NCBI GenBank assembly: GCA_964187785.1 | Contig: OZ076409.1 | Location: 16,742,001 to 16,806,000 of the forward strand | DNA length: 64,000 bases | Direction of reading: 5' to 3' | Origin: Amphiscolops sp. MND2022 | Taxonomy: Eukaryota | Part shown: positions 1 to 64,000 of the stretch, piece by piece | Layout of the letters: the number at the start of each line of letters is the position of its first letter | How positions within the stretch are numbered: the first letter of the stretch is position 1 | Made by a program: the position numbers and the translations under genes | Notes under the pieces: model-generated | Seen by the model: only the letters and a program-made list of their open reading frames with translations | Databases searched by the model: none | What the model was told of the DNA's origin: nothing

Positions 1-3000
1 ATCTTATGAACGCTTACACACGAAAACCTCTTGATGAAGAAACTAATAGACTTAAAAGCTTCTACTGTGGTAATAAACCATTTGCGTTTGTTTTAGGCGT
101 TCATCGTCTCAACCGCTGACCCTATTTTGTTCATAAAACAAATAACTACTTTCCTGGAAACTCTAACAGAACAAGGTTCTGCTCTTGTTTACATTGGCAA
201 CATCCTCCCTTCCCTTGTCACAATCAATATTCGAACTCATTGAACAACTGCATATCACATGTAAGAAAATAGTTTGGAAGTCGCTCCAGAAAAACGAAAA
301 ACCCATAACATTCCAAACCTGCTGTTATTCGTAAACTTCTTTCTTTCGCCGGAAAAGTTATCCTTTGAGTTTTATCGAAGCACTCAACTTTTACACGACG
401 TTCATTGAAAAAATTAATCCTGAAGAATTCTACGATCGATTACTCAAAAACACCCCCTTATACATGGGCTTTTGAACAAAAACTGTTGTTTCAACAAAGA
501 AAAAATGCTTTAACTCTGATACAGAACTTGCAATACCAAATATAAAACATCCATTCGCCTTTACAGTTGATGTTTCCTGAATTGGATTAGGAGCTGTCCT
601 TATCAATTGAATGAAGATTGAACAAATGAATGAAGAAGAACAAAATGAAAGTAATGTCTCACAGCTCTCTTATTTTGAAGCGTCAGGAACAGAAACTCTC
701 AACACTAGAACATGAACTCCTTTGTTTTGCACATGCTTGTCAAAAATGTTTAGTTCTTGGATCTCCACATCCAAATCATAGTTTTACCGATCATGAACGT
801 TTTTTACACTGTTTTACAAAAAAAGGTTACCTCATCCCACGTTTTTAGAGCTCAAATGCAACTCACAAATTACTTGAAACTTAAAGTTGTCCACACACTG
901 GGAAAAACCCTTTTGTAACAGGTAGCACAGGATATTGTTCACCAAAAAAGAACCCGAAATCAATCATATGAAATAGACAACTACGGCCACAAACAGATTT
1001 TGCTTTTTATAAAAAATCACATTTTGAAATTCGTCTTTTATCTGATCAAACACAAAGATCAACATCACCCCAGCCTGACTCTCATCCTATTCTTGCTGCG
1101 TATGGCACAGATCCTTTTGCAAAACGTTTAAATGACACAGGCATTGATATTATTGTCAAACTTTGAGACTCATTTACCTTCGGAGCTGTTACTCTTTCCC
1201 GAACCAAGTTTGAAAACCCTATTTGAAAACACGACCAATTATTACACCAACATTCCCTGCTCCTTAATGACAGTGATTCTACAAGTGACGCTGAAGATTT
1301 TATATAAAATCGAATTCCATGCAATATTACATCTCAAAACCTAAATCAAACAAATTTTGCAACCTTCGGCACTAATGCAAATCCGAAAACATCAACACCG
1401 TCTAGCTTTGTTATGAACAAAACAAACCTATCAAACTCTCTACTGACTTTTCACAACTCATACTCGTCAATGTCCCTTCCTTCTTCGAATACAAAAACAC
1501 TTTTCAAGGTTTCTTCTTACCTGAGGATTGTTCATTGGACTTAAGAACTACCAAACAACAAAAAAGATCCCATCCTCAAAATTCTATATCACTGGCATAC
1601 TAACGTGCCAAACCCGAGTTTCTTACACCTCTAAACATTGGTAACATTATTTTACTCTTATAACAAAGTATTCTCGCAGCTTGCTATCGACGACGCCAGA
1701 AATCTTTTTAGTCTAAATACAAAAAAAATTCTCTTGAAACTAATCCTGAAACCATTCCTATGTCTAATGGAAGTAACATTAAAATGAGTTTTCCATTACG
1801 CATCTTCGAAACTGCAATCAATAAGTTTCATGATCATTAACAAACCAGTTTTAAAAAACATACAATACATTCTCTCACTTTTATTACATTCCATTTTTTG
1901 TTCGCAAATGACTGTCTTGTAGGTAAGCGCAACAAACACTCAATTTGAAAATCCACATTGCTCCCCCTCAATCGTTTTCAGAAAACGCTTCTTCTTTCAA
2001 CTATCGTATCTCTATGGATACGAAGGGTACTATTACCCCATCTTCAGAAAACAAGTCTTACATACACGTCATCACGTCATTGTTGACACTTCAGTCGTTT
2101 CGTTGTAACAGTCTCTTTTCAAATGAAGAACGTCGAAACTGTTTAAAAAACTTTAAACACCATTGGAATGTTCAATTTGGTCCTCATGTATATCTTGTCA
2201 TTGATCGTGTATCGTATCAGAATACATAAATGTTGATATGGCACAACTTTGCACACTTCTGGGTAATAGACATTCGCCTAGAGCACCTGACCCCCCTTGG
2301 ACTAACGGGCTCATCGAAGTTCAACATTGAAATCTTAGTACACATCTTCGAATGTTTTAACAAAACACCCCCTAAAGCATTGTGCACACCAAGTTCACAT
2401 GTATGCTTATGCACACAATTCGCAAACTCTCTCTGCATTCAATGTTTCTCCTCAAATCAATCAAAACCTAGAATTCCACTAACATTCTACAGAAACTTAA
2501 ACCGTATTACCAACAATACTTGTATTTCCAAGTAACGCTCTGAACTACCAGAGCACTATCGTTATGAGGAAACAGTTGTTTTCCCATTCTTCTACCGAAC
2601 ACTCTCTGCACCCCTTCCGCAAAAGTTTTTCCTCGGAGAAACTGCTTTGTAACAATTTTTTTCTGTAGGACAAGATTACACTAATAAAATATCAACTCAC
2701 AAAAGCATATTACTAAAACATACCATGAAAGAAACCATGTACTTCCACTTAGTACTTATGTTCTAAAACCCATGTACCTTTTCGAGCAACCCCAAACCCC
2801 TTCCGATTGGTTCAGAAGACTTGATGGCCTCTCTGATGTTACTAAAGAGCTTCTTTCACAAGTCGGTACTACGTTTCATACACAAAAATTATTTATTACC
2901 CTAATATTAAACAGAACCTCTCTTGTATCCTCGAATTTGAATCTTTATTCGTTTCTCAGACTCCATCAATATTGTCATTCCAAATCCCAAAACGTAAGCT

Positions 3001-6000
3001 AATAGTGATTCATTCTTTTCTAATTCTGATGTTTCCTCATCCGACGATGAATCCTTTTCTCAATTATCTAACAGTTCACTAACCCCAATACAACAAATCA
3101 ATGTACTCGTGACACAACTTTAAATGACAACTCACATTTCAGAACGATTGTAACAACCCATACAACTAATTTTCTTCAAATCGTACTCGTCCCTTATCTG
3201 ATAGCCGTTCATCTCCTACACAAACCCAATTTCAAACTAATACTTCAAACTATAGACATTTGAAAACTGAATACAGTTCGGGACAAAAACCAAGAAACAA
3301 AATCGTGATCTTTTTCAAGTATCTAAAGAATTTGACCTTTGATCATTTAAACCACTATCATAGTCGAAAACAATCAAACCTGACATTGAATGAATGTAAA
3401 AGGTGCTAGCTTATCATCGAAAAAATTTTTGACTCTGGATCAGACATCCTGGATTCTTCTTCATCTCCTTTTGCTCCAAGCTTGCTTGTTCGAACTTCTC
3501 AAAATGTCATGCCCACACATTCTAAACACAGTTTCACTCGAAAGAAGACATTCACTTATTTTAGACATATTTCAAAAAACACCGCAACTACTTCTTCTAG
3601 AACTCTTTTTCCACCTGTTTCTGAATCATCTACTACTGATAGGCAATTCATACTCTTCTGGTCCATATTTCCCACCCACCCAGATTCAGTTGCTAGATTC
3701 ATAAAATACAAACCACAAAATGGGTACTACCAAAACACCTAGGTTTTAAATTACATTAGATATAGTACATGTTCCCGACACAGAATATTATTCTCTACCT
3801 TCTTGACATGGGGTCGTTTACTACTTCACAAATAAATCCTCCTCAAATCCAGTCAAGTCAAAAACCTTCTACTGCCTTATCTACTTTATTAGACAATTCA
3901 TCACAAGAAAAAAAACCATTGCATGAGTAAAGTAGTACACATTTAGTTCCTCACCAAAGAAATACATCGACACTTAACATTTCTGTTCTTTCCAATACTT
4001 CAGCTTACAGTCTTTCAGGACAGTGAGCTAAATCACTTCATTCTGAGACACGTCCTTATGAACTATTTCCACGTTCCCATTCTATATCAGATATAGATAC
4101 TGCTTCAATAAATTCTTCTGACGTGTAGGTCGCATACCTTTCTGGCAGGTTTTTCTCCTAAGCTCTCGGAAGTTCTAGTACCTAACCTAGTTGCACCCAC
4201 TGTAGGACTTGCTGAATATTGTCCCAAAGATCATTCGAGACCTCCTACTCATCTTTTCGCAGACTATCCATTACGTTCAAAAAGATATTGTCTTCCGAGA
4301 GAAATTGAAACAATCCTTCCACTGTATACAGCTTTAACACAATGTACACTGATACCATTGCTTACATGCCTGCTGACAAACAGTGGACTTATGATCGAAA
4401 AAAGAGTCCTCTTCAAAACTGTCCAGCTCTTCACGAAACCGAAATATTCTTACTTTTAGTTTCCCAGGTCGAACTAATCTATCATTATACATCAAATGTG
4501 TTGATTATAGATGAAATTGCATCACCATGTTACAGTGCAGATGGCTTCTGTAAATCTACAACTAAACCCTTTACACTTGTTTGGTTTGTTGTTGATTTTT
4601 GTTTATTGTGCATTCTACAAGAATTTGTTGGCCGTTTGACAAAAATAGAAGACCGTCAATGGATTGAAACAGAGATTTTATACACTCTTCAGTACTAAAC
4701 AAATCTGAATCCCATTCCAAAGAAAAGGCACACCTTATCCCTATATACACGCTCCGCATACACAAAACCCACAAAATCCTTGTCTTCTACGAATTGAATT
4801 TTTTCCTCATGCTCAAACATTTTGTTGTGAACCTGAACATATTCACTTTACACAATATTCCGATCTCATTGTCACATACAAAATAGGTTTTATTATGAAT
4901 ACAGGACATCCGAATCTTCAATTTGTTATCCATAAATATAACTCAGGAAAGTTAGTATTAGACAACTCTAGTGAACATTAACTTTTCCCTGCTCTCATTC
5001 TTCCAAATACTTTCAGTAACAATGACTAAGATGCACACATTGATACCAAAATGGAAAATACCATCATTCATGTTTTTTGTTCAATTGCAACTCAAGAACT
5101 CAATACTCTTCATTTTCACGTGAAATTGAACAAAAACATTTTCTTGCAAATCTCCAAACGTCAGAACAAAACCCGCATTATGCAAGATTCCCTTTCACAA
5201 GAAACCGAAGTTCCGAAGTTTAAAAAAACCGATTTCTTTCATGTCGAAGCCTTGACAGCTTGGCTACACAACGGTTCACAAGTCCCTTTGCCATTATACA
5301 AAGCCGATTGTTGTTCTGATTGCATACTTTTACATTAGATAGATATTTGTATGTATGTACTATGTATGACTATGATATTTTGTATGTATGACTATGCTAC
5401 TTCTATACGCAGTGATGATAATACTCTTACTGTTTTAGAACATGATCCAAACTCAGGCTATCATTACTCTTGCAATTTCCGAACGGAACTTGAAAACAAT
5501 AACCTCCTCGTATGTTTACTCCTTCTCGATTTGAACCTAAAATACGTCACAATAGAGGGACAGCCCAAGATGCTGGTTCAAATGCAGAACTTGACTCGTT
5601 TTGGAACATTCCGACACAGATACAACACTTCACTTACTTCGAAAAACTCTTAGTTATACCTTCATTTTTACTAATACACCTGACAATGATGCAAATTCTC
5701 CTGAAGATAAACCATGTAGTACACTTCGTATTGAACTACATGATAGACGTTTTAGGTTAATTCCACTTTTCACGTCATCATGGTTTTCTGATGCTTTTAA
5801 TTCACTCCTTGGACTTTGGACACTCATTTTACAATTTGACACAACGTGGAATTTATTCTTCTACCCTTCTTTTTGTACAAGCAATATATTATTAACTGGT
5901 TTAATTGAAACACATAAAACCACTTCTTTCAAACATAATCTTCTACAAAATATTACAATTTTCTGTTCTATGCATATGGTTCTTTAATAATCAGCTGAAA

Positions 6001-8300
6001 TAGTCAGGGACCTGAATCATGCTCGTACTACAAAACATCCCTTACCTCCAACCAAAAGTTCACTTCAAATACCCTGGTCAACCATAACTATCAGATGAAT
6101 GTTCTAATCTTTCTGACGATCCATTGGATATCCGAAACTACTCCCTTAATCGAGAAACTAAATTTTATAATACAACTGGCATCACTTCACCACAACCGTT
6201 TTAAACACAATTACCTGTCAAACGATTGCCAAAGAGCTCAGGCTTCAAACTTTTTCCAAAACGTAGATTCCACCCTACAATATACAGATGATTCTGACAA
6301 GTCAAAGACAATACCATCACATTAAACATCACTTTTCCATCATTTTCTCAATTTCCAATCCAAACCCTGACAATTATCTTTCAAAACCTACACTTGAAAA
6401 CGATGAAACTGACAGTCCTGTCAAAATATATCGTAAAACAAATTACTCCTTTCAACCGCCTTCGTTTTAGAACAGGTCATGTCACCTTTTCTCTCACTTG
6501 CAGCACTCAATTTCTCGCCCACTTTAACCAACAACCGAAATTCGTGTTTTCGCATCTCCTGCTAGTACTTCAGATAAAACAACGCTTTAGTTTCTTTCGA
6601 TACACCATGACTCTGGCTCCAAACGTGATCTCCAAACTCAAATAGTTTCACGAATTATTTGCAAAATCACTGATCTCTAAACAACACCAGTATTTGACGA
6701 CACTCCAATTCTCTTTCTCGAACCTAAAACCCTTACAAATGTTTCTACTCATGTCGAACAAATAGAATCTACAAATCTACACTCTCGCATAACTGGAAAC
6801 CTTTGTAATTATGACCCAAACAAATAAGATTACAGTCCACTACCGCACAACAATATATCTAGACAACTCATTGTTCAAAAAGAATTTCTCATACTTTTTG
6901 ACAACGTCTTGCTTCCATGCAACCATCACTGTCATCTTACTGTTTTTGAACACCTCGTTTCTACTCCTCTTGACGGAAAAGATACCTCATATTACACAAC
7001 TTTGTCCAAACAAGGCCATTCATACAACGAAATATTTTCCTTTTTGCCTGAATTATATCCTATATGGTCAAATCAGACAAAATAATACGGAATCATGCTC
7101 ATCACAATTCACACCAGCAACATTCTGACACACACCATCGTGTTCATTCTCCTTAAAAACCACTAAAAAGTTTACCAACGTTTTCCTTTCACCAACTCAC
7201 TCTCCGTGACATCAAACTCAAACTTAAACCTTTAAAAAAGTCATTTGATTCTCCTCTCGCAACTCTCACTTAGATCATAGACTGATACGATTGCACAAAC
7301 GAAATACTAAAATCTCTAGCACTCGACTCTCAACGTACTACACAACATTGCAAAGCAAAACGAGTAGCATTAGGAAACATGAACATACTTTTTCACTCTT
7401 CAAATTTTCTTTGAATTCAAAAGGTAAAACAAATGATACTTATGTTTCTTTCTGATACACTTCAAAACTCCTTCTCAACCAATACTCAATTGAAAGGTAA
7501 CACCATATTTCATTTCAATTTCGGTACACTCTCTTTCCTTTTTGAATAGGTATTTTTTTTCTTATGTCATTTCGACTTTTTCCACTTCTTCTGAGAACTT
7601 GTCTAAAATTGTCACTTTTTCTATACTTCTCTGTTTTTCTACAGCACTCTTCTCAACTACTATTAAGTTTTTCTTTCACAAAAAAAACTTCATACCAAAT
7701 AGCACAAAAAAAACAAAAAAACAAACCAAACAGGCTCTTTCTTTCGATATGATTTAGACACTACTATTCTTCCCTCTCGTTCGACTCATTTTTCGTGGGG
7801 TCCACAATCACAAACTCAACTCCATTTTCCCTGCACAGGCTTTTACAGACATGAACCATTTTTCCTCCTGTCTCATTGCCATTCATGTTTCCAAAATGAA
7901 TTCGAAAAACAAAATGAATGCAACACAGACTGTACTTCTTTCAAAAAACGACCGAATACATTGAAAGCCGCTGTTTTCAAAAATTTAGCCCCCAAATTAG
8001 CCAAGAAATTTAATACTGAATTCGTGCAACTTTCAACTACCAGACCTTTTTTTACGCTCTCATACAACTTCAAAACTTCTACAAAATGAATTGCTTACCA
8101 ACATTACTTCCGTCTTCGTCAAAACGGAACTCAAATTGCCATGTGTGAAAATGTTGGCATTACAGTGTTTGTTCTAGAAGACACTTCGTTTGCAAAGAAA
8201 GACCATTCTTTCACTACAACACTCCAAGAAGCCAAGCATGCGTCGAATGCCGTCCTCGAGGACTTTGGCAATTCTAAACGTCTGAAAAAGTATGATATCA
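1..8300 (+). mobile_element. Degenerate Ty3/Gypsy LTR retrotransposon (pol 3' part, env-like ORF and long 3' region); 5' end lies outside the window
   Basis: Frameshifted motifs in Gypsy order. RT: AYTRKPLDEET...LVYIGNIL (decayed YIDD, ~10-205). RNase H: PFAFTVDVS*IGLGAVL, EQKLSTLEHELL, FTDH (550-800). Integrase: RISMDTKGTITPSS, FGPHVYLVIDR, PWTNGLIEVQ (2000-2330). Right boundary is approximate. Confidence 0.85.
4130..5990 (+). pseudogene. Disrupted env-like glycoprotein ORF downstream of integrase (class III fusogen-like)
   Basis: Cys-patterned fragments in several frames: LIIDEIASPCYSADGFCKSTTKPFTLVWFVVDFC, IEFFPHAQTFCCEPEHIHFTQYSDLIV, D*DAHIDTKMENTIIHVFCSIATQELNTLHF/REIEQKHFL..EQNPHYA, FHVEALTAWLHNGSQVPLPLYKADCCSDCI. 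A hydrophobic C-terminal segment follows (WFSDAFNSLLG...GIYSSTLLFVQ). Start is approximate. Confidence 0.6.
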
Positions 8301-8369
8301 CAAAACCCCCGTCCCAACCTAAAGCAAAACATCACTTTATGACAACTAACTAGATTTTGTAGCATCCTC

Positions 8370-8560
8370 TTTGCAACTTCTTCCTTCTCAGCAGGATTCT
8401 TTTAGCTTTTCTCAACAGACTTTTACAACAGCTTCTTCTCTGCAGACTTCTTAACGCATCTTCTCCGCAAACTTCTGCAGCTTGTCAAAAACTTTTTGCA
8501 GCTTCTTTTTTGAACACTTCTTGCAGCTTCTTCTCAGCAGACTTCTTGCAGCTCCTTGGC
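8370..8560. repeat. Degenerate short tandem repeat (unit about ttgcagcttcttctcagcagacttc)
   Basis: Recurrent gcagcttcttct / gcagacttct blocks across about 190 bp. Confidence 0.7.
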
Positions 8561-8569
8561 AGTCCCCGT

Positions 8570-8772
8570 TGATGACTTGTTCCAAGTCAGAGAATTCGTT
8601 AAGATGGAAGGTTATTGTAAGCGCGTTCTTTTGTTACTAAATGTAACATACAGATTGAGTACAATTTAAAGTGGCAGAAACTTCAGACGTACTATGGAAT
8701 AACTAACTATAAATTGACACAACCGAAATAGTCTAAGTCTAGACCGAGCTTGTCCTCAAGATATACTTCACA
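8570..8772 (-). repeat. 3' LTR of the 8.6-13.8 kb Gypsy element
   Basis: Aligns by eye to 13630-13836 (acttgttccaagt...ttcttttgttactaaat...cttcagac...tataaat...aagtctaga...cttgtcctc...tatacttca). On the minus strand it is preceded by a purine tract (gcggagtgga) and starts with TG. Confidence 0.7.
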
Positions 8773-11700
8773 TCCACTCCGCGATTGGACAAAAGTTGGC
8801 CATCGGGGGGAGTCGGATCTTCTTTATGGCGGTTTTCCGTCCATAGTTCTTCTTTTGTAATTTTTCCTGAACGCTCCCGTCGTGATGGTGACTGCTTCGT
8901 ACCTCGGGGTTTTGGTTTATTCCCAGTAGTTTTCCAGGTTTGTTGCTGACTTGTTTGTTCGATCATTCAGCTTTTTGATGATATTCCCTGTAATCAGACA
9001 GTACCGGGTTGTTCAGTCTAACTATAGGGTTTGTTTTCGTTGAGCGTTTTGATCTACGACGATTAGTTTCTTTGGCGTCCTGTTCTATTTCTGTGCTTGA
9101 GCTTAGGTTCCTGAGTAGTTCTTGTTCGGATGTTTCTAAGTTATTCGTTTGACGCCCATACATGCCGCCCATGTCATTACCGGTACTTCTAGTACCGATG
9201 AGTCTTGGTCGGTGTCCGACCGAGTCTCTCCCTCCTCCAATGGAGTGTACTCTTGGTGCGTTTGCGGCGTTGACGGTCGCAGTTCCTCATGCGCTGGCTG
9301 TGCCGCTCTGGGCGGTCAACTGTCCATTGTTCTTGTCTTCTCAACTATTCGGTTTGTTTTTTTGTTTTTAGCGTTTTGATCTACAGTTTGTTGTTTTCTT
9401 TGGTCTCCTGTTCTACTTATGTGCTCGAGCTGAGGCTAGTGAGTAGTTCTATTTCGGAGGTTTCGAAATTATTGTCTAAGTCTTCTTTCTTTTTGTAGAA
9501 AAGATAAATTTCCCTACCGTTTGTAGCTTCGATGTGTAGCTCAGTGTTTGCATTTTTGGCGTCCTCGATGATAGGGTCTATCTCCGTATCTGTCATGTGT
9601 TGGGCCGTTATGATGAGTAGGCCGATACTGTCTTGGTTTTGGTTCGATTGTATGGGGGAGCCTCTCGGTGAACCAAAGCTTTGTCTGTTCTGGATTAGCT
9701 TCGGCCGCCCGCTTCCAAACACCTCAGTCATTTTATGTGGCTGGCCCGGTGATGTTGGTGTTTTCTCAGTTGTTGTTATGATGTCCAGTTGTTGTGTGGA
9801 TGTTTGGTACCCAGAGTTGCTCGGTAAACTAGAGTCGCTTGGTAAACGGGCTGTCTGGTCCACGGAGCCCGGTCCCCCTGTTGTTCGGCACCTCTACAAA
9901 TTTAGAAACGGGTTTAATTTTTTTTTCTGGGTCCTTAATTTTAGATGTTGTCTCTAATTTTGGATGTTGTAATTCTGTGTTCATTGCCCGATATTGTTAT
10001 CTGTGGTTTATCGGAATATACACTATCAAACTTAGGTTACTAACTCCAATTGCCTGTTTCTGCTGTTTCAACGGTAGCCGATCAGAGGCACCGCCAGCTC
10101 CGGTGAATGAGTATACTTTTAAGGTATAGTATTATCCGGTTTTGGTGAAATAGAATTTTTTGTTATTCCTTTCAGTTTATCGATATATAACCTTTTACTG
10201 ATCTCGGCATTTGAATGGCGGCCGTAATGCACTTTAAAAGGCTTTACATGGACTACACCTACCTTGATGTTCGTCAGTAAAATTTCGTTCAGTCTTCGAT
10301 CGACCAATCCTGTGAGAGTATGTTTATACGGCGACCCCTTTATGAGCTTAATGTCACTTTTTTCACAAAAGTCCCTGAACTTCCTATTCGTAAATGCGGT
10401 AGCTTTATCCGACCTGATTGTTTTTGGGATGCCGTTTAGGTTCATGTATTGTTCCAAAAAACAAACTTACAAAAACTTACCGCCGGGGATTTACTGTACT
10501 GATCCATGGAAACTAGAATGTAGATTCTACGGCTCTTTTCCGTGTTTGAACCAAAGAAATTCAATCTCTTTTCCTCTTGCGGTTTTTAAGTGCCAATCAA
10601 ACTGTTAGAAAGTGTTTTGTTTCCGTATTATGTATATTAGGTTTAGGACTCTTATATTAGGTTCAGAATTCTTCGTTTTGCTTGGTGACGTATTGGATAC
10701 TGCAATGCGTGGTGATTGGTTGAAATAGTTGCTACGGCAAAAGTATTTAGTCACGACTTTGTAGTGCGGTATGATGTTATTGATCACGTATTCTTCTTCG
10801 TATACGTCATCCCCTTCTGAAAGTGAGGACGGATTTTTGCTCAGGTTGTTCGTTAACGCTAAGTTTTTACCAGCTATATGGCCTACGTTACTTGAAAAGG
10901 AAAAGTGCGCTAACCGGTCAAGCCATCTCGTTAGCCGTGCGCTCGCTGGACGTCTTTTTTCATCGGTAACGTTTAGTTATTGGTTTTAATGTTTCGTGGT
11001 CCGTGAGTAGCTGAATCAGTTTACCGTATATACAAAGAGGGAAGTGTTCCAGTCCTCATACGACTGCTAATAGTCCTAATTCATTCTTTGCTTTTTTCCG
11101 TGTCAGAGAAAAATCGAATGGCAAGTCCGATTGGTTTTATGTTACTATCCGGTTGTTCTTGCCAGTGTGGCGCCCTGACCTCTCGTGCTCTCGTTTCTTG
11201 TTATTAGGTTCGGGTAGTTTGAATTAAAATATGCCGGACACAAAATATCCGTGATTTTTTGTTTTCAAATTGTCGATTTCTTCGGTATGTTATTCTGTCA
11301 AATTCCAGAGATTATCTTCTCCCAATAATTGTCTCAAGATGTCTGTTTGGGCTGAAAGCTTCTCAAAGGATTTGGACAGCTATTGAATTGCGCCTAGGAA
11401 CGACTTTAATTCCTTTTCGTTTTCCAGTCTTTCCTGTGCTCGTTTAGCCAGCAGTTTATCTTGCAACGGTCCGATTCCGTTCTCATCTGTTTTATGTCAG
11501 ATCCATTCAATTTTTGTCTGGAATATTTCAAATTTTATCTCGCTCAGTCTAGTCCGGCGTTTTCCGGTTTTGTCAATACGTCTATCAGTTCGTCCATCTG
11601 GTTTTGTTTTGAAGCTTTTGTAACCGCTATAATATCGTCTAACACGGCTAGGTATTAATTTTCCAGCGTCTGATCAAATATCTGATTCTTGAAATATCGT

Positions 11701-13629
11701 CATTATGTCGACTAGTCCGTAAAATCTGTATAAAAACTGATAGTACTCGTTGAAATTTCCTCCAGTTCCCGCGAAAATACACAGGTCCATGCTCTTTTTG
11801 AGAGCTATTGTCCGAACGCATAATCTAGGTCAATATATGGTATTCAGATTTCATCTGCCCATCCGTCCGCTATTTTCCTGGTTTTATTTCCGTGATTTCG
11901 ACTCTTCTATAATGGGCATTTGTGACTTTTTTAAACTGTTGTTCAATTCAGTTTTCGTTAATCCAAGGCAATTTTCATTGATTTGTCCTTTTTTTAAGTA
12001 CTCACTGTAGGGCTCACGAAACAATTTTCGTCTATGTTTTTTGCTTTTTTGATTTGACCTTGTTTCTTCAGTTTTCGATTTCTTTTTTGACCGCGAGTTA
12101 AAGGTGAGTTGGTATCAGTCTACTTTTTTGTTGGATCCATTTCGCCCCTTCCTTCACTTGTATCTGTACTTGTTTTGTACTGTTTGGTGTTCCGTAAACA
12201 ATTCGATGAACTAACGTTTGAGTGTTGTTTTGTTTGTTTTATCGTGTTCCCCGGCTTATTTATGTAGTTGGTGTTTGTGGTGATTTTAAACGATTCGAGT
12301 GTTATTCCCATTTTTCCTATCCAGCCGAGTCCAAGTAATGGTTGTGTGGTTTTAGTTGTTATCAGTACCTCCAGTTATTGTTTTCTACCGACTAGTTCAA
12401 CGTTTGCTGTCGTTTTCCCCTCGAATTTTATTATGTTGCTGTTCACATCCCGGTAGTCTATCGTTACGGGATTTTATTGTCATTTTTGAATTCCGACTTT
12501 GGATTGTAAGTCACTTGGTGAGTCCGTGTCAATTATGAATTTGATAGGTCTGTTATTGAACACTAGTGTTGCTGTATAGAACGGTGGACCGTTCTTTCCG
12601 TTCACACCGTTGAATGGATTTTCTTTTGTATTGGGTGTATTCTGTCGGGTGTCTGTCCAGTCATCGTCTGCCGCACTGTAAGTTTCTTCCTGCGCTACAT
12701 GGTTTATTCTCCTTGATGAGCGGCAGCATTTGGCGTAATGTCCATATTAACCGCAATTTACGCACTTGTTTTCTCTTGCGAGACATTCGTGTTGTTTGGA
12801 CCAGTTGGGTGCCCATACTGTTGCAGTCTTCTTTTCTGGATTTTATGTTCCGGTTTGTTTGTTCCCTGGTTGATTTCAGGTTTCTCTTCTCGACATGTCG
12901 GATTTTTTATTCCTCTTCCGTTTCAGGTGCGTCGTTTGGTTTCTCATACATGTATTTATGTCGCTTTCGCGAATTTTTTTTCTCGTAGTCACTTGTGGAT
13001 TTGTTTTGACGTTTGGAGTTGTGCAGCAGTGACATTTTCAATATCTTTTTTTTTCATTGACTAATATTCTTTTCCAGACTTCTGTTCCTGATTCTCCACC
13101 TTTCTTTTCTAGGTCGAAAAACTCGGCCTGACTGTGCTGTACGTTTCTTTCCAGCGTGTAGTGTAGTCTGAATAAAGTGTACTACTTGTACGGTGGTAGG
13201 AATCTGGGTTCTCTTTTCCTTACTGTTTTGGTCAACTCCGTGAATGCATTTCGACAGATTGACAAAAAAAATGTGTCTTTGATTTCAGTCTCTAGTTGGT
13301 CACGGTATTGTAATATAATTTCTTCAAGTTTACCATCGTTGAGATGTCCATTTCTTTCGTCATCTTTATGTACTGAACGAACTTACGCCACCACAAGTTA
13401 CCACTGGAGATGCCGTTTTTCTCCAGTCTTGGTATGGTGACCTTATGGATACAAGTACGTTCTCACATTCTCGATCTTGTATCATTGAACGGTAAATGCC
13501 TGCTCCGAGCGTGTTCCGTCGTTTGGTGAGATTGGTCATCGGTGAGATGTTGTTTGTGTCGTCCATTCCTGGAAGAGTTTGGATAATCGTTCCGGTAGGT
13601 TCTAACTAGGGGTTAATCTGACTGCGCTA

Positions 13630-13836
13630 TGCTTTATACTTGTTCCAAGTAAAAAAACCGTTAACATAAAACGGTACTGAAAGCGCTTTCTTTTGTTACT
13701 AAATTAAACTTACATAATGGGGCTTACATAACAATAAAACGTGGCTACTACTTCAGACCTACTCTAGATTCATTATCTATAAATAGACAAAACAAACATA
13801 GTCGAAGTCTAGAACTTGTCCTCTAGGTATACTTCA
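13630..13836 (-). repeat. 5' LTR of the 8.6-13.8 kb Gypsy element, followed by a decayed tRNA-Ser-type PBS
   Basis: Minus strand reads TGAAGTATA...AAAGCA, immediately followed by TAGCGCAGTCAG (13629-13618), close to the TGGCGCAGTCGG-type primer binding site. Confidence 0.65.
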
Positions 13837-14070
13837 GGCCCCAGTTCCAGACTTCCGTCTCCCCGACTTCGTCATCAATTTTAAACTTTTCACCAACAGT
13901 CTTTCAAACTTTATTCAAAACTTCGGATATCATAGTTTAGACATTAAATGTATTTAATCATATAATTTTATACTTTGTATTATCTTACTCAATCTCACAA
14001 CCTGTGTAAACTTGTATAATTGTGTATTCAAAGTCGTATAATATTGATTTTTATTCTATAAACATATATA

Positions 14071-15582
14071 CCTTTTCAAGGCCAAATTCAACAGAAGTGA
14101 GATGGAATTAAACAACCGGAAGTTCGACTTAAACCAACGTGAAAACTCAAAACTATTTAGTCAATTAAATACAATTTCATCAAACGCACGTGAAATGAAT
14201 CAAAGTGAAATTGAAAAAGAAAACAACCTCCAATTGATATAAACCAACACAGGCAGTGCGTTTCTAACCCAACACTAAAAAAACTAATTTCAATGACATA
14301 CATTACCAGGGCGGCATATGCGGTAAAGGAGTCGGTTCTGGTCTCTTTGATGGAAGTGCACACAAAGGACCATAATATGGTGACGAATTTTTACACGAAA
14401 GTTCGTTGGAAACGTATGGTCAATCTTCGAGAAACTTGAAATTTTTATTTAAGGTCAGGAGAAACAAACAAACAAAACATCACGATTGCATAGATAGTCG
14501 AAAATTTTTCCCGACTCCTAAGAAGGTTCAACAATTTAATGCGATAATCACTTCAACTAAATTCGACTTGGAAAGTTTGGAAACGCTCTATAATTGAAAA
14601 TTTAAAAAATACCACGACTTCGACAGTCAAATGGTCTTTACGAAATAACTGTCGGAGCAAGATAAACAGCGACTGTTGGATGCATATGAGATTGACGAAG
14701 ACTTTAAAGAGTTGGTCAAAACTTTCGAAATAAAGAAAACAACTGCTTACAGCATTGTCAAGAGAGGACGTGCCACCAATTTGCCAAGAGGTGGTTCCGG
14801 ATTGAAAAGAAAAGTTTACGATGAATGCAATCCAGGAAGATCGAAAGAAGGCGACCGAGTTTACCGCAGAGTATCTGGTCAACCCAGACGAAACATCACA
14901 GTCTGTATTGCCGTTTCAGATCGCCAAGGGCTAGTTCATTATCAGGTTTTTGCAAGAGGAATGACAACACATAGGTTTTCAGGTTTCTGGAAGTTTTGTG
15001 TGGTAATGAAAGTTTGGCCGATATGAACGGTCCCGGAATCTGTATTTATGATAATGCTCGACCTCATATTCGCATTAGTGACCTCGGTGATCCCGGTAAC
15101 TTCACTGTTCGAAGACGACCGAAATACTCTCCATTTCTGAACATGGCCGAAAATGCGATAAGTTTTTGAAACCAAGCTATCAAAAGATCATTGGCATCCT
15201 GAAAAGATGAGTTCATTTCCCCTACAGGAGTGATATTGAATGATAGAACACTGCCGCAGTTTAGATTTGACACTATCAACGTCATCATTTCTTCTACTGC
15301 CGGTGAAGTATGACGTAACTATCTCCGAATGCCAATCCTGGTTCAACCACACGACAACCTACTTTCCAGCTTGTATTGGCCAAGAAGAAATTGACGGACA
15401 AACTTACTTCTTGATCAAATTCATTTTACCTTGTCTAATTCCAATTGTTTCTGCACTTGTTTAAATCAAAATTACTTCTGTTTGATTCCATGTTACGGCT
15501 GTTTAATTTTGCTTACTTGATTAAATTCAAAGCATTTTTGACTACTTCCATTTTACTTTTGACTAATTGAGGCTTGAAATGG
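14071..15582 (+). mobile_element. IS630/Tc1/mariner-superfamily DNA transposon, internally deleted and defective
   Basis: Imperfect ~40-bp TIRs (ccttttcaaggccaaattcaacagaagtgagatggaa vs reverse complement ccatttcaagcctcaattagtcaaaagtaaaatggaa), flanked by TA on both sides. HTH fragment KKTTAYSIVKRG, then NITVCIAVS and CIYDNARPH...PKYSPFLNMAENAIS, with a frameshift and stops. Confidence 0.9.
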
Positions 15583-15684
15583 TACGATAACGATTCTTCT
15601 TTTATGGTGTACTTGATAGTGCATTTCAAACAAATCCCCTATAGTGCCTTTACTACCCATCTTTTCTTCTTACAGTACAAGCAA

Positions 15685-16268
15685 ACAAGCCGGGAACGGC
15701 ATAAGTCGGCGCCATATCTTAGGCTCAAAGTACCAAAAGTACTTCAAACTTTCGAGATCTTTCACTGTACCCAAAAACCCAAAAGTTGGACCGAATTGGC
15801 ACGCCTTCGCCCGCTAGCTACAGAAGGGACCCTCTGAGATTTTTGAACATTTCTGTCGCAAAACATCAAAAAAATTGAAAGGGTGACCATCTGGTGTCTA
15901 TGAAAATTTTTCTTCTTGTTTGAACACCGAAAAAAAACTGAAAGGGGGCCCTTAGATCTCGCCCGGTATTGTTTGTTACGAGGAAAAAAGGAGAAACCTT
16001 TCTGGTTCGATTCTCTAGGCCAAATGATTCAATTTGACACCATAAAATTTGTTAGATCTTTTAGGAACTATTTTGGTGAAACCAAACCTTCTGAGTTGTC
16101 TAGTAACAACGAAAACTTTTTAAACTATGGTACCTAAACGTGGTACCACTTGGAAGCACCTAGAAAAATTCTGGGGCTTTCAGTGTGAGGTCTGTGGTCT
16201 GAAAAAAAAGGTCACTGTGAGATTCAGGTATTATTAGTTTCACAAACGGAAAACACCCCGCCTAAAAA
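15685..16268 (+). mobile_element. Non-autonomous dispersed repeat, Helentron/DINE-1-like (tentative)
   Basis: Head aaacaagccgggaacggcataagtcggcgcc with hairpin GCCG-GGAA-CGGC. The same head occurs at ~49860. No coding capacity. Confidence 0.45.
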
Positions 16269-17599
16269 GGCCCATAGAGACATTGGTAGGCTAATTTAGT
16301 TTCATATCAACCATAGTTTTTGTATTGGTTGTTTGACACGGCCTTCCACCTTACGGGTGCGTTTCTCCTTGGGCGTTTTATTATTGGGTGTTTTTCCCGG
16401 ACACCGACATACTAAGATGCTTCGTGAAACCGTATGCTTCAAGAGAGCAGTCAAATGGATTTCCGAGTAATTGAAACCGAGAACGCACCCTCTTGAGCCT
16501 CCATGAAGTGAATTTCATTTGCGCTGATGATTAGATCATCGTATTCAGATACATTATGGAGTTATAAAAACTACGAATCGTCCCCAAAGTAAATTAATTT
16601 AATGAGAAACAAATATCCAAATCTGATTGATTTTTCCTGTATTCACAAAATTACGGTATTGGTTCGGTATTTTTAATTATTAATTACGGTATTGAAGAGT
16701 TTTGACACTGCTAATCAACGATTCAGCGAATTTGCTGCCGCGCAGAACTTTTCGAGCGATTTTATTAGCGATTCAAGCTAGCGACAACTAATATTTTGTC
16801 CAAATTAAATATATTCTTCATAATAACTTCCTCAAAAAATACACGGAGTTTCAAAATGAATTTCGAAAAACTCCAACACTCACATTTGCAAAAATTGAAT
16901 AGTTATCATTGGATTTTGAAACACTCTTGAATTCAAACATTTAATAGTTTGAAGTAAAAATTTTCACCGAAGTAACAATTCTGAAATTAGCGGTTTAGAG
17001 ATTAGCGAAAAATTTAGCAATGTCAAAACTCAGGGTCTTCTGGTTAGTTTGGGTTGTTCACAGGGTCATTATCTTCTGGAGCAGTTGATGCACTAACAGG
17101 AAGCAGATGGCGAGAAGTCCATTCGGACGCTTTCAATTAAATTTTTTGTAGGCCTCTTGAAATCCCTAAAAACAATCAGTGATATGAAAAATCATTCACT
17201 TAATGAACCTTGTTGTTTCTTATTTCCAACCCCTCCTTCAGGTACTTTTTCCGTATTCAACAATCCCCCAACACGAAAACATACTATGTTCCTGAAAAAT
17301 GTTTTTCTACGAATAAAAGAAACTCATTTGGTCACAATATTTGAATAATAGCCCCTACGGGTGTTTTGACACTTGAATCAAAAATTGTCCTAATTTTTGA
17401 TACTATCAGCGCAAATAGCAAAGTTTCACGCCTGGAAAAGCTAAATATGTTCAAAAAGGCCCTTTTTTTAAAGCATATTTTCTCCGGCATAAAATAAACT
17501 GAGTCGCTTTTGACTGCGAATTAATGTAAAGGATAGGATTATGTCGACTATCAATTACTTTATTGAACCGAAACTCCAATGCAAATGAAATCGACATAC

Positions 17600-18300
17600 T
17601 GGTATTTGAACCTTGTTTCTTATTCCCCGTGGCTGCTTGGGGGATACGAAACATGATCCAATTCAATTTCTGTGAATGACGTCTTGTTCGAGCTAATATA
17701 GTGTTTTTATATTAGAAATAAATGAGACCCGAAACAATTGATCAGTTGAGGGAAGGAACTTACCGGAATTTCGGCGGTGGAATTGAACGATCCGTAGAAT
17801 TGAACATTTTTCTTTATGTATGATGGATCGTAAATCACTTGCTCGAGTATGGTGTCTACCACCATCGCGACAAAGGCCGTGTGAGACCACTCGAAGCAAA
17901 CCATCTAAAAAATTATGCCTGACTCAGTCAAAGGTGACAATTCATTGCGCCAAAAAATGAAATCGTTCCCATCGCGCTGAAATGTCTTCCCGCGTAGACT
18001 AATTTAAATCCATATCTGCGTTTATTTTCATACTGATTGTATGACTTCGCTCCTGTCTCTGTGCACTAGGTATCTGAGCATAGCTGATTACAATTCGTAA
18101 TTACAATAGAGTAAGAAACGAACTGAACCCTTATTTGTAAGAAATAATTTGGACTGCATTTAAACAGAGCTAGCATTTTACATGGTGATTTCTTTCAATC
18201 TTTATTTCATTCACGAAATTAAGGGCCTGGAAAGTTCAAAAACTACATTGTACCAATTATCTTGATGTAAAATAGTTGAATGGCTTCAGTAGATGAAGAA
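17600..18300 (-). pseudogene. Possible degraded carnitine/choline O-acyltransferase-like (CROT-like) gene segment with introns
   Basis: A 141-bp exon-like block (17904-17764) is bounded by ttttttAG and GTAAGT and encodes MVCFEWSHTAFVAMVVDTILEQV...GSFNSTAEIP. The next acceptor (ttcacAG at 17671) continues in frame with KLNWIMFRIP. Upstream, G-DISARW-ND is recovered only with two 1-bp frameshifts. Confidence 0.4.
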
Positions 18301-19125
18301 GTACCTGCCAAATAAACAAAAGTTCCAAATTAGGTGCCAAATGTTACAAAATTGTCCAAAATGATTTCCCATATGCCAAATCAGTAGTAAATACAATCGA
18401 TGAAAATTGAAATTAGGAAGTTTCTCCATTATTTGCAAACCTACATTTCCAGTGCCCAAGAAAACTTTAGAATCTTTGTTTATCTGATTTTCAAATAACT
18501 TGGATGATAGCAGAAGTCAGAGTCAGTTTTGTTTTGGTCCAATTCTATTTTTTTTACAAATTAAGGTTCAGTTTATATCTTACACTATTGTACTTTGACG
18601 CTATGTAGCACACAATTTCAACTAATTTAATTTTTTCTTATTTCAGTTTTCAAGCAATCAGAGACGTTCAATATTTATTTTTCGGTGCGATAAAAAGCTT
18701 TTTCGGTGCGATGAATGTTCGAACCGATGGGAATCCATCTGTAATTGAACCTCAAAAGCATCAACTAAGTCCCTTTCGTAATCAAACAGTTCGTGGGCAT
18801 TTTCCGGATGAAAGACATCCTTTCAGTTTTTTTGTTTTTTTTATTGTTAGATATTTATGCTTGGATTTTAAAACATAAACGTTCTTCGAAATAATGTGCG
18901 GTATTGAAACACTCAATAAGTAATATTAATCAAGTTGTGCCGTCATTTGAAGTATTCCTTACAATTTTTAGTAGTTAAAATCTTTTGAAACATAGATCTT
19001 ACAATCTTTCTCCGAAATCAGAAAAATCTCGAATGAAAAACTATAGTCGTGGCTCTTTAAAAGGCCTGCGAACTGACGTATTTCAATTAGGATTGCAAAA
19101 AGTTGTAGCTTAGTAACTTCTAACA

Positions 19126-19185
19126 GCCACTTAGCATAGTGATTACAGTGGCTAAGAATCAATTCACGTTGGTTCGAGCCCTGTG
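19126..19185 (+). promoter_or_regulatory. Possible Pol III A/B box pair (tRNA-derived SINE head)
   Basis: tagcatagtga (19132, A-box-like) and ggttcgagccc (19171, B-box consensus GGTTCGANNCC). No complete cloverleaf. Confidence 0.3.
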
Positions 19186-19566
19186 CAGAACAAAATTTGC
19201 TTACAACTCATTGCTTACAAAAGCAGAGAGGAGAGAAGCATTTTAGAGAAAAGGAAGAGTTTTGCGAGCGTAGAAAGCCCATTATGATTTTGAAAGCACC
19301 ATGTGAGTCATCGAAAAAAACTAAATTGGATATTTTTGCAACTGTTTTGGAAATCGCATTTTTGTGGTTTTCAGTTGTTTTTTGCGAGTCTTGGGGCTAA
19401 CCGTTATTTTCTGGTCAGGTGAGACTGATGAGAACTTTCTCATTAGGTGTGAAAAAAACTGTTCAGAAATACTTCATTTCAACAAGAAATGCCCCATTCA
19501 CTTTTGGCGTTTCGCAAACTTTCTATATTTTTATGATTGGACTCTGGTGGGTATCCCTTCGCTACT

Positions 19567-19766
19567 NNNNNNNNNNNNNNNNNNNNNNNNNNNNNNNNNN
19601 NNNNNNNNNNNNNNNNNNNNNNNNNNNNNNNNNNNNNNNNNNNNNNNNNNNNNNNNNNNNNNNNNNNNNNNNNNNNNNNNNNNNNNNNNNNNNNNNNNNN
19701 NNNNNNNNNNNNNNNNNNNNNNNNNNNNNNNNNNNNNNNNNNNNNNNNNNNNNNNNNNNNNNNNNN
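19567..19766. other. Assembly gap (200 N)
   Basis: Fixed-length N run. Confidence 1.
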
Positions 19767-22700
19767 AAAGGGCTATTATAATGACATTTTATTGGAGAAT
19801 GAGCAATCAGTGGGGAATTTGCACTTGAACGAATATGTAATCCAGAATTGATTCTGTATATGTGAGAGTAATGGATAGTCGTTTGATAAAGGAGAGGTAA
19901 ATGTTGTAACAACAAATTGATCTTTATACTGATCTTTGAACTGTAATATGAACTTCTGAATGTTAATTTTCTGAATATTTTATTCCAAGAAGGGAATACG
20001 GAGAAATTTGTGTTTGTTGTTGGCATATGCAAAAATCATTAGAAACTGGCGATAGATGCATTAAGAACGATAGTTACATCTTGTAATTTCCGCAACGGTC
20101 AATGTGTTTGAAACATGGTTTGCTTCATCTTTGAGAGGTTTGCTGAGACGTTTCGGAAGTGTAAATTAAATAGGATAACTAGGAACAACAGTGAAAGCAC
20201 CACTGTCTAACAAGAAAGATTTCTCTAATTCTGAAGGGTGATTATGATCATTGTGTCTTTGAGGAGTTTGTGAATACTAGGAGTAAAAACATTTTGTAGG
20301 TGTGAGATGTTTTGCGTTTTCAGTAGGTTGTATTAGGTATTTCAAAATTTATAGGGGTAGTAGATGCTTCTGTTTATATGGTGTTAACTTTGTTTGCAGT
20401 AACCGTGTGTGATCGAAATCTAGAGCTTCTAGAATCGTTTGGTCGTGATGGAGGTTTTAAAGAAGTCGTGTAGCTTTGAAATGATATGTCTATTGGAAAT
20501 GAACGTGATCTATACCACGGACGGGAGTCACGTCTATAGGGTGATCTAGGAAAGGATCGATAAGGTGAACAGTATGAGCAAGAATCTCCTCTGTATTGGT
20601 CATATCTGGATCGCGTGTTTCGTAGAGGAGTAGTATATCATTCATAATTGTACAGGTGTCTAGAATGAGAGCGAAGTTGTTTTTGTGGTGAAGAGTTTTG
20701 AGTTGTATATCTGTGGCATAATGTACTTCGACTTCGATAACGATTAAAGTGTTCAGGTGGTCAAATATCAGTTCTTTATTATGAGTTGTAATTGTCACAA
20801 GAAAAGGAACGAAAATATTTGCTTTTTGCATTTGCTTCACGTTTATGTTCATCACCTCAATTTTCCGAAGACGGTGGAATTGAACAATTCGTTCTATGAG
20901 AGTTTGATCGTTATTTTTCAAATGCAGGTTTTTGTATGTTATTATGGTCTCGTGGTTGTGTAAACGTACACGTTGATCAGGTTTTGATGTTTCTAAAGTT
21001 TGAATTTGTGATTGAATTATAATGTTATTGACGTCAAGAGTCAGGTCATGCATACAAACTTCATCATTTGCTTTGTCTTCAGTATCGACCAATTTACCAA
21101 GTGTGTAAAAAGGTATTGGGGGTTCTGGAGTAGTAGAAGTGTGTTTGACTTGTCTTCTCCTTGCAACATTTTAAAGGTTCCTAGGAAGTTTCTTCGAAAA
21201 ATTTCTAGAATTTTAAAATAATGCCTCAGCCTCGTTCAACTAGTTGTTGAACTTTTACTGCAAAATGGCGTACTGTTTCAGTGTCTTTTTTGACAAGAGT
21301 AAGAGCTTCAACTTAGTCACAGTTGGGCTTTTTATTTAAAACAACTTTATTAAAAAGTGTCATTAGAACCATTGTACCAATTGCGTGCTGTACCAGAAAG
21401 CCTACATTGTATGCAAACCATACGCCTGGCGTTCCAAGCTTTGTATTCTTGAGGAATTCAAGGTTGGAGTCCTAAGAAAAAAGTCATATGTGCCTCAATC
21501 TGTTATAAATAATCTTCCGATGTTTAATTGTGACCATGACTATCGCGAATGGTTTGATGGGTTCTGAAGCTGCAGCAGAAACGTTTATAAATGACGAATT
21601 TGCGACTGTAGTTAAAAGTACTGAAGACGGATACCTTGTTTGTTAGTTTATGTTTGAAGTATTATCCTATACTTTTTCTGTATTTGATTGAGTTTGAAAA
21701 GTAGAAGATTTAACAAGAGGAAAAGTTCTGATAAAAGAAATTTGTTGTACTTGAACGTTGTTTTTTTTTCAGTTGTGGTCGATGGAAGAACAGAAGAGTT
21801 AGATGAACAGACTGGGTTTATAGTGGAAGTAGTTTTTGTCTGAGTTTTTTCGTATTGAAAGATAAATTGATTGTTGTGTATTATATATATCTATACTGGT
21901 CAAATTGTTTTATAGAGGGTTTGTAGTGATTGGCAAAAACTGAATTGGTGGTCTTAAAAGGCGCTAGAAGTTGCAATATTCAAAGGTGGATTTGTATGTG
22001 TAATACTAATTGTAAAAACATCTGTTTTTGTAGAAGTATTTGTATTTTGTGCTTGTGTGAATGGTGAAGTGCTCAAAGCAGGTTGTCGCTAAGGAGTGAA
22101 TGATTGAGACTGGGATTGAATTTTTTCGAGTTTTGGTATTTGGTACTTGAAGAGCAAAGGGACCTGGATGGGGGGAAGAATCAAGTTTGAAAGTGTCAGG
22201 TTGTGGTAGAGTATCATACATTTCGAGGAATCAATTGTTGTTTTTGAAGTAACGGATGTGTTATACTTGTGTTTGTTATAAATTGTACACATGAATCAGT
22301 TTGAGAAGTCTTATGGTTGTCTTTTTATAATATTGGTTTTGCAGGAACTAACAACATTTTCGAGTTGAATGTAAGGACTATATTATGAGTATCAATGCGA
22401 GTGTTTTCAGGAATAATTTCAGCTTGTGTTAAATTATAAGTAAGTGTTTTATCTGGTTCCGACAAAAACACAAATTGAAAGCTAATTTGGACTTGTTGTA
22501 GTGGTAACGGTTGTATTTTTGCTTTTTTTCTGGGTTTTGGATGAGAAGTTTTTTGTTCGAAATGTTGTACGACCTTGTCAGTTCGCGTCAGGGTATTTTG
22601 AGACATAAAGATAGTATTTATGTATGTTCAACTGTCAGACGTTTCAGATTGTTAAGTTATGAAAGCATTTTCAATGTAATAATTTTAGAATTGGGGCGTG

Positions 22701-23420
22701 TAGTTCTGTAGGATTTCGATATGATTGATTTTTAGATTGATCGTCGAAAATGAAAGGTAGGAGTTCTGTTTCAACGAGAGATTGAGATATGTTTATGTAT
22801 GCTGACTGATCTTGTTGTACACATATTTATTCGTAGTTGAGTTGAATCAAACACATTCCAATTAAATATGTGAGGATACTTTCACTTGGGGTCCTGTGTC
22901 TTCAAGAAGTTTGTCTATTTTAGAAGAAACTGTATTGGAATTGTATGGTTTGTAAAATACCTTGTTGTAACTAATGATCAGGTTTGCTGCGTTATTTTAG
23001 CTGCTCAATTTTGTATTGCAATGTCATCATGTGTATCTTTTGGATTTTCTAAAAGGGAACAGAGAAATTCGATATAAAAGGTTGTGTAGATTTTCTTTGT
23101 GTTCAGAAAACATCGATAGATTTGTATTGTAGTTACGTTATTTAAATGTAATATATCTTATTTTGGTGTGTGTTTCTGTGGTTAAATATGCTATTGAATT
23201 GTTTAGTATACATTGGATATCTTGTTGGATGTTTTGTCCAAGTTACGTGGAAGTGTTGAAAAGGTTTTCTTGAATGTAAAAAGTAATATAAGTGGAGATT
23301 AATACATAAATAGTATTGTACTATAAAAGTAGAACTACGTTTTATAAGTAGAAAAGAGTTTTGGATGTGTTTCAACTAAGAATTGAGTTAAACCTAGTGG
23401 CTAGAACCAAGTCTACGCGC
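19767..23420 (-). mobile_element. Degenerate Ty3/Gypsy gag-protease region, probably the same G-poor family as 1-8300
   Basis: Minus-strand protease motif HPSELEKSFLLDSGAFTVV (~20180-20240), preceded by an Arg/Ser/Tyr-rich segment (20490-20635). Base composition mirrors the 1-8300 element. Truncated by the gap. Confidence 0.7.
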
Positions 23421-23444
23421 ATGAATTGCTGAAGAGCACTTTTC

Positions 23445-23620
23445 AAAACCAACACGTATCGCACGCCTGCGGATGGAACGATGACAAAAACCAACACTTA
23501 TCACTTGTCAGTAGTTGGAACGGAAAAAAATAACCAACACGAATCACTTTGTAGTGGTTGGAACTGACGGAAACTACACTGAAGAAGGCAGTCAGAACCG
23601 GACCAATACGAATCATCTTT
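23445..23620. repeat. Degenerate ~43-bp tandem motif (accaacacgaatcac...gttggaac), 3-4 copies
   Basis: Motif at about 23448, 23490, 23533 and 23602. Confidence 0.55.
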
Positions 23621-24756
23621 CTGTGAAAAATGGTTGGAAGGGTAAACAGCGGTAGAAATTGAAAAGCGGAAGAGAGACAGTATGTTGAACAAAGAAAACC
23701 CAAAAACATCACAAAAAATTTCGAAAGTTCTGTTTTATTTTATTTCGAAAGTGTGCGAAAATTTTGAACCAGGAAAAAACCATGTTCATCTAAACATCTT
23801 CAATCTTTTTCGTGTCTCAGTGTTCTTTTAGAACTATTTAGCCATGGGCCTTTACTCAGGTGAACAGCATTGTCCCATAGATCAGTAAACAACGACCAAA
23901 CTTCAAATATCACATCATACACCAGCCACATAAGTGACAAGTGGGACCGAACGTTTAGCGACTTTAATCCGCGCGCCATTACTCAGTTTTATGGAAACGA
24001 ACCTTCTAGTGCCCATCGAATTAACCTTGGTTACTGACACAAAAACGCCCAAGCAGCCTTGGGCATACCTTAGCACTAAGCAAGAAGTTTTTACTCACCC
24101 CGCAACGAGAAAAGCGTTTATATTAGGAAATTTCCCCAATCAGGAAACGACCCAAATGTAACTGAGCTCTTTTGCACTTCAATACGACACTTAGTCACAA
24201 TTGATTGGGGTTGAAAAACGTGGCGGATGTTTTTCAGTTTCGGGTGACTCCGTTGGCGTTTTGTTCACGTACTCATATCTTGCGTCGATTATGGCCTCTA
24301 CTGACAGGCCGTTTCCCTTGGTTTTTTCAACTCAGAGTCGCATGTTTGCTTTCGATTAAGGATAAGGACTTCGAAACGAGTAGTTCAGCCGCAATGTAGT
24401 TACGAGTTTGCAGTTTTGCTCTGCTTCCAAGATGCTTCTCCAGAATTATACAGCTAATTAACCGGTGTTCCGTTCCATGTCTGACAAATCTGCTTTGCTT
24501 TCTTGTACTTTCCTCAATGGACTAAAGTGTAGTCGAAAGATGACGTAGAACTTAATAACGATTAAGATCTCAGATCTTTCTTGCGAACCGTTCTGGTCAT
24601 TTCCAAGATAGCGGTTTGGTCAGTGGCCCATACGAATATATCTGTTAGTTCCTTTTTTAATGTTCACTGTTTTGTGAAAAGACTTTTTAGCAGGTTTGTT
24701 TTCGTGGATGTGTCTATATGCATGGTCAGTTTCACGCAGTGTGTCTTTTTAATTTG

Positions 24757-26201
24757 AGTATGCTAAAACTGGTAAAACAAACATGATGATAAAAAGTCGA
24801 GTTTTCTGCGTTGTTCCCGAATTGTAATTAAACAGACATAACACTAATTTGCATTTTGAAACTGCAATTAAGTAATAAAAAAACATTTGACCTATTCGAT
24901 TTTTTAGAATAGACTCAGACAACGGTTTGAATCTAACCAATTTAGACTTTGTTTCATAATTTTTTGTTCAACGTTATTTTAAAGGTCAAACTTTAAAGTG
25001 AAAGTATCACTGACCTTATTGTATCAACTAATTAAACTGCAGTATTTCATTACTGTAACTGCAACTGACTTGCATGGCTCATATTGGGGGATTCAAAACA
25101 CTCACGCCAAGACGGGGGATTAACAGAAAAGAACCTAATGCCTTTTCAATTGATACTTTAGTCTCGCCATCGAGCCGAGCCATGTAAACGTAATTTGGTC
25201 TATCGCTGTATCTACATCTGCGGACTGGCCAATCGCAGTATGCTAAAATTGGTAAAACAAACATGATGATAAAAAGTCGAGTTTTCTACGTTGTTTCCGA
25301 ATTGTAATTAAACAGACATAACACTAATTTGCATTTTGAAACTGCAATTAAGCAATTAAAAACCATTTGACCTATTCGATGTTTAAGAATAGACTCAGAC
25401 GACAGTTTGAATCTAACCAATTTAGACTTTGTTTCATAATTGTTTGTTCAACGTTATTTTAAAGGTCAAACTCTAAAGTGAAAGTATCACTGACCTTATT
25501 GTATCAACTAATTAAATTGCAGTAATCCATCACTGTGACTGCAACTGGAATGCATGGCTCATAATGGGGGATTCAAAACACTCACGTTTAATACGAGGGA
25601 TTAACAGAAAAGAACCTAATGCCTTTTCAATTGATACTTTAGCCTCGCCATCGAGCCGAGCCATGTAAACGTAATTTGGTCTATCGCTGTATCTACATCG
25701 GCGGACTGGCCAATCGCAGTATGCTAAAATTGGTAAAACAAACATGATGATAAAAAGTCGAGTTTTCTGCGTTGTTTCCGAATTGTAATTAAACAGACAT
25801 AACACTAATTTGCATTTTGAAACTGCAATTAAGCAATTAAAAAACATTTGACCTATTCGATGTTCAAGAATAGACTCAGACGACAGTTTGAATCTAACCA
25901 ATTTAAACTTTGTTTCATAATTTTTTGTTCAACGTTATTTTAAAGGTCAAACTCTAAAGTGAAAGTATCACTGACCTTATTGTATCGACTAATTAAATTG
26001 CAGTATTTTATTACTGTGACTGCAACTGAAATGCATGGCTCTTAATGGGGGATTCAAAACAGTCACGTTTAAAACGAGGGATTAACAGAAAAAAACCTAA
26101 TCCCTTTTCAATTGATAATTTAGTCTCGCCATCGAGCCGAGCCATGTAAACGTATTTTGGTCTATCGCTGTATCTACATTTGCGGACTGGCCAATCGCAG
26201 T
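24757..26201. repeat. Tandem triplication of a 480-481-bp unit
   Basis: agtatgctaaaa(c/t)tggtaaaacaaacatgatg starts at 24757, 25237 and 25718. The units are highly similar with scattered substitutions. Confidence 0.97.
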
Positions 26202-27689
26202 CAAATTCGCAGTCAAATGTGAATCTGTCTAATCGAGCAAGTGAGAAAAACTTGCATCTTTGCAAGTAGGTTGAATATTGGAAGAACACGTCGGTTTGCT
26301 TCGCGCCTGTTTATAACGCATGAAATGAGTCTCACTGCAACATCAAGTGATCTGCACGGTGCAATAGATGGTCGCCAGAAATGAAATCTTCGGTTTTTAG
26401 ACAAAAGCGCCCTATAAAAAAGAGACCCTGACAAAAGCCCCTAGATAAATGCCCCTGTCAAAAGCGTCACAACAGACAGTCAAAAGCGCTCCAGTCATAG
26501 GAGTCCGTGCCTCATGCCGGAGCGCTTCTTAGTAGGGTGCCTCACCAACTTAGTAGGGTGCCTCATGCCGGTGCGCTTCGAATTGGGGTGTTTATGGATG
26601 TGTAGCTTGAGCCCGTTTTAACACAGTCGGCTATCGGGAGTTGTACATATTGCCAACAGGGGATTCAAAGGAAAACGGCAGTGCTTTTCCCAAACGCCTA
26701 AGGTGAAAAACACCCAAAGCGGTGAAACCGCTGGAAAAGAAGAGAAGCCGAAGCCAGAAAAAATCAGAAAACAACCAAATAACTTGAAACTAAAACAATT
26801 TATACTTACCAAAGTATATAATTTCAAAATTTTGACACTAAACATCAACACACCTATAGTGAACACTAACAAAAAAATTGACAGCACACACATTTGAGAA
26901 GCACGCCGGTAACGCGGACCGCAAAATCAAGACTGAGAAGGCTGTCTGGGACGCTGTCTCACAATACAATAATTCAGCCACACTATCAGCCAGTCAGAAA
27001 TGAGCGGAAGTCTTTAACGTGTTAATCTCTTTAGTTAATTTAATTATTTAATGGAAGTGCTTTCTTAATTTCATTCTTCAGTGCTGTACAACGTTTTGTT
27101 AAAGTGTTTCAATGGAAGTTTTGTTTCTTTTACCGCATCTGTTGCTTGGTTCATGAACTTCAGTCTTACCTTTAGTTCGTCCAGAAATGGCGGTTAATGA
27201 AAAAATAGAACGCGGAACTGAGACTTCGGCAGGAAGTTGATTCCCACTTTTCCTTTTCCTTAATTGGAGCTGAAGCTGACCGCCAAAAACAGAGGAAGCC
27301 TACCACTTTTGGACTCCCTCGCCTCGGAAAAACGTCGAGTTGAACTGGATGTGACGTCCACGGGCGGAATTTATCCAGCGTGTCTGGCGTAAAAGATAAA
27401 ATACCTGTAGCAGGAGTGGGGAAATTTGTTAGGTTTTTTGATTTCATGTACTGTTTTTCTCATTCCACATTCTTTTGATTTTCAACTTGATTGTAAAGGT
27501 CATGCAAGTTGTTTTCTTTAGTGTCTGTTACCTTTGTTTGTTGTCTAAATAGTAAATCGCTAGTTTGTCAAATATTATCAAAACACAAAACTTGGCAGGT
27601 TGACGGGTTCCGCTACTGGATCAGGAAAATACCAGCACACTATTTGAAATATTATACTACCACATACTTTTTCTCCCAAACAATGCGTT

Positions 27690-30600
27690 AAATGACTCAA
27701 AAGAGGAAACTGAGAAAAGACCCTCTAGATAATTCGGACAATGGAGAAACCACGAGCATTTCAAGGTTTGGGGGGGACAACATTTGAGGGACATCTCTTT
27801 AAAATTAAAAACAGGATGTCGAAACGCCTACGAGTTACTGAACACAGTCAAAGAGAGATACTAAGACTTGTCAACCATGGTGTCCATGGTAGACAACTTG
27901 TCAAATGTTTAATTACAACAAGAATGTGTCACTTCTAAGATTGAAACTAACGGGGTTCCATGGGGCAGCTTAACTACTGATTTCGCAGGACCAAATGCAA
28001 CTAGAAATCCTGGTTCCATAATGGCGACAGGAGTGACGAGAGTGTCTTACGAAAATAATCACCAACGCTCCTCAAGTCTGCGCTTCCTCTAAATTAAAAG
28101 TACCCGGAAGAACTAATCGAATAACTGCTCAAATTCCTCCAAACTTCAACTCAACAGAATTCTGGCGTCCCAAGACTACCCAAGAGCATGTCCATAACAA
28201 TGCAAACTTTCGACAGAAAAAATGACAAATTCGAGCACTTGAATAATGAACGCAGACAAGAACAAAAGTGAATCCCAACATTACAGAAGAAAACACTACA
28301 CCACTTTTAATCCCTTTTGAGAAGTGAGGCACTTCAACACTTCTGGAATATGCGCTAAGCAACCAGAAGCCAACTTAACGACAACTTAACGACCGATGAA
28401 AGTATGTAAAACCCTAATTAATTGCTACCTCAAGTTGTAAATGGGAGCGTATATCTTTCAACCCAATCCAGGAAGCTTTTCCGGACTTCTTAGAACAGCA
28501 GCAAAACCTCGTCCAAAAGGCATACAGAGATGACGCTGCTAACGTTATCACTTGACACGGAGTCATACGAAACAATGGTGCAGCACCTGGAACTCGAGAC
28601 CAAATTTAATGGCCTCGCCGTCTCCAAAGACGTGTCTCTAACGGAGACTTAAGAACTGGAAACCAATAAAGAGCCCACACAAGACAAAAACAAAACAAAA
28701 CCAGCGTGACCCCTCTTCGGCTGCGGAAAAGACAGACACTGTTCGCGAAACTGTCGCGAAATCAACTGGAACAAACTATCCCAGAACAATCCTACCCCAG
28801 CCTAAAACTCCTCCCTGTGAAACATGGGGCAAATAAAGCCATTAAACGACAGACTGTCTTTCAGAAGCAATCGCCTTTGTGGCGGAAAACACCCGAAACA
28901 TTGGTCCCCAACAACAATCCGATATCGCAGTATACCTCCAACCGAACAGCCACAAAGATGGCACAATCCACGTATCAGAAACAAAACTTCTAAAGCCACG
29001 TCTTCGCTTCAGGGCCTATACCGAGTGTAAATGATACACAGTATCAGAATTCCCGAAAGACTAAGACACTGAGTTTTATGTACAGTGCTCTGGCGAACTA
29101 TCCACCGACCACAGCGGAGATGGCTCGTCAGACGGCTCGTCGAGAAAAAAATCGAATAACCAAAAAAATTATTTTCAAACCCGCCAACTGTAAACATCAA
29201 CCAGATGTCCCATATCGCCCGGGGTAGCACCCTGGAGACTTACATCTTAACCCCGAACTACAACTGTGATCCCTTCCACAACCCTGAGCGATACGACCAT
29301 CCACATTGAAGTTCAGACAAGCAATAAACATGTCCTCTCACGAGTTCGTCCAAAAGACGAAGATGAATTCAGAAATCCCCAAAAGGAGACCCGTTGACGC
29401 CAATCGTCATCCCCCAACTAAGTACTGGTGATCATGACCTGGAGTTTATGCCATCGTATCTCCACCTTCCAAGTCGATCAAATCCACTAACAGAATTCGA
29501 TTTTTTCATCAAACGACCGACCCTAGGTCACCTCCGAAAACGCCAGCATCGACTCAAGAACTGGGGTCCGCGATGACGTCGTCTGCGTCATAACGCCAAT
29601 TCCCAGAACACCAGACAACTCAATTGTGATCGCAAACTCACTGTCCATCGTATACGAATCCATTTTCGGTCTTAGAATCAAAAAGCATCACCAATCACCT
29701 TCGCTCCGAGAAATAGCATTCAAGTACTAGCCTTTCCAAGACGTTCTCGCCTTCCCAATTCAAGATGTCCATCAACGCTGTTGCTGTCATATACTTCGCT
29801 TTCATGGAGTATAGCAACATCCTGTTGGGGTCAACCAGACCGGTCCTTGTATCGACAGACAACACGTCAGTGAGACTGTTCTTCCAAACGAAGGTTCTTC
29901 CCCTAGCGTGGACGAATGCATGCGACTTCGTATTGCAATTTAACTCCACGACTGCGCCCAAGTTACCGAACAGATAAGCACCGCTGCAGGTTGTTTCTCT
30001 CGCTTAGACCTTGATCCGAAAGAAAAAGCCTACCTGACGATAAGATCATTTACACTACACCTATCCACGTCAACATCCAATCGTCTGATGTTTCTTTCGG
30101 AAGAAAACAAATTCTTCTTCATGACCGATGACGAGATTGAAACTGAGGAACAAATTTGGCAGAGTGATCTTCGAGCCTGCAAGAAAAAAAACGAGAATGA
30201 CCAACACTTAAACGCCAGCAGATGAACCAAGCGATAGCCAAAGCATCCCCGAAAATGGAGTCATTCTTATTGAAACGGAAATATCCAAAAACTCCATGTA
30301 CCGAAAACCCCGAAATGAAGACAGCGCCCAACCACAGAACATGAGACACCAGCAAGACAAAGATCCGGTTCTGCGCAACTACAAGCTTCGGTTTTTAATG
30401 AACCACTGTACGATGAGCAGTTGCTAGCAACTGATCCAAGAGCTATCGGATAATACTCTGAGGACACCAGGATCATGCTCAATGATTGACTGCTATACCG
30501 CAATTAGACAACATCGGTAGCGTGAAGTTCCTGCAAGTGCTTCTTTCACAACAATTGAAGGCAATGAGCCCCGAAGATGCCTTGCAAATGGACCTCGTTA

Positions 30601-30800
30601 TTTTCGACGAAACCTCAGGTGGCTACAATGCCATAATTACAGTAATAGATTTGTTTTTGCGCCACCAGTTACGTACAAAGTGACCTGGTCAGGCACCGTC
30701 ATGGTGACCCAGGTATTAGTAGACAACATAACCCGACATGCGTTAGGAAAAGACGTTAGGAAGACATCGTTAGGAAGACATCGACCATCCTAAGAATAAG
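27690..30800 (+). mobile_element. Degenerate Ty3/Gypsy element (gag, RNase H and integrase remnants; RT not seen)
   Basis: Zn-knuckle remnants FGCGKDRHCSRNC (~28715) and PCETWGK*SH*TTDC. RNase H IYFAFMEYSNILLGSTRPVLVSTDN...NACDFVLQFN (ORF 29765-29977). Integrase PEDALQMDLV...GGYNAIITVIDLF (ORF 30486-30683). Confidence 0.8.
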
Positions 30801-31729
30801 TAAGAACATTTTAACCAAACTGTTGATCCGGACGATAGTCTCAATGAAACCACGCCTGACAGTAATACAAAAAGCAATAAAGACTGGCAGTATACTCCCA
30901 TCGAAACACCGAGTATAAGTTACGAGTAAGGCCACCTTCAAACTATTAAAACGCCTAGGAAAATTCTAATCCGAAGGATATCAATCCTCAATTGAAAAAT
31001 CATCTTCTCTATCTTAGAACAGTATTCATTTCACGATCTGGGACACACTCGTTCCTAGACTAAAAAAACACGTTTCAACGAGCAGAAAAGTAAAATGCAG
31101 AAACACCCAGCCGTGGATTTTTGTTTTGAATAAATGCCCTCAGAAACCCTTGTTACTCCATTTTCTACTTGTTTGTTGTCGGTTCAATAAAGAACCACTT
31201 ACCCAGAGTGGCCAAAAGAATGAGGAAACAAATCAAAGAGCCAAATATGTACAAGAAAATGAAATCAAAAGACTGAATGTTCAAATAAATGCTACCTGAG
31301 GAACATCTACTTCTTCGAATTGCCCGTTGCGCCAGTCTAAAGTCAATTTGGAACATGGTGGTTGAGAAACAAGACATAAACTCTTGACAACTTAGAAAAT
31401 TTTTTGAAGAAACATCAAGTGTGACAATTGTTAAAAACACCCCAATTGGGTTTTCTCAAAGACTGTTAGTCGTAGAGCCATGAAATTTGGCACACATATG
31501 CAAGCACCTAACACGAACAAACCAGCTAAGTTTCAAGGTCTTTCCCCGGTTATAACTCCTTTACCCCTCACATGTGTGATATTCAAGGTCTTTGTGCCAA
31601 TACTGTAAACATTGCTATTTACCCTTATGACTACGTTAGAAGGTAACTCTATTGAAATTCATGATATTTACATTGTGTAAACATACTTCCGAGCCTAGGC
31701 GCAGGATAAGGGCAAGAAGCCGTTATATT

Positions 31730-31746
31730 TGGTCCGCCGACCCGGA
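31730..31746 (+). promoter_or_regulatory. Primer binding site, tRNA-Tyr type
   Basis: TGGTCCGCCGACCCGGA lies 2 nt after the LTR end (...gccgttata) and resembles the TGGTCCTTCGAGCCGGA PBS common in BEL/Pao. Confidence 0.7.
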
Positions 31747-31852
31747 CAACTCGTTGGTGGACGACCCGGTCTAGAAGATGACGACTCGTTGGTGGACAAC
31801 TGAGAAGATTGCCCGAGAAGAACAAGTGTCTGGATCTTGGAGTGTCTGATTT

Positions 31853-32009
31853 TGTGTCTCTGGGAGTTTGGGCTATTGTGACTCTGGGAGATTGGGCTAC
31901 TGTGTCTTTGGGAGATTGGGCTATTGTGTCTCCTGGAGATTGGGCTACTGTGTCTCTGGCAGATTGGGGTATTGTGTCTCTGGGAGATTGGGCTATTGTG
32001 ACTTGGGGA
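31853..32009 (+). repeat. 24-bp tandem repeat, about 6.5 copies (tgtgtctctgggagattgggctat)
   Basis: Units start at 31853, 31877, 31901, 31925, 31949, 31973 and 31997. Confidence 0.97.
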
Positions 32010-35000
32010 ACTGAGTTCAACCAAGAAGAGAAGAGATGGCTCAACCTAAACGGTTCGATATCAACAAAACGGAAAATTTCCTGAGGAAACGTTTAGTTAG
32101 TGGATTGCAGCGATCGAGCACCGTAAGACTAATAAAGAAATTGATGAGAACCTGGCTAGCATTGTTGACGACAAGCAGATAGCAGAGTTACTACTAAGAC
32201 GAACAGATGCCATAAACAGGAAAGAGCGGCTCATTAAGGCAGTCGAAAATGCAATCAAAGTAAAGTACCAACCGCAGATACCCGAAATGTTCTCATTAGT
32301 GAACAAAGCAATGCCGAGCCGATTGGTTGAGTTGCAGCAGCAAAGCTCTAGCATTGAAAGGATTAAAAAAACTGATGTCAGCATTGCAAGATGAAAATCA
32401 GATACTAAACTACTTGAATCTGGAAGGAGAGAAACGTGCTATTGATGAAATTCAATCGCAAATAGCGAAGTTGTCGACGATGAAGATTATGCTACAACAT
32501 GTCAAGAATTGCTGCAAAAACAGTTTGACATCAAAACAAAAATAGAAGCTCTGCTGAAGATAGGAGACGGGGCAGCCATTTTGCAAGGTCTTGAAGACGC
32601 TGAAGGAAGACGAGCAGAAGCTCGTGTGAACTCGGCAGCAGACAAATCCATTAAAAATGGTTATTCACCACAAAAGGAACTGAAACCAGACAACGAAAGA
32701 CAAAACCTCGATGGTCACAACGCAGATGAAAGACAAAATTCAAGAAATGAAGCATTGCAAATAGAAGAATTGAGTTTAGATTCGCAAGGTGACAAAACCA
32801 AAAGCAGCAAAACTTCTATGTTTTCGAGAACGTCAAGTGTAACACGAGTTCTTGATTTGGAATTGAAAGAACTACAAACCCGCCAGGAGAAACTCCGACG
32901 AGAAGCAGAAGAAATTGAGATAGCTGGCTTGCAAGAGGAGTTGGCTCGCAAAGCTAGAATAGCAGAAAAGAAAATAGAAAGAGCACAGGTGTCAAGTAAT
33001 TGTGGGTCTAGCTTCCGAAGTATCCCACAGGTCGGGGCTCCAGACGAAAACTTGACAAAAGTCTCAGGATGGATGAACAAAACACAAGAAGCTGAAAAGG
33101 TGGCTCCGCCCATCAACGTGCCATCAGTATACCAGCAAACGTCCGTCACAACACCAGTGATTACAGTACGGTCAACGCACGGAGAACAATGCTCCGCGCA
33201 AATGAGGGACTTGAAACCCTCAGTGCAGTCGACCATATCGACAGAAGCCGTTGTGCAAGATAGTGGAAGGAACAGAACAAAGACTGTCATAGGTGCTGTC
33301 AGTCAAAAAGCAACAGCACAACCAGAAATGAAATTCGCCATATTAAAGCAGTCAATGACCCTTATGGCAGGCCAAAGCTAGATACCACCTACGAATTGAG
33401 GAAACCCGAGTAGTGCATTTCAAGTACCACAGTTCACGAACGCGCAGAAGCAGTAATGCCAAGTCAAGGGCAAAACTTTGCCTCAAATGCAAGAGATGAC
33501 TATTTCATCAAATCTAATTTTCCAAAGCTAAACTTGTCAGAGTTTTAGAGTGACCCCTTAGAATAACCAGAGTGGTCTATTCCAAGCAACTGTCCACGCA
33601 GCGAACATGGACTAAAGTGTAAAGATGAATCACCTGAAAACCATGGTCACAGGCAAGGCCCAGGAGCCAATTGCTGGCTTGGGGTACACCGCTGAGAAGT
33701 ACAATGTGGCGTAGAAAATGCTAGTTTGAATCTTTGGAAAACGGCAATTGGTTGTGAACGCTCAGTTGAAGTGAATCTATTTGTTTCCACCTATGAAACT
33801 ATATGAAGGAGTCGTTTTGATCAAGTTTGCGAGAATAGTGTCGAGTTGCGTGAATGTTTTGACACAATTCAAATACATGGGCGACCTAACCTCAAAGGGA
33901 GTTCAGGGAAGCGCCACAATAAAGTTAACACTGGAAATTGAAATTGAAGTGGCTGACTTATGTTAAACAAAAGAACCTGTATCAACCTGGACTTGCTGTG
34001 TTCAGTGAATGGCTAAATGATACAGCAGAAGTGCAAGATGAACTGATTACGTCTTCAAACTCGAATGCTGACCGCGCGAAATCGAGCTACATGGAAAAGG
34101 CCGGAGGCTCCACGCTTGCAACATCAGCAACAAACCCAGCAAAAGACAATTCGAAGAACCAGAGCGAGTGTATGTTGAAAGACGGCAATCATCCCAAGGG
34201 GAAATGTGAAAAATTCAAGAAGAAGAACGTCGAAGAAAGAGGACAGAAGGCAATAGAGTTGAGAATGTGCTTCAGTTGTTTGTCAGACGCACATCGGATG
34301 AGACGTTGCTCTGGTAGACAATGCGATGTAAGTGGTTGGGGGAACCTCATCACAAATTGCTACATCGACCATACAACAACGTGGAACAAAAACAAAACGT
34401 TGAAAATGTCGAGAAGGTCTCTAACCTGTCCTTAAAAATGAGAAGCAGTGGTGTGCTTCCAGTCGTTCTAGTAACGATTCGAAGTGGAAGCAAAACTCTG
34501 AAAACGTTTGCTTTGTGCGACTCTGGAGCTAGTCTTTCGTTTGTGGACAAGGGTCTGATGAAAACGCTAAATCTGACGGGCCAACTAGTGGATTTGAATG
34601 TTGCAGGGATTCATGGAACGTCAGATGTCAGTAGCAAAAGACTTCGAATCAACAGTTTTGGTCAAGAAGGAAAGGTCAATGAAAACATCACTGTCTATAG
34701 TCATCCTAATGTGAGCGCGGGGATTTGAACGTACAACTTCAAGAAAGTGAAGGAAACATACCATCACATGTCAGTTTTGAAAGATTTTACCATCAACTTG
34801 GGAGATGTGAAAGTCATCTTCGGACAAGATTGTTGTCACTTGCACAGAGGAACAGAATGTAGACAATGTGGAAACGCAAAGCCGTGGGCAGTGCGAAAGA
34901 AGCTGAGAAGGATGCTCAGTGGACCCTTACCTCAACAAAAAGTGCGAAAGTTGCAATCAAAAGTTTCTACGCAGCAGAATTGGACCCATTAGTGGGTCAA

Positions 35001-36233
35001 ATGAAAACTCGGTGGAGCATGGGATTGTATGCCCCCAATTGCAGTGTGTCCGGGAGGTTCAAGGCAAATAAGAAGTTTTCACCGAACAATTTCGCTGTAG
35101 AACGCAATTGGCAGGAAGTCAGCACTAAAACCCTTCTCGTAGAACTCGAACAAGTCTGTCAAGAAGATATGCAACTTGTTGCAGGCGACCATACCATGCT
35201 CAAACAAATACAGAACAAGGAGTTCTCAATTACAGAAGAAAAGAACGAACATGAACGTGTCGCAATAACATCAAACTTCGGAACAATTTAATGGAACGCT
35301 TGATTTGCTAAAACAGAGTTTAGATGTCGCCTCTGTACAACAGCATGGAAAAGAGAAAGAAGTATTCAACTCAATTGCAAGCAATGAATGTTACTGTGAA
35401 CACTCTAACACTTGAAGAAGGAAAAAAGTGTTCTCAATTGGACATAGAAACTCGTGTATTACTGCCAAATTGAATTTCATGAAGTTCCAAGTGGCCCAGC
35501 AATATATCGAAGACCCTTCAGTGGTTTGTTGGAACGAGACCAACCGGCTGAGGTGACCGCGAGTAATGAAACAAAAGCCGTAAATGTGTTTTTTTGGAAA
35601 AAAACATGACGTTGATTTGAACAACAAACTGCTGGACAAACTCATTCCAAACGACTGTGAAAATTGTAACAATTGGTTAGGTAATGGAAATTCGGGATAG
35701 GTTGCAATGGCACAAGCTAACACTAAGGCGTACACCCAACTGGGAAATGGCAACCGCAATCAATTCAAGAAACGAGCATGGTAGTTTAAACATAGCTCAA
35801 ACCGATTACATGGAAAGATCGAAAGCGTTCAATTGATTCCTACAGGCATCCTAAATGCAAAGATTGTGATAGATAAATTTAACAAAATATCGCTTTTGGA
35901 AATGCGATTGGGTTCCACAAAAGCACGAAAATAAACAAAATCGGGAAAAAGGCCCTGCATGGGAAGAAATGATGATGCAACTTGAATCCTTTGGAAAATG
36001 GAAAAACGAAGAAGTTAGACAACTGGAAGTCATTGATTTGGTTTGCCTAGTGTATGAGATTGTAAAAGGAGCTGGCTACAAGATGTCAAGAGTATTAGAA
36101 TACTATATGGAAGCGATGGGCGAGTGAGATCAGTACTGGTGAAAACTGAAGATGGAAATCTCAAAAAAGCAGTGATGAAACTGGCACCCTTGTTTTACGA
36201 AAGTGTTTATCGGTAGAAAAACAGGGCCGGCAA

Positions 36234-36937
36234 TGTTGGCGCTAGTCATCAGCAGGCAAAGAAAGTCGATTCGATTTGGAACATGGTGGTTGAGAAACAA
36301 GACATAAACCCTAGAAAACATACAAGAAATTCTGAAGAAATATCAAGTGTGACAAAAGTTCAAAACCCACCAAATGGGTTTCCTCAAAGACTTTTAGTCG
36401 TAGAGCCATGAAACTTGGTACACATATGCAAGGCCTAACACAAACACACCAGCTGAGTTTCAAGGTCATTGCCCGCTTTTAAATGTCATTTATTTATACT
36501 TACATATATGTTCTTATATTTACTGTAGAATTGTAGGCGATATCTATACCTTTATTAGATAGAGATTTTCTCCACAGAATCGCTATAGTCAAGTTTGGTC
36601 TTAGGACCATGAGACTAATTATTCAACTTCTCAATCTCCACAACTTTTCGCTAGAGTTAGAGCGATAAGTAGCTACTCTCACAATTGAAGAGACGGAGCG
36701 CGTGAAGATACAGTGAGGGAAGTGTGTTACGGATCACATCGGATTCAAACAAGTGCAAAACGGGATCGCACGAGCTTCCACGGGTCACATCGGACCCACC
36801 AGTCAAACGATACAGTCCTTTAAAAGCACAAGAAAACCAGTAATTGTTTAATAACGGTCCACAGTACGAAGCAACGGATCAGGGGGGCGTAAAGCTTGTC
36901 AAGTCTCAGCGCAGGATAAGGGCAAGCAGCCGTTACA
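36234..36937 (+). repeat. 3' LTR of the BEL/Pao element
   Basis: TG...CA ends (tgttggcgct...gccgttaca) after the purine-rich agaaaaacagggccggcaa. Shares blocks with 31345-31550 and 31699-31727. Confidence 0.85.
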
Positions 36938-37582
36938 CTGCCCTTCGTTGAAGCCGACGACTATTTATTTTTTGGGATTGTGTTCGGATTATTGTCCCTT
37001 CGCGTTCCCCTCTTGTCTTTGATAGTGAAATCTGAGCTCCAGAGACACCAACAGAACCAAAATCAGCAACCATTGGTGCATGGGGCCCAAAAATAACCGG
37101 TCCCAGTTGTCAAGAATTCGGTGGTTGAGACAAACATCCTTGTGCGAAAAAATAGGAGAAACAGTACCGAATAACACACAAAACCTTGTCCGTCTCTGAA
37201 ATCTCAATGCAGATCCTGACGAACGTACGAGTAGATTAAATTCCAGGGCGCAAACGATGAATATTCATGAAAGACTTACCCGCATGTTTACTTTCATTTC
37301 ACCGAGACAATGTTTTGTCAACGCTTCGCCAGAATTGAAGCTGAGGTCTTCAGTAAATCATAGACTATCCTCATAAAAGAGATTAGACTAGCGATTCAAG
37401 GGACACACGATGTGTTCACTCCACGCATCAAACTCGCGCAATTCTGCAAGTTTATTTACTTTTCCCACAAGGCTCCAGTCGAAGAAAAACATTTGTACGT
37501 AGTTGCAGCAACTGTAAGTGACTATTGTCACTCAGACGCGTAAAATCAACGAATTACCGTTATCAACTACTGTCATGATGAC

Positions 37583-40500
37583 GTTGCGTGAATGGTTTGA
37601 CACAATTCAACTACATGAGCGACCTAACGTCAAAGGGAGTTCTGGGAACCGCCACAAGAAAGGTAACACTGGAAATTGAAAACGAAGTGGCTGACTTATA
37701 ATAAACAAAAGAACCTGTATCAGCCTGGATTTGCTGTGTTCAGTGAATGGCTAAATGATATAGCAGAAGTGCAAGATGAACTGATTATTTCTTCAAACCC
37801 GAATGCTGTTTGTCGAGCTACATGGAGCGCGAAGTCGAGCTACATGGAAAAGCCGAAGGCTCCACGCTTGCAACATCAGCAACAAACACAGCAAAAGACA
37901 ATTCGAAGAACCAGAGAGAGTGTATGTTGAAAGACGGCAATCATCCTTAGGGGAAATGTGAAAAATTCAAGAAGAAGAACGTCGAAGAAAGAGGACAGGA
38001 GGCAATAGAGTTGAGAAAGTTCTTCAGTTGTTTGTCAGACGCACATCGGATGAGACCTTGCTCTGGTAGACACTGCGATGTAATTGGTTGCGGGAAACCT
38101 CATCACAGATTGCTACATCGACCATACAACAACGTGGAACAAAAACAAAACGTTGAAAATGTCGAGGAGGTCTCCAACCTGTCCTCAATAACGAGAAGCA
38201 GTGGTGTGCTTCCAGTCGTTCTAGTAACGATTCCAAGTGGAAGCAAAACTCTGAAAGCGTTTGCTTTGTGCGATTCTGGAGCTAGTCTTTCGTTTGTGGA
38301 CGAGAGTCTGATGAAAACGCTAAATCTGACGGGCCAACTAGTGGATTTGAATGTTGCAGGGATTCATGGAACGTCAGATGTCAGTAGCAAAAAACTTCGA
38401 ATCAACGTTTTGATCAAGAACGAAAGGTCAATGAAAACATCACTGTCTATTGTCATCCCAATGTGAACGCGGAGATTTGAACGTTCAACCTCAAGAAATT
38501 GAAGGAAACATACCATCACATGTCAGTTTCGGAAGATTCTACCATCAACTTGGGAGATGAGAAAGTCATCTTGGGACAAGATTGTTGTCACTTGCACAGA
38601 GGAACAGAATATAGACAATGTGGCAACGCAAAGCTGTGGGCAGTGCGAAAGAAGCTGGGAAGGATGCTCAGTGGACCCTTACCTCAACAAAAAGTGCGAA
38701 ACTCGCAATCAAAAGCTTCTACGCAGCAGAACTGGACCCTTTAGTGGGTCAAATGAAAACTCGGTGGATCATGGGATTGTATGCCCCCAATTGCAGTGTA
38801 TCCGCGAGGTCCAAGGCAAATAAGAAGTTTTCACCGGACATTTTCGCTGTAGAACGCAATTGGCAGAATGTCAGCACTGAAACCTTCCTCGTAGAACTCG
38901 AACAAGTCTGTCAAGAAGATATGCAACTTGTTGCAGGCGACCATAACATGCTCAAACAAGAACAGAACAAGGAGTTCTCGATTACAGAAGAAAAGAACGA
39001 ACATGAACGTGTTGCAATTACATCAAACTACGGAACAATTTAATGGAACGCTTGATTTGCTCAAACAGAGTATAGATGTCGCCTCTGTACAACCGCATGT
39101 AAAAGAGAAAGAAGTATTCAACTCAATTGCAAGCAATGAATGTTACTGTCAACACTCTAACACTTGAAGAATGAAAAAAGTGTTCTCAATTGGACATAGA
39201 AATTCGTGTATTAGTGCCAAATTGAATTTCATGAAGTTCCAAGTGGCCCAGCAATTTATCGAAGACCCTTCAGTGGTTTGTTGGAACGAGACCAACCGGC
39301 TGAGGAGACCGCGAGTAATGAAACAAAATCCGTAAATGTGTCTTTTTGGAAAAAAAACATGACGTTGATTTGAACGAAAAACTGCTGGACAAACTCATTC
39401 CAAACGACAATGAAATTTGTAACAATTGGTTAGGTAATGGAAATTCGGGATAGGTTGCAATGGCACAAGCTAACACTAATGCGTACACCCAACTAAGAAA
39501 TGGCAACCGCAAGCAATTCGAGAAACCAGCATGGAAGTTTGAACATAGCTCAAACCGATTACATGGAAAGATCGAAAGCGTTCAATTGATTCCTACAGGC
39601 ATCCAAAATATAAAGCTTTTGAAAGATAAATTTAACAAAATATCGCTTTTGGAAATGCGATTGGGTTCCACAAAAGCATGAATATAAACAAAATCGGAAA
39701 AGGGGCCTTGCATGGGAAGAAATGATGATGCAACTTGAATCCTTTGGAAAATGGAACAAAGAAGACGTTAGACAACTGGAAGTCATTGATTTGGTTTGCC
39801 TAGTGTACGAGATTGTAAAAAGAGCTGGCTACAAGATGTCAAGAGTTTTAAAATACTATATGGAAGCGATGGGCAAGTGAGATCAGTAGTGGTGAAAACT
39901 GAAGATGGAAATCTCAAAACACCAGTGGTGAAACTGGCACCCTTGTTTTACGAAAGTGCTTTTCGGTAGAAAAACAGGGCCGGCAATGTTGACGCTAGTC
40001 ATCAGCAAGCAAAGCAAGTCGATTCGATTTGGAACATGGTGGTTGAGAAACAAGACATAAACTCTTGAAAACTTACAAGAAATTCTGAAGAAATATCAAG
40101 TGTGACAAAAGTTCAAAACCCACCAAATGGGTTTCCTCAAAGACTTTTAGTCGTAGAGCCATGAAACTTGGTACACATATGCAAGGCCTAACACAAACAC
40201 ACCAGCTGAGTTTCAAGGTCATTGCCCGCTTTTAAATGTCATTTATTTATACTTACATATATGTTCTTATATTTACTGTAGAATTGTAGGCGATATCTAT
40301 ACCTTTATTAGATAGAGATTTTCTCCACAGAATCGCTATAGTCAAGTTTGGTCTTAGGACCATGAGACTAATTATTCAACTTCTCAATCTCCACAACTTT
40401 TCGCTAGAGTTAGAGCGATAAGTAGCTACTCTCACAATTGGAGAGACGGAGCGCGTGAAGATACAGTGAGGGAAGTGTGTTACGGATCACATCGGATTCA

Positions 40501-41336
40501 AACAAGTGCAAAACGGGATCGCACGAGCTTCCACGGGTCACATCGGACCCACCAGTCAAACGATACAGTCCTTTAAAAGCACAAGAAAACCAGTAATTGT
40601 TTAATAACGGTCCACAGTACTAAGCAACGGATCAGGGGGGCGTAAAGCTTGTCAAGTCTCAGCGCAGGATAAGGGCAAGCAGCCGTTACACTGCCCTTCG
40701 TTGAAGCCGACGACTATTTTTTTTTGGGATTTTGTTCGGATTAATGTCCCTTCGCGCTCCCCTCTTGTCTTTGATAGTGGAATCTGAGCTCCAGAGACAC
40801 CAACAGAACCAAAATCAGCAACCATTGGTGCATGGGGACCAAAAACAACCGGTCCCAGTTGTCAAGAATTCGGTGGTTGAGACAAACATCCTTGTGCGAA
40901 AAAATAGGAGAAACAGTACCGAATAACACACACAACCTTGTCCGTCTCTGAAATCTCAATGCAGATCCTGACGAACGTGCGAGTAGATTAAATTCCAGGG
41001 CGCAAACGATGAATATTCATGAAAGACTTACCCGCATAATTACTTTCATTTCACCGAGACAATCTTTTGTCAACGCTTCGCCAGAATTGAAGCTGAGGTC
41101 TTCAGTAAATCATAGACCATCCTCATAAAACAGATTAGACTAGCGATTCAAGGGACACACGATGTGTTCACTCCACGCATCAAACTCGCGCAATTCTGCA
41201 AGTTTATTTACTTTTTCCACAGGGCTCCAGTCGAAGAAAAACATTTGTACGTAGTTGCAGCAACTGTAAGTGACTATTGTCACTCAGACGCGTAAAATCA
41301 ACGAATAACCATTATCAACTACTGTCAATATGACGT
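37583..41336 (+). repeat. Second copy of a ~3.74-kb tandem duplication (first copy 33845-37584): BEL 3' half, LTR (39987-40690) and ~650 bp of flank
   Basis: gttgcgtgaatg at 33845 and 37583. Colinear match ends at tatcaactactgtca..tgacgt (37584 / 41336). Confidence 0.97.
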
Positions 41337-41749
41337 AATGGAATTCAGTGTGCCTGCTTAACACATTCCCAATCACAGCAAGTCAAACGAAGTAGGTATC
41401 CTAACCTTTTCTTTGCTTTATAAATTACAACAATGAATAATATCTCTGAATTCATAACAGAGTCTCACAATGAAGAAGTCTAACTGGGTATACCGCTGGG
41501 ACACTTGATTCCACGTCACTACCTATTCCGAGGAGCATCAAATCTCCATGTTGACGAATTTCACAAAGTAATATAAGTTTTGAAAAAATGTCACCAACAC
41601 TTATTACACTACATCAATCACACACCAACACTTTCTTCTACTGCTCTCGAAAATAAAGGCTCCCATTTTTGTCCTACGATATACCATCAAAATACAATTA
41701 AAAAAGCAAACAACCAAAACCATCACACATCATCCATTTTCCTATTCAA

Positions 41750-42766
41750 CCTTCTCTTCTTTTAACATTCAAAACTTCAATCAACGTAGTCATATTTTTG
41801 CATCAACTCCTCTTTCTTTTTCCAGCACACACTTCAGCTCCGCCTTTATTTGTCTTCAAGTGTACCAAAAGACGAAATCTGAACCAAGTCGCTGCGCGGT
41901 TGTAATTCAGAAAACTCTGCAACTTTTTCACCTTCAAAATGAAAAAATCGGCTATTTTGAAGTTCCCGCCACTAATAATAATATCACACCATAAATCCTT
42001 TCTATTATACCTCTTTGAACCCAAACGTCCTGTCCGTCATTCCTCAATCCAAAAAACTAATATTTAAATCAATATTTCACAACTCTCTCAAAGAATAAAA
42101 CAAACCTTCCTCCTTCACCACTTTCACCAGAAACTCCACAACTCCTCCAAATTGATATTCTAAAACCATGTTTTTGATGATGATTACTTGCAACTCTGTT
42201 CTATTTCAGTCAAATACCAACATTTCTTCGCCACTCATTGTAACGATAATGGTACAATTGCTACACATTTTAGGATACGTCCTAAACGTAACGCTAAAGA
42301 ATATTTGGCTCCACTCCATCGGTAAATTCAATTTATGGAACTAAATCTCAATCCACTACTTTTTATCCTTGAAAGGAGATACAATTAAACTTGTCCTTGA
42401 TGCTAGACGTTTGAGGTATTCCTTCTTTTTTTAACTCATTGACCGAGTTTTGCACTTATTTACATTGACGATATCCCTAACTTAGCCCACACCAAAACTC
42501 ACAAGCTGGAATTCATTTAACGCTTACACCAAAGTTGTAGTTCATAAAAAAACTATAATCCTAAAAATGCCCAAAAAAAATCATATTATATAATCTTTAC
42601 AGTAACATTCCTTCGACACAAAAATTAAAAAAACTATTATACCCGTTTTTTTCAAAGTTGATGGTATTCATAAGTTAAAAACTCCAAAATTGAATTGATG
42701 CGGTTCACTGGCTTATTAAACAAGCAAAGTTATTAAACAAACTCCATATCTTACTTGAATTTTGTA
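41750..42766 (+). mobile_element. Gypsy pol fragment (RT), G-poor family
   Basis: LKGDTIKLVLDARRL (~42370), YIDDI (~42460), VTFLRH (~42602). Ends at the gap. Confidence 0.75.
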
Positions 42767-42966
42767 NNNNNNNNNNNNNNNNNNNNNNNNNNNNNNNNNN
42801 NNNNNNNNNNNNNNNNNNNNNNNNNNNNNNNNNNNNNNNNNNNNNNNNNNNNNNNNNNNNNNNNNNNNNNNNNNNNNNNNNNNNNNNNNNNNNNNNNNNN
42901 NNNNNNNNNNNNNNNNNNNNNNNNNNNNNNNNNNNNNNNNNNNNNNNNNNNNNNNNNNNNNNNNNN
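42767..42966. other. Assembly gap (200 N), followed by a (TA)n tract
   Basis: Fixed-length N run; tatata tract at ~42987-43027. Confidence 1.
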
Positions 42967-44439
42967 ACATATAATCAAATTTGTAAATATATATATATAT
43001 ATATATAGAAAATATATATTTATATATCAACTTTATATCTTCTTTGTATATTTTCTCTCACACTCTACACCTATTGAGCAAACTGATCCTGATAATTATC
43101 TTCCAACCTCCAATGACCCTGACACTATGAATCTCATGGCTTCCCATCTTGCCATTATGACTATGAAAATAACCATGACTTAAAACATTTCAACCTCTTA
43201 AGCGTTACACAATCGACAGAAACTCAAAAATATGACATTCGAGTGTTGAGGCCCGGGTTTTTGTCATTGCATAATCTAAACGTATCAAAATTTTCAATTG
43301 TGAATCTGTTTTCAAGGCTCTGAAAAATACAATCGCGTAGATAGAATAGTTTGGAACCAAAATACATTATTGCCTTCTGTTAGTCTTGACCCCTTATAAT
43401 GTAACAACCTTAAAAGACATCTCAATGGAACAAACAATAACATATTGAACGTATTGAATAACTTTCATTACAATGGAAGGTTTTTCTTTTTTAGACCCAT
43501 ATTTCCATTTTCAAACCCCATTGACAGTTTACAATTTTTTTACTATGTACACTGGTACTTTTAGGTAGATGCCAAACAAAAAAGAACGGCTTTTTGATCC
43601 TTTAAAGAATTCTTTTCATAACTGCCCTGCATATCACGAGTTTGAAGAGAAACTACTTAGTGGGAGACATATAGTAAAAATTAGTAATGTGAACTGACAG
43701 CAAACGTTATGGTTATAGATGGACATAGATTACCACGTTAATTGCAGATGCTTTCTGCAAACTAAGGCCAGCATAAAATCAAGCGCGTGAACAAGCGTGA
43801 TTTTCTAGCCAATCAGAGCGCTTCGTGTCATGTCGTGATTTTTGAACGGATTATGATTGGCGGAATTTGAAATAACAATTCTCTAATATTCTACAAAATT
43901 GAATATTATAGAACAATGAAAGGAACTAGAAAATGGCGTACAATGACAGTTGTGAAGTGATCTGAGCCACTTGATTGGTGAAATGAAACTACAGTTTCTA
44001 TACTATATTACTATTTCTTCCATTCAAAATTACATACTACAAAATTCAGTCTGAACTGTACATCATTGATTAGCCCTAACTGTTATAACAATTTTAAATA
44101 CTCTGTTATTTTCTAAGATGTTTGGTATTTTCGGCTAGAAATGGATCAAATTTCTGTTTCTGAAGAGGTATTGAAAAACCGGAAAATGCTTCATTCGACA
44201 CAATTATCAGCAAAATATGGAACAAACAACAAATTGTGAACACACTGAAAAAGTTCCAGCTGGACTACAACAATGATTTTGCTCCAATATTTTGTCCGTG
44301 ATTTTTGCGTGAACTTCAAATAACAAAAGCGTGAATAAGTGCGTGATGTTTGGGCATATTCGGGCGTGATTCGTTGCTGGGACTACAGCAAACATACAAT
44401 TCAAACTCTCGTACTCTTGTTTGATTCAGCAATGGCTTT

Positions 44440-44895
44440 TATTAATTCTTCTACAGGGTTTTGTAGGCAGAATGACAAAAATTGAAGAACGTAAATGGAT
44501 AGAATCTGACTCATTTATACTCTTCAATTCCAAAGAATTGTGAAACCACTTGAGGCAAAAAAGGAACACCCTACCTTTATATAAATGCTCCACGTACACA
44601 AAAACTACAACATCCTAGTCCTTCTGGTTTTGAACTCTTTCCCCATGGTCAAACTGTTTGTGGTAACTCTGAAACTCTTTATTCTACACTTTACTCCATT
44701 CTCTTTGCAACATACAAAGGTTTGAATATGAATACAGGATGATAGAATCCCCATTTTGATATCAGTGAAAATATCTCAGGAAAGGTGGTATTAGGCAATA
44801 CAAAAAATCAATTTACCTTTCCTGCTTTCAACGGATCAAACAATTTTGCTAATATTGATTATGATGCTCTTATCATAACAAAAAGAGACTATGTG
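44440..44895 (+). pseudogene. Second, diverged fragment of the env-like glycoprotein ORF
   Basis: Colinear with 4610-5055: LQGFVGRMTKIEERKWIE vs LQEFVGRLTKIEDRQWIE; FELFPHGQTVCG vs IEFFPHAQTFCC; NIDYDALIITKRDY vs ND*DAHIDTKMEN. Confidence 0.8.
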
Positions 44896-45599
44896 GATGG
44901 CACTACGCAACAATGAACGGAAGGAGTGAGTCAAGCGAAGTAGACGTTGATCAAGTAGACGAAGAGTCAAAGCGAGACCGTTTTTTAGAGTGAACAAAGT
45001 CCAAAACTGATTGGGTCTAAAAATTAATCTGCAACTAAACAAAGAGTGCAATGTCACTGCAATGCTTTTGTACATTCTATTATCACCTACTCAGATAAAA
45101 TAATTAACCACTTTTCCGCCCTCAATAGTTTGACAGAAAAACGGAGGAACTTCTTCTAAACAACCTTTTTTGGTCTGAAAACTAGTTCATGCACTTATCC
45201 ATACAACTCCAGCTCATGCAGGTATTTGGTCTCAATCCGTTTTTTTTCGAAAAAGTATTGTCGTTACAAAGTGGAAGAGTCCCATTTGAATCTTTGGTTA
45301 ACCTTTAAAATTTTGACAACATGAACAAAGGACTTTTCCACTAAAAATATAACAAGGACATGAAATCTTTGTTTGATTTCGTTTTCTATTCTTGAATAAA
45401 GTCGCACACTGCCACAAAAAGGATTTAGGATTGATGAATACTACTTTTTCAGCAGAAAACCACCCCACAACAGCTTTAGTGTCTACACTTTTCAGGCAAA
45501 AATAGTATGCAAGCTTAGGAATAACTCACGAGCAGTCTTTTTGAGATGGCTCCAATTAACACAAAATATCACACAACGGAACAACAAAGTGAGCACTCC

Positions 45600-47480
45600 T
45601 AAAGGCTCCCATATCCAACCACGCAGTTCTCCAACTATTACGCTGAAGTCAGGACGCCCCCAAAAAGACTTCTGAATGAATCCGGAGTACGCCGTCAGCT
45701 TTGACGAGGCCCTCATTTCAAACTCTTGAGCAGATACGATATCCAAATCAGATACGAACACGTCAAAAAGTGGAAACTTTGTTACACATGCTTAGGGCTA
45801 CACTCTTTCAAAGATTGTAAATCGGACACAACCAGCTGCATCGATGATTGTCAACGACGATATCTCACGTTGTTCACTGTGGTCACCAGACAGCGGCTTC
45901 TTCCGCCGTCAACACCCAACGTCACTTGCATGGAATCGTACCCATTGCCCCAGTGACTGTTTTCTTACAGCAACAACTAACTTTCGACACACGCCGAATT
46001 TGCCTCTGCGAGGAGGAATCAACACAATCGCAGAAGTTTATGTCGCGACAATACAATGATTCATTGGGCCATGCAACTCCTAAGTTTTTGTGTTTTCAAG
46101 GGCAACACTGAACGCTCAAACAGCACAACCAGCATCTCACATCTCACGTTGTCAGCAGCATCCTCATTTCGACCTTGAAAAGTTTCTTCAACTGTCATTT
46201 CTATGCCGTATCACTTCTGATCGGAGTTGACTCATACGATCTGATCGGCAGTCGTGAAGTCAATCATGCACCACTTGTTACACCAAAAGCACGGCACATG
46301 TTTCTTGGATGGGCGATAGTAGGAAATAGCTGACATCAATTACCAACAACTGCACAGACACTGCTTGTCCGGACTCCAACAAGGATCGAAAAACTTTTTC
46401 AGCAAGTTCAAATGTGGATGCGTTAATTCAATGAGGGTGGTTCGTCAACCAAGAAAATTTTTTCAGGCCATTATCGCTGCACCGAGAAAAGTGGTCAGTC
46501 AACAAAACCTGAGAGTGAAGGTCGCTATCAAATTGGTCCCTCAGGGAACAAAACTTTGACCTTCAAAAAATTCGGTGGATTACCGCACCTCAACTATCCA
46601 GCCTCGAACAACGTTCGGAGAACGATTCAAACTTCTCATAACTATACCAGAAAACAATCGATGAAGATGCTGCCAAACGTTCCAATGTTCAAGCACCGTC
46701 CAACGACACAACCGTAAAAAGCTGGCACCTTTTGCACCATCCATTTACCAACATTCACAAACCTGGCAAGGGTCACCGAGTGACAATCGCCAGCATCGAC
46801 TTAAGAAGAAAATCACTCCATACCGACTAACTTTCGGGACCATACTTTCTTTGCAACCTCGTAGGACTAGTAATGCGCTTCTAAGTACACAGAGTCGCGA
46901 TACCTGCAGATATCAAGAACATGTTCAAGAGCATGCAAGTCCTCGTGGACACTAAAGACAGATTTTTTCTACGCTTCTCGTGGAGGGACGACAGAATTTT
47001 GGCAAATATGAAAGCACCCGACACATTTTTGGGGTAACTGAGTCACCCTATGTTGCCTGCTACGCTGTGCAATGGTGTGCCAGCGGCAATGAACAGGTTC
47101 ATCCCGACAAAGAAACATTCATTTGGACGATCTTCATCTTTTTACCAACAGATGAAGAAGCCACAGGTGCAGTAAATAATATACAGAATAAACATGAGGA
47201 TTCAGTTTGACAAAACGGAGTTCCAATAGTCGTAACTTGTTCGAAGGTTTGAATTCGGGACTGCGAGCTGCAGGGGTGCCGAGTGCGACATTTTGATTAA
47301 CATGACAAGTCCTAAGAAAGCCATCGGACCGAGAAAACGATTTCTACTTCATACAACCTGACATCTATCGAAATGTCAAAGACATACAAACACTCACTCA
47401 ACGCAGTTCATTGAACTTCACCTAATCGCTTTCCAACTGTTTAGGATTCAAAGCACAACTGACGATTCGCTTGCGAGAAA
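45600..47480 (+). mobile_element. Degenerate BEL/Pao element (gag knuckle and RT)
   Basis: KLCYTCLGLHSFKDC...CIDDCQRR (45775-45860). RT motifs WHLLHHPFTNIHKPGK, VAIPADIKNMF, FLRFSWR, RHIFGVTESPYVACYAV (46720-47090). Confidence 0.85.
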
Positions 47481-48555
47481 GCGTTTTCCGCAGTAGCGTA
47501 TATACGAACGACGGATGTCCAATGTGCAAAAAAGTTCTGAAACAGGGGGACTGTCTGGTCTTTGTAGATGTTTTCAAATCGTCCAAAAACTTGACAAGGG
47601 TACCTTTTGGGCTGTTTGGTTATGCTTCAGATCTTGAGAGTAAAGTGCAAAACCTGAAAGACTTAGCGTTATTTCGACCGTATCCAAACTATTAACATTT
47701 TGGCCAAGATATGCGTGAATTATTTTTGAACGTTTTTATAAGGGTCAAATTACGCTAGGAGATCTGAAAAAAAGCAACTAAAAGCAAAATTTCGAAACAA
47801 ACCCTCAGCTGATAAAATTCTGCAGAAAATTGGAGAGCTTTCGATTTTTTTTAAAACAAAAGAATTCTTAGTTTTCAAAAAACGGGAGAAAAGCGGAGTT
47901 GGGTAAAGTCATATATATTCGGAAAAGAAGAAAAATTGGAACTTCGATTGCAAAACCTGATAACAAATGGTGTCACTGCCCTCGCTTTAATTTTCAAAGA
48001 CATTGCTAGAGAGAAGTAGAAACGCTGTTTCGTTTGTTTTACCAAATCGGTGTTTAAAATGTTCCAAGAATGGTTTTGTACTTTTTGTCATCATGATCCT
48101 CTCCATCACTTTCAGAGACGAATACCATCTTGCTTTTTGGTGATGAAAAAAGTTTTCAAGTGCATTTATTTTTGATTGAAAACTAAGCTCCACCGATCCC
48201 TGAACTCAATGAAATCTTGAAAGAACCAATTCAAAAAGCAAACTCTTTAATCTTGAGCTGAATGTAGGCATACCGTGATGCAAAAACTTTTGCAACAACA
48301 TCAAGCAAAGACTTCAAGTTCTTTTGTTAAAACTATATTGCTGAGATTTTCGGTCGGCTTAGCATAATTCTGATCTCGCAAAACTTTGTTCGACAGAGCG
48401 AATTCAAAATTAATTTTAAAATGACACTCAAGAGTTTCGAGTGGTCTTTAGAATGGCAAGCCTTCGAGCACTCCTTTCGAGTTTTTCATTTTTGGTACTG
48501 AATTAATCAAGAAGTTTAATTGTTCTGTATTTGTGCTGTATTACTTACGCCAACA

Positions 48556-49563
48556 ATGAAACGAATCAAGTTGGGTGGGATTGTTGAAAGTTCTCATTTG
48601 GGATTAGGATGCATGTCTCTGTCTCCTAACATCTACAAACCCCCCGATGATTACACGGACGAGCATGGAATCAAGGTAATCAGAAGGGCCATAGAGTTGG
48701 GAATAACCCATTTGGACTCTGCTTTGATTTACGGCGTTGGACATAACGAGACTTTGGTGGGAAAAGCAATCGCTGGATTATCCAAAGACGAGCGCGTCAA
48801 GTTGTGTGTCGCAACAAAAACCGGTTTCGACATCTCATCTGATGGTTCAATCAAGGTCAGTGGTGAACCTGAGTTCATCCGAAGAACCGCCCATGAATGC
48901 GCTGCAAGACTGGGAACATATATCGACATATTTTATTTGCACCGTATCGACACTAGCACCCCTATCGAAGAAACCATGAAGGTGTTGAAAGAATTGGTAC
49001 AATCTGGACTCATAAGAGCAATCGGGCTGAGCGAGGCTTCTGCACAAACTATTGCCCGAGCGCACGCTGTTCACCCCCTCGCGGCAGTTCAGATTGAATG
49101 GTCGTTGTGGTCCCGAGACGCCGAAGAAGATGTCATTCCCATGTGTAGGAAACTGGGAATCGGCATAGTCGCTTATTCCCCGCTAGGACGAGGAATGTTG
49201 ACTGGTGCCATCAAAAACCGAAACGATCTCAAAGAAGGTGACTGGCGTCTCAACAACCCCCGTTTCCAAGAAGAGGCTGTGGAGAAAAACAGGAAACTTG
49301 TGGAAAAAATGGAAGAAATGGCAAAGAGGAAGGGCGGCAATTGCACACCTGCAAAACTAGCCCTGGCTTGGGTGCTGGCTCAAGGTGATGACGTAGTGCC
49401 TATACCAGGAACCTCCAAGATTGAGAACTTGGAAAAAAACGCCGACGTGGTCAACTACCAATTGACCCGGGAGGAAATAGAGACTTTGAACAGTTTCTTC
49501 CCTCCAGAACACGTGGTTGGAGACAGATATGAGGCAAACATGATGACATTTAAAGGAAACTGA
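48556..49563 (+). CDS. Aldo-keto reductase (AKR13-like; plant auxin-induced/perakine reductase and bacterial AKR type), 335 aa, intronless
   Basis: Intact ORF from caacaATG to TGA. Motifs LGLGCMSLS, catalytic tetrad LDSALIYG (D,Y), VATK (K), YLHRID (H), IGLSEAS, VQIEWSLW, VAYSPLGRG, LALAWVLAQG..VVPIPGT. Confidence 0.95.
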   Translation: MKRIKLGGIVESSHLGLGCMSLSPNIYKPPDDYTDEHGIKVIRRAIELGITHLDSALIYGVGHNETLVGKAIAGLSKDERVKLCVATKTGFDISSDGSIKVSGEPEFIRRTAHECAARLGTYIDIFYLHRIDTSTPIEETMKVLKELVQSGLIRAIGLSEASAQTIARAHAVHPLAAVQIEWSLWSRDAEEDVIPMCRKLGIGIVAYSPLGRGMLTGAIKNRNDLKEGDWRLNNPRFQEEAVEKNRKLVEKMEEMAKRKGGNCTPAKLALAWVLAQGDDVVPIPGTSKIENLEKNADVVNYQLTREEIETLNSFFPPEHVVGDRYEANMMTFKGN

Positions 49564-49857
49564 ACGAAACGTTTAATGATTAGGTAACAAAAAGCTTGGA
49601 ATCCCAAATAACGAATAATTGAAAAGAGTTAAAGCTGGTTTCTTTCCTGTGTGAGGTTTTGAAGTAGAGATAACAAAATGATGATTGTTTAAATTTTGTT
49701 TCAGTTCACCTAGCAGAATCAGCAGTAAGTAAGAAACTATTTTATCAGGCCATTTTGATCGGCGTCTTTCAAAAAAGTGGCAAGTGTTTTCCCTACATGT
49801 TTTTGTAGTGCTTCCATGTGCTTATATATAAGTACATGCCAAAGCAGCAATGAGTAC

Positions 49858-50430
49858 AAAGAAGCCGGGAACGGCCAAAGTCGGCGCCCCACTCAAGTTT
49901 TTTTCTTTACAAAAACAAGTTTCTTGAATATGAAAATACTCGAAAACCAGTTTTCCCAAACTGGAACCAAAAAAACATTTTTCGAAATGTTTTTTTTTCG
50001 AAAGTTTTTGTCTGGAAAAAGTCTCACAGTACGGCAAAGGGAGCTTTGAACTCGGAAAACAATTTTTCCAAGCCGACGGCATCTATGAAAATGAAGGTAC
50101 TCTTTGACCAAACAAAATTTTCTTTAGAAAAAAGTCACAGTGTCGGAAATTAATTAATTGTCATTTCCACAATTACTGAGAGACCTCTCATCCGCTCCAC
50201 TGGACCAAATAAATATCAATCATAATATTTATCAATCAGTATCTCCGTTTGGACTCTGAAAAGTGTTTCCCTCTCAAAAAACCTCTAAAAAACAAAAATG
50301 GAAAAAGATTCGGGAAACTGCACGACAATTTTTCCACAATCTCTGTAAGTCTCATTGCGCCGAAGAAATGCTTGCGAAACTGCGAAACGTAAAAAACCAA
50401 AAGCACTTCAATTGAAGAAATTGGAGCGCT
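49858..50430 (+). mobile_element. Non-autonomous repeat related to 15685-16268
   Basis: Head aagccgggaacggccaaagtcggcgcc. Right end uncertain. Confidence 0.45.
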
Positions 50431-50593
50431 TTTTGTGAACTAATGCCTCCTACTTAATAAAACACAGCTTAATTCGGATATTGGGCAATAATTTCGAACC
50501 TCCGCTGCTTTCTTATTAAAACGCAATTTACTTCGACTAAACGTCAAACATTCGGAAATAGCGTGATCAGACAAATGAGAGCGCATTTTTGAA

Positions 50594-50735
50594 CCTCCTC
50601 CTCCTCCTCCTCCTCCTCCTCCTCCTCCTCCTCCTCCTCCCCCTCCTCCTCCTCCTCCTCCTCCTCCTCCTCCTCCTCCTCCTCCTCCTCCTCCTCCTCC
50701 TCCTCCTCCTCCTCCTCCTCCTCTTCCTCCTCCTC
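50594..50735. repeat. (CCT)n/(GGA)n microsatellite, ~140 bp
   Basis: Nearly pure trinucleotide run. Confidence 0.99.
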
Positions 50736-52402
50736 AGTAAAACGCAATTTGGTTCACAGATATCGTCGAAAATACGAATAAAGCGCAATATTTTCCCACT
50801 TCCTCTAGTGAAACGCAACTTACTTCGGATATGAGGTCGACAATTGGAATATAGCGTGTTGCATAGCCCAAATGTTTTTTTCCGTATGAAATATGTTTGC
50901 ACTCCATCTGTTCTCCCTAAACGTGGACGGATCAGAGCTACTGGGGAATAACTAGCAACTGTAAAATTCGTGCCTTTTCTCTGAAAACCCAAATAAAAAG
51001 ACGACATTTTTACGCGGTTTAGACAAAAAGGCGTGGAAAAAAGATATTCAGTCAGAACCACGGTAGTGCGTGAACGTTGTTAATTTTTTCGAGAACTAAT
51101 GCGCTTTTCATAACTTTCAGTGTCAACAACCTGAAAAACGCCGTCAGTGTAAACGTTTCAAATTAATGCCCACGGGAGCCCCGGCTTACGGACTGGATGG
51201 ACTGTTGCCAAGTTCCAAGTTATTCGTTGCTATTAATTTTGTTGCCATTGCTTAATCTTTGTTCATTGTATATGCACGAAGGGCTGCTGTTTGAAGATGT
51301 GACTGATGTATTCCTTTGAACATACAGTTCGGTGATTCTTCACACCATTTTGAGTCTTTTTGAGTGGTTATCACGAAGCATAGCGAGATACTCACTATAG
51401 GAAACAATAATTGATCGGAAAGGTTGGAGAGCAACCTAATAAGACGAGGGTCCCCTCTCGGAAGCACCCATTTGAAGAAAATTGGGCTGGTACTCTAAGA
51501 CCGTCAGTCCCGGATACTAAGTCATATATATCGTTCTGGCTATAGTGATTTTCTGATATTTTTCTGCGCCTTGCCAGATGGAAGGTTGGGAATTCGATAT
51601 AACCAACACCGTAGTTTTCATTCTTTTAAAAAAGAACCAAACTATTAACTTTTTCTGTTATAACGTAGATAACTTGAGCTTTTTCGGATATAACGTAAGG
51701 AATTAGTTGTAACGTATCCTGTTGTTACCGATTTCCATTATTTCGACAAAACAATGTGTGTACGTAAACAAGCTTTAGGAATTCTACTGTTTTGTCAATA
51801 ATGCTTGAAAATTTTAACTGGTAAACTCCAAAATCGTTTGTTCTCCGATGAGACTGATGACTCTTTCAAGTTATCGAAAAAATCAATTTTCGATGGGAAA
51901 AAATGTTTTTTTTTTGCGAGGATTTCGGATGAACTAACACCTTAATTGGCATCTCAGACCATCTTGCTAACCGCTATAAACTTGCATTGTTTGTTTTACT
52001 TTGTGGAGTAGTGTTCGTTACTGAGGAATCTTGAAAAAACATATATTTTCTTAATTATTAGATTCTACAGCGGATGCGCCATTCAAAGGGTTCAATTGAT
52101 ACATAAACACTCAAACATTGTAATTGTTGTAAAATATTCGCTGTAAACTAAGTTTTCTCTACTAATTTATCTCTAAATATTGCCAATATGTGGTTTCAAA
52201 TAAAAACTGAAGTCTTACATGTGTAGCTCAACATTAAATTGTTTTAGGAAACCCGAAATTTACTTCCTCTCGATTGTGTTTATTTCTTGATAACCATTTA
52301 CAGCTTTTTGATGCCATTTTCCATATTCAGTGGCTTAATAATCGAAAACCATTCCTCCTGGTTCGCCTCAAGCTTCAAATTCACTCAGGTATACCCTCTT
52401 TA

Positions 52403-53453
52403 CCCGGATCCAAGTTCACTAGATTTTCATGCGATTCCATACATGGAACTTTACATTTCTATGCATGGAAACGTATGGAACCATTCGTTTCTTGGTGTGA
52501 AATCATATGAATCACATGCAATCTAAACATTTTGTGTATGATAACCATAATCACTACTACAATCATATCCAAAAGCTTTAACCAATTTCAAAAAAAAAGA
52601 ACTTTCTCCGTTTTATCGCGCTGTTATCAGTACAAAGAATCGGACTAATCAGTATAGGTTCGAACGACTCAACAAACTCATAATCATGTACATAAAAAAT
52701 TGTTGTTTCTCAACCAATACACATGGGAGCTGTGTTTCAAATGTCGGTCAAATAAATAGTAAGATTTTGGCTGCTACCCTGATATCAAACTTCTACAGGT
52801 AATATTTTTCTGGTGTTTCTTGAGGAGTAGTGTTGATAACAAAAGTGGGCGAGCACCCTGAATGAGAGGAAATAAGTAGAAACACTTTGTTGAGTAAGGT
52901 TATTTTATTGGTCGAGAGCTAAACTCAAAACGCGACTTTCTAGTTTTTCAAATTTTTCACCATTTAGCACTCATTTGTGCTACAATTTTTGTGGCAAAAC
53001 TTTGGAAAAACATTTTTCAAACTATTTAAACCTGTTGGAAACTGTTACATCTACCAATTTTTAACACCCCTCGCTGTTTCTCGGACACTCGATTGTCCAA
53101 TTTTGCTACTGTGAAGGTCTCCATTGAGTCAATCATATTCTTACAGAAATGATGTGGCTGTAGAATGATGTTTGCTTGGAAAAATTTTGGCGTCAAATGA
53201 AAAACTTTCTGAATCATCAAGTTACACGATATATAAATATCACAACATCGTCGGATGCAAATCTTTCGTATTTAGTGATCATTGCAGCAAACGGTCAGAT
53301 CATTCTGCAATTATAACTATCGCGAAACTGTGTAAGAACTAATATTTACCGTAAACGCAATTTCATGGAAACGGCATGAAATTCTCGAATGACAACCATA
53401 AAGTTCCATGCTTGCTTGGAAATGCATGGATCAAATGTTGCCTTGGATCCGGG
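52403..53453. mobile_element. Non-autonomous TIR element (CCC-ended, CACTA/EnSpm-like MITE)
   Basis: Perfect 12-bp TIR cccggatccaag / cttggatccggg with 2-bp TA flanks. Inverted subterminal motif catggaactt / aagttccatg. Confidence 0.8.
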
Positions 53454-55475
53454 TAGCTCTATACAAACCGCGGAAACTTATACATTACTTATTTGTCATT
53501 AATGATAGAGCTCACAGAAACTAGTTGCTGATCAATCTTCTTGGAGGCTGAACAGATACGCTGGAGTTAAAAACAACAAAACGTGGTGGAGATCAAATAC
53601 TGAAATACACGTGTGTTCAAGTCCTCAAAAACTCACTGTGCATTGCTCTCAGAGTTCATTTTCAAAAAACCTATAAAATAGAAAATACTCCAAGAAAGTA
53701 CTTTAGGACTTTCGTGATAAAAACCCAAAATTTGGTACGTTAGTTTGAAGTGCTTTCAAGACAGCTTTGCTGTAATATGAAACTTTGAAATAATGAAACC
53801 ACGAGATGTTCATTGCGAAACTTTTGCAGTTCAAATTCGAGAGTTTATGTTTCAGAAAACTCACCAGTGAGCCAAAAAATCAATTTCTTTAAAGGAACTT
53901 GTTCCTTTTTCATTTTCATGTCTTTGACGACTTGGGTTGCCAGGTTAGTTAAACATAACTTATACCTGAAAATGTTTGTTGGTTGTTTTTAGTCTGCGCT
54001 TTTTGTAAGAAACATGTAAAAAATCAAGTAGAAAAAAATCAAGCATGCCGCTTTTCAAAGAGGTTTTCAAGAGGGCAAACAATGGTGGAGGCGCTTTATC
54101 CAGAAAATTAAAAGGACACAAATTATCTACAAACTATGAACAACGTCACAACAGCGACAATTCAAATCATCAGGTCATCAAATAGTGCACTGGGCAAAAC
54201 AGTGATAACGGAGATTGCAACAACAGGGTAAGATAACGACCCCAATCGAAAGTTTAATAATAACTTATAGTTACTAACTCGGCAGTATTCCAAGCAAGAA
54301 CGCGACAAATTTCACAGCCGAGGCAAACTCAACAATATGAGGGAAACAAAAGAAACAACGAAGTCTAGAAAAGAATCAGAAAGATCTACAGTACGGAGCC
54401 TGACAGACGAATAAAAACTAATTACATCGTGGAAATAAAAAACAACGCGAAAATAAAATTGATATCAGACAAAAAAAAACAGACAAATGCAGGACCAAAG
54501 AACTCAAACGGATCAAACAAGGGGATGAGCGTCATAAATATTTTTTAAAAAACAAATTAAAACAGAAAACGGTTAGAAAGAAACACCCAGAAAGAACAAA
54601 GGAACGCCCGGATTACACAAGAACAAAATTCAATGACAGTCTTTGTCCATATTGTAGCGTAGCCCGCTTGTCAAGACAAGAAAACTGCGCAGCCACATCA
54701 TCTGAGCATAATTACCATGAAAAACAGGACACTACGAGACGATAAAACATTCACACAAGAGAGTGCAGTCAATCAAAACAGCAGTATCATCGAGAGGAAG
54801 ACAACAGAGTTTATAAGAAATGCAAATCAAACCATAACAATTCATAGATGATTTCGGTCCCACAACACTCACAGTTAACGCCATGTCTATTGAACTCAGT
54901 TTCGACTGGATCCTTTGGAACCAATTATGAAAACGTGAAACTCAAGATCAAAAACATTGGTCAAAAAATGCAATGGTGGAGACAAACCTCAAAAGATTTT
55001 AACTACCATTTTCAAATATGAACGCTAGAAGAACGTTGACGAGAAGGACGATCATGAAAAAACTCAACGATACTAAAAATGTAATTACACGAATCAGAAA
55101 CATTTTCTAAATTGAAAGAACCATTTCCAACAACTTTTCCTTCTGTTACCTTAAACTAAAAAGTAATGACGGTGAAGGTATTTCTGAAACAAAACCGCAG
55201 AGGATGCTCAACCAAACAATCGACAAACCCCAATGCAAATTCAAGCACAAGTCAAGAACTGATTCGGAACGTCTAGTAGCCAGCAGTTATTTGAATTCGG
55301 CAACTGAGTTGATCAAAAATCGCTTCGTAAGCCCTGCAGCAATCGTAGTAGAGGAAGAAAATCCAATCAAAACAACGTTAAACTCAAGAATCCTGAACGA
55401 GATTTTAGTTTAAAAAACAGCGCAACTGTACAACATGGCGAATTACTATCATGAGAATCACAGATGCTTTCTAAA

Positions 55476-55593
55476 CCCGGGTTTCCCTCCCATACAAAAA
55501 ACAGGTTGATCATACTCTGGACCATAAAGGTTTATGGTTCCAGGCTGACCATACTCTGGACCAAGTATGATCAACCTGGTCGGGAAACACGGG
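55476..55593. mobile_element. 118-bp MITE with CCCG termini and 2-bp (AA) flanks
   Basis: cccgggtttccc..caggttgatcatac is inverted relative to gtatgatcaacctggtcgggaaacacggg. Internal repeat catactctggacca occurs twice. Confidence 0.7.
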
Positions 55594-56665
55594 AAGTCAC
55601 CTGGCGAAAATCAAACCTAAAGTGTCGATTTTGACCACACATTCAGGCAAATCAAATTAAATACAGGCATCAAAAACCTTGCATTTTGACGGTCAGTGAG
55701 AACTCAAGGGCTATCGCGGTACCTCACAACAATTTTGAAGACTCTGTATTGCTCCAAAAAGTTCCAGAAACCGGCCGACATTACATTAGAACCTAATCAC
55801 ACGACTGGATGAAATAACCATTGAGACTTGAGGCGATGAAGAAAAACTAAAAACGAAAGAACTGGAAGACAAAACCAGAAAAAAAACAGGATTTAGCTTG
55901 AATCTCAAACTTCGCAGTCTTCTGAAAAACATGAAAGGGTCTGTCAACGAATATATCGGAAAGAAATTAAAGCGCTACAAAACATTGGCATTAAAGAATA
56001 AAACTGCCAAAACAAAAAAGGCGCACATACTTTTCCTATGAAGGCAGCTCACTATTCAGCCAAATGAGTAAAAACACAACAGCAAACAGCGACATTTGAA
56101 GAAAAGAAACGAAACGAAGAAAAACCCAAAGGGAATTAGTAAAACAAGCTATCTAATGCTTTTGACAACTTGATAAAAGGCGTAGCGGAAAACTCTGCTT
56201 AGCACGCTTTTACAACAGTACAAACACTTATCAAAAGGGTGCAAAGATTTTGTAAATTAAGTTCTGATAGTTTTTCACGTCTTTCACGGCCGCATAATGA
56301 TTATTTCCAATTCTTTGGGAATCACGGTATTAGATCTATAACAAAAAAGACATCACGGAAAAAAACAAATTGTTGACCTGCTTACAGTTTTTCTGGTAGC
56401 CCAAGCTGACAAGAGCCATACATACATGCGAAGTAAGAAAAACTTTATCCCTTCAGAGTGTAGGGTGACAATTCGATGTCGCAAAAACCTACGACCGAAA
56501 AAAAAATGGTTGATAGAGTAAACAACGAAATCCAATTTTATCGGGCGACATGGATCTAAACATCGGCCTTTTTCAAAAATAATCTCTATCAACTGGTATA
56601 GAAGATGGCCAGTACATTGCGTATGGAAAGCACCGAATGAAACCACTGCAAAAGTTTTACTAAAC

Positions 56666-59029
56666 TGTTGACGATAACGAACTTATAGTGAAAGAAGAGA
56701 TATCGGTAACAACTGTGAATTAGTAGGAAATCTGATGTTTTGGCAGTTGATGTTAATTTGCCACTTTGGCTAAGTTTGGCAGGTTGTTATTATTGCGTAA
56801 TTTAATTTTTTCACACTTCTGTTTTCTCAGCAATTAAGTTTAGTATTCTAGACTCTACTACACTTCCCTTTTTAATTAGTGAAGGATGGGGGATTGTTTT
56901 GACTTCCAATTTGTTATCAATTTACTTCACAGGGTTTGTTTAGGTTAAGGACTGGTTTCTGTATTAGCCAATAAGCTCATAGTAGTAATTTACAGTGTTA
57001 CTGAGTGATTAACTTTAACAAATACAAAAACAATAATAACTAAAATCAGTAGTGTTTCTACAACACAAACATACTGCAACGTACGAGATACTGGTGGGAT
57101 TATTTAGGATGGCAACAGAACAGTGTTTTGTATTTTTTATCATTTCTTGTCTATTTGTTTTCGGGTGGTGCGATTTCAAACACATTTGGTAGGCTCTCTT
57201 CTGCACTGGATTCTGGTTCCACTTTAGTCACCATTATGTTGTGACCCAGCCAGTTTGGATTTTTGTGGTTTCTTGTTGAGCTTCGGGTTGGTTTTTTCTC
57301 CTTTTCCCATTTTATGTCTCCTTTTATGGGTATCTTCTTTTTTCTGGTTCATCAATCATTTTTTCTTTTTCTTCTTTCTCTGTTTCTTCGCCTTTTTCGC
57401 TTTTTGACTTTGTGATTTGGATTGTTTGCTCGGGGTTTTCTTCTCTTTCTACTTCTGGTGTAATGTTTCCTTCTTCCGTTTGTTGTTCCTTTGGTGGCGT
57501 TTTTGGAATTTGTCCCATTTCTGAGCTGCTTGTCGATTCCCGCCAAAATGGTTGTATTGGCTTTGCTGGCTTTTCTTGAGTTTTAGGCTTCTTTTTGATA
57601 GTTTCTTTCTTGTTGGTGTTTGCATCTTGTCCCAATTTGGCCACATCGCGCTTTGAATAGATTGTTTGTTTACCTGATTTGGGTAACACAGTTATGGTGT
57701 TTTCGCTCGGGTTGATTATTTGGCCTTTTATCTTTTTGAAGTTTCCTTCAAGCTTCGTTCCTTTTACTCTTTCTCGAACGAGAATTTTTGAGTCGGCCTC
57801 CTCACTGAAGTCTTCCGGCTCGATCTGAAGTTGGGGATCTTTCTCTAAAAAACACTTTCTGACATTACGATACACATGCCGGTACGAACTAGCAGGATCC
57901 TGCTAGTTCGATTTTTGTCCAATCGGAGCGCGAATATTTCTTTTGGAAGTTTTACACTTGTCACACATTACGCACATTGATAGGACGTTACACTAGTTAA
58001 CACAGCTTCGTACGTTGACTAGTTTACACCGATCGGATCATAACCGACTTTAGTGTGTTCGGTTTCCTACCCATTTGTCTGCCATAAGCCGATGTGTTGT
58101 CTACCCCTTTTTCTGTTCTCAGTGCAAATAGTATGTTTGACAATCCCGATGTATCTTTCTGGACTACTATTTTTCTATTTGTTCTAAGTCTTTCGTTCAA
58201 TGTTCTGATCATTCTTCTACCTTTCCGTTACCCCGATGGTCTCGGATGGGATAGATTATGTGTTGAATGAATCTTTCTTTACAAAATTGCTGAAAATTTT
58301 CTCCCTTGAATACTGTCCCTGGATCTGTTCTAACCCTTTTTGGGATTCCGTTCGTTGCTGTGTATTCTAATAAAAATTCTACCACTTTATCTGCCGATGG
58401 GTTAGGTAAAAACATTGCAGCTGGCCATCCTGAATTATTACCTACTGAAAATAGCAAATATTTCTTCTGTTTATATGCATTTTGGAATGGTCCTGCGAAA
58501 TCTAGTGAAATTTCATCATTTGGGCTTTTTGCCTCAGGTAATTTTCCAAACTCTTTTTGACTATTTACAAATTTAAGGTTCTTACCTGCTTTTTGGCATT
58601 CGGCGCAACTTCTTGCCTTTTCTACGATCTCGCGGTGGATCCTCGGCCACCACCCGTCGGATACCTCTCGTAACATGGCATCTCTGCCGGCGTGCCAGAA
58701 ATGTATGGCCCTCAATACGTTTTCACGCATGTCTTTTGGGATTACCTGCCGTTGGTCATGTATAGTAAATTTTTCGAGTCCAGGCTAAATGAATTGAATT
58801 TCTCTCTCCAGGGGGAGGTAAACGAGAGATTACTGCCGGATTTTTATCTTTGATCAAACGGATGATTTTTTGAATGTTACGGTCATTCTCATAATTTGCT
58901 TGTACATAATTTTGGCTGATTTTGGATTTTGACAAATCTCTTTCTTCGGACATTATGCCGCTAATTGGCACTTTTGTGTTTTGTGAACTAATAACACTCA
59001 ACCGCATAGGCGTATGAACTGTCAGCAAC
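56666..59029 (-). mobile_element. 5'-truncated Ty3/Gypsy element: integrase, PPT and 3' LTR (56666-56862)
   Basis: Integrase HHCC (HFWHAG...CAEC), ISLDFAGPF, VRTDPGTVF, HRGNGKVE (ORF 58209-58730). Minus-strand PPT aaaaagggaag is followed by a TGTAGT...TCAACA LTR. Confidence 0.92.
57861..58033. mobile_element. ~170-bp insertion interrupting the integrase ORF; contains a perfect 26-bp palindrome
   Basis: Removing it joins LKSVMIR to KCFLEKDP. Palindrome cgaactagcaggatcctgctagttcg at 57885-57910. Confidence 0.7.
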
Positions 59030-60469
59030 AAAAAAAATGGTTGATAGAGTAAACAACGAAATCTAAACATCGGCCTTTCTCAAAAATAATCTCTATCAAC
59101 CGGTATAGAAGATGGCCAGTACATTGCGTATGGAAAGCACCGAATGGAACCACTGCAAAAGTTTTACTAAACAGTGTCGCTATACTATACGTAGCATCCC
59201 AAACAAAACCTACAAGTGCTGCGTTTACTGAATTATAATTTCGAAATTTTTTCAAGGAATCGAAAGTTAGGTCGAAAAAAGTTACGCCGTTAGAACAAAC
59301 ACTCTCAGACTTAGTCGAAGTAGGAATGAAAATGTTAAAATTCTTAGGAAAGAAATAAGGAAAATTCCTCATTCGAAAGACAAAAAAGACGAAAAGCGAG
59401 AACGGAAGTAAATAGATTTTGAAACATGCCAACTGAATTACCAAATAACTCCGTATTAGCCGAACCGAAAACACTTCAACTTTATTCCTTCAATAATAGA
59501 GATGGAACAGCTGACCAATTTGTAACTAAAATGCACCGAAAGTGAAAAGATATACAAGTACTTCCTCGTAGAAACAAATGAACATCGTACCACATTTGAC
59601 AGTCACTACAAAGTAAAATGACGACTAACCGAAGAAAAAACTAAACAGATTTCGTTGACAAACACAACTGAAAGGATAATTAGTTAAAGAATGAGTAAAC
59701 AGATCAAGGATACTTTTTACTTTTCATAGCCCACTATCCCGATAAGGAGAGATCTCGAGGGTGCTAGACAGTTTGTTCTTACGAATAGAACACCGCTAAA
59801 AACAGAGGAGAGAAAGCGGGATAAAAAGAGAAATAGAGAGAAAAAAGAGATAGGGATAGAGAGTGAGCCTGATAGATAGGACGAAACACTCGAACTGAAT
59901 ATCGATTACGCAATGTACTCGATCAGCGAAACAATTAAAACCGAACAAGTAGACAGCCTGACAATAAAAGATGAAACTGGTGAACTAGGAAGTCCTTTGA
60001 ATAATGTCAACAAATCTAATGGTGAGATTTGGTGATCCGAATGTTTTCTGAAACTTCACAGGTAAAAACGAAGGTTGAAATGCTGAAATGAAATAGGACA
60101 TGTGCCAATATCGGAAAGAACAACACTGGCCGTAGAACAGAGTCGAGAACCAAATATCGACCAACACTAAACCGCCCATTTTGGAAAAAATGTTGGCGGT
60201 TGTTCCATTCAGTTTAGTTATCGCAATTTGTTGCAGTTTGTATTTGAATTCAATAATTTATACCGAAGGAGGAAAGTGGCATATGTAAATAACAGTCAAA
60301 ATGAGGAACAGCCCCAGGCAATGAAAAATCAGCCAATCTGTTATCTGCTATTCGATTCGGAAGTTCAGTCGGAAGTTCAATATCACATTTAACACATTAT
60401 AATGTAAGTCATTATTTCTATTTTTTGTCTCTGTGCAAGATATTATTGGGTCAGACCAATTTTTTCTCT

Positions 60470-62619
60470 AACCAGAAAGACCTTATGGGTCAATTTTGAC
60501 CTTATCAAAAATTGCATGTCTTTGTTTTGCTACTTAATTTGAAAACTCAAGTATTGCAAAAAATACAATATCAACAATTATCACACGTTGCCATGACATA
60601 TTTCACACTAATAGTCAGACAGTTCGAGCATTTGAACTTCTCATATTTGGCACATCTGACATTTGTCTTGCTCTGACATCCCGATGTTTGACAATGGTGT
60701 CGTTTTTCCGCCACTGGTAAAGGTTTCAGTTGGTTGTTTGACGTTGCTGGAGCGCTTGGTTCGTCAGTGGCACGATTCATACCCCGGTTCGGTTGAGGGT
60801 TGTCAGTTCGATAAATACCTCATAAATGAAATCTCGTCTAGAAACTTTCGTCTGCGTGATTTTTCTATAGATTATCCAGGAATTCATAACAGATTTGTCC
60901 AAAATGTTGCAAAAAACAGCAAAAGTCCATCGCCTCGATGCCGTCCTCGTGGAACACGCTCTTATCATCTGATCCATAGCGTCTACGCCAACTTTGTTTT
61001 TATTATAAAACAAAAAAACTTCTGGTTTACAATTTGGCGGCCCCATAACGGTTGAATTCCGGTGCATGCTAGACAACAGCTCTACTGATTTGTTGTTTTT
61101 GCCTTGATAAGTAACCAGAATCACGTTAATGGAGCAATGATGAAGAAACTTTGTTGAATGGAGCTGCAAACGTTTATTTGCTTCAGGACACAACTCTCTT
61201 CTATTTGAGCTAATATTTCCCACATAAGAAATTTTCCTTTTCAATAACTCCACCAACACTACCGATGTGAAAAATTTATCGCCTGTTATGTTGTAACCTT
61301 GACCTAAATTTTTAGCTAGATCCAAAACAACATCAACCGACAATGGTCGATTGCGCGTTTAGGAGTTTCCGCGGTAAGGAATACAATTGACGATATATTT
61401 GGGTTCAACTTCAACCAAAAGCAACATTTTGATACCGTATTTATCCGGTTTGTTGGCCATGAAATTGATAAATTGGCATCTCGTTTTCAATGGCATTAGC
61501 TCTTGAGTCAACAGTGAGTGGAAACTCAGGCACATACTTCTCTTGGCAGTTTTTCACAAAGGAATCCATGAGTTCACGCCCAGCTTCAAACCTGTCCGTA
61601 CATACCCGGTAACTACGTGTTGTTTTCGCACACAGACGCACGCAACTCATAATTTCCTTGTATCGGTTTCGAGACATCAAATTTCGAAACGTTTTTGAGC
61701 CATATTTGTTACTCCAAAAGTATGTCAGAGGAATGTTTTTGCTATGCAGTCCACATAGATAATGAAGGGCAACAAATGTTTTGAACTTTTGTTTAGTGAT
61801 AACTGTTTTGCGTTTTTGGTTGCTGTTTGTGATTTGTAATACTCTGTCAATCATGGCGTTGTCGAAAAAATCAAACCACGCGTCGCCAACTGTGCTAACT
61901 CTGGCTGCCACAAAAGGTTTGACGCCCGGCTGTTTGCGAGTAATGTTCTGTTGTTGTATGCGACCTGGAGACTCTGGCACCAGCGATAGAACCCATTTTG
62001 TTCCATCTTTACCTGTTAAACTATCTGCATTAGCCCTGTTGTTTGTCAATCTGGATTGTCTTTCTTGATTGTCGTCGTCTACAAAAAATATTTTGTTTTG
62101 TTTCTAGGAAGAAATTAACTATAAACTAAAACACAGGCCTTCCTGAATTTTGAGAACTTGTGCTATCGCTTTCTACTGGTGATGTGGCTACAACTGTTTC
62201 CTCGGAATTGTCAGTCTCGCCAGATTGATCCTAATCCATATCTTGATACCATGCAAAACAGGCCGATGCAGCAGTTTGTCGTCTTGGGTGATCTATGGAA
62301 AAAGCTCAAAATTAGAGTTTTGATGAACCAAATAATTGAATAAACGGTCTATATTCAACATTATAGAAGGACAATTTTGTTATAGAACATAAAACTAAAT
62401 GAAACAACTTTTAATTAACATATGGGTCACTTTTGACCCTTTTGGTTGTTCGCGGAAGAAATTTATTTGCTCAGAGCTTAACAAGCTTATCTGTAGTAAG
62501 AACTTAATATATGTAACAAAGTCACGAAACATCATCCTTCTAATTCACCTCAAAAAGCTACAGTAAACAAATCAAAATGCAAAGGGGTCAAAATTGACCC
62601 ACCGGTGGTCCTTCTAGTA
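60470..62619 (-). mobile_element. piggyBac-superfamily transposon, defective transposase
   Basis: ORF pieces 61441-62049 (GKDGTKW, MSRNRY, LTVD), 60777-61343 (ITGDKFFTS, LLSSMH, KPEVFLFYNKNKVGVDAMDQM, RRWT) and 60571-60780 (C-terminal Cys-rich domain). Imperfect TIRs contain gggtcaattttgacc (60487; 62584-62600), with an internal copy at 62424. No clean TTAA flanks. Confidence 0.93.
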
Positions 62620-62663
62620 GCCACGAAAATTAGAAAATTGTCCTTTGAAGTTTGACCTTCATA

Positions 62664-63800
62664 CCATTTGTAAGCCAAGTGCAACAAAAGTGAACTTCAA
62701 GTGGAACAAATAGAAACTTCAAGTGAAACAGTGCATAAACGGAAACTCAAGTGAATCACTAGACATTCAAGTGAAACAAAACGGAACCTCATGTGAAACC
62801 TTTCACTTCTCTATTTGTTTCCATTTTAAAATTTATCATTATTCCGTTCTTACGCTTCATCGAGAAAAACATTTGTCAGTTTGCAAAGGCTCAATTAATT
62901 GAAGGAAACGATGAATAATTCCTTGAAATTGCCAAAATACTGATATTAAACGAGGGACAGCCCATACAATTGTTGCAAGGAAATACAATGACGTGGGGTA
63001 ACACGAAAGAAAACTGTATTCCAAGTTCGACGAGGAGATGAATGCAGCAGCAACGGAAATATTGGGCGAAACTCCTCGCACATTCACGGATCATGTTTAG
63101 CTATTCATAATATAATGCCAGCCAAGCCTGTCGTATCTTTGAAATCGTCTGCCAACACATAGGAAGGCCTCGCGTTTACATTGAAAACGCCTCGAGATGT
63201 ACCTGCCCAACAGATTACGATCAAGGTGAAAGATGATCGTTACATCTACGCTGAGTGGCTGACCAAATACAAGTATGAACTCTCGCAAGGTTTACTTAGA
63301 TGAGTTCAGCGTCAATATCCATACCAGACGCAACCAGGGAAGGAGATTTAAGTGGATCAGAACTTATCGAACAATGTCCAGGCAGAAAGGACATAATTTA
63401 GCAGTATGCATTGTTGCTTCATCTGTAAATGGCCTGGTTTATTACGAAATTTATCGTGGAGAGATGAATACGGTAAAACTTCACAGTTTCATTGAAAATT
63501 GCAGAGGGAATCTCTTCGATGATAATGCTGACAACGAATCGGTTATATTATGTTTGACATTGCCCCGTCCCACCAAAATTTTGAAATCACTGAGGTTAAC
63601 GTGATGAACGAGGTCCAGTCTTTTTCTCAATCGAGCCAAAAACGCAATATCGACGTGGATGTCAAATTTTAAAACTCAGTTTAACGCGAGACAATATGAG
63701 GTTATCAATATTACAGATGAGAGACGGGCTGGTCAATCCCTGGCTGAATATCGTTTTTGTTTGATAGGAGAAATTCTTAAAATTTCAATAGATGCATCAT
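62664..63800 (+). mobile_element. IS630/Tc1-like transposon related to 14071-15582, right end lost
   Basis: TA + ccatttgtaagccaagtgcaacaaaagtgaa left end. Subterminal cttcaagtgaaac repeats (62695-62800). KVYLDEFSVNIHTRRNQGR...NLAVCIVASSVNGLVYY (ORF 63275-63604). Confidence 0.85.
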
Positions 63801-63809
63801 ATCCGAAAA

Positions 63810-64000
63810 CGTTCCGTCGTGTCTCAAGGTAGCTAAAGTAGTGCCGCGGTATAAAGAAGGAGATGCCAATTCATTCGAGAACTATCGTCCAATTTCATTA
63901 CCGTCTCCATTAGCTGAAGTTTCCGAGCGTGCAATATACGACCGGAATTTTCTCAAAGTGGTTTCTTACTCAAAATTTGATATCTTAAGTGTTGATCAAT
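63810..64000 (+). mobile_element. Non-LTR retrotransposon (CR1/L2-like) RT fragment
   Basis: LKVAKVVPRYKEGDANSFENYRPISLPSPLAEVSERAIYDR matches the LINE RT N-terminal K.A.V.P..K.G.....NYRPISL motif. Confidence 0.85.

Follow-up and report, generated by a model that had tools for sequence, protein, structure and literature searches.

The locus described here raises the question of how a chuvirus-like fusion glycoprotein gene came to lie behind a Gypsy integrase in the genome of Amphiscolops sp. MND2022, and what kind of element stands behind it. The original prediction saw in it an undescribed, independent capture of a class III fusogen by a once potentially infectious Gypsy element. The window, i.e. 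the whole stretch of 64,000 nucleotides that was analysed, holds this arrangement in decayed form, and all the features given below are on its forward (+) strand. A pol remnant with reverse transcriptase (RT), RNase H and integrase in Gypsy order occupies 1..3009 (residues 1407-2452 of natural gag-pol align to it by tblastn in pieces of 33-78% identity) and extends about 740 bp 5' of the window, into the protease/RT start (upstream neighbour L033:9263-9996). It is followed by the remnant of another gene, ORF2 (3449..4276; tblastn 3826-4276 against ORF2 residues 146-305, E 2e-12 and 2e-8), by a deletion junction (4277..4314), by a decayed env of the class III (chuvirus G / gB) type (4315..6467; tblastn E 2.5e-129), and by an ORF4 remnant (6780..7405; tblastn against ORF4 residues 268-480, E 1e-32). 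At the junction, blastn places L034:8650 at window position 4276 and L034:9542 at 4314, and about 0.85 kb of natural sequence, the end of ORF2 and the first ~200 env codons, is missing. The window env covers codons 202-899 of 911, and because it begins at codon 202 (position 4315), it lacks the N-terminal part and with it the signal-peptide-like stretch. At 43052..44892 lies a second and separate env fragment (codons 38-457) that belongs to the same lineage and is also decayed (tblastn E 9e-34 and 2e-20); it is marked by direct repeat D14 and accompanied by pol fragments at 41632-42622.

The env had originally been read as a single ORF of about 1.8 kb at 4130..5990. Instead, the match falls into five pieces spread over three frames, with in-frame stops and frame changes; 4130-4276 belongs to ORF2, and the env match runs on to ~6467. 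The motifs on which the reading was based are nevertheless present in the order given, on the same strand and 3' of the Gypsy integrase remnant: C..GFC..W..C (4528-4602), FFPHAQTFC..TQYSDLIV, D*DAHIDTK..QELNTLHF and then, in another frame, EIEQ..QNP, next HVEALTAW..PLYKADCCSDCI, and from ~5781 onward a hydrophobic stretch that has decayed. Only the spacing of the first had to be corrected, from C-x5-GFC-x8-W-x5-C to C-x4-GFC-x10-W-x5-C (4528..4602 in translation); its cysteines (Cys 277, 284 and 302) are all invariant in the seven natural env proteins aligned. The hydrophobic stretch (5781..5900), which contains a frame change, aligns to residues 716-734, a hydrophobic peak of natural env (Kyte-Doolittle 1.56), and probably represents the remnant of a membrane-proximal helix and a transmembrane-like segment. 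With a natural env copy as the tblastn query, the window pieces score up to 191 bits, whereas 20 triplet shuffles of 4130-5990 never exceeded 22.3 bits; together with the E value of 2.5e-129, this shows that the motifs are not due to chance.

The check for intact copies in the same genome yielded natural copies with open env frames, belonging to four young subfamilies (A-D) with elements of 17.7-18.9 kb. Their layout is LTR, tRNA primer site, one long gag-pol frame, ORF2, env, ORF4 and LTR. Pol, an ORF2 homologue, env and an ORF4 homologue lie between paired LTRs in all 18 copies fetched, which bears out the expected linkage of env to Gypsy pol; the LTR pairs measure 268-419 bp and are 98.7-100% identical in every copy, and 4-bp target duplications were found in 16 of the 17 testable ones. 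It should be noted that the 18 copies were taken from the top env matches, so that the sample is biased towards young copies. At their 3' ends, the host genes for tRNA-Met(CAT) and tRNA-Val(TAC) match the primer site, TGGTGCGAC. The Pfam order of gag-pol is Retrotrans_gag, RVT_1, RT_RNaseH(_2), Integrase_H2C2, rve and SH3_Tf2-1; the protease had no Pfam match, and inspection by eye showed a D-S-x-A motif in the stretch from gag to RT. By domain order, LTRs, target duplications and primer site, the element is classed as a predicted Ty3/Gypsy (Metaviridae) LTR retrotransposon. The hallmark of BEL/Pao elements of the Anakin and Tas type is a BEL-type gag together with RNase H/peptidase A17 domains. 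No BEL-type family was among the 11 and 9 Pfam families matched by the two gag-pol proteins scanned, and membership of BEL/Pao was rejected on this basis.

Open env frames are present in 100 of 149 scored matches in subfamily A, 107 of 134 in B, 48 of 68 in C and 38 of 53 in D; with hundreds of open frames, the word "once" in the original wording undersells the youth of the family. The env frame is broken in about a third of the scored copies. As gag-pol frames are likewise broken in many of the fetched copies, we regard these breaks as decay after insertion. The lineage was found in two of 20 evenly spaced 10-kb stretches of the genome (7.5% of bases; 95% interval on the stretch count 1-32%), and on this sample of only 20 stretches it may account for several per cent of the host genome. 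The window copy itself shares ~66% DNA identity with the young copies, and a search for its LTR found none. It is thus very probable that the window holds an old, truncated copy of a Ty3/Gypsy LTR lineage that has recently multiplied here as at least four subfamilies.

The class III assignment of the glycoprotein is upheld by the natural copies. Whereas 12 window fragments gave no significant Pfam match, natural env proteins of all four subfamilies score above the cut-off for Monjiviricetes_fusion (PF24664; E 9e-22 to 2e-27). In Foldseek, the top BFVD matches are glycoproteins of chu-like, xinmo- and qin-like viruses (E 1e-25 to 1e-23, identity 11-15%; for a chu-like G, E 5e-25 with probability 1.00), herpesvirus gB is matched at E 1.8e-11, and every one of the 32 PDB rows compared, which span ranks 1-50 incompletely, is a herpesvirus gB. 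Whole-chain TM-scores of the best matches are low (0.23-0.52), those of the env model against gB being only 0.23-0.33 with an rmsd of 15-27 A, and a PDB sequence search with env had no matches at E 10. The AlphaFold2 monomer model (pLDDT 73, pTM 0.51) is rich in beta structure in its N-terminal part and includes a helix of 45 residues, the likely fusion-loop region (model 76-88) having a pLDDT below 50. Thirteen of the 14 ectodomain cysteines are invariant in all seven proteins, three of which are just 28-33% identical. Hydrophobic peaks were found at residues 23-41 and 716-734 of P0151, and similarly in P0152 and P0174, in line with the signal peptide and transmembrane helix that had been looked for, although these segments were called by hydropathy alone and the peaks are modest (1.5-1.8). 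Together, domain, fold and hydropathy predictions show env to be a type-I-membrane-protein-like class III fusogen. Relative to Monjiviricetes glycoproteins (chu-, xinmo- and qin-like) and herpesvirus gB, with which it shares the fold and, through PF24664, the Pfam family, it is only 9-15% identical, is encoded by a retroelement and has a long S/P/T-rich cytoplasmic tail. No F-type match in Pfam or by fold was among those displayed for natural env, and the furin site R-x-[KR]-R is absent from all five env proteins checked; an insect errantivirus with an F-type env was rejected on these grounds.

Is the combination new? According to the accessible part of Chary & Hayashi (eLife 2026, PMC13524379), gB-type env genes occur on Ty3/gypsy elements across invertebrates, and were found partly with Anakin-type BEL/Pao glycoproteins as baits; the authors argue that the association is ancient. 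A Gypsy backbone that carries a gB-type env has therefore been published before, which removes the support for an "undescribed" capture and for the premise that Gypsy elements are restricted to F-type env. With POL, GAG and an env-like fusogen in intact, multi-copy form, our family fits what these authors, in the text available, operationally term a gB-type errantivirus; the decayed window copy does not. Like the elements described there, ours have LTRs that enclose a Gypsy gag-pol and, behind it, a gB-like env; they also have a tRNA primer site, occur in many nearly identical copies, show conserved cysteines, have not retained a furin site, and encode a glycoprotein related to the Chuviridae-like env of BEL/Pao. 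Mosquito BEL/Pao elements of the Anakin type carry a Chuviridae glycoprotein, as described by Dezordi et al. (2020, PMC7642597) and in PMC13524379; these are LTR elements too, and their glycoprotein is of the family found here (PF24664-type, gB-like), but their backbone is BEL/Pao, whereas the pol domains here are Gypsy-type. On the other hand, the present elements measure 17.7-18.9 kb, versus at most 13.3 kb LTR-to-LTR among the 75 of 1,512 table rows of PMC13524379 compared, many of them without LTR coordinates. Two extra conserved ORFs flank env here, although the remaining rows and the figures of that paper may include similar elements, and the terms "accessory", "splice" and "non-AUG" are absent from the main text of that paper as available. 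Moreover, the distance from the pol stop to the env ATG (1,265-1,733 nt) exceeds the 1,000-nt prefilter described there for non-insect genomes, and elements with such a layout can escape surveys that limit the pol-env gap to 1 kb. The host invertebrate group may also lie outside the survey, judging from its accessible portion.

Between subfamilies A and B (dS 1.1-1.3), dN/dS is 0.063 for the env ectodomain, 0.077 for pol, 0.172 for ORF2 and 0.148 for ORF4, and 0.34, indicating weaker selection, for the S/P/T-rich env tail; the values for A-C and B-C (0.16-0.47) cannot be relied on, since synonymous sites there are close to saturated. RT and env give identical nesting (A+B, then D, then C), with which ORF2 is consistent and ORF4 less clearly so. 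Env, ORF2 and ORF4 have thus been maintained by purifying selection and have diverged together with RT. The element would multiply by reverse transcription followed by integrase insertion, and env would display a gB-like fusion trimer on particles, enabling cell-to-cell passage as in Drosophila errantiviruses, which pass from soma to germline; such passage could be the reason why env is conserved. One could argue instead that env no longer serves cell entry, that the element spreads within germ cells, and that env, ORF2 and ORF4 are passengers or have another role, e.g. receptor interference. About a third of the scored copies have a broken env frame, and the family is known here from genome sequence alone, which would fit that idea, but gag-pol is broken too, the env ectodomain has a dN/dS as low as that of pol, and env is kept in all four recently expanded subfamilies, and we consider loss of the entry function quite improbable. 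Only slightly less improbable is a separate, recent capture of env from a chu-like (Monjiviricetes) RNA virus rather than descent from an ancient gB-type errantivirus env. The viral proteins are just 11-15% identical to env, versus 27-36% for full-length homologues in other assemblies, which have the same cysteine pattern, and the co-divergence of env and RT with near-saturated synonymous sites implies that any capture is old. The best 120 of 186 env homologues and the best 120 of 680 ORF4 homologues are ENA proteins with a joint identity range of 55-99%; ten homologue clusters contain no named member, and, in a search sensitive to close relatives only, none of 38 and none of two pattern matches in JGI metagenomes and IMG/VR was confirmed as an env relative.

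ORF2, an S/P/T-rich frame of 418-489 codons, lacks methionine in all four subfamilies, for which the chance is ~0.01 per subfamily, the four being related. Read-through or frameshifting from pol into ORF2 was rejected, as the frames differ and the gap between the two ranges from 64 to 324 nt. Near the ORF2 start, A-D and the window all have an in-frame CTG in strong context (A at -3, G at +4), a codon that makes up 1.8% of Leu codons. The window counterpart, CTG-GAT at 3449, is in frame with the open stretch 3410-3742. The CTG codons fall in one column in pairwise local alignments for A-B only, and with MAFFT for A, B and D, but not C. Furthermore, ATGs are scarce between the pol stop and the env ATG (3 observed vs 13.3 expected, 4 vs 11.0, 1 vs 9.8 and 4 vs 11.7), with at most 1 of 300 shuffles equally low. 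When the protein is held fixed, depletion of out-of-frame ATGs is clear only in C (1/1000 shuffles) and D (16/1000), not in A (224/1000) or B (113/1000), and two to three short upstream ORFs are retained inside ORF2 in A, B and D. These features suggest that ORF2 is initiated at the CUG, with leaky scanning onward to env. Somewhat more weakly than the env model above, and with confidence a little better than even, we propose a subgenomic RNA starting 3' of pol, on which the CUG would be read first to give ORF2, while ribosomes scanning beyond it would cross the AUG-poor stretch to the env AUG.

It is also possible, if rather doubtful, that ORF2 and env are each translated from spliced RNAs, as in complex retroviruses, with the ORF2 exon joined to an upstream AUG exon and the lack of methionine partly a chance effect of low complexity. 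Errantivirus and retrovirus env is usually made from spliced RNA, CAG or TAG behind pyrimidine-rich runs occurs 3' of the pol stop in A, B and C and within ORF2, D has splice-like AGs in the open frame 5' of its CTG, and the ATG depletion in A and B is non-significant with the protein fixed. Against this, in A, B and C an in-frame stop closes the frame 18-24 nt 5' of the CTG with no AG between, C lacks any AG in the 120 nt 5' of it, no acceptor directly 5' of the start codons is common to all four subfamilies, and no acceptor-like AG lies at a common distance 5' of the env ATG in all of them. Splicing also leaves the retained rare CTG codon and the AUG-poor stretch unexplained, and 12 of 13 control ORFs have out-of-frame ATGs at or above shuffle level. 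Our search of the literature found no account of CUG initiation for env in gypsy retrotransposons. The parts of PMC5902531 available to us describe comparable arrangements: Rice tungro bacilliform virus has a non-AUG first ORF, ~900 nt free of AUG and a next ORF reached by scanning, and lentiviral dicistronic vpu/env or rev/env RNAs have env translated second. In the plant pararetrovirus and the lentiviruses leaky scanning has, by that account, been demonstrated experimentally, whereas here it is proposed from sequence.

What this locus offers, then, is a way to the family that it belongs to, with four co-diverging subfamilies that together hold hundreds of young copies whose env frame is open. 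The accessible text of PMC13524379 leaves open whether gB-type errantiviruses form enveloped particles, a question to which this genome is well suited. Only tentatively do we describe the elements as undescribed, now-expanding "complex" gB-type errantiviruses, which would have two orphan accessory genes and env as the second ORF after a CUG-started one on an AUG-poor RNA, and would possibly occupy several per cent of the genome. With a pair of conserved accessory ORFs and, possibly, a CUG/leaky-scanning route to env, they would be an example of a Gypsy lineage in which a complexity like that of retroviruses has arisen. LTR elements in general are known to carry additional ORFs, either between pol and env or 3' of env, as noted in the available part of Arkhipova & Yushenova (PMC6431247). 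The planarian Burro giant Gypsy elements described there are likewise oversized and high-copy, with env homology and accessory ORFs; however, Burro is longer than 30 kb, its env is placed in frame between gag and pol, and BIR/BCL2/ankyrin domains are recognisable in it, whereas ORF2 and ORF4 match nothing. Indeed, ORF2, ORF4 and ORF5 gave no significant Pfam match, and ORF4 no usable Atlas match; ORF2 and ORF4 are thus conserved predicted accessory proteins that match no known family in Pfam or, for ORF4, in the Atlas. The conserved core of ORF2 comprises its C-terminal ~200 aa, that of ORF4 ~270 aa. ORF4 has ~430-500 aa in natural copies and a conserved basic KK(K/R)Y motif. With this motif and a putative folded core, it might act in the nucleus on element RNA or on host silencing, a guess that we hold at somewhat less than even confidence. 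To the eye, this putative core may resemble an SH3/Tudor-like barrel.

The prediction of a class III fusogen env on a Gypsy element is confirmed. The gag-pol of the young copies found elsewhere in the same genome, which fall into four subfamilies (A to D) of one Ty3/Gypsy lineage, matches the Pfam families Retrotrans_gag, RVT_1, RT_RNaseH, Integrase_H2C2, rve and SH3_Tf2-1 in Gypsy order, and none of its matches is to a BEL-type family; the env of all four subfamilies matches PF24664, Monjiviricetes_fusion (E 9e-22 to 2e-27). An AlphaFold2 model of one natural ectodomain, built on a 50-sequence alignment (pLDDT 73, pTM 0.51), found herpesvirus gB in all 32 PDB matches listed (best E 1.8e-11) and glycoproteins of chu-like, xinmo- and qin-like viruses in BFVD (top eight, E 1.5e-25 to 2.5e-23). 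Whole-chain TM-scores to gB are low (0.23-0.33), which is expected for a long multi-domain monomer, yet is a real limit. Env has hydrophobic peaks at residues 23-41 and 716-734 and no furin-type site, and 13 of its 14 ectodomain cysteines are invariant across seven proteins. A profile-free search gave 2,150 env relatives at E 0.001 or better, none with a protein name; full-length ones at 27-36% identity are among them.

The copy in the window is an old relic of this lineage. Its env match to a natural copy (E 2.5e-129, pieces up to 191 bits) is far beyond chance, as 20 shuffles reached at most 22.3 bits; Pfam returned nothing significant for 12 window fragments. DNA identity is ~66% to A and ~66% to B, and no LTR was seen. 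A decayed RT-RNase H-integrase region (1-3009) lies upstream of the env motifs. These motifs do occur on the plus strand in the order originally described, but the first is spaced C-x4-GFC-x10-W-x5-C, and what had been taken for a single ~1.8-kb ORF breaks up, against the natural copy, into five matching segments that are spread over three frames and carry in-frame stops. The extent of 4130-5990 shifts at both ends: the env remnant (plus strand) runs from 4315, at codon 202 of 911, to ~6467, and 4130-4276 is a remnant of another gene, followed by a deletion (4277-4314) that took out ~0.85 kb of the natural sequence. The element's plus strand is markedly poor in G, with a GC skew of -0.23 to -0.44 over window 1-8000. 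The window also holds the decayed 5' end of a further copy of the lineage, from the leader through gag to protease (19775-23695, minus strand), and more decayed pol pieces with a second env fragment (41632-44892, interrupted at ~43735-44460).

With a 129-residue window fragment as query for subfamily A, at least 150 places were matched in the 1.07-Gb assembly, and 100 of the 149 matches besides the window lie in open frames of at least 909 codons, at 61-63% identity to the window. Searches with related proteins added B (107 of 134 scored matches in open frames of at least 916 codons), C (48 of the 68 matches listed, at least 906 codons) and D (38 of 53 matches without a stop), all three counted by eye. 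The subfamily tallies cover only the best candidates and are minimum values, and the 5,341-11,495 first-look candidates are not copy numbers. We retrieved 18 copies (8 A, 3 B, 4 C and 3 D) from among the top matches whose env frame was long and open. Each of the 18 is flanked by a pair of LTRs (268-419 bp, 98.7-100% identical), with env and Gypsy pol inside the same pair. The elements are 17.7-18.9 kb long, 16 of the 17 copies that could be assessed show a clear 4-bp target duplication, and the primer site TGGTGCGAC corresponds to the 3' ends of the host tRNA-Met(CAT) and tRNA-Val(TAC) genes. The gene order is gag-pol, ORF2, env, ORF4, and C adds ORF5; gag-pol is one frame of >2,550 codons, interrupted in several of the copies. 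The lineage is present in 2 of 20 evenly spaced 10-kb stretches and makes up 7.5% of the bases sampled, with a wide interval for the count (1-32%).

Several minor features accompany these copies. A S/P/T/Q-rich region of ~450 residues precedes the capsid domain in gag-pol frames (fetched stretches L034, L029, L068 and others). ORF5 has 308-313 S/P/T-rich codons between ORF4 and the 3' LTR in all four C copies (L067:1027-1950; L064, L070, L073) and no Pfam match. The C LTR ends in TA, not CA, and one C copy lies inside a tandem array of ~105-bp units (L068:1-1726, L070:3593-10000). The B env recurs at an exact spacing of 18,204 bp, three times on contig C9 (G000:C9:7863075-7900349, L050-L052) and at least five times on C659, reflecting either tandem element arrays or assembly artefacts.

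Nei-Gojobori estimates, with one copy per subfamily, gave A-B dN/dS ratios (dS 1.1-1.3) of 0.063 for the env ectodomain, 0.343 for the env tail, 0.172 for ORF2, 0.148 for ORF4 and 0.077 for pol; those against C (0.16-0.47) are near saturation. Identities of A to B, D and C are 94%, 77% and 74% in RT, and nest likewise in env (81%, 60% and 52%) and ORF2 (70%, 43% and 41%); the nesting is less clear in ORF4. Together, the ratios and the shared nesting indicate that env, ORF2 and ORF4 have long travelled with pol. In ORF4, a KK(K/R)Y motif precedes a conserved core of ~270 residues, and the C-terminus looks helical. ORF4 has no match in Pfam or Atlas, and no protein name occurs among the best 120 of its 680 homologues. 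Comparison with CERV of C. elegans Cer1 (PMC10309623) might prompt the guess that ORF4 acts in the nucleus, on RNA or chromatin.

ORF2 contains no Met in its 418-489 codons in any of the four subfamilies. Met makes up ~1% of comparable S/P/T-rich stretches in other parts of the elements, giving P ~0.01 for zero Met per subfamily, although the subfamilies are not independent. The 1,265-1,733 nt between the pol stop and the env ATG hold 3, 4, 1 and 4 ATG triplets against 13.3, 11.0, 9.8 and 11.7 expected; at most 1 in 300 shuffles had as few, and the reverse triplet CAT is not depleted in the first copy of each subfamily. With the protein fixed, out-of-frame ATGs are short in C (1/1000 shuffles) and D (16/1000), and not significantly so in A (224/1000) or B (113/1000); those that remain open just 1-17 codons. 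An in-frame CTG-GAT with A at -3 lies near the ORF2 start in each of A to D and in the window. Of all Leu codons CTG is used least (1.8% of 958), and A and B share it at 2 of 196 aligned Leu pairs, namely at this site near the ORF2 start and within the ORF2/env overlap. The column of this candidate start aligns in MAFFT for A, B and D, not C, and in pairwise local alignment for A-B only.

On these sequence patterns, we lean slightly towards initiation of ORF2 at CUG, from which leaky scanning on a subgenomic RNA would then reach env. The less probable rival is that ORF2 is spliced onto an AUG-bearing exon. Reading upstream from the CTG, A, B and C meet an in-frame stop after 18-24 nt, and this short interval has no AG; in D the frame stays open further upstream and contains AGs. 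Initiation at CUG would resemble the case of Rice tungro bacilliform virus, for which the cited text (PMC5902531) reports a non-AUG start and leaky scanning as shown; here both are read from sequence.

The env had been called undescribed; Chary & Hayashi (eLife, PMC13524379) have already published gB-type env on Gypsy elements, and thus the claim to novelty is pre-empted; the proposed independent capture is not supported either. Their text favours an ancient association and several Gypsy lineages. The lineage described here is larger than their elements (at most 13.3 kb in 75 of 1,512 table rows). It has two extra ORFs, unlike their elements as compared, although the remaining rows or figures could hold similar ones, and its pol-env gap exceeds their 1,000-nt prefilter. 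Their main text does not mention 'accessory', 'splice', 'non-AUG' or 'acoel', and their genome list includes no Xenacoelomorpha; the host group may possibly be new for such elements. By established code tables, the host's mitochondrial code (table 5) speaks against vertebrates, ascidians, echinoderms, rhabditophoran flatworms, cnidarians, ctenophores and sponges; an acoel-like look is possible. Giant Gypsy elements and extra ORFs around env are known in general (PMC6431247). We found no description of this layout in literature whose subscription papers were thinly covered. Tentatively, these copies could represent a lineage of complex gB-type errantiviruses that encode two new accessory proteins and express env by leaky scanning past a CUG-initiated ORF2.

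Elsewhere in the window, fragments that by eye resemble the RNase H and integrase of some other LTR element lie at 10119-10976 (minus strand). Tandem repeats of 481-bp (3-4 copies) and 24-bp units occupy 24629-26201 and 31811-32033, and a tandem duplication of ~3.75 kb, 92-97% identical, spans 33845-41016. The sole open frames of at least 230 codons are 32449-33381 and 48520-49563 (310 and 347 codons). In the mitochondrial COX1 of the same assembly (L046, G000:C1929), AGA/AGG encode Ser, ATA Met and AAA Lys, as in the invertebrate code (table 5).

What the first reader, a model, noticed from the sequence alone, without database searches (positions are those of the whole stretch)
48556..49563. 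Lone intact, intronless AKR of non-animal type in a TE graveyard: horizontal transfer candidate
Seen: the only uninterrupted long ORF in 64 kb. It has a full catalytic tetrad, no introns, higher GC than its flanks, no operon neighbours and is surrounded by eukaryotic repeats. Known: GLGCM.LS / VQ.EWSLW.RD.E / GIGIVAYSPLGRG are hallmarks of plant, fungal and bacterial AKR13-type enzymes rather than the animal AKR1/6/7 families. Inference: a retained HGT (from a bacterium, alga or other microbe) or a retrocopy, kept by selection, perhaps for aldehyde detoxification or pyridoxal metabolism.
Basis: partly seen in the sequence, partly recalled or inferred. Interest (0 to 1): 0.75.

Follow-up and report, generated by a model that had tools for sequence, protein, structure and literature searches.

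The report
Intron-free survivor in acoel enzyme family
This intact gene, predicted to encode an aldehyde-reducing enzyme of a plant- and protist-like type, is not a lone newcomer but one of seven old copies in what is likely an acoel worm genome; the family possibly came long ago from a microbial eukaryote, and this copy likely keeps the original intron-free form while its sister copies gained introns independently, several likely from jumping genes.

Summary
The 335-codon ORF is real, intact and intronless, with the full catalytic tetrad; perakine reductase is its nearest solved relative. It is not lone, recent or a contaminant. It lies on a 104-Mb contig beside a dispersed host repeat and has six intron-bearing paralogues on five other contigs and elsewhere on its own. 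Synonymous sites to all six are saturated, and its GC3 equals theirs. The closest named relatives are acoel proteins (Symsagittifera, Convolutriloba).

Trees place the family among eukaryotic AKR13-type enzymes (amoebozoan, algal, plant, unnamed), not bacteria. The donor is unresolved and vertical descent stays open.

The paralogues' 20 modelled introns fall at 18 positions, none matching those inferred in the other acoels, so the intron-free state is probably ancestral. Six of 20 have GC, GG or GA donors. Five of 20 have terminal inverted repeats, against 0 of 21 housekeeping introns, which points to transposon-derived intron gain. No RNA data tested splicing or expression. The scan's earlier notes held nothing similar.

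The parts
48556..49563 (+). Intact single-exon AKR13-type aldo-keto reductase gene, 335 aa
48715..48717 (+). Catalytic Asp54
48730..48732 (+). Catalytic Tyr59
48817..48819 (+). Catalytic Lys88
48940..48942 (+). Catalytic His129
48673..48677 (+). Empty proto-splice site (AAG^GT, codon 40/41) that carries an intron in the C5 and C11 paralogues
49853..50481 (.). Dispersed host repeat starting about 290 bases after the stop; its long matches are 68-77% identical and lie on many large contigs; anchors the gene in host DNA

Best explanation
The ORF is an intact, old member of a seven-gene aldo-keto reductase family, predicted to be an NADPH-dependent aldehyde reductase, in what is likely an acoel genome; the family possibly entered acoels long ago from a microbial eukaryote, and this copy likely keeps the core family's ancestral intron-free form while its sister copies gained introns independently, several likely from DNA transposons. 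Shown: intact frame, tetrad, paralogues, saturated synonymous sites with low amino-acid change, non-shared intron positions, inverted repeats at some intron ends. Inferred: the catalytic role (Tyr59 proton relay, hydride from NADPH to small or aromatic aldehydes, general detoxification), the transfer, and splicing at GC, GG and GA donors. Proposed intron mechanism: a CAGGG/CAAGG-ended element inserts with a 7-base duplication ending AG-G. The left copy's last G plus the element's first base makes the donor, the right copy's AG makes the acceptor, and splicing would restore the coding sequence exactly.
For: Family: six paralogues; all seven modelled frames lack stops, C8 lacking its first exon. 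Selection: pS 0.73-0.83 (saturated) and pN 0.11-0.17 to C5, C11, C13. Homologues: a 1-residue-different ENA protein and a 92% Logan protein; named S. roscoffensis (3 clusters) and C. macropyga (5 clusters). Origin: three trees nest the family with Arcella, Phalansterium, a red alga, trebouxiophytes, MMETSP and plant proteins, nearest to unnamed contigs; no named non-acoel animal in 3 x 120 listed hits. Ancestral intronlessness: 20 introns at 18 positions, shared only at 41/0 (C5, C11) and 151/1 (C1b, C7). ENA gene calls run unbroken over the full length (P0003, P0005, P0006, P0009) or to codon 288 (four C. macropyga genes) or 236 (one S. roscoffensis gene), positions not used here. C5 and C11 pair with each other (94/95), not with the window. 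Transposon signature: 5 of 20 introns with end repeats at p <= 0.01 against 0 of 21 housekeeping introns (Fisher p 0.02). Three introns share one geometry (repeat starts at intron base 2, ends 6 before the acceptor end), one with a 6-of-7 duplication. The GG and GA donors alone restore the family sequence (scores 1191 vs 1070; 487 vs 405).
Against: The donor is unresolved. With the nearest unnamed rows included, a bacterial (p 0.17), fungal-like (p 0.15), amoebozoan (p 0.53) or plant (p 0.45) sister is not rejected. The subfamily is widespread in eukaryotes, so vertical descent fits, and my lists were capped at 8000 candidates and 120 rows. The deep paralogues C1b and C7 share an intron, so the family root may have had one. 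Window+C5 (p 0.053) and window+C11 (p 0.13) are not rejected. Four repeat-ended introns have no full-length copy elsewhere. Two GC introns (C5 i1, C11 i1) failed the repeat test (p 0.24, 0.29). The donor contrast (6 of 20 vs 1 of 21, p 0.045) depends on my choosing GT at two control junctions where a non-GT donor scored 5 points higher. Intron positions in other acoels are read from truncated gene calls, not DNA. C13 has changes at conserved residues and may be decaying. A P. naikaiensis paper reports no microalgal transfers and no introns made only of transposons (PMC6451197, passages).
Confidence: 0.45

Rival explanations
1. Vertical descent: an ancient eukaryotic AKR13-type gene was kept in acoels and lost from most well-studied animals; the intron history is as in the best explanation.
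For: The subfamily is named from Amoebozoa, red and green algae and plants. Acoel-only monophyly is not rejected (p 0.24). A fungal-like sister is not rejected (p 0.15; the label 'fungal-like' for P0305 and P0316 is recalled, from no call). C1b and C7 share an intron.
Against: No named non-acoel animal in 360 listed rows. The best trees interleave acoel genes with unnamed contigs, one intronless with AT-rich flanks, and place the fungal-like rows outside.
Confidence: 0.33
2. The window gene is an old retrocopy of an intron-bearing parent in the C5/C11 lineage and lost its introns by reverse transcription.
For: It is intronless on a different contig from C5 and C11 (81% and 76% identical), among LTR remains. 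The site 41/0 is filled in both and empty here. AU p 0.053 and 0.13.
Against: The best tree pairs C5 with C11 (94/95) and the window weakly with an unbroken ENA gene (72/30). No poly(A) tract is seen; flank similarity is absent in five of six comparisons and marginal in one (p 0.035 uncorrected). No intron shared with C13 or with other acoels needs losing. Saturation would have erased these marks, so they are weak.
Confidence: 0.2
3. The family came from a bacterium, either recently as this gene or long ago at the root of the wider group.
For: Bacterial proteins reach 51-53% identity. The whole group beside bacteria is not rejected (p 0.17). An intron-free ancestor fits.
Against: Core clade plus bacteria is rejected (p 0.013). 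All best trees put eukaryotes between them. Acoel homologues and saturation exclude a recent event.
Confidence: 0.1
4. The family came from the green algal symbiont lineage.
For: The named relatives are acoels of photosymbiotic genera (stated for S. roscoffensis in PMC9911081, listing; recalled for Convolutriloba); green algae carry the subfamily.
Against: Core plus three trebouxiophytes is rejected (p 2e-5). No Tetraselmis or dinoflagellate protein was named in my set, so the actual symbionts were not tested.
Confidence: 0.05
5. Contaminant or chimeric join.
For: GC is above the flanks.
Against: 104-Mb contig; host repeat 290 bases downstream; no N gap within 5.5 kb; intron-bearing paralogues; a near-identical protein on an ENA contig.
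Confidence: 0.01

Closest known systems
Perakine reductase (PDB 3UYI/3V0S; the label AKR13D1 is recalled) and plant 'probable aldo-keto reductase 2' / PCNT115 proteins
   Same: Best solved match by sequence (E 3e-86; about 47% by my hand count of the alignment) and by fold (TM 0.77-0.78, 42-44% identity); same tetrad.
   Different: Below the 60% subfamily line (recalled rule); in an animal genome; substrate untested and alkaloid substrates not implied.
Intron gain in a transferred alpha-amylase of Basidiomycetes (PMC3584928, abstract)
   Same: An intron-free gene, then duplicated, gains regularly scattered introns to match host gene structure.
   Different: There the donor is a named bacterium and early introns are shared. 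Here paralogues gained almost wholly different introns, some with transposon ends and non-GT donors, and one copy stayed bare.
Introners and transposon-derived introns (PMC9860276 and PMC11282704, passages)
   Same: Terminal inverted repeats, acceptor AG taken from the duplicated target, GC donors, even spacing.
   Different: No multi-copy family was found for four introns tested; a 7-base duplication geometry; GG and GA donors inferred. 'Acoel' does not occur in the main text of PMC9860276.
Uncharacterised acoel AKRs (S. roscoffensis LOC134847801, LOC134846025, LOC134851287; C. macropyga LOC142345302, 303, 308, LOC142348631, LOC142350944)
   Same: Same clade, 57-66% identical by local alignment.
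   Different: Zero or one inferred intron each, at other positions, where assessed; LOC134851287 was not resolved.

Membership tests
Aldo-keto reductase superfamily | PF00248 domain and alpha/beta barrel fold | tested here: met
   (pLDDT 91.7)
Aldo-keto reductase superfamily | Asp-Tyr-Lys-His tetrad | tested here: met
   D54, Y59, K88, H129
Aldo-keto reductase superfamily | NAD(P)H-dependent carbonyl reduction | not testable with these tools
   needs an assay
AKR13 family | Over 40% identity to a member (threshold as used in PMC4570671, passages) | tested here: met
   42-44%, about 47% hand count to perakine reductase; its AKR13 label is recalled
AKR13D subfamily | Over 60% identity to perakine reductase (recalled rule) | tested here: not met
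Pyridoxal reductases | Closest similarity to pyridoxal reductase | tested here: not met
   E 8.7e-23, 24-25% identity
Horizontally acquired gene | Integrated in the host genome | tested here: met
Horizontally acquired gene | Nested in a named donor lineage with alternatives rejected | tested here: inconclusive
Horizontally acquired gene | Absent from other animals and holozoans | tested here: inconclusive
   none named in 360 listed rows of capped lists
Retrocopy | Lacks introns present in a parent's ancestor | tested here: inconclusive
   only 41/0 is a candidate
Retrocopy | Poly(A) remnant or UTR homology to the parent | tested here: not met
   age would erase it
Introner (paralogue introns) | Terminal inverted repeats and target duplication at intron ends | tested here: met
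   5 of 20 at p <= 0.01; geometry; duplications match 2-6 of 7
Introner (paralogue introns) | Many similar copies at unrelated sites | tested here: not met
   four introns searched, no full-length copy
Introner (paralogue introns) | Spliced out of mRNA | not testable with these tools
   needs RNA reads of this species

The most novel reading that the evidence does not exclude
Acoels acquired an AKR13-type enzyme family from a microbial eukaryote. In this lineage the spliceosome accepts GC, GG and GA donors, so CAGGG-ended DNA transposons with 7-base target duplications become exact introns. They fill intron-free genes to even spacing, independently in each paralogue, while old housekeeping genes stay canonical. 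The window gene is the uninvaded control copy.
Probability: 0.3. Interest if true: 0.75.

Novelty: new variant of a known kind. Interest (0 to 1): 0.5.

Why it matters
The family is a natural experiment in intron gain: near-identical coding sequences, one bare and three with four introns each at 11 different sites out of 12. This makes testable where new introns land, whether even spacing is selected, and whether an animal spliceosome uses GG and GA donors made by transposon ends. If transfer holds, it would be a eukaryote-to-acoel gene transfer, where one acoel genome paper reported no microalgal transfers (PMC6451197). It also shows that intronlessness and high GC can mislead as transfer signs.

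Tried and rejected
Expression: no sequencing run was listed, so no reads were laid; this says nothing either way. ESM Atlas gave only bacterial AKR clusters, uninformative on origin. NCBIfam: no model reached its cut-off. The metagenome scan returned 80 loci, none above 51% identity. The first tree had mis-extracted bacterial frames and was superseded. The careful trees did not finish; the quick trees are reported. GC as a donor signal was rejected. The first exon of C8 was not found. The perakine reductase paper is not held. Literature: 'introner'+'acoel' gave one unrelated paper; searches listed nothing on this family or on non-canonical acoel introns; no supplements were read, and introner species tables may bear on novelty. 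PMC3184775, PMC13344042, PMC11296255 and PMC11202113 (passages) added nothing on AKR13 in animals. Earlier-findings look-ups gave nothing relevant.

Full report
Observation. The ORF runs from ATG 48556 to TGA 49563 and gives 335 residues without stop or intron. It matches PF00248, keeps D54, Y59, K88 and H129, and folds with mean pLDDT 91.7 into a model whose best solved match is perakine reductase. It is the longest of 67 frames of 100 aa or more, though a 310-aa frame also exists. Its GC (47.6%) exceeds its flanks (35-36%). Of 14 other window frames scanned, four matched integrase or piggyBac-type transposase families.

Not a contaminant, not alone. The window lies on a 104-Mb contig of a 1.07-Gb genome. 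A repeat beginning 290 bases after the stop recurs on many contigs, and no second DNA copy of the gene was found. The protein finds six paralogues, all split by introns: C5 (81% identical), C11 (76%), C13 (72%), C8 (60%, first exon not found), C1b (48%) and C7 (46%). Synonymous sites are saturated in every pair while amino-acid change is low (pN 0.11-0.17 to the closest three), and GC3 matches theirs. So the gene is old and selected, and its GC is host coding GC. The closest named relatives are RefSeq proteins of Symsagittifera roscoffensis and Convolutriloba macropyga (8 of 20 clusters looked up; the other 12 named no organism), from which I infer an acoel host.

Origin. Trees of 285, 88 and 51 rows (unnamed bacterial-like rows thinned, rows over or under length dropped) place the acoel genes inside a eukaryotic clade. 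It holds Arcella, Phalansterium, Purpureofilum, trebouxiophytes, MMETSP transcripts and land plants (7 of 10 clusters labelled). The nearest rows are unnamed JGI, Logan and ENA sequences. Joining only the core acoel clade to bacteria or to the three green algae is rejected (AU p 0.013, 2e-5), and acoel-only monophyly is not (p 0.24). When the nearest unnamed rows are included, no sister group tested is rejected, bacteria included (p 0.15-0.53). No named non-acoel animal appears in three lists of 120, but these lists are capped and crowded by plants. I put an old transfer from a microbial eukaryote at about 0.5, vertical descent at a third, and the rest on bacteria or algal symbionts.

Why it has no introns. 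The 20 modelled paralogue introns occupy 18 positions; only 41/0 (C5, C11) and 151/1 (C1b, C7) are shared. A further canonical intron follows a 5' exon in C7 and is not counted. Gene calls on ENA contigs run unbroken over the whole length for P0003, P0005, P0006 and P0009. They break at codon 288 in four C. macropyga genes and at 236 in one S. roscoffensis gene, sites unused here. The careful tree pairs C5 with C11 (94/95) and leaves the window gene beside them. Parsimony therefore needs no loss in the window lineage: the core clade was probably intron-free and each copy gained its own introns. An old retrocopy is not excluded (AU p 0.053 and 0.13).

How the sisters gained introns. Six of 20 donors are non-GT: four GC, one GG, one GA. 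The GG and GA choices alone restore the family sequence, by wide score margins. Five of 20 introns have inverted repeats at their ends at p <= 0.01, uncorrected. Three share one geometry consistent with a 7-base target duplication ending AG-G, matching 6, 4 and 3 of 7. In C13 intron 3 the element's first three bases lie in the exon and stand in for the host's, and the intronic duplicate has decayed (2 of 7) while the exon kept the consensus. That suggests continued splicing (inference). As a control I modelled ATP synthase alpha and beta, enolase and two SAM synthetases against E. coli proteins: 21 introns, none with end repeats, one GC donor (Fisher p 0.02 and 0.045). Left out were two in-frame indels, one duplicate enolase intron and two unscored gaps. 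At two control junctions I took GT over a non-GT donor scoring 5 points higher; counting those would remove the donor contrast but not the repeat contrast. Exons in C5, C11 and C13 are never under 120 bases, unlikely under random placement (p 0.015-0.028 each). Four repeat-ended introns have no full-length copy elsewhere, so these are old gains, not a demonstrated Introner family.

Function. From the intact tetrad and the fold, the protein is predicted to reduce aldehydes with NADPH; general detoxification is the likeliest role (inference). Pyridoxal reductases are far more distant. Nothing here tests substrate or expression.

Literature seen. Passages: PMC9911081, PMC10565955 (mean exons per gene 6.4 in P. 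naikaiensis, 4.2 in S. roscoffensis), PMC6451197, PMC11282704, PMC9860276, PMC4570671, PMC11202113, PMC3184775, PMC13344042, PMC11296255. Abstract: PMC3584928. Ten searches listed no paper on this family or on transposon-derived acoel introns. No supplements were read.

Verdict. A real, selected gene of a type unusual for animals, but neither lone nor recent. Transfer is plausible and unproven. The more striking result is independent, partly transposon-like intron gain in its paralogues, with this copy as the bare reference. Interest 0.5; new variant of a known kind.

Noticed in passing
G000:C7:44.477-44.479 Mb (L025, L222): The deep paralogue C7 has Ala in place of the catalytic His and an N-terminal extension on its own exon, both shared with an unnamed JGI protein (P0173, 72%); possibly organelle-targeted with altered chemistry.
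   Followed up: partly
G000:C13:38.594-38.597 Mb (L023): C13 has changes at otherwise conserved residues near intron 4 and in the last exon, without stops; it may be under relaxed selection.
   Followed up: partly
G000:C8:1.779-1.814 Mb (L026-L029): C8 spans over 35 kb with introns of 2.5-16 kb full of repeats; one donor is best read as GA.
   Followed up: partly
window 33845-41336: Tandem duplication of a 3.75-kb block at 95% identity with weak aspartyl-protease hits, preceded by a 310-aa frame without Pfam match; looks like a decayed LTR element.
   Followed up: partly
window 24757-26201: Three head-to-tail copies of a 481-base unit at 94% identity.
   Followed up: no
window 60777-62103 (-): Broken piggyBac-type transposase (PF13843) in two frames.
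   Followed up: no
window 50594-50735: CCT microsatellite of 47 units about 1 kb downstream of the gene.
   Followed up: no
L220:1559-4027 (-), upstream of the window: 823-aa open frame downstream of gag zinc-knuckle and protease frames, with only a weak PNMA-like hit (E 0.05).
   Followed up: partly
G000:C7:71.65 Mb and C8:44.24 Mb (L218, L216): The 3' part of enolase is present twice with a near-identical last intron.
   Followed up: no
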